Source: Myxococcales bacterium (lineage in GTDB: Bacteria; Myxococcota_A; Bradymonadia; Bradymonadales; Bradymonadaceae). Taken from it: DNA of 39,888 nt. Below the pieces are notes generated by a model. It was not told the DNA's origin and made no database searches. It saw nothing but the letters and a program-made list of their open reading frames with translations. The stretch covers positions 1 to 39,888 of the forward strand of contig SLPW01000101.1 of assembly GCA_007131755.1 (NCBI GenBank), written 5' to 3'. Shown here one piece after another: positions 1-39,888 of the stretch (positions are counted from its first letter, which is position 1; the number at the start of each line of letters is the position of its first letter). The position numbers and the translations under genes are program-made.

Positions 1-2
1 CC

Positions 3-227
3 CGTGATGAGCGACCCCGGGGTTCGGACTGCCGTCCCTTTAGCTCGGCGGTGGAGCGTCCGGCCCATCCGGCCTCGTCGGTGGACGTAGAGCCCTTTCG
101 CTACTGGGGATTGAGGGCGGGCTGGCGCATTCCATCGCCGGCGATGATCGAGGCATCGGACCAGGCGCTCGAAGATGCTCTCAAAGAGACGATTGTCGAA
201 TTTGGATCAAAGAACGATGATGGATGA
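3..227 (+). CDS. 3' end of an upstream CDS cut by the window edge (hypothetical protein)
   Basis: Frame 3 is open from the window edge to TGA at 225-227 (74 codons, ending ...IEASDQALEDALKETIVEFGSKNDDG). Third codon positions are GC-rich like neighbouring genes. It is absent from the ORF track only because it has no start codon in the window. Confidence 0.3.
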   Translation, partial: RDERPRGSDCRPFSSAVERPAHPASSVDVEPFRYWGLRAGWRIPSPAMIEASDQALEDALKETIVEFGSKNDDG

Positions 228-303
228 GTGCAGCCGAGTTTTTTTCGGCAGTCGGGAAGACGAGACTTCCCGGTGGAGATCAAACCGCGACAGAGGCATG
301 GCA

Positions 304-834
304 ATGAAGAAGTTTTGGGCAGTGGTGATCGTGGTGTCCGTATTGCTTATAGCGGCACCTGTGAGCGCACAATCGGCAGAGGGACGTCCAGCCGGGTTTG
401 GGGCCGGTCTCGGATTCGGATCCTTCGTCACCGGGGTCTCCTTGAAAAAGCACGACGGCGATCGGGCACTTCAGGGAGTGATCGGTTGCGGATGGAGGTG
501 GGGATACGGGCGCCGGGGGCACCGGACAAGGGGAAGCCAGTGTCGAGGAATGGGCGTAAGCGGCGATCTGCTCTTGAGTATGCCGGTGATCACCGATGAG
601 GGTTCAGTGATTCTGGCCTGGAACGTCGGGGGGGGAGCGTCGGTGGGTGTCTGGGATCATTACTACGAGGGAGACCGGCTGTGGCTGGGCGGACAATTCG
701 TCGCCGGCCTGGAGTTTATCTTCCCCGGAGTGCCGCTGGATCTGGTGTTGGAATGGCGGCCCAGTCTATTGGTGATTCCCACCGGCGATTTCTGGTTCGG
801 TCAGGCCGGATTCCACGTGCGCTATTATTTTTGA
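304..834 (+). CDS. Small secreted outer-membrane beta-barrel-like protein
   Basis: Same frame as track ORF 175..834. The ATG at 304 lies 7 nt after GAGG (293-296); an ATG at 298 is an alternative start. Signal peptide MKKFWAVVIVVSVLLIAAPVSAQS. The sequence is Gly/aromatic-rich with an alternating pattern and ends ...HVRYYF, an aromatic C-terminus typical of OM beta-barrels. Confidence 0.6.
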   Translation: MKKFWAVVIVVSVLLIAAPVSAQSAEGRPAGFGAGLGFGSFVTGVSLKKHDGDRALQGVIGCGWRWGYGRRGHRTRGSQCRGMGVSGDLLLSMPVITDEGSVILAWNVGGGASVGVWDHYYEGDRLWLGGQFVAGLEFIFPGVPLDLVLEWRPSLLVIPTGDFWFGQAGFHVRYYF

Positions 835-869
835 CAGGTCCAACTTTTGAAGCGTCCAACGCCGGGGGG

Positions 870-1079
870 TCAGTTGCGCTGGTTGAGAAAGCGGGCGATG
901 CGTCGGCAGGTTGAGAAATAAGCCGACGCCCCGCGCTCGACGACCACTTCAAAGCCCTTTCTGGGAGCGTCGAGCAGGGCCGTGGTCTGGAGTCGACGCA
1001 CGGGGAGGGTCTTATCGCCGCCGCGGCGCTGCTCTTCTTTTGCGTCGTGGTTTTCGATGTCTTCCTTGCGCGTGGTCAT
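870..1079 (-). CDS. Hypothetical small protein (69 aa)
   Basis: Intact ORF with GC3-rich codon usage like flanking genes. It fills the gap between 834 and 1203 and is divergent from the hydratase gene. No motif recognised. Confidence 0.4.
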   Translation of the reverse strand: MTTRKEDIENHDAKEEQRRGGDKTLPVRRLQTTALLDAPRKGFEVVVERGASAYFSTCRRIARFLNQRN

Positions 1080-1202
1080 AATAGCTGAAAGGTTGGGGCG
1101 CCAATGTGGAAGGGAATCATCAGATCAACGGCTCCATCATACAGAATGAACAGGAGACGTCGAGGTTCGTTTACGGCTCGCGTTGAGGATGGGAGAGAGC
1201 GA

Positions 1203-1997
1203 ATGGGAAAGGAAGATACGACGGTGTTGCAGCGCGAAGTGGATGAGGCGGGGATCTGCACGGTGACCCTCAATCGCGAGGGGTCGCTCAACGCTCTCAA
1301 CGGAGCGCTGGTGGAGGCGCTTGGCGAGGCGTTTTACGAGATGCGCTATGATGATGGAATTCGGGTCGTCATCGTCACCGGGGCGGGAGAGCGCGCCTTT
1401 TGTGCAGGCGCCGACCTGGTGGAGCGCCGTGAGATGGAGGAAGTTGAGGTCAGACGCCGCATCGACGACTATCGCGAGGTGTTTCGGCGCATCGCCACCA
1501 TTTCCAAGCCTACGATCTGCGCCATCAACGGCTACGCCTTCGGAGGGGGATTGGAGCTTGCGCTGGCCTGCGATCTGCGGGTGGTCGATGAGGATACGCA
1601 GATCGGCTTGACGGAGGTGAAGTTGGGAATTATCCCCGGAGCGGGAGGCACCCAGCGATTGACACGAGCCGTCGGTGTGGCCCGGGCCAAGGAGTTGATC
1701 TTTACGGGCGCGAGGATCTCCGGGAGCAGGGCTGCCGAGATTGGATTGGTCAATTACGCCGTGGCTTCCAGGGATCTGATGAACAAGGCTCGTGAATTGG
1801 CAGAGAAGATGATCACCTCGGCGCCCATCGCCGTGGCCCAGGCAAAGCGGGCCATCGATAAGGGAAGCGAGATTGATCTGGAGAGTGGACTGGAGTTGGA
1901 GAGCGCGGCCTATGCCGTGACCCTTCCGACGCAAGACCGCCAGGAAGGACTGGCGGCGTTTAAGGAAAAGAGAACTCCCGAGTTCAAAGGGAAATGA
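1203..1997 (+). CDS. Enoyl-CoA hydratase/isomerase (crotonase) family protein, possibly methylglutaconyl-CoA hydratase-like
   Basis: Track ORF 1104..1997. The ATG at 1203 is preceded by GGGAGAG. Crotonase signatures: VVIVTGAGERAFCAGADL, INGYAFGGGLELALACDLR, GLTEVKLGIIPGAGGTQRL. It lies directly upstream of a carboxyltransferase gene. Confidence 0.9.
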   Translation: MGKEDTTVLQREVDEAGICTVTLNREGSLNALNGALVEALGEAFYEMRYDDGIRVVIVTGAGERAFCAGADLVERREMEEVEVRRRIDDYREVFRRIATISKPTICAINGYAFGGGLELALACDLRVVDEDTQIGLTEVKLGIIPGAGGTQRLTRAVGVARAKELIFTGARISGSRAAEIGLVNYAVASRDLMNKARELAEKMITSAPIAVAQAKRAIDKGSEIDLESGLELESAAYAVTLPTQDRQEGLAAFKEKRTPEFKGK

Positions 1998-2028
1998 GAG
2001 CTCACCAAGCGCGAATGCAGGAGACAAG

Positions 2029-3594
2029 ATGAGCAAGGCGTCCAAGTCGCAGATCGACGAGTTGTCACAGTTGGATCGGGAGGTCGTTGAGAAGCGCCAC
2101 CAGATCGATAGCGGTGGAAAGCAAAAATACCATGAGCGCAACCGAGAGCGGGGAAAACTCTTCGTTCGAGAGCGGCTGGATTTGTTGCTGGACGACGGGT
2201 TGGAGATCGAAGACGGGGCCTTTGCCAACGTGCAGGCCGGCGACCTTCCGGCCGACGGGGTGGTCACGGGAGTGGGCAAGGTCAACGGGCGTCGCGTGGC
2301 GGTGATCGCCAACGACTCCACTGTGAAAGCAGGCTCCTGGGGCTGGCGTACCGTGGAGAAGATGATTCGAATTCAGGAGACGGCGGAACGGCTGAAGATT
2401 CCCCTCGTCTATCTCATCGACTCCGCAGGGGCGCGGATTACGGACCAGCTCGAGATGTTTCCGGGGCGAAGAGGGGCGGGCAAGATCTTCTACAACCAGG
2501 TGCGCCTGTCGGGCTATGTGCCTCAGGTCTGCCTGTTATTCGGCCCCTCGGCGGCGGGAGGAGCATATATTCCGGCCTTCTGCGACGTGGTGGTTATGGT
2601 CGAGGGCAACGCCTCGATGTATCTGGGCTCGCCACGTATGGCGGAGATGGTCATCGGGGAAAAGGTGACCCTGGAAGAGATGGGCGGGGCGAAGATGCAC
2701 TGCAAGAAGTCGGGATGCGGTGACGTCCTGGTGGACAGCGAAGAGGAGGCCCTTCGATTTTGTCGCGACTACCTGGAGTACTTCCCCTCCCATTTCGGGG
2801 GGGAGGTTCCGACAGGGGAGCCGAAGGAGCCGAAAGAGCAAAAGAAGAGCCTGGAGGAGTTGATTCCGAAGAATCAGAATCGGGCCTTCAATATGAAGAA
2901 GGTCATCGCCCATCTGGTGGATGACTCGGAGTTTCTGGAGATCAAAGCCGAATTTGCAAAGGAGCTGATTACCGCCCTGGGGCGCATCGACGGTCGTCCG
3001 GTGGGGATCGTGGCCAGCCAGCCGCGCTGGAAGGGAGGAGTGCTCTTCGTGGACTCCGCCGACAAGGGGGCGCGATTCATCTCTCTATGTGATGCCTTTG
3101 ATATTCCGCTGATCTTTTTGGCCGACGTCCCGGGGTTCATGATCGGGACGAAGGTGGAGAAGGAGGGGATCATTCGCCATGGGGCGAAGATGATCTCGGC
3201 GGTGAGCGAGGCGACGGTGCCAAAGCTGTCGGTGGTGGTGCGCAAGGCCTACGGGGCTGGATTGTACGCCATGTGTGGGCCCGGCTTTGAGCCCGACGCC
3301 ACCCTGGCACTACCGGAGTCGATGATCGCCGTCATGGGACCCCAGGCGGCGATCAACGCCGTATACGCGCGCAAGATCCAGGCCCTGCCCGAGGAGGATC
3401 GACCGGCCTATGTGGAGAAAAAGCGCGCCGAATACGAAGAAGATATCGATATCTATCGGCTCGCCAGCGAGCTGATCGTCGACGAGATGGTCACCAAAGG
3501 AGATCTTCGAGACGAATTGCGTCGCCGGCTTGCGGTCTACGAGACGAAGCAAAAGGGCTGGCCGGAGAAAAAGCACGCAGTGACTCCTGTGTAA
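2029..3594 (+). CDS. Acyl-CoA carboxylase carboxyltransferase (beta) subunit, methylcrotonyl-/propionyl-CoA carboxylase type
   Basis: 521 aa. AGGAGA Shine-Dalgarno before the ATG. Family-typical blocks: RGKLFVRERLDLLLD, VTGVGKVNGRRVAVIANDSTVKAGSWG, LLFGPSAAGGAYIPAFCD, ADKGARFISLCDAFDIPLIFLADVPGFMIG. Confidence 0.9.
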   Translation: MSKASKSQIDELSQLDREVVEKRHQIDSGGKQKYHERNRERGKLFVRERLDLLLDDGLEIEDGAFANVQAGDLPADGVVTGVGKVNGRRVAVIANDSTVKAGSWGWRTVEKMIRIQETAERLKIPLVYLIDSAGARITDQLEMFPGRRGAGKIFYNQVRLSGYVPQVCLLFGPSAAGGAYIPAFCDVVVMVEGNASMYLGSPRMAEMVIGEKVTLEEMGGAKMHCKKSGCGDVLVDSEEEALRFCRDYLEYFPSHFGGEVPTGEPKEPKEQKKSLEELIPKNQNRAFNMKKVIAHLVDDSEFLEIKAEFAKELITALGRIDGRPVGIVASQPRWKGGVLFVDSADKGARFISLCDAFDIPLIFLADVPGFMIGTKVEKEGIIRHGAKMISAVSEATVPKLSVVVRKAYGAGLYAMCGPGFEPDATLALPESMIAVMGPQAAINAVYARKIQALPEEDRPAYVEKKRAEYEEDIDIYRLASELIVDEMVTKGDLRDELRRRLAVYETKQKGWPEKKHAVTPV

Positions 3595-3721
3595 CGGATC
3601 GCAGAAGAGGAATGACAGAAGGCAGAAGTCGGAGCTGTGTCCAGGTGATCGCGCCAGAGCCTGTGGGGTTTCGATGAGGTATGACAGGGATTTCGCGGTG
3701 TGAAATGAGGAGACAGGGCAA

Positions 3722-4984
3722 ATGGAAACGGAAAAGGTAGACGAGGCGGTCGACGGGATCGACGAATTGATCGCCCAGGGGGAGTTCGAAGAGGCCGACG
3801 AGGCTCTGGAGGGGGCGATCGAGCGGTTTGGGGAGGTCGAAGAGTTGCTGGTGCTGCGAGCGGAGCTGGCGCTGGAGGCCGAGGAATACGGCGAGTGTGT
3901 GGCCGCCGCGGAGTACGCGCTGAATAATGGTGAGGAGTACGACGACGAGGTGCGCGGCCAGTTGTTGGAGCTGAAGGGCTATGCCCAATTTTGTCTCGAC
4001 GACTCCGAAGAGGCGCGAAAGTCCTTTAATGAGGCGATTCGTGTCGGCGGCGGACGCTGGGAGGCGCTGTTGGGACGGGCGATGGTTCACGAGGACTTAT
4101 TCTACGACCGGGCGGCGCTGCTGGATCTGGATCGAGCGATCGCTGTCGACGACCAGGAGGCGCAGCCCTTTGCGATTCGAGGCAATATTCGACTTCGCAG
4201 TGGGAATCTGGAGGAGGCCGAAAAAGACCTGGAGCATGCCGTGGACATTGATCCCGACGATGAAGAGTCGAGGCTGAGCCTGGCGCGAGTGCAGGCGACG
4301 GCGCGCAAGACGTCGGCGGCCATGGAGACTCTGGAGCCCCTGGTAGAAGGAGGAGAAGACCCGGCGTATGTGATGCCGGCAGCCCTGTTGCGAAGCCAGT
4401 TGTCGTTGACTCTGGGAAGTACCGATGCGGCCAGGGAGGATGCGGAGGTGGCCATCGAGGCGGCAGCTGATGAGCCCTGGGGATATCTGCAGCTTGCGGC
4501 CTGTGAACTGACGGCCATGCGCCCCGGAGATGCCATCAGTGCGAGTAAGAAGGCGGAGGCGACGGTGGACGACGTCTCGCAGATCCCCGATATCTATGCG
4601 CTCAGGGCGTCGGCCTACGACCAGTTGGAGAAGGCCGACAAAGCAAAGCAGATGCGACAAAAGGCGGAGGGTACAGCTCGACTTCCGGCGGTGGTCTACG
4701 GGGAGATCCTCAACCCGGCACAGAACGTTCCCATCAATCCCGACAAGCCCATCGATGCCCGAACGTTGATGGAGCAGATCTTCGAAGATCCTTCGCAGGC
4801 CCCCGAGGGCTATGAGGAGGCACTTCGCCAGGCGATTGCACGAATTCCGGAGTTGATTCAGCAGAATCCGGGAGCGGAGCGACTGAGGTTGAATCTACCG
4901 CAGATTCCGGGGTCGCAGGAGGCTCCGAAGAGCCTGGTCATCGAGGTCAATCAACGAACCAAAAGTGGCGGCGCCACGGGGTGA
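3722..4984 (+). CDS. Acidic TPR-like repeat protein
   Basis: 420-aa ORF with GGAG before the ATG. It has repeated helical-hairpin (TPR-like) segments such as AIRGNIRLRSGNLEEAEKDLEHAVDIDPDD. No signal peptide. Confidence 0.6.
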   Translation: METEKVDEAVDGIDELIAQGEFEEADEALEGAIERFGEVEELLVLRAELALEAEEYGECVAAAEYALNNGEEYDDEVRGQLLELKGYAQFCLDDSEEARKSFNEAIRVGGGRWEALLGRAMVHEDLFYDRAALLDLDRAIAVDDQEAQPFAIRGNIRLRSGNLEEAEKDLEHAVDIDPDDEESRLSLARVQATARKTSAAMETLEPLVEGGEDPAYVMPAALLRSQLSLTLGSTDAAREDAEVAIEAAADEPWGYLQLAACELTAMRPGDAISASKKAEATVDDVSQIPDIYALRASAYDQLEKADKAKQMRQKAEGTARLPAVVYGEILNPAQNVPINPDKPIDARTLMEQIFEDPSQAPEGYEEALRQAIARIPELIQQNPGAERLRLNLPQIPGSQEAPKSLVIEVNQRTKSGGATG

Positions 4985-5277
4985 CGATGCGAGAGATCTT
5001 GCACGAAGATGGGGAATTGACGTTGGCCCTGGTCGTCGACGACGGAAGCTTGATGGTGGAGCTTCAATCCACCGAGCATGGACCCGATCTGAGCGAGCCC
5101 CACGAAGTGGTGGTCGTCGTCGACGGGCAGGGGCGACGACTCGAGGTCGAGGGGCCGCAGCGGGCGACGGCGGTGGTGCACCCGCAACTGGAGGAGGAGC
5201 CGGAGGCGATGATGCTGATGGTCAGGGTCTTCGAGTTTTTCGAGGGGTGGGAGCTCTTCGCTGATGAATCGGATTAG
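4981..5277 (+). CDS. Small acidic hypothetical protein (about 96-98 aa)
   Basis: GTG at 4981 or ATG at 4987 overlaps or abuts the TGA (4982-4984) of the TPR gene, suggesting translational coupling. Codon usage is coding-like. No motif recognised. Confidence 0.5.
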   Translation: MTMREILHEDGELTLALVVDDGSLMVELQSTEHGPDLSEPHEVVVVVDGQGRRLEVEGPQRATAVVHPQLEEEPEAMMLMVRVFEFFEGWELFADESD

Positions 5278-6257
5278 ATGCGGCGCACAATGACGGCCAT
5301 GGTCTCGATGCCCTCTTCGGCCCAGCGGCGCTTGTAGGCCATATCACTTCCCAGGTCGTAGCTCTGGACGCCCTCGTCGCAGAGGTATTCGATCATACGG
5401 AGTTGGGCGAGGCTGCCGGGAGAGTGATTTCGGTAGGCGTCGTCAAAGCTCATCTGCAGGCCCCGAAAGCTGTCTTCGAAGACACCGCCGAAGCAGTAGG
5501 CGATGTCCTTGCCGTCGAGGGTCAAGAAGAGAAAGCGCAGGGCGTTGCGCCTGGCGAGTCGGGGAAGCATGTCGCGATAGAAGGTCTTCATGGGGCCATC
5601 GATGATGCCCGTGTCGGCGTTGGCCTTCCAGCTTTGGTGCTCTACGTCCAGGGCGCGAGCGAAGAGTTCGTCGATTGCCTGCGCAGCTGTGGCGCGGTCG
5701 AAGTAGTCGACATCCAACCCGGCCGCTTCGGCCCGACGTCGGTTGCGGCGAAGGTTGGCCCGGAATTTGGAAGATCGGCGGCTCAAGAAGCCCTCTACTC
5801 CTCCCTGGAGGCTGGCCACGCGGCGTACTGAGGATGGACCGAGGCCCAGCGAGAAGTGGCCCCGAAAGCCGCGAATAAGCTCCTGGAAGTGGGTGGAGTC
5901 GGGGTTGATACCCGACAAAAAGAGGATATCCCACTGAAGGTCGGTGGAGCGGCACAGGTCGACGAATTGACGAGTCAGCTCCGCCGGGGCAGGGCCGACG
6001 AGGGGGCTGGCAAGCGCCCAACTCGCCTCCAGGGGATGGACGTAGGTTCCGAGGCTGCGGTCGGTGCCGATGCCCAGGACGGCGAAGCCCTCCTCGGATT
6101 GGTGCGCCCACAGGCGGTGGTCTGGCAAAAAGGCGCGCCAGGCGGGGAGGATCCAGAAACTCGACGAGCAAAAGCGGTCGATATCTGGAGTTCGGCCGAC
6201 GGCGTCATCGAATTCTCGAGCCCGCCGTTCCAGTTCTGTGATCGTCAACTCGCGCAT
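5274..6257 (-). CDS. GNAT-superfamily acetyltransferase, BioF2/CelD-like (Acetyltransf_6-type)
   Basis: Track ORF 5274..6407. The likely start is the internal ATG at 6257 (MRELTITELE...). The C-terminal part (FLFLTLDGKDIAYCFGGVF...SLAQLRMIEYLCDEGVQSYDLG...YKRRWA) resembles the FemAB/CelD-like GNAT family. Confidence 0.65.
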   Translation of the reverse strand: MRELTITELERRAREFDDAVGRTPDIDRFCSSSFWILPAWRAFLPDHRLWAHQSEEGFAVLGIGTDRSLGTYVHPLEASWALASPLVGPAPAELTRQFVDLCRSTDLQWDILFLSGINPDSTHFQELIRGFRGHFSLGLGPSSVRRVASLQGGVEGFLSRRSSKFRANLRRNRRRAEAAGLDVDYFDRATAAQAIDELFARALDVEHQSWKANADTGIIDGPMKTFYRDMLPRLARRNALRFLFLTLDGKDIAYCFGGVFEDSFRGLQMSFDDAYRNHSPGSLAQLRMIEYLCDEGVQSYDLGSDMAYKRRWAEEGIETMAVIVRRI

Positions 6258-6559
6258 TTCTAAGGGTGAACTCGCAGAATACGGTGAGGAGAAATGGCAA
6301 CGGCAGCGTTGAGTGCCTCGTCGATTCCATGTAGCGTCATAGTCGTGGTTCCTGTTTTTGTAGTCCACCGAAGTCATAGACAAAGTCTTGACTTTCGCCG
6401 ACACCATCTCTAAACGTAAGGCGTTTTGAGGTCTGCGAAAGTTTCTAGTATCGACCAGCGAATTTTCGGCGGCTTCTGCCGGTTATCCGACGTCTTTGGA
6501 GAAGCGCGAAAGCGGTACCTCTCCATGTCGAGCTGAAGTTGCCACAGAAGGTGTATCGG

Positions 6560-7354
6560 ATGGATTTCCGAAGGGCAAAATACCTGCTTCCAAATCTATT
6601 CACTCTGTCCAGCATCTGCGCCGGATTGTTCAGCATCCATATGTCGACGACGGCACAGAACGTCTCGGATATCACGCTGGCGGCGTGGTTGATCGTGGTG
6701 TCCATGGTCTGTGATCTGTTGGACGGGCGTGTAGCGAGGATGACGAAGGCCGAGAGCGAGCTGGGGATTCAGCTCGACAGCCTTGCCGATGCCATCAGCT
6801 TTGGCGTGGCGCCGGCCTTTCTTCTCTATCATTGGGGAATGGCGGAGTGGGGGCCTCTGGGGATGTTCGTGGCCTTCGGCTACGTGGGGTGTGCCGTGAT
6901 GCGGCTTGCTCGCTTCAATGTGCTGACGGGACAGGCAACGGAGGCCAAGAAGTTCTTCGTCGGTCTTCCCACGCCGCTGGCGGCGGGGACGGTGGTGTCA
7001 TTGGTGATGGCCCACGTGTCGTATACGGAGACGATGGCCGTTTCGGGAGCGGCGGCGAGTGTTGCGGCGGTGGCGCTGCTGTTGGGGGGGTTGATGGTGA
7101 GCAATGTGCGTTATCGCACCTTCAAGAATATCGGCCTCAGTGGGCGGGTTGCGGCTCTTGCGTCGGTGGTGGTGCTGACGTCAGCGGCAGTGTCCGTATT
7201 CTTGAAGCCCAGCGTGGCTTTCGTGTTGCTGATGGTGGCCTATATCACCCTCGGTCTGGGCGGCGGACTGGTCCATCTGGGCAAGTATGTCTTTGGCTCT
7301 GCCGGTGAGGAGAGCCCCCTATTTGCCGAGATGCGTGACGGCGAGTCGACGTAG
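6560..7354 (+). CDS. pssA: CDP-diacylglycerol--serine O-phosphatidyltransferase
   Basis: Start MDFRRAKYLLPNLFTL. The CDP-alcohol phosphatidyltransferase motif D-G-x2-A-R-x8-G-x3-D-x3-D is present as DGRVARMTKAESELGIQLDSLAD. Multiple hydrophobic TM segments. Confidence 0.85.
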   Translation: MDFRRAKYLLPNLFTLSSICAGLFSIHMSTTAQNVSDITLAAWLIVVSMVCDLLDGRVARMTKAESELGIQLDSLADAISFGVAPAFLLYHWGMAEWGPLGMFVAFGYVGCAVMRLARFNVLTGQATEAKKFFVGLPTPLAAGTVVSLVMAHVSYTETMAVSGAAASVAAVALLLGGLMVSNVRYRTFKNIGLSGRVAALASVVVLTSAAVSVFLKPSVAFVLLMVAYITLGLGGGLVHLGKYVFGSAGEESPLFAEMRDGEST

Positions 7355-7521
7355 TAGACCGGGGCGAAGTGGCCTGCGAGAAGCAGACGTGAATTTCCCG
7401 GCAGTTTTCCAGGGACAGTAGAGCGTGATTGAAAAGTAGGGGTGATGCGCTATTCTCGGTGTTGGAGTGCGAAGAGGATGTTGAGTTGTGACGATCGTTG
7501 ATGACGGGAGAAAGGCGCGAG

Positions 7522-10158
7522 ATGAGATATCGAAGGATGGAGAAGAAGGCTCGGCGATGGATGCTAGCGTCGTTGGTGGCTGCGTTGATGGTGGGCACGT
7601 TGGGGTGCGACGAGGAGATTGAAGATCCGGAGAAGGAGGAGGAGGGGCCCTTCGATTATGTCGAACATGATCCCTATCAACTGGTGCCCTTTCAGGACGG
7701 GGTGGACCGGGAGATGGGGTTTGCGGGAATCGTCGATGATCGCCGCCCGGCAGAAGACGAGGTGCGGGTGGGGCGAATCGAGGGGGAGGAGACGGGGTTT
7801 TTCGGGGTCTGGAGTCACTGTAGGCCCGGGGATTTTCTGCTGACCAATTCGGAGATCGAGGTCTGCATTCAGGAGGAGTCGACGAACCGCTTCGAGACCT
7901 ATTCGGGGGGAATGTTGGTGGACGCCCGGCGCCACGATCAGCCCGATGGGGAGGAAGACGTATTGGATATGGTAATTCCCCTTCTCATCGATCTGTCGAC
8001 GGCATCGGCCGAAAAGGTGGAGGTGGTGCGCGATGGAAGCGACGGTGATGTGGCGGTACTGCGAGTGACGGGGACGGATATCGAACTCGGTCACCTCACG
8101 GGGGTTTTGGGCACCCGTCTTCGTAGTTCTATGGGCGCGACGGTAGAGACGGAATATCGCCTGGAGCCCGGCAGTGATGCAGTGGAGATGGTCACCCAGT
8201 TGACGGTGGACCGAGAACAACCCTTTCACTGGCACGTCGGTGATTGGTTCGCCTACGGCGACCGAGCGCGGGCGTGGTCGCCGGGTCACGGGTTTGGCGT
8301 CTACAGTGGTGAGCAACCCTGGCTGGCCGGCGTCGGCGATGGTCACAGCTTTGCGTTGGTCTTCGAAGATGGGGCCTCACCGATGGGGGTGGGAGAGCAA
8401 TTCGCGATTCCCTTCGCAGAAATGCGCGCCGACCGCATCCAATTCAACGACGAAGATCCGGGGGCCTATCGCCGCTGGTTCGTTGTCGGCGATGGGACGC
8501 TGGATTCGGTGCGCAAGGCCGCAGCCGAGGTGCGTGGCGACGAGCTTTCCGGCGAGCCCGTGTCGCTGAACGTACAGGACGAAGGAGGAGCGCCCGTAGA
8601 AGGAGCCCAGGTGTTGGTGACGCGCGATGGGGAGGCGATCACCTTCGGACATAGCGACGCTCAGGGCAGCCTGGAGTTGGTATTGGAGTCTGGAAGCTAC
8701 GAGGCCCAGATCAGTGAATTCGGGGGGCCCAAGGAGGTGGAGGTGTCCTTCGAGGTTGGCTCCGGAGAGGTGGATCTGACGGTGCCCCAGCTTGCGACGA
8801 TATCATTGGAGGTCAGCGAGGACGTCAGTGCTGAGTGGATCCCGGCGAGGGTGAGCTTCCAACACTCGCAGTGGGGAAGCTGGTTCGATTATGCCGCAGA
8901 CGGAAGCCTGGAGGTGAAGGTTCCCGCAGGGCAGATCGACATCACGGTCACCAGGGGGTTCGAATACGACCTGTATCAGGAGTCTCTGGATCTCGACGTT
9001 GGAGAGGAGCGCGAACTGGACATCGTATTGGTGCGCAGCCTCGACACCGAGGGATGGCGAAGCGGGGATTTCCACCAGCATATGGAGCCCAGCTTGGACA
9101 GCCGGATTAGTGTTCGCCAGCGGGTGTTGGAGAACGCCACACAGGGAGTGGATCTGGCCGTGAGCACCGATCACGACGTGGTCACCGATCTACGCCCGGC
9201 GATCGAAGATCTTGGGCTTCAGGACCACCTGTCGTCATTTCCGGGAGTGGAGATCTCACCGCTATACGCCCATTATAATCTGTATCCCGTGGAGTATCGC
9301 CCGGAGAAACGCGGGCGTGGTTCCATCGAGCTGGCCTTGATGGACGATGGCGAGGTCAAGAAGCGTCGGATGCCGGAGATTATCTCCATGGCTCGTGCCT
9401 TCGAGTCCGATCCGGTAGTGCAGATGAACCATCCTCGAAATAATTCGGGGATGATGAACCACGTCCGATTCGATCCGGAAGACTTCTCAACAGATGGAAA
9501 TGAGGACGACTTCGCCTCCGATATCGATGCCATCGAGGTCATCAATCGATATGGTCATGTCTGCATGGTGCTCGCCGACTGGAGTGGACTGATCAATGCG
9601 GGACATCGAGTCACGGGCCTGGGGAATTCGGATACCCACGGAGCTGACGGGGAGGCGGGAGTACCCAGAAATTATATGGTCATGGACCGCGATCCGGGCG
9701 ATATCGATGCGGAGCCGGTGCGTGAGGCGATTCGAAACCAGCGGGTCAGCGTGGCGTCGCAGGCCTTCATCGACTTTACGGACGGGACCCTTCCGGGAGA
9801 CGAGGTTGAAGTCGGTCCCGATGGGCTCGTGGAATTCGATATCCGGGTGCAGACGCCGGACTGGGCCGAGGCGCTATCGCTATTCGTCATCGTCAACGGA
9901 GAGGTCGTCGAGGCCATGGGCCGTTCCGAAGAAGACGGGCCCTATGATTTCGAGGAGACCATTGAACTGGAGATCGAGGAGGACTCGTGGGTGATTTTCT
10001 GGACCGACGGTCCCCGTCCTAACGCACCCGTTCCGGTGACGAGACAGGTCATCGGATTTACGAATCCGGTCTACCTGAAGACGGGAGGCGGTGAGTGGCA
10101 GCCTCCGGGAGTGCGTCCCCTTGATCTGGAACAGATCGATACGGGATATTGCGATTGA
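7522..10158 (+). CDS. Lipoprotein with carboxypeptidase-regulatory-like beta domain and PHP-type (CehA/McbA-like) metallohydrolase domain
   Basis: Track ORF 7498..10158. The ATG at 7522 follows GGGAGAAAGG. Lipobox ...LMVGTLGC. PHP-like metal motifs SGDFHQH, AVSTDHDVV and GLGNSDTHG. CarboxypepD_reg-like stretch VSLNVQDEGGAPVEGAQVLVTRDGEAITFGHSDAQGSLEL. The start codon is uncertain (7501, 7522 or 7537). Confidence 0.75.
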   Translation: MRYRRMEKKARRWMLASLVAALMVGTLGCDEEIEDPEKEEEGPFDYVEHDPYQLVPFQDGVDREMGFAGIVDDRRPAEDEVRVGRIEGEETGFFGVWSHCRPGDFLLTNSEIEVCIQEESTNRFETYSGGMLVDARRHDQPDGEEDVLDMVIPLLIDLSTASAEKVEVVRDGSDGDVAVLRVTGTDIELGHLTGVLGTRLRSSMGATVETEYRLEPGSDAVEMVTQLTVDREQPFHWHVGDWFAYGDRARAWSPGHGFGVYSGEQPWLAGVGDGHSFALVFEDGASPMGVGEQFAIPFAEMRADRIQFNDEDPGAYRRWFVVGDGTLDSVRKAAAEVRGDELSGEPVSLNVQDEGGAPVEGAQVLVTRDGEAITFGHSDAQGSLELVLESGSYEAQISEFGGPKEVEVSFEVGSGEVDLTVPQLATISLEVSEDVSAEWIPARVSFQHSQWGSWFDYAADGSLEVKVPAGQIDITVTRGFEYDLYQESLDLDVGEERELDIVLVRSLDTEGWRSGDFHQHMEPSLDSRISVRQRVLENATQGVDLAVSTDHDVVTDLRPAIEDLGLQDHLSSFPGVEISPLYAHYNLYPVEYRPEKRGRGSIELALMDDGEVKKRRMPEIISMARAFESDPVVQMNHPRNNSGMMNHVRFDPEDFSTDGNEDDFASDIDAIEVINRYGHVCMVLADWSGLINAGHRVTGLGNSDTHGADGEAGVPRNYMVMDRDPGDIDAEPVREAIRNQRVSVASQAFIDFTDGTLPGDEVEVGPDGLVEFDIRVQTPDWAEALSLFVIVNGEVVEAMGRSEEDGPYDFEETIELEIEEDSWVIFWTDGPRPNAPVPVTRQVIGFTNPVYLKTGGGEWQPPGVRPLDLEQIDTGYCD

Positions 10159-10159
10159 G

Positions 10160-10525
10160 GTTCGTTCGTTGCGCTCGGCTTTGCCTCGCGGGTAGTTACG
10201 CTCGGCGGGGCTTCGCTTGTAGTTGCGTTCGCTGCGCTCACTTGTGGTTGCGTTCGCTGCGCGCACTTGTAGTTGCGTTCGCTGCGCGCACTTGTAGTTG
10301 CGTTCGCTGCGCGCACTTGTGGTTGCGCTCGGCGGGGCCTCGCTTGTAGTTGGGTGCGCTGGACGACGCGCACTTGTAGTTGGTAGTTAACAAACGACGA
10401 GCGAACGCAGTTAAGTGAGCGAAACCACAAGCGAGTGCAGTTCAACGAGCGAAACGACGAGCGAGTGCAGTGCAACGAGCGAAACCACAAGCGAGGCGAA
10501 GCCGAGCAAAACCACAAGCGAGTCC
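10160..10525. repeat. Composite inverted array of short tandem repeats (25-nt period on the left arm, 30-nt period on the right arm)
   Basis: The left arm has direct copies of CTTGTRGTTGCGTTCGCTGCGCKCA starting at 10216, 10241, 10266 and 10291 (the 10266 and 10291 copies are identical), with degenerate copies at 10316, 10343 and 10373. A GTTAAC centre lies at 10386-10391. The right arm has reverse-complement-related units at 10392, 10422, 10452, 10482 and 10509. The outer segments 10173-10189 and 10491-10507 are 16/17 complementary. Confidence 0.85.
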
Positions 10526-10531
10526 TTATTG

Positions 10532-11395
10532 ATGTTGGAACTAGTGAGGGACCGTCTGGATAACACGCTGGTCTCGTCGATCGAGCCCGAGGTGTGGGAG
10601 CGGATTCGGTCGATGGAGGCGGGGCAGAACGAGCACGGATACGATCCGTTCGGATTCAACCCGGAGTCGTTGAAGTATATCGTACCACTGGCGGTGGGGT
10701 TGTATCGCCATTATTTCCGGGTCGAGGCCTACGGGATCGATCAGATTCCTGATCGGGGGCGGGTATTGCTGATCTCCAATCACACCGGCCAGATTCCGCT
10801 GGACGGGATGATGATCGCCACGGCGACGCTGGTCGAGAAGCGTCCGCCGCGCATGGCTCGCAGCATGATGGAGCGCTGGGTGCCATCGATCCCGTTTATT
10901 TCCACAATTTTCGCTCGCTGCGGACAGGTGGTGGGCACCAGAGACAACGCCCGGATGTTGTTGCATCGCGAGGGCTGTATTTTGGTCTTTCCGGAAGGGG
11001 CGCGCGGGATCAATAAGACCTATGATCGGGCCTACGAGTTGGAGCGATTCGGACGGGGATTCATGCGCCTTGCCCTGGAGACAAAGACCCCGATTGTGCC
11101 GGTGGGGGTAGTGGGAGCAGAGGAGCAGATGCCGGCGCTTTATGACGTAAAGCCGCTGGCGAAATTATTGGGGATGCCGGCGTTTCCCATCACGCCCACC
11201 TGGCCATTTTTGGGTCCCTTGGGCGCCCTTCCGCTGCCGGTGAAATACCGAATATATTTCGGGGCCCCCATGGAGTTCGAGGGCGATCCGGACGACGAGG
11301 ATCGGGTGGTGGGAGCGAAGGTGGAGCAGGTTCGCGATGCGATCCGCCAGTTGCTCGCTCGAGGTCTCGAGGAGCGTGAAGGAGTATTCTTTTGA
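10532..11395 (+). CDS. Lysophospholipid (PlsC-type) acyltransferase family protein
   Basis: Track ORF 10415..11395. The first 39 codons lie in the repeat array, so the ATG at 10532 (MLELVRDRL...) is preferred. Acyltransferase blocks: LLISNHTGQIPLDG, ILVFPEGARG, IVPVGVVGAEE. Confidence 0.8.
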   Translation: MLELVRDRLDNTLVSSIEPEVWERIRSMEAGQNEHGYDPFGFNPESLKYIVPLAVGLYRHYFRVEAYGIDQIPDRGRVLLISNHTGQIPLDGMMIATATLVEKRPPRMARSMMERWVPSIPFISTIFARCGQVVGTRDNARMLLHREGCILVFPEGARGINKTYDRAYELERFGRGFMRLALETKTPIVPVGVVGAEEQMPALYDVKPLAKLLGMPAFPITPTWPFLGPLGALPLPVKYRIYFGAPMEFEGDPDDEDRVVGAKVEQVRDAIRQLLARGLEEREGVFF

Positions 11396-12348
11396 CGAGG
11401 CGTTCTAGACGACACCGAAAGCAGCGGGTGGTGATCACCGGCATTGGTGGCAATCTCGGGCGCGCCGTGGCGCGGCGTCTCCATCGCCACTACGAGGTGG
11501 TGGGCATCGACCGGCGCACGGTGCGACATATGCCCAAGGATATCGATATCGAGCAGGTCGATATTCGACGCCGGCGCGTGGAGGACGTCTTCCGTCGGCA
11601 GGATCTGGATGCAGTGGTGCACCTGAATATCATGCACGATCCTCGAACGCGCCAGGACGAGCACCACCAATTCAATATTGTGGGGACCCAGAAGATCTTC
11701 GAGCTCAGCGCCGAAAATCGGGTGCCGAAGGTGATCGTATTGTCCAGCGCCGACGTCTACGGGCCGGATCCGAGAAACGATCAATTCCTCACCGAGGAAT
11801 CAGCGTTGATGGGGGGCCAGAACTTCGAGGCCATCCGCGATCTGATCGCCCTGGACATGTTCTGCAACACCTTCTTCTGGCGTCACCCCGAGATTGAGAC
11901 GGTGATCCTTCGACCGGTGCATATCGTGGGCAGCGTCAACAATGCCCCGAGCAAATACCTGCGTCTGGAGCACCCGCCGACGATCCTGGGATTCGATCCC
12001 ATGGTGCAATTGATCCACGTCGAGGACGTGGTCACGGCGATCGAACAAGCGCTGACCCCGGGGATACGAGGGGTTTTCAATATCGCCGGACCTTCGCCGG
12101 TTCCCCTATCACTGATCTTGAAGAGGTTGGGACGCAAGCCGCGCCCGCTGCCAGAGCCAGCTTTGAAGATGATGTTGAAGACGGCCTGGACACTCAAGTT
12201 GAGCGATTGGCCGGTACCGGAGCTCGATCATATCAAATATATATGCATGGTGGACGACGAGCTGGCACGCGAAAAGTTGGGGTTTGAGCATGAACACGAT
12301 CTCGAGGCGATCCTCCGCGAAGTGAATAAGGAGCCTCAGCCCTGGTAG
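11392..12348 (+). CDS. NAD-dependent epimerase/dehydratase (extended SDR) family protein
   Basis: Rossmann motif VVITGIGGNLGRAVARRL. A TTG at 11392 overlaps the upstream TGA (TTGA); GTG at 11428 is an alternative start. 318 aa. Confidence 0.8.
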   Translation: MTRRSRRHRKQRVVITGIGGNLGRAVARRLHRHYEVVGIDRRTVRHMPKDIDIEQVDIRRRRVEDVFRRQDLDAVVHLNIMHDPRTRQDEHHQFNIVGTQKIFELSAENRVPKVIVLSSADVYGPDPRNDQFLTEESALMGGQNFEAIRDLIALDMFCNTFFWRHPEIETVILRPVHIVGSVNNAPSKYLRLEHPPTILGFDPMVQLIHVEDVVTAIEQALTPGIRGVFNIAGPSPVPLSLILKRLGRKPRPLPEPALKMMLKTAWTLKLSDWPVPELDHIKYICMVDDELAREKLGFEHEHDLEAILREVNKEPQPW

Positions 12349-12880
12349 GAAGCGTTCAGGAAGCTCACGGAACGCCTACAAAGTAGCATATTCTATCGAA
12401 GGGCACGGAAGAATCCACTCGATCCGTATTCACTCTCGGCCAGTATCTATGCGGCTATCTCGACAACACAGCGAACCACTGACTGATCCATAAGAAGGGT
12501 TTTTCGGAGACGATAGCGTCCCCGCTATAGGCAGTCACTGCGACGGACTGCGCAGGACTGCTGATGCGCGGGAGCACATCGTCTCCGGTAGCCCTATTTT
12601 CCAGTCCGAAAGTGGATCGGTATCGAGTGGGAAGAACCGACAAAAAAAAGGAGGTGGGAATACAGAGGATTTACGCTATAGTAGGGCCACTGTTTTTTTC
12701 AGTAGTGCGTGGGCGAACATGAATTCGGGAAGTCCAACGGAGCCTTTTTGAGCGATAGTGGCGATTGAATTCGCAGATCGACAAGGGAACGAGACGAGCT
12801 TGCCGTATCGCCGGGCTTGCGCTCCATGTCCACGGGTCGCGGTTTTATTTTCGAGTAGTCAAGAATAAAAGGAATGAACC

Positions 12881-13444
12881 ATGGATCTGGATAAAGAAGT
12901 TTTTACGACCTTCGAGGCGGCGGATATCTGCAATGCGAATATCACGTCCATCAAGAATTGGATCGATCAGGGGGAGTTAAACGCCTTTCGCACTCCTGGT
13001 GGTCATTATCGCATCGAGCGCGAAGTCCTGGATGACTTCTTGACTCGCCACGGAATGCCAAATCCCTTCGCGCGCAACAGGAAGAAAAGAGTATTGGTGA
13101 TCCATCGCGCAGACGAGGAATGGCTCGATGTGTTGGAGCAGAGATTGGGACCGGAGCACGAATACGATGTTGCAGCAGAGGCGGTGGAGGCGGTGCTCAA
13201 GCTTGGGCACTGGCAGCCCGATGTGGCGGTGGTGGACTGCGGGGTCGAAGAGTTGGATGTGGAGGGATTGTGCAGAACGGTGCGTGAGTACGATGAGCTT
13301 CGGCCGATGACGATGGTCGTGGTCTGCAATGAAGAGATGGAAGGGCGTGCCGAGTCGTTCGTACAGGCAGGCGCCGACGAGACGCTGACCGCCGAATGTG
13401 GACCGGAAGAGGTCTGCCGGGTGTTGCAGCGAGCGTTATCGTAA
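12881..13444 (+). CDS. Excisionase/MerR-type HTH fused to a degenerate (pseudo-)receiver domain
   Basis: The N-terminus FTTFEAADICNANITSIKNWIDQGELNAFRTPGGHYRI resembles excisionase-family HTH domains. The C-terminal alpha/beta domain has the Asp position (PDVAVVDCG). It lacks the acidic pair (VLVIHRADEE) and the conserved Lys (GADETLTAE where GADDYLTKP is expected). Confidence 0.65.
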   Translation: MDLDKEVFTTFEAADICNANITSIKNWIDQGELNAFRTPGGHYRIEREVLDDFLTRHGMPNPFARNRKKRVLVIHRADEEWLDVLEQRLGPEHEYDVAAEAVEAVLKLGHWQPDVAVVDCGVEELDVEGLCRTVREYDELRPMTMVVVCNEEMEGRAESFVQAGADETLTAECGPEEVCRVLQRALS

Positions 13445-13482
13445 CAGTACCGGCTGCGCTAAAGACTCCGCAGCCGGTACTG
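13445..13482. terminator. Bidirectional hairpin terminator between convergent genes
   Basis: Perfect 14-bp stem CAGTACCGGCTGCG (13445-13458) / CGCAGCCGGTACTG (13469-13482) with a 10-nt loop. It starts right after the TAA at 13442-13444 and lies 17 nt from the convergent stop at 13499. Confidence 0.7.
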
Positions 13483-13498
13483 TATAATTGGTGAGCGA

Positions 13499-14806
13499 TC
13501 AGATTCGTCGTGCCTTGACGGTGATGGCATCACCGGCGACGGAGCTGTCGAGGATCTCGAAGCCGGCGCGCTCGATCCGCTTGAGCAATTCGTCGCGGGA
13601 GAACCAGTGAAATCGAGTGGGGAATTCGGCAGCTCGCTTTAAGAGACGTCGAAGAAGTCCCTTTCCGAGGATGAAGGTATCGACGACGCAAATGCCGTCT
13701 GGTTCGAGGACGCGGGCGAAATTGCGAAGGCCCTCGTCGATATCGTTCATCAGATGAAGGGTTCCGGCGCAGTGGAGGCGATTGTAGGCCCCACGACGAA
13801 CGGGAATGCGGGTGCCGTCGCCGCGCAGCAGAAAGACTTTCCCGTCCAGGTTCTCCTGCTCGATATTGCGGCGGGCGTTTTCCAGCATCGGCCAGGACAG
13901 GTCCATTCCCACCACCAGGGGAAGGTCGGCGTCGGAGGCGCTGGCCTCGGCGAGGCCGATCCGCTGTGCGAAGTAGCGGGTGAAATTAGCGGTGCCGCAC
14001 CCGACGTCCAAGAGACGCAGGTCATCTGCCTCGAGATCCAGAAAGTCGGCAGACAGACGGTATTCCTCGCGCATGGGACGTGAGCTGACGATTTTGGTCA
14101 GCCGGGGCCGCATGAACTCCTCGTACATCATTGAATACAGCCGGCTCTCCATGATCCGCTGGCTCACGGAGCGATCCGGAGGGGAGGGAGGAGCGAGATC
14201 GACGATGCCGCGTTTGAAGCTGAATTGGCGCTGGCAGGCCTGACAGGTCAGGCTGCTGGCGCCGACGTCGAAGCGGTCATGGCCGCAGGCGGGGCAGCGA
14301 AGGGTGTCCAGAAAACGCTGCTGGAGGTTAGCGGCAGCGGAGACGGGCCGAATGCGGGCCTGTGCCGGCCGTGGCTCGGCAGATGCGGCCGCCGCCGTGC
14401 GCCCGGCGCCTGCAGCAGGAGAGGGCTCGGGCGGAGGTGTGGGCTCGGGAGCGCGCCCGTTCGTCTTGGGAGTGCGCTCGGGCCGCACAGCGCCGTTTCC
14501 ACGCTCGGCGGCGGATTCTTCCTTCTTCTCCGCTTCCGGCGTGGGAGCCTGAGCCTTCTTCTTTTTGGCGGTGTCCGATTTCTCCGCTTTGGCGATGCGT
14601 TCGGCGGAGCTCAAGATGGTCTTCGCCTTTTTGGCTCCGACACCTTTGAGGTCGGTGAGTTTTCCCTCCTGTCCGAACTCGACGATGTCGGCGATGGAGC
14701 GAATGCCGTGATCGTCGTACAAAAGTTCGGCCATTTTGGGGCCGACAAATCGCACGCGGGAGAGTTCCTCGAGTACTGTGCTCTTACGCTTTGCCATCGA
14801 ATCCAT
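13499..14806 (-). CDS. Class I SAM-dependent methyltransferase with N-terminal helix-hairpin-helix and Trm112-like zinc-ribbon modules
   Basis: HhH-like FVGPKMAELLYDDHGIRSIADI and LKGVGAKKAKTIL. A K/E/A/P-rich linker follows. Zinc ribbon: CPACGHDRF...LTCQACQRQF. SAM motif I: LLDVGCGTANFTRYFA. An alternative start is at 14797. Confidence 0.8.
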   Translation of the reverse strand: MDSMAKRKSTVLEELSRVRFVGPKMAELLYDDHGIRSIADIVEFGQEGKLTDLKGVGAKKAKTILSSAERIAKAEKSDTAKKKKAQAPTPEAEKKEESAAERGNGAVRPERTPKTNGRAPEPTPPPEPSPAAGAGRTAAAASAEPRPAQARIRPVSAAANLQQRFLDTLRCPACGHDRFDVGASSLTCQACQRQFSFKRGIVDLAPPSPPDRSVSQRIMESRLYSMMYEEFMRPRLTKIVSSRPMREEYRLSADFLDLEADDLRLLDVGCGTANFTRYFAQRIGLAEASASDADLPLVVGMDLSWPMLENARRNIEQENLDGKVFLLRGDGTRIPVRRGAYNRLHCAGTLHLMNDIDEGLRNFARVLEPDGICVVDTFILGKGLLRRLLKRAAEFPTRFHWFSRDELLKRIERAGFEILDSSVAGDAITVKARRI

Positions 14807-14897
14807 CCGTCGTCAGACACAAAATTTGTTCATTCCACCAGTGGGTTGATTCAGGGACCGGGTAAACCATAGCTCCCAGTCGGCATTAGACAAGGAA

Positions 14898-14914
14898 TTG
14901 ACGCACTGCGTCAA
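14898..14914. promoter_or_regulatory. 17-nt palindrome TTGACGC-ACT-GCGTCAA upstream of the methyltransferase gene
   Basis: Perfect 7-bp arms about 90 nt upstream of the start at 14806. It could be an operator or a small hairpin; there is no further evidence. Confidence 0.25.
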
Positions 14915-14930
14915 TAGGGAGTTGGAAATC

Positions 14931-15087
14931 GGGTGATGGGTGAACGGCAGGTGATGGGTGGTGGGTGAACGGCAGGTGGTGGGTGTTGACGGCAGGTGGT
15001 GGGTGAACGGCAGGTGATGGGTGGTGGGTGATGGGTGAAAGGGCAGGTGGTGGGTGAAGGGCAGGTGGTGGGTGGTGGGTGTGGGGG
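14931..15087. repeat. G-rich (plus strand) degenerate minisatellite, core GGTGGGTGAACGGCAGGT
   Basis: About 7 variable-length copies directly abut the stop of the ferredoxin gene at 15089. It contains the canonical G4 motif GGGTGGTGGGTGATGGGTGAAAGGG at 15019-15043. It is translated only into spurious P/H-rich ORFs. Confidence 0.8.
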
Positions 15088-15088
15088 A

Positions 15089-15403
15089 TCAGGTCGGTTC
15101 GTCGATAAGTGGTGCGAGGTGGCGCGCGATGAGAGTGGGGCAGTCGTCGGGCTGGACGGCGCGGTACCACTTGTTGTCGGGATAGAAGACGACGGTGGTG
15201 CCGCCGACGTGGCACCACCCCAGACAATTTGTTCGGGTGAGCCAGATGCGGGTGCGCAGGTGATGCTCGTCGAGCCAGTGAGCGAGAATAGCGTGGATTT
15301 TCTCCGCCCCGGCCTCGGCACAGCAGGGCATCGAGGAGTCGTCACGGCTGTTGGTGCATACCAGAATATGGGCCAGGCAATTTGTGGTGTCGACGGGGAT
15401 CAT
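15089..15403 (-). CDS. Thioredoxin-like [2Fe-2S] ferredoxin family protein
   Basis: 104 aa. AGGAGAAGTC precedes the ATG. Pattern HILVCTNSR...CC...C.GWC...GTTVVFYPDNKWY is typical of (2Fe-2S) ferredoxin-domain proteins. The start is 14 nt downstream of the prmC stop. Confidence 0.7.
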   Translation of the reverse strand: MIPVDTTNCLAHILVCTNSRDDSSMPCCAEAGAEKIHAILAHWLDEHHLRTRIWLTRTNCLGWCHVGGTTVVFYPDNKWYRAVQPDDCPTLIARHLAPLIDEPT

Positions 15404-15416
15404 GACTTCTCCTGCG

Positions 15417-16313
15417 TCAGGCCGACGAGGCTGCGGGTTTGCGGGCTACGGCGACGCGATCTCGATCGCCGTAATCGGTGATGATCTCGATGTCCTCAAA
15501 GTCCTGGGTGGCGAGAAGATCGCGAACGGCCTCGGCCTGTCGATGGCCGATCTCGAAGAGCAGATAGCCGCCGGGCCGAAGAGATAGTCGGGCCTGTGGG
15601 ATCAGACGCCGTATGACGTCGAGGCCGTCCTCTCCTGCAAAGAGGGCGTTCGCCGGCTCGAAGTCACGCACTTCTGGTTGGATGTCGTCGCGATCCCTCT
15701 CCTCCACATATGGGGGGTTGCTGACCACGAAGTCCAGGGGAAGCCAGGTGCCGGGAAGGGCGTCGAGGAGGTCGCCCTCAAAAAAAGAGATGCGTTCCTC
15801 GAGCTGGTGGGTGGAGGCGTTTTTCCTTGCCAGGTCGAGGGCGTCTTCGCTGGTATCGGTGGCGGCGACTTGAAGCAAGGGGCGTTCGGAGGCGACGGCG
15901 ATGGCGATGGCCCCACTGCCGGTGCCGATGTCGACCAGATGGCCCGCAGAGTCGGTATCGAGCAATTTCAGCACAGTTTCGACCAGAACTTCCGTATCGG
16001 GCCTGGGGATGAGCACCCTGGGATCGACGGCCAACTCCAAGCTCCAGAATTCGCGACTCCCCAGGATATAGGCACAGGGTTCGCGGCGGGACCGTCTTTT
16101 GACCAGGGCCCGAAAGGTGGACAATTCCTCTTCGATAAGAGGACGATCGTATTGGGTGTACAGGTGGATACGGTCGACGTCGAGGACGTGGGCCAAGAGC
16201 AATTCGGCGTCGAGTCGCGGGGAGTCGATCCCCTTTTGTTTGAAGAAGTCCGTCGTCCAGCGCAGAAGTTTGAGGATGGTCCAGGGGGGGCCGAGGGGTT
16301 TGTCTTCGCTCAT
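15417..16313 (-). CDS. prmC: Peptide chain release factor N5-glutamine methyltransferase
   Basis: Track ORF 15417..16385. The internal ATG at 16313 (MSEDKPLGPPWTILKLLRWTTDFF) is preferred. SAM motif LVDIGTGSGAIAIAVA and catalytic NPPY (VVSNPPYVEE). Confidence 0.9.
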   Translation of the reverse strand: MSEDKPLGPPWTILKLLRWTTDFFKQKGIDSPRLDAELLLAHVLDVDRIHLYTQYDRPLIEEELSTFRALVKRRSRREPCAYILGSREFWSLELAVDPRVLIPRPDTEVLVETVLKLLDTDSAGHLVDIGTGSGAIAIAVASERPLLQVAATDTSEDALDLARKNASTHQLEERISFFEGDLLDALPGTWLPLDFVVSNPPYVEERDRDDIQPEVRDFEPANALFAGEDGLDVIRRLIPQARLSLRPGGYLLFEIGHRQAEAVRDLLATQDFEDIEIITDYGDRDRVAVARKPAASSA

Positions 16314-16483
16314 GGGGCGATCCGTGGGATGAATGGAACTGTGGAAAGCGCAGAGAGTTCGTCCGCGCAGGGGGCAACGTGGCAACAGGGATGGTGAACG
16401 TCAACCAGTGGGTGGTGGGAGTTGGGTAAGGGGTGGTAGGTAGTGGGCGAGTTGTGAATGGGAAGTGAAGAGTAGGTGAGGCG

Positions 16484-17758
16484 ATGAAACGAGCGATCGA
16501 GGAGGATTCGAGGACGCGGTTTTCGGTGCGTTGCGACGGGAGAAATCGCGCCTTCTTGTCTTTGGGAATGCTATCGCTGTCGATGGCGATGCTGGTGATG
16601 TTCTGGTGGCCGGGAGCGCCCGTGGAATTGGTGGCGCCCTGGCTGGGAGAGGGGTGGGGGCATTCGAAGGCCTGGATGTACGTGCTGTTTCTGGGATTGG
16701 TGGCGACGTCGGCGGCGTTGGTGGGAATGTATTTCGGGGAGTGGAGGCGGGGTTATCGGGTGAGCTTCGATGCCGAAGCGGGACAGGTGCATGCCGAGGA
16801 GTGGTGGGAAGGGGAGGAGGTGGAGACGTCCTTTCCCATGGGCCGCTTCTCGCGGGTAGAGGTCCACGAAGACGAGGATGGAAAGTGGATGCTGTCGGCG
16901 GTCTTGGAAAATGGTTCCTATTGGCAACTTCTGGACGGAGAGAGTCGCCAGGATCTGGAGGCCATCGCCGGCAGGCTGGGGTCATTGATCGAAGAGGCGA
17001 AGGGGGAAGAGTTCGTGGCGTCGCCGAAGTCAGTGGAGGTGGAGCGCGAGGAACACGGTTTTACAGCGGTGTGGAAGAATCGGTCGCACGGGGCGACGAA
17101 GGTTGGGTTTTCAGTGGCGACGGCGTTATTGGCGGCAGGGTCAATGGTTCCGTTGTTGGCGACCTTCGATGGCGAATGGACGCTGATGATGGGAACGCTG
17201 GCGCTGGCCGTGGGAGCTCTGTCGGTGGTGACCATCGCGCAGGTGAGGCTTCGCGGAGTCTCGATAGCCGCCGGTTTCTGGATGGGAGCGGTGGCGGCAG
17301 GAGTTTGCGGGCTGGGGGCGAATTGGGCCTATTTTCCGCTGGCAACGCTGGGATTGTGGGGAATGGGATCGATGACCGTCTTTGGAGTCAAAGACCTGTG
17401 GAGACCGCGAAAGCTGTGGCTGGAGATCGACCAATGGGGATGTGTGTATACACAGGGGGGAGCGATCACGGACAAAGAGGGAATCCTGAGAGTGAAGGAC
17501 CTGGAAGGAGCGTTGGCAAACGTCCATCGGCTGGAACCGTCGACGATGTGGCTCGTAGGGCCCGGGGGGAGGAGAGCGAATCTGGAGCGTTGCCTCCGTG
17601 GCGTGGAGCCTGGAGAGGAGCAGGAGGCAAAGGTAGAGCGTCTTCGGCTCGCCGGGTTGAGTCTCTTCGAGTTGATCTCACTGTCCATGATGGTGGACGA
17701 CGAGATTCGACGCCGAAAGGAAAGCGACGAGAAGATAAAAATACGCCCGCAGTTTTGA
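16484..17758 (+). CDS. Hypothetical integral membrane protein (about 6 TM segments)
   Basis: 424-aa ORF with hydrophobic segments (LSLGMLSLSMAMLVMFWW, WMYVLFLGLVATSAALVGMYF, VGFSVATALLAAGSMVPLLA, LMMGTLALAVGALSVVTI, AAGFWMGAVAAGVCGLGA, LATLGLWGMGSMTVFGV). The overlapping +1-frame ORF 16531..17772 is G/R-rich and is a shadow. Confidence 0.6.
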   Translation: MKRAIEEDSRTRFSVRCDGRNRAFLSLGMLSLSMAMLVMFWWPGAPVELVAPWLGEGWGHSKAWMYVLFLGLVATSAALVGMYFGEWRRGYRVSFDAEAGQVHAEEWWEGEEVETSFPMGRFSRVEVHEDEDGKWMLSAVLENGSYWQLLDGESRQDLEAIAGRLGSLIEEAKGEEFVASPKSVEVEREEHGFTAVWKNRSHGATKVGFSVATALLAAGSMVPLLATFDGEWTLMMGTLALAVGALSVVTIAQVRLRGVSIAAGFWMGAVAAGVCGLGANWAYFPLATLGLWGMGSMTVFGVKDLWRPRKLWLEIDQWGCVYTQGGAITDKEGILRVKDLEGALANVHRLEPSTMWLVGPGGRRANLERCLRGVEPGEEQEAKVERLRLAGLSLFELISLSMMVDDEIRRRKESDEKIKIRPQF

Positions 17759-17770
17759 AACTGCGGGCGT
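17743..17770. terminator. Hairpin overlapping the stop codon, between convergent genes
   Basis: ACGCCCGCAGTT..AACTGCGGGCGT, an 11-13-bp stem around the TGA at 17756-17758. A second small hairpin CCTCGA-TGG-TCGAGG lies at 17781-17795. No T-tract. Confidence 0.55.
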
Positions 17771-17817
17771 AGATCAGTTACCGAAGGGAGCCTCGATGGT
17801 CGAGGATCCTGCTCGAC

Positions 17818-18036
17818 TCAAATTGCACGGAGGGTGACCGTGCCGTCGTCGGCGACGGCGAGCTGTACGGCGTCGTTCAACTCTTCGATGGACGCCTCTT
17901 CGTCGTCTTCGTCAGCCTCTTCGGCCTCCTCTTCTTCCTGGGCTTCCTGTTCCTCTGCCTCGTCGGCTTCGTCGTCGCATCCCAGGAGGGTGATCATGGA
18001 GAGTGCGGTGAGAAGTGCAATGAGCTTGAGCTTCAT
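17818..18036 (-). CDS. Small highly acidic lipoprotein (72 aa)
   Basis: MKLKLIALLTALSMITLLGC lipobox followed by a D/E-rich run and a short C-terminal segment. Confidence 0.55.
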   Translation of the reverse strand: MKLKLIALLTALSMITLLGCDDEADEAEEQEAQEEEEAEEADEDDEEASIEELNDAVQLAVADDGTVTLRAI

Positions 18037-18163
18037 GGATGAATCTCCGATTAGGTTGGTTTGAAGTACTTCCAGTTATCGATCTGCAATCCGGGGAATC
18101 CATATAGATTTCCCAAAGCGCAGCTACCTTACGGTAACGGCTCGAGGCCAAACCATCAACGGT

Positions 18164-18403
18164 GCGCAGAATCTGCTGTGTGATCGGCGGTGATCGGTAG
18201 ATGTTCTTCAGAACCCCCAGGCACGCTGAACTGCGCGTGGCCTGCGGCTACGGGTCGAGCTTCGAGCGGTTTATGATTTGCGATGTGTAGCCTTCGCGAG
18301 CTCCGTTGCTCAACCCGTCGCCCCGAGCGAGCCGCAGTTACAGGCTGCCCTGGGGCGCAGAATCTCAGCAACCCATGACCGTCGATCACACAGCAGAATC
18401 CGG
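18164..18403. repeat. About 240-bp intergenic element bounded by imperfect terminal inverted repeats (MITE-like or structured RNA)
   Basis: The left end GCAGAATCTGCTGTGTGATCGGCGG (18166-18190) matches the reverse complement of 18379-18403 at 21/25 positions, with a perfect 15-bp core (18172-18186 vs 18383-18397). GCGCAGAATCT is also directly repeated at 18164 and 18355. Confidence 0.35.
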
Positions 18404-18428
18404 GGGGATCCCGGGTGATTGATCGGTC

Positions 18429-19931
18429 TCAGCCTTCTTCGCGAAGCCTGGATAGAGGACCTTCGGCGACGGTGGACGGGTCGAATTGAGGTGGAGTTCG
18501 AAGCGAAGCCACGGGATAGGTGCAGTAGAGGCCGGCGAGGATGGCGGCGGGTCGATGGTTTCCGCTCTTCTTTATGCCGCCGAAGGGCAGCCGGCTGGAG
18601 GCACCGACAGTGGAACGGTTCAGGTTGAGGATGCCCGCCTCGAGATCATGGGACATGTCGTCGAAGCGCTCTTCATCGGCCGTAAAGACGCTCATGGCGA
18701 GACCGTAATCCGTGGCGTTGGCCACGTCGATGGCTTCGCGATCGTCACGGACGGTGTAAATGATGACGTCGGGGCCGAAGATCTCGTCTGCCTGATGGGA
18801 TCCGCCGGGGTCGACGGTGGTTGCATGCCACAGGGCGGGGCGCACGAAATAACCGTTCTGGTAGTCGGGGTGGGCGCCTCCGCGAAGCAGGGCGGTGAGA
18901 TTTCCGCCCTCATCGTCCTGTTGGGCGTCGACGAATTTTCGAAATCCTGGCTTCGTGGCCAGCGGACCCATCAAGGGATCGTCATTGAGAGGATCGCCGG
19001 TGGTGGTGCGTTCGAAGAGATCGCGCAGACCATCGATGAGATCGTCGGCGACGTGGGAATGGACGACGACGCGGCTCGTCGCCGAACAGCGCTGCCCGGT
19101 GGTCAGACAGGCAGATTCGGTGATGGCACATAGGGCCTGTTCGAGATCGGCGTCGTCGAGGACGATGGTGGTATTTTTCCCTCCCATCTCGAGGGCCAAG
19201 AGCTTCGAGGGTTGCTCGATGGTCGCCTTTTTGATGCGCAGGCCCGTGCGGTAGGAGCCCGTAAAGAGGACGCCGTCGACGTCGGGATGAGCCGACAGGC
19301 CTGCACCGACGGGGCCGGGTCCCTGGACGAGGTTGACCACGCCGGCGGGGAAATCGGCTTCCTGGAGGCATTGGAAATACAATTGCATCGACAGGGGAGA
19401 GAATTCCGAGGGCTTGACGACGACCGAATTGCCCGTGGCCAGGGCGGGAACAAGGTGGCCATTTGGAAGATGGAGAGGAAAATTATAGGGCCCGACGATG
19501 GCCAGGACGCCGAGAGGGCGATAGCGCCAGCTTCCCTGCGAAAGGCCCTCGGGGTGGACAGGAGCCGTAAAGCGAAGACCTTCATCGGTCATAATGTCGA
19601 TCTTCTTGGTCAACGCACGGGCTTCCCCGAGGGCTTCCCAGAGGGGCTTTCCCATCTCGAGGCAAATGGCCCGAGCCAGTTCGTCTTGACGGGCCTCGAG
19701 GGCGTCGCGGAATCGGGCAAGAAACCGAAGGCGGTCGTCGATGGGGCGGCGGGCCCAGTCTTTCTGGGCGCTTCGGGCCGAGGCGACGGCTTCGTCGACG
19801 GCCTGTGTCGACCAGGGGAGCTCCATGACCGTATCATCGATACGGGCCGGGTTTTCACGTCGCCAGATCTCGGCGTCGTCGGGGCAGATCCATTGAGCGT
19901 CGATAAAATTGCCGCGGGCCTCATGGCGCAT
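18429..19931 (-). CDS. astD: NAD-dependent aldehyde dehydrogenase, succinylglutamate-semialdehyde dehydrogenase (AstD)-like
   Basis: ALDH motifs ALEMGGKN and TTGQRCSATSR (catalytic Cys). The C-terminal LPFGGIKKSGNHRPAAILAGLYCTYPVASL matches the AstD-type GxSGNHRP...YC.YP.AS tail from memory. The start is ambiguous (19931, 19982 or 20018). No other ast genes are nearby. Confidence 0.7.
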   Translation of the reverse strand: MRHEARGNFIDAQWICPDDAEIWRRENPARIDDTVMELPWSTQAVDEAVASARSAQKDWARRPIDDRLRFLARFRDALEARQDELARAICLEMGKPLWEALGEARALTKKIDIMTDEGLRFTAPVHPEGLSQGSWRYRPLGVLAIVGPYNFPLHLPNGHLVPALATGNSVVVKPSEFSPLSMQLYFQCLQEADFPAGVVNLVQGPGPVGAGLSAHPDVDGVLFTGSYRTGLRIKKATIEQPSKLLALEMGGKNTTIVLDDADLEQALCAITESACLTTGQRCSATSRVVVHSHVADDLIDGLRDLFERTTTGDPLNDDPLMGPLATKPGFRKFVDAQQDDEGGNLTALLRGGAHPDYQNGYFVRPALWHATTVDPGGSHQADEIFGPDVIIYTVRDDREAIDVANATDYGLAMSVFTADEERFDDMSHDLEAGILNLNRSTVGASSRLPFGGIKKSGNHRPAAILAGLYCTYPVASLRTPPQFDPSTVAEGPLSRLREEG

Positions 19932-20096
19932 CGTTTTGTCCTCGTCGAAGGTGGGAAAATATGGCGAGGTGATAATGGTCATGGTGGGGCGATGTGACAA
20001 GGACGACGATAAGGACATATGATTCGGATTAAACCCGCCGGTAGACGTGGTTAGGAATCACGCGTCGGGATAGATCGCCTTTCACCGGCGTGGAGG

Positions 20097-23000
20097 GTGT
20101 CCACGAACCATACCGAGAAGATCCTGAACTTCATGGCTGATGAATCTGCCGAAAAGTCGAAGTCGCAGCTCGATGAGACGTCATCGGACGTCGAAGAGAC
20201 GGCGAAGAAGAGCGCAGAGGGAGGGAGCGAGAAGAGTCCGCAGTCGGTGAAGGCCGATCTGCGCGCTCTGGAGGCGGTGCTAAAGCGTACGGGCCGCGCT
20301 CTGGGGCGTCCGGTGATCATCGAGGGAGCCCTGTGGTACGGGGTGACGTTGGTGGCAGTTGTGTTGTCGTCGCTGGTGGCGATGGCGTTGATCGCCGAGC
20401 ACGGATACCAGGTAGCGCGGTGGATCCTCACGGTGGGGATCGGCTCGGCGACGCTGGGAGCGGTGGTGGCGCTGGCGACCTATCTGTGGCGAAGACCGGG
20501 GCCGATGGATGTGGCGGCGCGGGTGCAGCGTCATAGCGGGGAGTTTCGAAGCGACCTGGTGGCAGCGCTGGAGTTTGGTCGAAGGCTTCGCGATGAGGGA
20601 GAGGATTCGCTGCGCGACGACGGGGTGAGCCCGTCCATGGCCAGAGCCCATCTGGCGCGGACTCTGGAGAGGGTCTACGACGCAGCGCAGAACCACTCCC
20701 TGGCGCATCTGGTGCCAGCGCGAAACCTGGCGCCGCCGGTACTGGCGATGTCCGGTGGCGTGGCCCTGCTATTGGTGCCCCTGTTGTTGAACCCGGGATG
20801 GACGCTGGGGGTGCTCAGCGGAGAGCGGGTGGGAACTCCCGTGGTCGGTGAGCGGGTGGTGGAGAAGACGATCGTGGGGAGTCTGGAGGGGGTCTTCGAA
20901 TACCCGGCCTATACAGGACGCCAGCGCGAGATCCGACCGCTGGGCACGGGCTATCTGGAGGCCCTTCAGGGCACACAGGTGAATCTGTACGCCACGCTGA
21001 TGCCCGGAGAGTGGGCTTCGGTGCAGATGATGGTGGAGACCGGCGACGACGAAGAGCCGCGGGTGGTGGAGATGAACCTGGGCGATCGCTATCGCGCGTC
21101 GGCCAGTATAACCATCGAGGAGAGCGGTCACTATTGGTTTCGTGCGCGCACCATCGAGGGGCGACCTGTTGAAGATCGACAAAAGCGGCGGATCGTGGCC
21201 GTGGAGGACGATGCTCCCCAGATCGAGATCGTCTCCCACAGCGGAAGAATAGGGGTGCAGCCCGACGATATCATTGAATTCGAGATCGAGGCCCACGACG
21301 AATACGGGCTGGAGTCGATCCGAAGAGCCGTTCATTTTCAGGGGGCGGAGGATGACGCGGAGTATGAGCGAATCGGGCGCAGCGAGTTGAGCAGTGAACC
21401 CAGGAGCGCCCAGCTGACGTCAACCCTCGATCTGGGGCCTCTGGACCTTCGGCCCAAGGATGCGGTGGTGGTGTATTTCGAGGCCCGTGACGTCAATCGG
21501 GTCACCGGGCCTGGCGAGGCGCGAAGTGATTCGGTGATCTTGTACGTAGAGAGTAAGGAGGACAAGCACCTGGAGAATATCGCCGCCCAGCAGCAGGTGA
21601 TGGAGGCGCTGTTGATGCATCTGGGCGATGTCTTGGAGTCGCCGGTGGGCACCCGTCAGTTGGAAGGGGGGTCCTATGAACAGAGGGTGGACGAAGAGTT
21701 GGGTGCTGGCGAGCGCATCGATCGGTATCGACGGGCGCAGTCCATCCATGAAAACCGTCGGCCCATTCTGGAGCAGATGGAGGAGCTGGCCAAAAAGCTC
21801 GAAGAAGATCCCCTGATGGTGTCGAGAAATCTCACCATCTTCGAGGGATTGACCGAGCGGTTATGGGCTCTGCATGACGAGGGGGACGAATTATTCGAAA
21901 GGTTGCAGCCCCAGGCGGATCGCCGCGATCTATCCCTGGGAAGACTGCAGGAGACGGCGGATTTTGTGGCCGACTCCGAGGAGACGCTAGAGCAAGGGGT
22001 GATGGCTCTGGAGGACCTCTTGATGACGCAGAAGATGGAGCTCGTGGAGAAGACGGCCGAAGATATCGAGGAGCTTCGCGAACAACTTCGCGACTTGCTC
22101 GAGCAGTACAGAGATACGGAAGACCCGGAGCTCAAAGAGGCCATCGAGCGCGAAATCCACAGGTTGCGCCAGCGAATGGAAGAGCTGACGGCGCGGATGC
22201 AGATGATGCTTCGGGAGATGCCGCAGGAGCATATCAATCTGGAGGCCTTGGAGGGGATGGAGATGGCGGAGCAGTCCGACGATCTGATGGCGCAACTGGA
22301 CGCTCTGGAGGACCTGTTGGCCGAAGGTGATATCGACGCTGCTCTGGCAGCGCTGGACGAAATGGGAGCTCATCTGGACGCCATGAATCACGAGATGGGC
22401 GATTCCTTCGCCGAGATGCAACCGTCGTCGGTCTCAGAGCTCGATCAAGCGGTCTCGGAGATGATGGATCAGATTCGGCAGCTCCAGGAGATGGAGCAGG
22501 AGATCATTGAGGAGACACGCCAGCTCAGCGACGATCTTCGTCAAGAGCGAAGCGAGCAATTGGAGCGAATGATCGAGCCCCTGACGCAGGAGTTGTTGGA
22601 GGCCATCGACGCCCAGAAAGAGCAGTTGGATCGAATGGAGGAGCGCGATCTCTCCGCCCAAGATCAGGCGGAAGTGGAGCGAGCTCAGAATACGATGGAA
22701 CAGCTCCGGGACATGGTCGAAGAGCGCGATATGGAGCAATCTCTGGAGCGGGCGGTGGAGGCCGAACGCAGGTTTCGCTCGATGCGCTCGACCATGTCCA
22801 TATCCGGGCGCTACGCGCAGGAGGGAACGCAGAGAAGCCGCGATCTGGAGCGCTCCCTTCGCGACGTGGGCCAGATGTCGCAGCGTGGAGAAGAGATCCG
22901 AGAGAGGATCGAAGATTTTATGGAAGCGGCGCAGCACGACCTGAGCTCCAGCGAGGAAGATCGATTCGACGAACTCGCCGATCGCCAGCAGATGGTACGA

Positions 23001-23450
23001 GAGCGAACTGAGGACCTGCGTCAGTCGCTGGAGGAACAGGCCGAAGCGCACCCGGAGCTGGACCGAGCAATGCAGCCTTCGCAAGACGAAGAAGGAGAGC
23101 CGTCGCAGGGCTCGCCGGTAGAGGAGGCGGAGCGGGCGATGGGAGAGGCCGAAGAGTGGCTTCGTGAGCGTCAGGTACAGCGCGCCCTCGACGAGGAGCG
23201 CAGGGCCCTGGAGCAACTGGAAGCCCTCGATCAGGGAATGGGGCAGGCCTTGCAGCAGCGGCGCCAGCAGGAGCGGGAGTCTGCAGAGCAGCGCGGCCAC
23301 AGTGATCGAGAACAAGTGGAGATCCCCGGCGAGGACAGCGGGGAGCTACGTGAGCGCATTCGCGAGGAGATGATGCAGGGGATGCGCGATGGGCGGGATG
23401 CGGAATTCGAAGCCGAAATCGAGCGCTATTTCCGGAGTCTGGTCGAATGA
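20097..23450 (+). CDS. Large membrane-anchored protein with a beta-rich middle domain and a very long acidic coiled-coil C-terminal region (possibly DUF4175-like)
   Basis: 1117-aa ORF. Two TM helices (YGVTLVAVVLSSLVAMALIA, WILTVGIGSATLGAVVALATYLW). A beta-rich region (FEYPAYTGRQREIRP...) is followed by about 600 aa of E/D/R/L/Q-rich heptad-like sequence ending EIERYFRSLVE. The start may be GTG 20097 or ATG 20133. Confidence 0.7.
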   Translation: MSTNHTEKILNFMADESAEKSKSQLDETSSDVEETAKKSAEGGSEKSPQSVKADLRALEAVLKRTGRALGRPVIIEGALWYGVTLVAVVLSSLVAMALIAEHGYQVARWILTVGIGSATLGAVVALATYLWRRPGPMDVAARVQRHSGEFRSDLVAALEFGRRLRDEGEDSLRDDGVSPSMARAHLARTLERVYDAAQNHSLAHLVPARNLAPPVLAMSGGVALLLVPLLLNPGWTLGVLSGERVGTPVVGERVVEKTIVGSLEGVFEYPAYTGRQREIRPLGTGYLEALQGTQVNLYATLMPGEWASVQMMVETGDDEEPRVVEMNLGDRYRASASITIEESGHYWFRARTIEGRPVEDRQKRRIVAVEDDAPQIEIVSHSGRIGVQPDDIIEFEIEAHDEYGLESIRRAVHFQGAEDDAEYERIGRSELSSEPRSAQLTSTLDLGPLDLRPKDAVVVYFEARDVNRVTGPGEARSDSVILYVESKEDKHLENIAAQQQVMEALLMHLGDVLESPVGTRQLEGGSYEQRVDEELGAGERIDRYRRAQSIHENRRPILEQMEELAKKLEEDPLMVSRNLTIFEGLTERLWALHDEGDELFERLQPQADRRDLSLGRLQETADFVADSEETLEQGVMALEDLLMTQKMELVEKTAEDIEELREQLRDLLEQYRDTEDPELKEAIEREIHRLRQRMEELTARMQMMLREMPQEHINLEALEGMEMAEQSDDLMAQLDALEDLLAEGDIDAALAALDEMGAHLDAMNHEMGDSFAEMQPSSVSELDQAVSEMMDQIRQLQEMEQEIIEETRQLSDDLRQERSEQLERMIEPLTQELLEAIDAQKEQLDRMEERDLSAQDQAEVERAQNTMEQLRDMVEERDMEQSLERAVEAERRFRSMRSTMSISGRYAQEGTQRSRDLERSLRDVGQMSQRGEEIRERIEDFMEAAQHDLSSSEEDRFDELADRQQMVRERTEDLRQSLEEQAEAHPELDRAMQPSQDEEGEPSQGSPVEEAERAMGEAEEWLRERQVQRALDEERRALEQLEALDQGMGQALQQRRQQERESAEQRGHSDREQVEIPGEDSGELRERIREEMMQGMRDGRDAEFEAEIERYFRSLVE

Positions 23451-25096
23451 AACGAGGGCATGGAGATCATCGAGGAACGCGGGGGGCCGCAAAGCGAAAG
23501 CGAGCTCAAAGAGGCGCGTTCTGGGCGGCTGTGATGGCTGTTGTGGTCGTCACGATCGGGATGGCCGCCCCGGCACAGGCACAGAACGAGCGCGTCGCCT
23601 TCGAGGCGGCCAACTCCATGCTGGCCTCGTGGCAGATGGGGGAAGCCGAGAAGGCCATCGCCGCGTTCTCCACAATCTCGAATCGAGCGCCCTATCTGAA
23701 CTATCTCGAGGGGCGCTACGCATTTTATAGCGGCGATTACGACGAGGCGTTGACGAAGCTGGACGCAGCGGTAGAGGAAGTAGATCGGCAGGACTGGCAG
23801 CAATTTCGCGATATTGTCGCCAATACCGTGGAGATCACAGACGGTTATGAGCGTCACGTGAGTCCATCGGGAAAATTCGAGATCTGGGTGGAGCCGGGTC
23901 CGGACGAGGCGTTGATTCCCTACGCCATAGAGGCCCTGGAGGAGGCCTACGACGAATTGGGTGAGATTTTGGATTATCGCCCCGACGAGCCGGTGCGCGT
24001 CGAGGTCTATCCCCGGGCGACCATTTTGGCCGACGTGTCGATGCTGACGGAGGAGAATATCCGCACTTCCGGCACCATCGCTCTATGCCAGTACAATCGA
24101 CTCATGATCACCAGCCCCAGAGGAGTGCTGCGGGGATATTCCTGGGTGGATACGCTGATCCACGAATATATTCACCTCATGATCAACCAGCGCAACGTGG
24201 AGACCGTGCCGATCTGGATGCATGAAGGGCTGGCGAAGTATCTGGAGCGAAGGTGGCGAGGGGACAGGGAGTCGACTCTGGATGCGTCGTCGGAGCATCT
24301 TCTCAAGAAGCGATTGGAGGACAATAATCTGGTGGCCTTCGACGATATGCATCCCTCGATGGCGATGCTGCCAAGTCAGGAGGACGCGGCGGTGGCCTTC
24401 GCCCAGGTGTTTACGACGATGGAGTATCTGGAAAAGCAGCTCGGCGACGACGCCTTCGCCAGGCTCCTGGATGCGGTGGACGAGGGATTGGAATCGCGCG
24501 AGGCCTATGCACATGTGCTGGGGACGACCTGGGATGAATTCGAGAACTACAGGTGGCGAAATTATCTACATCGTCGATCGACGCCGGATCTTCCAGACGA
24601 TCCGGACGCAATCTACCAGGAGGAAGTGGTTTTGCAGGACGAGGCGGGAGCTGCTCCAAGTGAGCTCGACCAGGTGGAGAAGCCGGAAGCCCGAAAGCAT
24701 ATGGAGCTGGGCCAGATGTTTCAGGTTCGGGAGAGATGGGGGGCGGCGGCCGTGCAGTACGGAAAAGCTCAGGCACTGATGGGGGACTCGAACCCGGTGC
24801 TCCAGACCCGCAAGGCGAAGAGCCTGACGAAGAGCGGGAATCCGGAAAGAGCGGTGGAGATCCTGCAGACGGTCAAGGATCTGCATCCGGGCCACGTGGC
24901 CACGTGGCGTGAATTGGGGCGGGCTCATCTGATGGCTCACGAATATTCAGAGGCCCGCGAGGCGCTGCGCGAGGCGGCCAGAATCAATCCCTTCGATCCC
25001 GAGATCCACCGGATGCTGGCCCGGGCAGCAGACGAACTCGATTTAAGCGACGAGGCAGAGGTCGCGCGGCAAAGCGTCGATCTGGTGCGGCGATAG
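23447..25096 (+). CDS. Secreted HEXXH metallopeptidase-like (Peptidase_MA_2-type) protein with C-terminal TPR repeats
   Basis: The ATG overlaps the upstream stop (ATGA at 23447-23450). Signal peptide ...IGMAAPAQAQN. Zinc motif LIHEYIHLMINQ plus downstream WMHEGLAKYLE. C-terminal TPR-like helices (GNPERAVEILQTVKDLHPGHVATWRELGRAHLMAHEYSEAREALREAARINPFDPE). Confidence 0.7.
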   Translation: MKRGHGDHRGTRGAAKRKRAQRGAFWAAVMAVVVVTIGMAAPAQAQNERVAFEAANSMLASWQMGEAEKAIAAFSTISNRAPYLNYLEGRYAFYSGDYDEALTKLDAAVEEVDRQDWQQFRDIVANTVEITDGYERHVSPSGKFEIWVEPGPDEALIPYAIEALEEAYDELGEILDYRPDEPVRVEVYPRATILADVSMLTEENIRTSGTIALCQYNRLMITSPRGVLRGYSWVDTLIHEYIHLMINQRNVETVPIWMHEGLAKYLERRWRGDRESTLDASSEHLLKKRLEDNNLVAFDDMHPSMAMLPSQEDAAVAFAQVFTTMEYLEKQLGDDAFARLLDAVDEGLESREAYAHVLGTTWDEFENYRWRNYLHRRSTPDLPDDPDAIYQEEVVLQDEAGAAPSELDQVEKPEARKHMELGQMFQVRERWGAAAVQYGKAQALMGDSNPVLQTRKAKSLTKSGNPERAVEILQTVKDLHPGHVATWRELGRAHLMAHEYSEAREALREAARINPFDPEIHRMLARAADELDLSDEAEVARQSVDLVRR

Positions 25097-25276
25097 ACTT
25101 GAGAAGCCATCAAAAAGTCTCCCGTCGGCATTCGCCGGCTGAGTTGTCCCGCCTCTTTGCGCTCAATCCTCGACGTAGCCCTCCGGGTACGCCTGTGGTT
25201 GAGCGCTTTGAAGCGAAACAAATCATCTCGACGAGCCTCGGTCCGACTTCTTTGACGGCTTCTCTGAGAATGGCGG

Positions 25277-27955
25277 TCAATCGAAGGCGTAGACGACGTC
25301 CTCGCCGTATTCGTCGATCATCTCATCGACATGGTCGAGGAGTTTCTGGCGCTGTTCCCAGAAGAATTCAAGACGCCGTTGTTCGACGGAGGTGGGTTCG
25401 GGAAAGAGGACAGGGTTGACGACTTCGGGACGGAGCATTCGGATGGCAGTGATGACGGTGCGGTCGAAGCGGCCGATCCCTTCGAGACGCTGGTCCAGGT
25501 AGGCCAATTCGCGGCGTTGGTGATATTGGAAGGCGGCGCTGTTGTCGATGGGGACGAAGCGTCCGTGAGCGAAGTGTGCGTTGACGCCGTAGTAATCCTC
25601 GACACCGCTGTATCGGTCGAAGTTATTCGTCAGAAAATCGAAGACGTGGAGGTTAGAGACCTGTCGGGCCAACTGGCCTTTGGTCCGTCCTTCGATATGG
25701 GGTTCGAGGCGGTTGGCAGCGCTGCGACTCTCGTCGGAGAGGCGCGTGAGAAAGGTCTCGGGCTCGGCATCGAGGTCGACCTGTTCATCGGGATCGAGCC
25801 AGGGACGCCAGGTGTGGACGTATTCGATGGGCCAGGTGGTGTACTCGGGGATCCACTCCTTGAGGGTGCCGTAGAGATAGTCGCGCTGGACCCCGTCGGG
25901 TCCGCGCTCTTGTTTCCAGTGGAGTTCGTGGAAGCGTTCCTCGGCGTAGGAGTGCTGACGGGGGGTGTTGATCCGTCCGTAGAGTTCATCGAAGTCTGCG
26001 CGGCTTATCCGGGCGGGCTCGTTGAAGGGAACGTAGAGGTCGAGGGGAAGGAGTTTGCTCAATTTGTAGGCGGCGATCTCGGCTCGCCAGCCCTCTTCCC
26101 ACTCCTCGCGGGCGACCTTGTAGGCGTAGCGATTGTCGCCGGCGGAGGTGAATCGAAGGGTAATGGAGCGGCCACCGCCGAGGGCTCGTAGATCGTCGAC
26201 GGAGTTCCGTGGCGTAATGGTGCGCAGTTGCTGGCGAAAGTGGGGGTCTTCGGAGACGGCCTTTTCGAAGATCGCCTGCAGCCGGGAGGGATCGTCAGCC
26301 TGGGCTGCATGATGGGAAGCCAGGTGGCGGGCCGCTTCGAAGGCGCCGCGTTCCAGGGCTGTCTCTGCCAGTTTTTCACCGTCGGCGCGGGCGGCGTCGA
26401 CGGCGATGCGGGTCGCTTCGTTGATGGCCTCTGTTCGTTGGGCCTCGATCTCGTCGTCGACAATCCAGCGCGGTTCATCGATGACGGCCGGGGCGGAGAC
26501 GGCCTGTTCGGAGTCCGTGTCGTCGGCGACGACCGGGGAGGGGTCGGCGAAGTAGGCGTAGGCGATGGCGGCACCAGTGACACCGGCCACCGTCGCACTA
26601 GCGATGCCCGTGGTCACCAGGGCGATCGTCCAGGGAAGAGTGTTGCTGGCCGCCCGGATGGTGGGGATGGGATCGGGGTCGGGATCGGCTTCTTCGGTAA
26701 TCTCGACCTTCTTGATCTGCGCTACATCGGCCGCTGCGGGAGTGGCATCGCCAGGATCGGATCGCTCGTCCAGCACTTGTGAATGGGCCAACAATAGGCT
26801 GGTGACGCTCTGGGCGATGACGTCGCGGACGCGTTCGAAGATGGGGTGTTCTTCGATGGGCACCCAGGGACCGTCGTCCTCGGCGATGGCGTCGGCGACG
26901 ACCCAGATTCCGCGGCGAAATAGAGTGATGAGAGAGTCGAATTCGATATCGCCGTAGGTCTTGGCGCCGATGCGAAGGCGATAGGTCGTAGCTGTGGCCT
27001 CGGCGTCCTCGAGGGAGAGCGATTCCGCAGTGGAGCCGGAGGATTCGGGGGCAGAGATGGTCAGCGGAAGCTCGACGCCCGGCTCGGGTGGTTCGGGGGC
27101 CTGTGGCGATGGAGGAGGCGGCGCAGGAGGCGCGGTGGCGTCAGGGAAGGGATCGTCTGTTTTCGGTTGGGGAGCGTCGGGGAGTTCCTTCGGTGGTGAA
27201 GGGGCCGCCGATGCTTCGGGAGATGTATCGACGTCCGGCTCCGGGGGGGCAGGTTTGTTGGGCGAGTTGATAACGTCGTCGTCTCGGTCGTCTAGCCTGG
27301 CGCCGGGCAGTCGCTCAAATTGCAGGGACGCCTCGTCGACGATGAGGAGTTCCTCCGTGGCGGCATCGACGGCCTCGTCGATCAGGTCGTCACCGAGCCA
27401 GTCGTCGGTGTCGATCTGCATGTCCTGCGAGGACTGGTCCGTGGCAGATGAGGAATCGTCCAAGCTCGTCGTCAGCGTTTGACCGGTCGTTGCCGCCTGG
27501 GCGGCAAAGGTGCCCTTTCTGCGCCCCCTCAGTTCTTGAAGGAGTGCGCTCGCCAGGGGACGATCGGCGCCGGGACGGTCGGCTTCGGGAAGGCGCGGTG
27601 CTCCGGCCTGATTGCCGCTGGGCTCGAAGAGCCCAAGGGGACCTTTTTGGGGTCCGTCGCCGGGTTCGAAGGCGCTTCGTGTGGGACGCGCGCGGGGCGT
27701 CGACGGTGATGGTGGGGCGGGGGTGGGGCGTCCAAAGATGTCACTGGTGTTCAGGGAACGCCAGCCCGGGCGTCGGTCCGGCGTCGGGTTTGCCGAGACC
27801 GCTGCTCGGGGCTCGGCCTGCGTAGCGGTCGAACGCTCCAGAGCCATGACGGCGTCACAGCGCGGGCAGGCGAGCTCCGCTCGCGCCGGCGCTGCCGGGC
27901 CGAGGCGGACTCGAAAGCGGGCCGCACATCCCGGGCATTGGAGTTGGTCGGACAT
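25277..27955 (-). CDS. Single-pass membrane protein: N-terminal zinc ribbon, Pro-rich linker, GYF_2-like domain, TM helix, C-terminal Fam20-like atypical kinase-like domain
   Basis: Track ORF 25277..28057. The ATG at 27955 (MSDQLQCPGCAARFRV...LACPRCDAVM) is preferred. GYF-like YRLRIGAKTYGDIEFDSLITLFRRGIWVVADAIAEDDGPWVPIEEHPIF. TM helix LPWTIALVTTGIASATVAGVTGAAIAYAYF. C-terminal motifs YAYKVAREEWEEGWRAEIAAYKLSKLL and VFDFLTNNFDRYSG. Confidence 0.7.
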   Translation of the reverse strand: MSDQLQCPGCAARFRVRLGPAAPARAELACPRCDAVMALERSTATQAEPRAAVSANPTPDRRPGWRSLNTSDIFGRPTPAPPSPSTPRARPTRSAFEPGDGPQKGPLGLFEPSGNQAGAPRLPEADRPGADRPLASALLQELRGRRKGTFAAQAATTGQTLTTSLDDSSSATDQSSQDMQIDTDDWLGDDLIDEAVDAATEELLIVDEASLQFERLPGARLDDRDDDVINSPNKPAPPEPDVDTSPEASAAPSPPKELPDAPQPKTDDPFPDATAPPAPPPPSPQAPEPPEPGVELPLTISAPESSGSTAESLSLEDAEATATTYRLRIGAKTYGDIEFDSLITLFRRGIWVVADAIAEDDGPWVPIEEHPIFERVRDVIAQSVTSLLLAHSQVLDERSDPGDATPAAADVAQIKKVEITEEADPDPDPIPTIRAASNTLPWTIALVTTGIASATVAGVTGAAIAYAYFADPSPVVADDTDSEQAVSAPAVIDEPRWIVDDEIEAQRTEAINEATRIAVDAARADGEKLAETALERGAFEAARHLASHHAAQADDPSRLQAIFEKAVSEDPHFRQQLRTITPRNSVDDLRALGGGRSITLRFTSAGDNRYAYKVAREEWEEGWRAEIAAYKLSKLLPLDLYVPFNEPARISRADFDELYGRINTPRQHSYAEERFHELHWKQERGPDGVQRDYLYGTLKEWIPEYTTWPIEYVHTWRPWLDPDEQVDLDAEPETFLTRLSDESRSAANRLEPHIEGRTKGQLARQVSNLHVFDFLTNNFDRYSGVEDYYGVNAHFAHGRFVPIDNSAAFQYHQRRELAYLDQRLEGIGRFDRTVITAIRMLRPEVVNPVLFPEPTSVEQRRLEFFWEQRQKLLDHVDEMIDEYGEDVVYAFD

Positions 27956-28090
27956 GATCGATGTCTGGCAAAGCAGATCGGTGACGGAAAACCTCGGCTT
28001 CAGGCTAGCAGTTCTGGGGGAGAACGGAAATAAATTCGGGGTAGGCGTTCGGTACACGCGGGAGGGAGGAGCAACGGACCCACTCCCTTT

Positions 28091-28140
28091 GGTGCGATGG
28101 CATCCCTGGTATCGGTCGATGGCAGGGATGCCATCGCACC
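28091..28140. promoter_or_regulatory. Perfect 18-bp inverted repeat in a divergent intergenic region
   Basis: GGTGCGATGGCATCCCTG (28091-28108) and CAGGGATGCCATCGCACC (28123-28140) are separated by 14 nt. The repeat lies 136-185 nt upstream of the minus-strand start at 27955 and about 126-175 nt upstream of the SDR start. There is no flanking T-tract, so an operator or 5'-UTR structure is more likely than a terminator. Confidence 0.45.
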
Positions 28141-28265
28141 ATGATGTTTCGGCTCACTGATGGAATCTTATCACACCTGGATGGTGGGTGGGTGTTGTCT
28201 CGAGGTGCGGGGAGAAGGTATGCAATGGGAAACCAATGGAGTGACTACGCAAAGGAGGAATGAAG

Positions 28266-28979
28266 ATGACGGAGATGAAAAAGGGAGAGAGGACTATTGT
28301 GGTGACCGGGGCGAAGGGGGCGTTGGGTGGAGAGGTCATCAAGCGCTTTGTCCAATACGGTGACGAGGTGATCGGCTGGGATATTGAGGCGCCGGGGCCG
28401 GGAGCGCTGGTCGAGGACGATCGGCGCAGAAATCTGCGCTGGCTCAAAGTTGATCTGTGTGATTCGGCGGCCGTCGAGGGGGCGACGGCGACGGTGGAGC
28501 AGGAGGTGGGCGGCATTGACGCATTCATCCACTGCGCCGGAGGATTTCGCTGGTCTCATATCGAAAAGATCGACACAGCGGATATCGATTTTCTGGTCAA
28601 CGTCAATCTGCGCTCGAGCCTGTACGTGGCTCGGTCGGTGATGGGAAGGATGAAGGAGCGCGGACAGGGGAGGTTGATCTTCATGAGCTCTCGCTCCACG
28701 ACGGGTCCCGCCGCTGGCGAGGGAGCCTATGTGGCGACGAAAGCCGGGCTCAACGCGCTGACTCGCTCGCTTGCTGACGAGGTCAAGGAGTCGGAGATCA
28801 CGGTCAACGCCCTGCAGCCCTCTGTCATCGACACCCCCGATAATCGGGAGGCCATGCCGGATGCGGACTTCTCGACCTGGGTGCCCCGAGCGGAGTTGGT
28901 GGATCTGATGGAATACCTACTCAGCGACAAAGCTCGGTCGATCAACGGATCTTTGATTACCGTGTCCGGACGCACATGA
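28266..28979 (+). CDS. Short-chain dehydrogenase/reductase (classical SDR)
   Basis: TGxxGxxG motif as VVTGAKGALGGEV. Catalytic YxxxK as YVATKAGLNAL. The AAGGAGG at 28252-28258 favours the ATG at 28266 over the track start at 28260. Confidence 0.85.
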   Translation: MTEMKKGERTIVVTGAKGALGGEVIKRFVQYGDEVIGWDIEAPGPGALVEDDRRRNLRWLKVDLCDSAAVEGATATVEQEVGGIDAFIHCAGGFRWSHIEKIDTADIDFLVNVNLRSSLYVARSVMGRMKERGQGRLIFMSSRSTTGPAAGEGAYVATKAGLNALTRSLADEVKESEITVNALQPSVIDTPDNREAMPDADFSTWVPRAELVDLMEYLLSDKARSINGSLITVSGRT

Positions 28980-29084
28980 GTCTTCGGGTCCGGTTGACTC
29001 GGCCCGGTGTGGAGACTACCAGTCGGGTCGGCGGTGTGTACGCCATTGAAATTCACCCCTGTTTAGATGAGGAGAGAGGCGACG

Positions 29085-29717
29085 ATGGAAGACAAGATTA
29101 CGGTCATCGACCACCCGCTGATCCAACACAAATTGACGCTGATGCGGCGCAAGGAGACCAGTACGGGGAAGTTTCGCACCTTGATGAGAGAAGTGGCGTT
29201 GTTGCTGGGCTATGAGGTGACCCGCGATCTTCCGTTGGAGGAGAGGGTCATCGAGACGCCGCTGACAGAGATGAAGGCGCCTCATCTGGTGGGCAAGAAG
29301 CTGGTCATCGTGCCCATCTTGCGGGCCGGCATCGGGCTGGGAGACAGTCTGTTGCAGTTGATGCCCTCGGCACGGGTGGGTCATATCGGGCTGTACCGCG
29401 ATCCGAAGACTCTGGAGGCGGTGGAGTATTATCTGAAGGTGCCGGAGAATATGCACGATCGGGACGTCATCGTCGTCGATCCGATGCTGGCCACCGGAAA
29501 TTCGGCCGCCGAAGCGGTGAAGAGAATCAAGGAATTCGAGCCGCGTTCGATCAAATTTTTGTGTCTGTTGGCGGCACCGGAGGGAGTGGAACACTTCGCC
29601 GAAGTTCACGGGGACGTGCCGATGTATACGGCGGCGCTGGACGAAAAGCTCAACGAAAAAGGCTATATCATTCCGGGACTGGGCGACGCCGGTGACCGCC
29701 TGTACGGAACGAAATAA
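29085..29717 (+). CDS. upp: Uracil phosphoribosyltransferase
   Basis: [31 protein letters not shown]... is the typical Upp N-terminus. PRPP-binding loop [15 protein letters not shown]-terminal [26 protein letters not shown] Shine-Dalgarno. 210 aa. Confidence 0.93.
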
Positions 29718-31017
29718 GCAGGAGCACTAAGAGTGCGAAGGCGGCGGGGACGGAGGCTGGTAGATTTGTGCCGGCGACATTGTTGCATCCACCGGCCACT
29801 CCCTGAGAAGGGGTGACGAGGCTCGCCGCGGTGTCGTCGTCCCCGTCCCCGTTGCCATCATCGTCGTCGTCGTCTTCGTCACGTGGTGCTTGCCCGGTTG
29901 TGACACAGCGGTCGTCGTCACAGCCGGCATTGCAGGACTCGGTACTTGTGATTTCGCCATCGACACACTCCACGCGTATGCGCTGGTTGAAGCAGTACCA
30001 GCCGTCGTCATCAGCCTCGTCGATACAAAATCCTGATTCGCTTTCCTCAGGGGGGCTCGAGCAGGCGGTATCGGAACATCCGTAGGCGCAGGTGTCGACG
30101 GCGGTGGATTCGTCGCCGCTGCACTGCACTCGTTCGGTCTCGTCGAAGCAATGCCATCCGTCGTCGTTGTCGGCACAGAAGAGATCGTATTCGGAGGGTT
30201 CCTCCCAGGGGCCGCCGCACTCCCCACCGGCGCGCTCGATATGAATGTCTTCGCCGTAATAAAAGGGCATCATCTCTTCGTAGGTCCAACCCCGGTCGGC
30301 GAGGCAGGATTGGCCGTTTTGTGATGCACAGCCGCGGTTTTGAGGGTTGTCATGACAACTGGCGGGGGTCCATCCGAGAGAGGTCATCTCGATATTGCAC
30401 TCCGATTGTCCAAGGTTGTAGGTCACGAAGTGCTCTGTGCTCGTCGGGTCGGAGCCCGTGCCCTGGCAGGCGCTCTCGACGGGATCGCCGCCGGGATTGG
30501 CGGGGTGTGCGCCGGCGACGTAAAAGGGAGCGACGACCTCACCGTTCCAACTCAAATATTGGCCGCGGGTGGCCCGTGCGGCTTCGAAGTGGCGCTCGCT
30601 GGCGTCCGTATAGGTGCAGTCATACACCTGATCGGCCTGGCTGTTGACCACGGAGTCGGCGCCGGCGACGAAGAGCTTGTAGTAGATATAGCCGCGGGCC
30701 TGCACGGCCTGAGCTTTCAGGGCCTCCATGGGGGCGTTGCCATTCTCGCAGGCCACCACGTTGGGGATATAGTCCTCCTCGATGTCGATGTCGCCATACC
30801 CCTCGACGTGGATGGTGCAGGGCGCTTCGGCGGGAAGCATGGGCTGCATGGTTTGATCGCGATCCTCGTCGACGACGGGGCCCCCGATATTGGAGCGAGG
30901 AGTCGGCTCGTCGTACTCACCGCAGGCGGCGATGGAGATGAGCAAGAATGCCGTCGCACACAGAGCGATCGTACGGTGAAGAGGGTGGGCGGGCTCTTCT
31001 GGTGGTTCGGCGTTCAT
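29668..31017 (-). CDS. SpoIID/LytB-domain lipoprotein with duplicated Cys-rich modules and a MYXO-CTERM-like C-terminal sorting tail
   Basis: Track ORF 29668..31314. The ATG at 31017 follows GGAG. Lipobox LLISIAAC. SpoIID-like [33 protein letters not shown]. Two about 36-aa repeats ([35 protein letters not shown] and [35 protein letters not shown]). A poly-D run is followed by the tail [37 protein letters not shown]. Confidence 0.7.
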
Positions 31018-31259
31018 GGTCACTCCGGAGGAAGGGGGAATCCGCGGGCACCAAAGTATTCCATGAACGAGTGATGGGGGCAAACGGGGGCCAATATGAT
31101 TGGTGTGAGATGTCGATAGGGGGATTGTAAGTTGTTGAAAAGGCGGCAGTTTTGGTTGATCTGTCGTTTCTTCGCCGTGTAGAACGAAGAGTGTCTGCCA
31201 GCAGGAAACAGGTGGATACAGGAAAGTTGAGATCACGATTCTTCGGCGGCGAGGCAGTA

Positions 31260-32207
31260 ATGAATATTCGACGACTTCTCTGGTGTAGTGCGCTGGCGTT
31301 GTGGTTTGCTTCATGTGGTTTTGATGGTGAAGAGGCGCCCAGGGAGGATGACGATTTGAAGTCGATCTGCGCTGTCATGGATTGCGACGCCGATAGCGGC
31401 TGGTATTGGGGAGGTGACGGCGAACGATGGGAGTTCAAGCCTCGAATGGACGATAGGGGTGAGGAGCAATCGCCGCAGGAAGAGGATTCACCGCAGGAAG
31501 AGGATTCACCGCAGGAAGAGGATTCACCGCAGGAAGAGGATTCACCGCAGGAAGAGGATTCACCGCAGGAAGAGGATTCACCGCAGGAAGAGGATTCGCC
31601 GCAAGACGAGGACGAAGCAACCAATGAGGATGGGGAAGATGACGGCGACGCCACGGAAGACGAAGGGGAAGGGAATCTCCAGCCGGGAGAAGAAGAGTCG
31701 GATGAAGTAGATGACGATCAGGGTCCTTTCGTTCCCGATCTTCAATGTGCAGACGACCCGTCGATCTGCCGTTTCTGCGGACCCGTGGGGGAGTTGGTGA
31801 CGGAATGTCCGCAAGGAGATCCGAGCTTCGAATGCCAGGTCTTCGAGCTGGTCAACGAGATTCGTGTCGACGAGGGCCTCAATGCCCTGGACTTCGACGG
31901 TACACTTGCTGAGGCAGCCATGATCCATGCCATGGATCTCAGCCTGTGCAATTACTTCGCCCACGACTCTTTGGACGGGACGGGGTTCTTTGAGCGCTGT
32001 TATGAGACGGGTTATGACGCCACCTGCACCGGGGAAAATATCGCCGGCGGCCAGCAATCGCCTCAGGCCGTGGTGAACGCCTGGATGGCCTCGCCGGGTC
32101 ACCGGCAAAATATCCTATATCCCCACCATACGGAGGTGGGGATCGGGTTTTTCGTGGGTGACGGGTATTATACCCGGTATTGGGTGCAGAATTTCGGGAG
32201 GCGGTGA
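31260..32207 (+). CDS. Lipoprotein with acidic (EEDSPQ)n repeat linker and C-terminal CAP/SCP (YkwD-like) domain
   Basis: Track ORF 31152..32207. The ATG at 31260 gives MNIRRLLWCSALALWFASCG (lipobox). CAP-domain blocks FELVNEIRVDEGLNAL, GENIAGGQQSPQAVVNAWMASPGHRQNIL and YWVQNFG. Confidence 0.8.
   Translation: MNIRRLLWCSALALWFASCGFDGEEAPREDDDLKSICAVMDCDADSGWYWGGDGERWEFKPRMDDRGEEQSPQEEDSPQEEDSPQEEDSPQEEDSPQEEDSPQEEDSPQEEDSPQDEDEATNEDGEDDGDATEDEGEGNLQPGEEESDEVDDDQGPFVPDLQCADDPSICRFCGPVGELVTECPQGDPSFECQVFELVNEIRVDEGLNALDFDGTLAEAAMIHAMDLSLCNYFAHDSLDGTGFFERCYETGYDATCTGENIAGGQQSPQAVVNAWMASPGHRQNILYPHHTEVGIGFFVGDGYYTRYWVQNFGRR
31473..31616 (+). repeat. In-frame 18-nt tandem repeat CCGCAGGAAGAGGATTCA, 7 near-perfect copies plus 1 degenerate copy
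   Basis: Units start at 31473, 31491, 31509, 31527, 31545 and 31563 (all identical). The unit at 31581 has 1 mismatch and the one at 31599 is degenerate. The array encodes PQEEDS repeats inside the CAP lipoprotein. Confidence 0.95.
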
Positions 32208-32208
32208 C

Positions 32209-34353
32209 TTATGGAAGGAAGAGTTCGCCCTCGATGGCAGCGTCCAGGACCAGGAATCCCTGTCGGATATCCATGGGGCGGGTCATACGCACGGTGAGCG
32301 CCATATCGGCCAACTCCGGAGCGTAGGGCTCGAGGGCATCCAACTCGGGGATGGGAAGCGAGAAGCTCAGTCCCTCGCCGAGTGCACCTTCCAATTCGGG
32401 CCAAAGAAGTTCGTCGATGAGGCTCATCAGGTCATTGGCGCTCATAAACGGTGTGTCCTCGGAGCTTTCGATCAACCAGAGATCGATGTGGGGGTCGTCG
32501 CTGATCTCGATGGCGATATCGTCGCCGGCGAAGACCAGATTTGCGCCGACGGAGATATGAGCGCCGAAGAGATCTTGTTGGTCCATCCAGTCCAGATTGA
32601 GTTCCAATTGGCCAAGACTCAAGATGAGGTCGTAGGGCTCGTTGCCCACGGGGGGAGTGACGACGGGGGGAAGTTTGCCGTTGGCGTGCCCGGCGTCGAT
32701 AAGACCTGCCAGTTCCTCGACCTGTTCAGTGATGTCGAGATCGAGAAGTCCCGCGCTCCATAGACTGTGAAGAATGGAATTGAGGAGGCTCAGATTGAGA
32801 GCAAGTTGGACGCGACTTTCGGCGAACATGGGGTTGGTGACGGCCTCGGCATGACTGATGGGAACGCCGGGATTATCGGGGAAGACAGGAGCGGCGTCGA
32901 CGTTCAACTCGGCGCTGATATACCCCTCGAGACCTTCGCCTCGGATGGGGAGGAGTTGACCGATCTGGCCATCAAAATCGATGGTCAGAGGGTCGGCGAA
33001 GTCGAGATCGAGGTCGAATTGCTGGTCTGCCAGGATCCCGTCGAGGGATTCGAAGAGGTCGAGGATCATGTCGGGGAGGCTGTCGACGAAGGCATCATCG
33101 ATGGCGTCGAGGACGAGCTCTTCGAGTTGGTCGCGCAGCATGCTGTCGGCCAACTCGAAGATGGCGTTGGCCTCGTCGCTATCGAAGTTCGGTTCTGCGC
33201 TCTCGACGGCCAGGACGAGGTCGGAGAGGTGGACGTGTATGTCCTCGTCGGGGCCCGTTTTTCCAACCTCCAGGTCGGCGAGGATGGAGACCATGGCCGA
33301 GAGGTCGCCGGCCAGATCGATGGTCTCGTCGGTCAGGGCGAGGAAGCCCTCGGTTTCGGCGCGCAGATCGGGGATCTGAGCGTAGAGTTCGAGACCTGTG
33401 TCGGTGGCGTTGAGTTCGATGCGCGAGTCGTTGATGGAGACGTCGGGCACGTTGAGGGTGAAGGTGTCGGATTCGACGACGGGGTTGGGGATTTCGTCGT
33501 TGAGATCGGCGTAATCCAGGATCAATTCCAGGATGTCCGTCAGATCCTCGGTGAGGATCTGTGATTCGGAGATCACCGTATAGGGCTGTCCGTCATCGAG
33601 GAAATTCTGACCGAGGCGAAGCAAAATGGCATCGTCGATGGATACGTGGATAGAGTCCTCGTCGCCACCGGGCTCGGCGTAGGTGGGAGCCCACAAGACG
33701 CTCGCAGAGGCGGTTCCGTCTTGAACGTTGACGCCGTCGAAGGCTCGAACGGTGATGTGGTTGACGCCGAAGCGGGGCTCGATCTGTGTGGCGAAGCGCC
33801 CGTCGGAGTCGACCTCCACGGTCTGGCCTGAGACGAGGACGAAGTCGTCGACCAGGTTCGGATCGGCGATGCCCTCGACGGGGATGGTCTCGTCGATATC
33901 GCCGCGGAAGAACTCGCCGGGAAGGGGCCGCTCCAGGATGACCGTGCCCTGGCCACTGGCGGAGGTGATCTCTCGATCGCCACAGACGTCGGTGACGGCA
34001 CCTGTGTCGCTGTCCAGCACGCATGCCTGGAAGGTGATGCGTCCTTCGGCGACGACGGTCCACTGCTCTTCGTCTTGCTCGACGTTATCGTCTGGGGTGA
34101 CCGTCCACTCCACGTCGACCCCCTCGATCTCCTCGCCATCCTGATCGTAGATCGTGGCCTCGGGGGTGACCGTCGTTCCGATGACGTAGGTGCTGCGGAT
34201 GGGAGTGATGTCGACGAGGACGAAATTGGCCGAGGGAGAGGCCGACGAGCCATCTCCGTCGCTCTCACTGCTGCTACAGGCGGATAGCGCCGGGAGCACC
34301 AGAAGGGTCGAGGCCACCAGGGCGATGGTTGTACGAAGCATTTGCTTATTCAT
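32209..34353 (-). CDS. Large acidic lipoprotein, paralog of the upstream 926-aa lipoprotein (function unknown)
   Basis: 714 aa. Lipobox LVLPALSAC. Ig-like beta domain(s). The C-terminal roughly 400 aa are alignable by eye with the neighbour (LLNSILHSLWSAGLL vs LLNQALHSLWRAGLF; SFSLPIPEL vs ALPALPIPSF). The start is 3 nt after the upstream stop. Confidence 0.7.
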   Translation of the reverse strand: MNKQMLRTTIALVASTLLVLPALSACSSSESDGDGSSASPSANFVLVDITPIRSTYVIGTTVTPEATIYDQDGEEIEGVDVEWTVTPDDNVEQDEEQWTVVAEGRITFQACVLDSDTGAVTDVCGDREITSASGQGTVILERPLPGEFFRGDIDETIPVEGIADPNLVDDFVLVSGQTVEVDSDGRFATQIEPRFGVNHITVRAFDGVNVQDGTASASVLWAPTYAEPGGDEDSIHVSIDDAILLRLGQNFLDDGQPYTVISESQILTEDLTDILELILDYADLNDEIPNPVVESDTFTLNVPDVSINDSRIELNATDTGLELYAQIPDLRAETEGFLALTDETIDLAGDLSAMVSILADLEVGKTGPDEDIHVHLSDLVLAVESAEPNFDSDEANAIFELADSMLRDQLEELVLDAIDDAFVDSLPDMILDLFESLDGILADQQFDLDLDFADPLTIDFDGQIGQLLPIRGEGLEGYISAELNVDAAPVFPDNPGVPISHAEAVTNPMFAESRVQLALNLSLLNSILHSLWSAGLLDLDITEQVEELAGLIDAGHANGKLPPVVTPPVGNEPYDLILSLGQLELNLDWMDQQDLFGAHISVGANLVFAGDDIAIEISDDPHIDLWLIESSEDTPFMSANDLMSLIDELLWPELEGALGEGLSFSLPIPELDALEPYAPELADMALTVRMTRPMDIRQGFLVLDAAIEGELFLP

Positions 34354-34356
34354 GGC

Positions 34357-37137
34357 TCACTGGACTCCGAAAGAACCGTAGAGTTCGAGATGACGCCGGT
34401 GCTGATCGAAGGAGGTGTTGTAGATCCCGATATCGGCGCTCTGGGGAAGATCGAATTCGGTCATATCGTCCGGGACTTCAAAGGACGGGATGGGCAAGGC
34501 GGGCAGAGCGGAGTTGAGGGATTGGTCGATGATGTCCTGGAGCAGGTCCTGGATGAAGTCCTCAAGGATATCTCGAGTTTCGGCGTTGAGCGAGATGCCC
34601 TGCGGAGAGAGGTAGAACTCGTCGATGGAGATGGCATCGAAGCTCAGTTCTTCTTCGTCGAGATTGATGCCCGTAGAGGCGATGGCACCTGCGGTGAGAG
34701 ACACGGGCTCATCGAAGATGCCGGGGTAGACCAATTCGAGGTGTGCCGCTCCGAGCATCAGGCGGGCGCCGTCGTCGGGATCGTCGCCGAAGTCGAGCAT
34801 CGGGGGGAGATCGACGGCCAATTCCACGGAGACGCCGTCGGGGAGGTCATCGCCCAGGGCCCCGCCAACGTTGGCGTGGAAAAGGCCTGCTCGCCAAAGG
34901 GAGTGAAGGGCCTGATTGAGGAGGACGACGTGTGCCCCGACGGCAGCGCTATGCTGGGGATTGAAGGCATTCGGCACCAGGAGGTTGGCGAGATAGGGGC
35001 CCGGCGGATGGGGCACGCCGAGACTGTTGGCGCCGGGGGATTCGCTGTCGGGCACATGAGGTGGACCGGGATAGATTCGGGGACCGAGGCCGAATTGGGC
35101 CTCGTCGGGATCGATCTCGATGGAGGAGAATCGAAAGTCGAAGTTCAGCCTCATTTCGTCGTCGCTGTCCAGCCGGGGAACGTCGAAGCTTGTGCCCAGG
35201 GACTCGACGTCCAGGCTCTCGAAGATCCCGCTGAAGAGGTCGTCGAAGTTGTCGGTGATGGCGTCTTCGAAGGTGTCTTCGATCACTCCCTGTAGGGTGC
35301 CCTGAAAGAAGGTATCGATGGCGCTGTACATGAGATCGGAGAAGGCGTTGCTCCCGGAGAGGCTGATATTTCCACTGTTGACATTGTCCACCTGGCGCAG
35401 GCTGAAGTTGGGTCGGCCGGAGCTGTCGAGCTCAAGGTCAGCAGTGACGTCGATGTCGAGAAAACCGATTTCAGCATCAGGGCTGAACGTAGCGCCCAGG
35501 CAGAGCGAAAAAGTATTCGTTTCGATGCGCAGATCGATGACGACATCGTAGAAACTGGCAGACAAGGTCAGGCCGCCGTCGACGAGGTTCATTGAAGTTA
35601 CGTGGGGGGTGCCGCTAAGTAGAATAACCTCTTGTATTTCCAACTCCCCGCCGCAGGTTCCGACATCGTATTTTTGTCCGTCAGCCAGTTCGTCGTTCAG
35701 GAGATCTTCGAGCCCCTGACTGTTGAGGGCGGTCATAATCAGGTCGTTGAGGCTGTTGAATTCTCCCTCGGTGAATTGCCCGTCGTCGACGGCGGGCTGA
35801 AAAAGACTCAGGGCGATGGCGTCGTCCAAAAAGGCGTCCTCCTCGGCCCAGGTGTCGGAGACGAGGAAGGCGCAGGTGCGCACGTTTTCCTCGCCATAAT
35901 AGTCGTGGGCGACGATATCGATGAAGTTGATGCCGTATTCGGTGTCGATTTCGGTATCGAAGTTCATCGCGCCCTTGGTGCCCGGATCGTCGAGGAGGAT
36001 TTCCTGGCCATTGACGAAGACGGCGTCGGTACCGTGGGCATCGGCGACGGTTCCCTCGAAGACGATGGGTTGACCGGGGGAGTGATCGATCATCTGCCCA
36101 TCGGCGGGGTAAATGCAGTTGATATCGGGGCCAGTGTCATTGACGATGATTACGATCTCTTCATAGAGGGGCTCGTCGTTGAAGGTGGGCTCGGTGACCT
36201 CGATGGTGATGGTATAGATGCCCTCGCTGTGGAATCGGAAGCGGCCTTCGCCGAAGGATTCGCCCGTGGGAAGAGCGTCGTATTCGATCTCGGGGCGGGC
36301 GATGCGATTGCCGTAGCGGTCTACGACGTGAGCGTCGACGGAGATGACCTGGCCGATGCCGTAGACTTCCTGGTTGGGCACGGGGGAGACGGACAATTCG
36401 GCCGGCAGATGAGGCAAGACCTCCAGGGGGGCTCCGAAGCGGTCGTCGGCGCCGTCGACGAGGCAACTGAAGGTGAAGATCCCGGCGATGGTGACGGTGG
36501 CGCTGAGGTTTTGATTGTCGACGACGATGCCGGAGGAGCTGGTATCGGCGATGAGCTCGACGTCGGCATCGGGGATGAAATTTCCGAATTCGTCGAAGAC
36601 TTCGCAACTGGCCTCGACGGCGTCGCCGGCCACGATCTGGTGATCGCTCAGAGAAATCGCCGTGGTGTGCGCCGGCCCCGGCTTGACGGTCAGGTCTACG
36701 GGATCGGTGTCCGTAAGCCCCAGTTGGTGAGATTGACAGGCCAATTTGGCGTCGCCGGCGCGGGTGGCGTAGAGTTCACCGCCGCTGGTCTGGAAGCCAT
36801 CGTCGGGAAATTGGAGAATCCGCGTCGAAGGGGCTTCATCTTCATCGAATTCGACGGGATTGCCTGCGCCGTCGACGAATTCACAACTGGCGTCGATGGG
36901 TTCGCCGGCGATGACCGTCGTGTCTTCGACGACGGTATTGATGGCGATGGCCTTGTCCGGGACCGGCGGTTCATCGAAATCGACGCCGTTGGCACTGCTG
37001 GTTCCGGTGTCGTCGGAGCCGCAGCCCACCAGCGGCAGCGAGAGGGCGCCCAGAAGGAGGGCGACAACGACAAAACCCGTGCAGCGGCGGGGAGTTCGTC
37101 GCAGCGAGGGTTTCGTGAGAAGATGCAGGAGATCCAT
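34357..37137 (-). CDS. Large acidic lipoprotein with three Ig-like repeats and a shared C-terminal domain of unknown function
   Basis: 926 aa. Signal/lipobox LSLPLVGC. Three about 90-aa repeats each carry a conserved ...AGD/EP.(D/E)ASCE... pattern. The C-terminal half is paralogous to 32209..34353. Confidence 0.75.
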   Translation of the reverse strand: MDLLHLLTKPSLRRTPRRCTGFVVVALLLGALSLPLVGCGSDDTGTSSANGVDFDEPPVPDKAIAINTVVEDTTVIAGEPIDASCEFVDGAGNPVEFDEDEAPSTRILQFPDDGFQTSGGELYATRAGDAKLACQSHQLGLTDTDPVDLTVKPGPAHTTAISLSDHQIVAGDAVEASCEVFDEFGNFIPDADVELIADTSSSGIVVDNQNLSATVTIAGIFTFSCLVDGADDRFGAPLEVLPHLPAELSVSPVPNQEVYGIGQVISVDAHVVDRYGNRIARPEIEYDALPTGESFGEGRFRFHSEGIYTITIEVTEPTFNDEPLYEEIVIIVNDTGPDINCIYPADGQMIDHSPGQPIVFEGTVADAHGTDAVFVNGQEILLDDPGTKGAMNFDTEIDTEYGINFIDIVAHDYYGEENVRTCAFLVSDTWAEEDAFLDDAIALSLFQPAVDDGQFTEGEFNSLNDLIMTALNSQGLEDLLNDELADGQKYDVGTCGGELEIQEVILLSGTPHVTSMNLVDGGLTLSASFYDVVIDLRIETNTFSLCLGATFSPDAEIGFLDIDVTADLELDSSGRPNFSLRQVDNVNSGNISLSGSNAFSDLMYSAIDTFFQGTLQGVIEDTFEDAITDNFDDLFSGIFESLDVESLGTSFDVPRLDSDDEMRLNFDFRFSSIEIDPDEAQFGLGPRIYPGPPHVPDSESPGANSLGVPHPPGPYLANLLVPNAFNPQHSAAVGAHVVLLNQALHSLWRAGLFHANVGGALGDDLPDGVSVELAVDLPPMLDFGDDPDDGARLMLGAAHLELVYPGIFDEPVSLTAGAIASTGINLDEEELSFDAISIDEFYLSPQGISLNAETRDILEDFIQDLLQDIIDQSLNSALPALPIPSFEVPDDMTEFDLPQSADIGIYNTSFDQHRRHLELYGSFGVQ

Positions 37138-37238
37138 GATGAAACTCTCGGCCAGAAAAAGGCAACATCACACAGCTATGTAAAAACGACGCGTCTGACC
37201 GATAAGAGTAGCGAGTGGGGGGGGAATATGCAAATTCA

Positions 37239-39032
37239 TCAGTCCTCTTGAAGGGACCGAATGGCGGGGGCGAGGTCGCCACGGATACAGCCGATACAGT
37301 CGCGCATACGGGAGCGACCGCATCCGCGGGTGGAGATCCTCTGATAGGCCTCGATGGTGGGGATGGCTTCGGGGTTGCCGATGGCGACCAATTCTTCGAG
37401 GTGCTCGCTCAGGGAGGGACAGCGCGCCTGGCGCATCTCGGCGGCGACGCGCTCCCAGTCCTCGAGGTTTCGGAGCTCACCTTCGTCCTCCAGGAATTTG
37501 TAGGCGGCATCGCGGGTGGCCCGGGGAGTGCCGGTGCGTGCGCGTTCAGCGACGACGCTGCGTACGGTGGAGGTGAGATGGTCGGCCAGTAGTTTTCGGG
37601 CCTCCTCGTTATTTGCGGAGGTCAACTGGTCGACCAGCGGTTCTACGAGGATCGGCTCATTGGCGTAGCGGCCGTCGAGATCGAAGAGGAGTTGGGCTTG
37701 TTTCACCCAGTCGATGGAGCGCCCTGCCTCCTTGTCGGCCTGCAGCGACAAAAAGCGAAGGTGAGCGTCGTCGGGATGTTCTTCGATCAGGGAGTCCAGC
37801 TCTTCACGAGAGCCCTGTTTTGCGGCTTCGATGGCCGCGGCGACCAGTTCATCGTCGAGCAGTGATTGGCGATCGGCCTCAATGGCCTCGGCTTGCCGAT
37901 CATCGTCGTCCATGAAGGTGTAGAGGAGCAAGCCGCCAGCGACGAGAGACGTAAAGAGAAAGACGAAGGCTACAAGCGCAAGAATGACACCGCGCTCGAC
38001 GACGGGAAGGCGCTTCCAGAACTGAACGCTCTTGCGCCCCGTCTCGCGGGTGACAGCGCTCATGGTCTGGGTGATGTCGGCGATGGGATCTTTGTCGTCC
38101 GTTGAGGGCGCAGTCTTTGGCGCCTCCAGTCTGCCGTCGAGTGCATCCAGAGCAGCGATGACTTCACCGGCGGAGTCGGGGCGGTTGTCGGCGTCTTTTG
38201 CCAGAAGTCGACCGACCAACTCCTCGAGGGCGGGAGCGAAGGTGATCTCCGGGCATCTTGCGTTCAGGGCGGGGATCGGTTCGGTGACGTGTTTGCCCAT
38301 GACCCGGGCGATATTGTCGCCGTCGAAGGGAGGTTGACCGGTGAGCATTTCGAAGAGGACGACGCCCAGGGCGTACAGGTCGGTTCGTGCGTCGACGTCG
38401 CTGCCGGCGACCTGCTCGGGCGACATATAATGGGGGGTTCCGTAGATCATGCCCTGGCGGGTCAGGCGCGTCGCCGGCTCTTCGTCGTCGTCATCGGATC
38501 CGGAGACGAGCCGGGCGATGCCGAAGTCCATGATCTTGACGAAATCCGGATCGCCCTGGCGCTCGATGAGCATCGTATTTTCGGGTTTTAGATCGCGGTG
38601 GACGATGCCCTGGTTGTGGGCGACCTCCAGAGCGGCGGCGATCTGACGGGCGATGTGGAGGGCCCGTTTGGCGCCCAGGTTTCCCTCGGAGTCGATGAGA
38701 TCCTGAAGGGTGCGACCCTCCAGGTATTCCATGACCAGAAAGAAGGCCCCTTCGTCGTTTTGGCCGAAGTCGGTGGCCTGACAGACGTTGGGGTGGTCGA
38801 GAGCGGCGGCGGCCCGCGCCTCGCGGTGAAAGCGGGCGACGATCTCTTCGTCCTCGCTCATCTCGCGCCGCAAGACCTTGATGGCCACCTGCTTTCGCAT
38901 CAAGACGTGTTCGGCGCTGTATACTTCGCCCATCGCCCCCTCTCCCAGCCGGGAATGGAGGCGATAGCGGTCTGCCAGAAGTTCGGCATCACCGCCATCT
39001 TCGAGCAACGTCTCTGATGTGGAGTCGTTCAT
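37239..39032 (-). CDS. Hanks-type Ser/Thr protein kinase with one TM helix and an alpha-helical extracytoplasmic C-terminal domain
   Basis: Motifs [29 protein letters not shown] and [12 protein letters not shown] helix [25 protein letters not shown]. The roughly 230-aa helical C-terminal region ends in a C..GC....DC..C cluster. Confidence 0.9.
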
Positions 39033-39052
39033 TGGATAACGGTGCGTGGGGT

Positions 39053-39888
39053 TCAGTGAAGGGTCACTGCGGTGTCCATCTCAATTCCGAAGCCAAATTC
39101 GAAGCGGGGATCGGCGTCGGGTTGACGGGTATTTACGTTGATGGTGGCCCCGCGGGCCTGGAGATTCCACTGCGCGTCGACCACTCGCCCCCCGTCGACG
39201 TCGAAGAGGATACGGCCCAGAGCCTTTCCCGTCGATGCGCTATCGGTGCGCAGAGTGCCGGCATGATAGACGCCGGTGGCGCTGGTGTCCTTTTCAATGT
39301 CGATGACGGCGCAGAGGGACCCTGCGCAGGGGGCCCAATCGCCGAAAGTATAGGTCAAGCCGGCAGAATATTCGAGTTCGGCGGTGTCGTCGGTGACAGA
39401 CCAGCTAATGCTGTCGGTCCATCGGTCGCCGGGGCCGACGGGATCTTCGGGAAGGGGCGGGTGGCTCGCAGCGAAGTGACGGATGATCTCCTCGAGACTC
39501 GAGCGAAGCAAGGGATTTGTGGGCGGATGGACCTGGACGTCAGAGATGGCGCCGCGTTCACTGACGCGAAAGGTCAGCGCTGCTTCCCGAAGAACGGGAT
39601 GGACCTGCGTGGTATCGGTGAGCTCGTCGGGGGCGTCGAAGGCGCCAACGGCCTCGGCGACGTCGACCTGAATCAGGGAGTGAGAGTCATCTATCCCGTC
39701 GTCTTCATCGGCGAGCACCTGCATGGGCCAGCGAGGCAATCGGCGACGCGTATCTTCGTCGATGGGTCGATATTCCACGTGAAGTCCCGATTGATATAAG
39801 GGCGAAAAATCGGGGCGATGATCGTAGAGAAGTCGAAGTCCGCCGCGGACCTCATAGGACTTGGGTTTGTCGAAGTCGAAGCGAAGTA
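39053..39888 (-). CDS. Hypothetical protein, 5' end outside the window (first gene of the kinase/lipoprotein operon as seen here)
   Basis: The track gives 39053..39778 from a GTG. The same frame stays open for 36 more codons to the window edge (...LRFDFDKPKSYEVRGGLRLLYDHRPDFSPLYQSGLH-VEYRPIDED...) with coding-like codon usage. The stop is 20 nt upstream of the kinase start. No motif recognised. Confidence 0.55.
   Translation of the reverse strand, partial: LRFDFDKPKSYEVRGGLRLLYDHRPDFSPLYQSGLHVEYRPIDEDTRRRLPRWPMQVLADEDDGIDDSHSLIQVDVAEAVGAFDAPDELTDTTQVHPVLREAALTFRVSERGAISDVQVHPPTNPLLRSSLEEIIRHFAASHPPLPEDPVGPGDRWTDSISWSVTDDTAELEYSAGLTYTFGDWAPCAGSLCAVIDIEKDTSATGVYHAGTLRTDSASTGKALGRILFDVDGGRVVDAQWNLQARGATINVNTRQPDADPRFEFGFGIEMDTAVTLH

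Follow-up and report, generated by a model that had tools for sequence, protein, structure and literature searches.

Architecture of the gene and its product

The window, meaning the whole stretch of 39,888 nucleotides that was analysed, contains an open reading frame at 25277..28057 (-). The ATG at position 27955 is the start in every full-architecture homologue (pattern M-[SA]-[DE]-x-[IL]-x-C in the alignment of six full-length homologues) and thus the 892-aa product is the right one. It is 99.7% identical to the database protein P0001. Homologues with the same architecture were found at 43-52% identity in a full-length word-index search, which was swamped by linker words and returned 6 proteins; a query with only the C-terminal domain returned 12 more. 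The gene is therefore real and not a chance open reading frame, as these homologues and a C-domain family of about 1570 clusters at 50% identity (E<=1e-3) show.

The protein consists of a Cys4 zinc ribbon, a 281-aa linker, a GYF-like domain, one transmembrane (TM) helix and a C-terminal region of about 420 aa (Table 1). Single-sequence searches of Pfam, NCBIfam and PDB with the whole protein gave just sub-threshold zinc ribbon and Fam20C matches, plus low-complexity noise. A scan for promoters and terminators gave no signal over background. The neighbouring genes differ between homologues and offered neither a conserved operon partner nor a candidate substrate. An SDR-UPRTase-SpoIID synteny block is kept in close relatives and has no obvious functional link.

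Table 1. Coordinates of the gene, of the domains and of the conserved motifs of its product
Feature	Position	Strand	Residues	Evidence or remarks
Whole gene	25277..27955	(-)	892 codons + stop	ATG at 27955; ORF list, homologue N-termini, match to P0001
Cys4 zinc ribbon	27836..27955	(-)	1-40	CxxC-x19-CxxC; C7-P-G-C10 ... C30-P-R-C33
Low-complexity linker	26993..27835	(-)	41-321 (281 aa)	P/A/D/S-rich composition
Linker motif 1	27710..27769	(-)	63-82 (PGWRSLNTSDIFGRPTPAPP)	W65, F74, G75, R76, P79, P82 invariant in full-length homologue alignment
Linker motif 2	27506..27598	(-)	120-150 (PRLPEADR...RPLASALLQELRGRR)	Kept in P0001-P0004, absent from P0005 and P0006
Linker motif 3, acidic	27296..27409	(-)	183-220 (TDDWLGDDLIDEAVDAATEELLIVD...FERLPGA)	W186, A199, D207, R215, L216 invariant in six full-length homologues
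GYF-like alpha/beta domain	26846..26992	(-)	322-370	AF2 model and Foldseek
Long helix after GYF-like domain	26768..26845	(-)	371-396	AF2 model helix 56-81; conserved in 27 homologues
Single transmembrane segment	26546..26638	(-)	440-470	Sole strong hydropathy peak
Acidic/helical region, inferred extracytoplasmic	26231..26545	(-)	471-575	Composition; last helices pack against kinase-like domain
Fam20-like protein-kinase-like domain	25280..26230	(-)	576-892	PDB profile search, AF2 model, Foldseek, conservation in 160 representatives
YAYKVAREEW			610-619	Fam20-like domain
GWRAEIAAYKLSKLL			622-636	Fam20-like domain
VFDFLTNNFDRYSG			771-784	Fam20-like domain

The zinc ribbon of the window protein is matched below threshold by Pfam Zn_ribbon_4 (E=4e-4) and by TIGR02098 MJ0042_CXXC (E=3e-3). 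Zn_ribbon_4 is also matched in 26 of the 54 long homologues, with a best E-value of 4.7e-6, and the four cysteines C7, C10, C30 and C33 are invariant in the alignment of six full-length homologues. The linker is composed of 16.7% P, 13.2% A, 10.3% D and 9.6% S and is presumed to be disordered, which is inferred from this composition and not from a direct disorder prediction. Outside three conserved motifs, the linker differs in length among homologues and gives poor alignments. Of 58 long forms, 24 have a W-x5-9-[ILVM]F pattern within 70 aa after the zinc ribbon, compared to 0.5 expected from shuffled sequences.

The segment YRLRIGAKTYGD...PWVPIEEHPIF is located at residues 325-373. An AF2 model of residues 316-398 reached a pLDDT of 86, and its best Foldseek matches in the PDB were Tic56 (7vcf_Q, 8z9y_E) and the GYF domain of GltJ (7z3c), with probabilities of 0.87-0.93 and a TM-score of about 0.5. 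Among these best matches was also 7xzi_F, which we take to be probably Tic56 too. The GYF domains of GIGYF1/2, Smy2 and CD2BP2 followed. The E-values of the GYF matches are 0.16-0.6, none being <=1e-3. Aligning the segment to five GYF sequences with hhalign gave an in-register alignment with P=7e-4 and a probability of 26%, and both Tic56 and GltJ fit a manually written GYF_2-type consensus. Where GYF domains have their canonical GP(F/Y), the segment has G-D-I. Pfam GYF_2 matched neither the window protein nor any of the 54 long homologues, and a profile of the segment searched against the PDB sequences retrieved no GYF domain and only designed TIM barrels, by chance. A GYF-profile search for homologous proteins found nothing at all, and because it missed even this family, its result carries no weight. 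The GYF assignment thus rests on structure only, with a fold that is predicted by a model, matches that are not significant by E-value, and GYF domains, including that of GltJ, as the best matches.

The original prediction, made without database searches, described an 892-aa product with an N-terminal CPGC...CPRC zinc ribbon and a GYF-like domain as cytoplasmic module, a single TM helix and an outward-facing Fam20-like domain. This core architecture is supported, the GYF part by fold only, and all quoted sequence elements were found in the protein, with homologue N-termini aligning from the predicted Met. The zinc ribbon and the TM helix, with Arg on its N-side and acidic residues on its C-side, held; the P/A/D/S-rich linker, estimated at about 330 aa, is somewhat shorter; and the GYF_2-like segment held in part, as Pfam GYF_2 is silent.

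A Fam20-like C-terminal domain

An AF2 model predicts a protein-kinase-like fold for the C-terminal approximately 320 aa, and the Fam20 kinases of the eukaryotic secretory pathway are their closest relatives in both profile searches and structure comparison. A profile of the C-domain family was searched against the PDB sequences with hmmsearch and matched Fam20C (E=2e-9), DrFam20C (2e-8), Fam20A (5e-6) and C. elegans Fam20 (3.6e-4), with Fam20B at E=0.03. Fam20 chains are the sole significant matches, and both lobes as well as the C-terminal helical part align. The AF2 model (pLDDT 90.4, pTM 0.89) has DrFam20C1 (5yh2_D and 5yh0_A) as its best Foldseek matches with E=1.8e-8 and a probability of 1.0. 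The TM-scores to Fam20C of 0.42-0.47 are modest and count against the Fam20-like reading, and the identity over the structural alignment is about 13%.

Pfam Fam20C (Pfam: PF06702) scores the window protein at 12.5-14.4 bits (E=0.03-0.12), below the curated gathering score of 26.8 bits. Sub-threshold Fam20C matches were found in 15 of 16 and 30 of 54 members, and no rival family recurs. The gathering threshold was reached by none of the 16 (best E=4.2e-4) or 54 (best E=2e-3) members, and thus we regard the C-domain family as a sister family and not as PF06702 proper. At the superfamily level, the relationship of the domain to Fam20C is distant but clear. The Pfam models HipA_C and CotH matched no member tested, neither of the 16 nor of the 54. 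HipA is among the lower Foldseek matches (E ~1e-3), and other protein-kinase-like (PKL) kinases are also weaker. HipA-like, CotH-like and actin-fragmin-kinase-like proteins were considered as closest family and rejected, having only weak Foldseek or Pfam matches far behind those to Fam20. CotH, a Bacillus spore-coat kinase, and HipA, a toxin kinase, are bacterial atypical protein-kinase-like enzymes tied to Fam20C by remote similarity; they are active in the cytoplasm or the mother cell, whereas the domain described here is inferred to face outward and is clearly closer to Fam20.

The catalytic set is kept, with a Gly-rich loop (G593-G595), a basic residue (R601) at the position of Fam20C K271, the beta3 Lys (K613), the alphaC Glu (E626), the D-x-x-x-x-N-x-D-R catalytic loop (D773, N778, D780, R781) and the DFG-equivalent D-N (D804, N805). 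In the alignment of the profile with the PDB chains, R601 is in register with the K of TQLKLIM of Fam20C, K613 with LFKPM, E626 with NAEIAAF, D780 with GNMDRHH and D804 with LDNGRGF. The Asp of LDNGRGF is, judging by the motif position, Asp478. In Fam20C, Asp478 is the DFG-equivalent metal-binding Asp and Lys271 a phosphate-binding Lys (PMC5413348). Among 160 representatives, clustered at 50% identity, K613 is conserved in 159/159, E626 in 155/159, D804 in 156/159 and N805 in 159/159, while D773, N778, D780 and R781 are found in all 160. Position 601 carries a basic residue, R or K, in 152/159. The residues at the ATP, metal and catalytic positions of Fam20C therefore vary little or not at all in the family, as shown by alignment; this does not include a superposition of side chains in 3D.

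Fam20C, Fam20B and Fam20A share with the family the protein-kinase-like fold and a set of motifs, namely the GG loop, the F/Y-K-P/V of the beta3 Lys, AE[IV]AA[FY] of alphaC, the FDFLxxNxDR catalytic loop and the DN[GS]xxF metal site, and they are its best match by profile and structure. Unlike Fam20, the family has its own insertions (residues ~655-760), a TPR-like N-terminal cap and a C-x4-C pair after alphaC. The helices at residues 2-30 of the model, corresponding to protein residues 541-569, have a pLDDT above 90, and Pfam TPR_19 matches the region equivalent to residues 471-575 in 17 of 54 homologues. Of 159 members, about 148 keep the Cys pair, which might form a disulfide, judging by its conservation only, and would then fit an exported domain; the window protein lacks it and has S633 and L638 instead, which counts against the favoured reading. 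The hosts also differ, the Fam20 kinases being eukaryotic and the C-domain family being found in Bradymonadales, Myxococcota and Polyangia. Its named members are annotated as hypothetical.

The predicted resemblance to Fam20C, or Golgi casein kinase, thus held at the superfamily level by PDB profile search and Foldseek, and failed as Pfam Fam20C membership, with sub-threshold matches to Fam20C and none to HipA_C or CotH. The Fam20C motifs behind it are correct, as PDB Fam20C and Fam20A chains show HNAEIAAFHLDRILDF and FDFL[MI]GNMDRHH in the aligned positions. The Lys of YAYKV and the Asp of NNFDR, suggested to be catalytic, hold these positions in the sequence alignment (K613 and D780). A lack of significant profile or structural matches to Fam20 would have refuted the resemblance, and both matches are significant.

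Membrane topology and comparison with GltJ

The TM segment of the window protein has a moderate hydropathy of 1.56 over 19 aa, with homologues peaking at the equivalent place at up to 3.4. It is flanked by R434 on the N side and by the acidic DPSPVVADDTD on the C side. The positive-inside bias is weak, with 3 versus 1 K/R in the 30-aa flanks, which counts against an N-in/C-out orientation. In 72 of 75 long forms there is one TM segment, about 123 residues ahead of the C-domain. Among 54 full-length short homologues, 47 carry an N-terminal signal-like hydrophobic segment directly ahead of the domain, and 30 of those 47 have additionally a lipobox-like motif (Cys). These N-termini indicate that the domain is exported. 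Taken together with the single TM segment that follows the zinc-binding, presumably cytoplasmic, N-terminus of the long members, they make it likely that the protein is a bitopic inner-membrane protein in N-in/C-out orientation with a periplasmic kinase-like domain. This is inferred from sequence, without a topology predictor or experiment. The outward-facing prediction has good but only indirect support from sequence, and the charge bias itself is weak support.

An extracytoplasmic place is in this way inferred for the bacterial family, just as Fam20 kinases act outside the cytoplasm. The Golgi type-II signal anchor of Fam20 is missing; instead there is the long cytoplasmic zinc ribbon-linker-GYF-like region or, in short forms, the signal- or lipobox-like N-terminus.

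GltJ (AgmX) of the Agl-Glt gliding machinery of Myxococcus xanthus, likewise from a Myxococcota host, shows the module order predicted for the window protein, in which a flexible linker separates the Cys4 zinc ribbon (ZnR) from a GYF-type fold and one TM helix leads on to a periplasmic domain. The Cys spacing of its ZnR is identical (C5, C8, C28 and C31 in GltJ). In contrast, the periplasmic part of GltJ is TonB-C and not Fam20-like, its linker has 95 aa, so that the linker of the window protein is three times longer, and the GYF-like domain described here has no GP motif and escapes detection by Pfam GYF_2. GltJ furthermore sits in the glt/agl gene set, while the window protein has no glt/agl neighbourhood and there are no binding data for MglA, MglB or AglZ. 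Sequence similarity to GltJ was not detectable in a profile search of the PDB sequences with the GYF segment or with the ZnR against the PDB, where GltJ (7Z0K) was not retrieved. The predicted GltJ-like arrangement of ZnR and GYF thus held for module order and Cys spacing, with the GYF by fold only. MglA binding had been attributed to ZnR and GYF of GltJ, and this has to be corrected: the linker binds MglA-GTP, the GYF domain binds AglZ and the ZnR binds MglB (PMC11135422). ZnR-GYF modules are widespread and fused to diverse extracellular regions, and the GltJ authors proposed that such proteins mediate signalling between compartments (PMC11135422).

Proposed function, alternatives and implications

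The explanation we favour, with a probability of roughly 0.6, is an N-in/C-out protein in which a periplasmic phosphotransferase is tethered to a cytoplasmic protein-interaction switch; activity, topology and binding are all inferred. The kinase-like domain would be located in the periplasm and, if catalytically competent as inferred, would phosphorylate an envelope substrate with a nucleotide or some other compound as donor. Substrate and donor were not identified; the substrate may be a protein Ser/Thr as for Fam20C or a glycan as for Fam20B. Taking GltJ as the model, we suppose that the ZnR-linker-GYF-like module acts as a cytoplasmic switch that binds other proteins and either positions the outer enzyme, gates it or passes information on its state into the cell. 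No partners of this switch were identified, and MglA need not be one of them. ATP is not known to be present in the periplasm and is generally held to be absent from it, and therefore a nucleotide-dependent kinase in this compartment needs a donor that is so far unexplained.

The alternative that survives best, which we consider unlikely, is that the outward domain is a pseudokinase-type receptor binding a ligand or protein, like Fam20A, with the fold and nucleotide pocket kept for structural or allosteric reasons and with outside-in signalling to the ZnR-GYF module in place of phosphotransfer. In its favour are the expected absence of periplasmic ATP, the precedent of Fam20A, which uses the fold non-catalytically while still binding ATP (PMC5413348), and the proposed inter-compartment signalling by ZnR-GYF proteins (PMC11135422). 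However, pseudokinases normally drop at least one catalytic residue, whereas in this family the Lys, the Glu, the Asn, the catalytic Asp and the metal-binding Asp either never vary or are conserved at more than 97%. This near-invariance across the 160 representatives is the signature of selection on catalysis.

In a further alternative, which could hold under both views of the outer domain, the protein is a GltJ paralogue tied to polarity or motility. Its module would bind MglA, together with MglB and a partner resembling AglZ, and would couple gliding or polarity to the periplasmic enzyme. The module order and ZnR Cys spacing shared with GltJ, the GltJ GYF among the best structural matches, the conserved short motifs in the linker, which is the place where GltJ binds MglA-GTP, and the host lineage Bradymonadales, which are surface-motile predators, speak for it. 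Against it, no mglA, mglB, agl or glt genes were found in the 40-kb window or adjoining homologues, so that the predicted coupling to polarity or motility has no gene-context support. Moreover, ZnR-GYF proteins outside Myxococcales show no correlation with MglAB or AglZ according to the GltJ authors (PMC11135422), TonB-C, the periplasmic tie of GltJ to the motor, is absent, and similarity to the GltJ sequence is undetectable. We regard this alternative as very unlikely.

A reversed topology or a non-spanning hydrophobic segment, which would make the domain an atypical kinase of HipA or CotH type in the cytoplasm, is most unlikely: the moderate hydropathy and weak charge bias of the window protein and the lower Foldseek matches to HipA would fit it, but the TM segments found at this position in homologues are stronger, short forms have signal-like or lipobox-like N-termini, a reversed topology would demand the export of a 440-aa Cys4 zinc-binding N-terminus, and Pfam HipA_C and CotH never matched.

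Published work describes Fam20-type kinases as enzymes of the secretory pathway that are specific to eukaryotes or metazoans (PMC9758233). A phylogenomic preprint of 2026 lists FAM20B, just in passing, among the eukaryotic proteins with Myxococcota as sister group in the gene tree. The original prediction, which called a bacterial Fam20 homologue unusual, therefore holds with the qualification that FAM20B has already been tied to Myxococcota. A bolder reading, which we consider improbable, combines a true nucleotide-dependent periplasmic kinase under the control of a cytoplasmic ZnR-GYF switch with a Myxococcota lineage as the source of the eukaryotic Fam20 kinases.

Kinases of the Fam20-like type have not been characterised in bacteria, and the family described here is a large sister family in bacteria whose active site is intact, with activity inferred from sequence and the extracytoplasmic location likewise inferred. 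It raises the question of whether proteins or glycans of the envelope are phosphorylated in the Myxococcota periplasm, and from which phosphate donor. It also raises the question of how a ZnR-linker-GYF switch, so far studied just in GltJ, works on an enzyme instead of TonB-C, and whether eukaryotic Fam20 kinases were inherited from Myxococcota. The window protein offers an experimentally tractable bacterial model of the Fam20 fold.

Fold and active site of the C-terminal domain

A Pfam search with the product of the gene under study (the window protein) alone gave only a Fam20C match below threshold (E=0.12), so we aligned the C-terminal domains of 16 family members. The profile of this alignment, run against the whole set of PDB sequences, matched human Fam20C (E=2e-9), zebrafish Fam20C (E=2e-8), Fam20A (E=5e-6), C. 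elegans Fam20, nearly full length (E=3.6e-4), and Fam20B (E=0.03), with no significant match outside Fam20 chains. The alignments to Fam20C are in register across both lobes and pair LGGGRSITLRF, YAYKV, RAEIAAYKL, FDFLTNNFDRYS and IDNSAAF of the window protein with KSGGTQLKLIM, ALFKPM, NAEIAAFHL, FDFLMGNMDRHH and LDNGRGF of Fam20C, respectively. In Pfam searches of individual members, weak Fam20C matches were obtained for 15 of 16 in one set and 30 of 54 in another, and no other kinase family recurred in either. None of the members searched attained the Fam20C gathering score, thus the domain family is a distinct sister family of Fam20 outside PF06702.

The AlphaFold2 model built from the 16-member alignment is confident (pLDDT 90.4, pTM 0.89). 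Zebrafish Fam20C heads its Foldseek matches among PDB structures (E=1.8e-8, probability 1.0, TM 0.47/0.42); AmiN, HipA, YihE and APH, further protein-kinase-like matches, follow far behind. Aligning 160 family representatives with hmmalign showed that D773, N778, D780 and R781 are conserved in 160/160 each, K613 and N805 in 159/159, D804 in 156/159 and E626 in 155/159, and that position 601 is R or K in 152/159. R601 and D804 align with Fam20C Lys271 and Asp478, which we take to be the K of TQLKLIM and the D of LDNGRGF (numbering inferred from motif spacing). In Fam20C these are a phosphate-binding Lys and the DFG-equivalent metal-binding Asp (PMC5413348). The homology is shown, and the fold and conserved active-site residues of the domain are those of Fam20, so that the Fam20-like call of the original prediction held in profile search, structure comparison and residue conservation; catalysis itself is inferred.

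A C-x4-C pair right behind helix alphaC is kept in about 148 of the 159 family members (~93%), which is consistent with an oxidising compartment. In the window protein these positions are S633 and L638, and the pair is likewise absent from the database proteins P0005 and P0006.

Domain architecture and membrane topology

The architecture of the window protein is common to six database proteins (43-52% identity). All six start at the Met encoded at 27955, with the N-terminal pattern M-[SA]-[DE]-x-[IL]-x-C, so the gene encodes the protein of 892 aa originally proposed. It differs by three residues from database protein P0001. Every sequence string quoted in the original prediction was found in it, which confirms that observation, and the order of its modules (see table) is shown.

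Features of the window and of the window protein
Feature	Position	Strand	Remarks
Long ORF (ORF list)	25277-28057	-	
Zinc ribbon, Cys4	residues 1-40		C7xxC10-x19-C30xxC33
Linker	residues 41-321		281 aa; P 16.7%, A 13.2%, D 10.3%, S 9.6%
Three conserved linker islands	residues 63-82, 120-150, 183-220		
Compact alpha/beta domain	residues 322-370		helix 371-396 next
Sole strong hydropathy peak	residues 440-470		
Acidic, helical region	residues 471-575		
Globular C-terminal domain	residues 576-892		
C-x4-C positions	26078-26044 region		occupied by S633 and L638
Peptidase_MA/TPR gene	23447-25096	+	downstream, convergent
SDR gene	28260-28979	+	upstream, divergent
SDR-UPRTase-SpoIID block	28260-32207		syntenic: L001 3812-7760; L038 4137-6833
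DUF4175 (1117 aa) and Peptidase_MA_2 + TPR genes	20097-25096	+	overlap by 4 nt
Tandem large ORFs	within 32209-39032	-	714 and 926 aa; each with weak Glucodextran_B match
Hanks-type Ser/Thr kinase	37239-39032		597 aa; adjoins the tandem ORFs
ORF	16484-17758	+	424 aa; no Pfam match at E<=1e-4
ORF	175-834	+	219 aa; no Pfam match at E<=1e-4
ORF	39017-39799	+	260 aa; no Pfam match at E<=1e-4

Membrane topology was judged from comparative evidence across homologues. An exhaustive profile search found 1570 clusters of the C-terminal domain at 50% identity (E<=1e-3), 330 of which score E<=1e-30. Among the best 150 clusters and earlier matches there are two architectures, long and short. Of the full-length short forms, 47 of 54 start with a signal-like hydrophobic segment, 30 of them also with a lipobox-like motif (Cys at positions 14-43), from which we infer that their domain is exported. 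One TM-like segment is present in 72 of 75 long forms, a median of 123 residues ahead of the domain, and an N-terminal CxxC...CxxC in 55 of 75; here the domain is inferred to lie behind the single TM segment, with the zinc-binding N-terminus ahead of it and presumably cytoplasmic. The charge bias flanking the TM segment of the window protein itself is weak. On the comparative evidence an N-in/C-out orientation is very likely, so the outward-facing domain originally proposed is supported by homologue architectures and not directly measured.

The zinc ribbon and the GYF-like segment

The zinc ribbon of the window protein has Zn_ribbon_4 and MJ0042 matches below threshold; stronger zinc-ribbon matches occur in 26 of 54 homologues (best E=4.7e-6). 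Its Cys spacing is identical to that of the M. xanthus gliding protein GltJ, where the ribbon spans residues 1-42 with C5, C8, C28 and C31 (Attia et al. 2024, PMC11135422). In GltJ there follow a 95-aa linker, which binds MglA-GTP, a GYF domain (138-222), which binds a proline-rich segment of AglZ, one TM helix and a periplasmic TonB-C domain; the ribbon, once freed, recruits MglB (PMC11135422). Behind the zinc ribbon, 24 of 58 long forms contain the conserved motif W-x5-9-[ILVM]F, where shuffles predict 0.5. By analogy with GltJ it may be a partner- or ribbon-binding site, which is inference only.

The GYF-like segment is kept in about 28 long forms. Pfam GYF_2 matched none of 54 homologues, and the segment profile found no GYF match among PDB sequences. 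The AlphaFold2 model (pLDDT 86) has among its best Foldseek matches Tic56 of two species, the GltJ GYF domain (7z3c; probability 0.91, TM 0.52/0.51, 23% identity) and the GYF domains of GIGYF1/2, Smy2 and CD2BP2, with no match attaining E<=1e-3. Tic56 and GltJ both fit a hand-written GYF_2-type consensus. Compared profile to profile with five GYF sequences (P=7e-4, probability 26%), the segment aligns in register at the G, helix, Gly and W-x-P. A GYF-type fold is therefore likely on structural grounds, with sequence methods silent, and the GYF call held only at the level of the fold. The GP(F) motif of GYF domains is replaced, which leaves proline-rich peptide binding undecided.

The inner part varies within the family. 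P0007 (634 aa), a close relative with 54% identity in the C-terminal domain, retains zinc ribbon and linker, and its chain passes directly from TYRIR (strand 1 of the GYF-like domain) into the TM helix, so most of this domain is missing. A long-form sub-clade (P0082, P0088, P0090, P0091, P0093, P0096 and others) has behind its zinc ribbon a different conserved cytoplasmic motif, S-V-E-A-G-L-K-R-L-E-S-E-K-L-S-F-L ... I-S-K-F-D-P, instead of the GYF-like region; the outer domain is thus paired with more than one inner module.

Genomic context and proposed function

Related loci are found in species-representative genomes of Bradymonadales (Lujinxingia, Persicimonas, uncultured lineages), other Myxococcota and Polyangia; the nearest relatives of the window are Bradymonadales MAGs (58-60% identity). 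Named family members are annotated as 'hypothetical protein' or 'TPR protein'. The gene stands by itself, with no promoter- or terminator-like signals above background. The SDR-UPRTase-SpoIID block upstream is syntenic in two related genomes (loci L001 and L038), whose orthologues of the target are only about 46% identical; a CAP-domain gene joins the block in the window and L001. The downstream neighbour varies among the three loci (Peptidase_MA, phosphonate-binding ABC component or VKOR) and neighbours of more distant homologues are unrelated, so there is neither an operon partner nor a substrate clue. Elsewhere in the window, the DUF4175 and Peptidase_MA_2 + TPR genes are likely one operon, convergent with the target gene, and ORF 39017-39799 is doubtful as a gene because an antisense ORF of similar length overlaps it. 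GC skew, (G-C)/(G+C), is large and positive in all 2-kb bins of 1-39888, ranging from +0.11 to +0.29 independent of local coding strand.

In the model we favour (probability about 0.6), the window protein would be a bitopic inner-membrane protein whose periplasmic Fam20-like domain acts as a phosphotransferase on an envelope protein or glycan, tethered to a cytoplasmic interaction switch of zinc ribbon, linker and GYF-like segment. Topology, catalysis and switch behaviour are all inferred. The main difficulty is the phosphate donor, because no ATP would be expected in the periplasm. This keeps alive the alternative that the outer domain is a pseudokinase or receptor, which is unlikely, as the conservation of every catalytic residue across diverged family sequences favours catalysis. 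The originally suggested coupling of the cytoplasmic module to MglA and motility remains possible but very unlikely, without supporting evidence: mglA, mglB, agl and glt genes are all absent from the window. ZnR-GYF modules are widespread, attached to diverse extracellular regions, and beyond Myxococcales show no correlation with MglAB or AglZ (PMC11135422).

In a survey of the Legionella kinome, the FAM20 cluster is called specific to eukaryotes or metazoans (PMC9758233), and the bacterial protein usually cited as Fam20C-like is CotH. FAM20B is one of five eukaryotic proteins for which a 2026 preprint gives a sister group that includes Myxococcota; the preprint analyses it no further. In the literature searched we found no paper that describes the Fam20-like family, its location in the periplasm or the fusion with a GltJ-type module. 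The window protein thus joins a known fold to a known cytoplasmic module, and it is the combination, the compartment and the lineage that are new.
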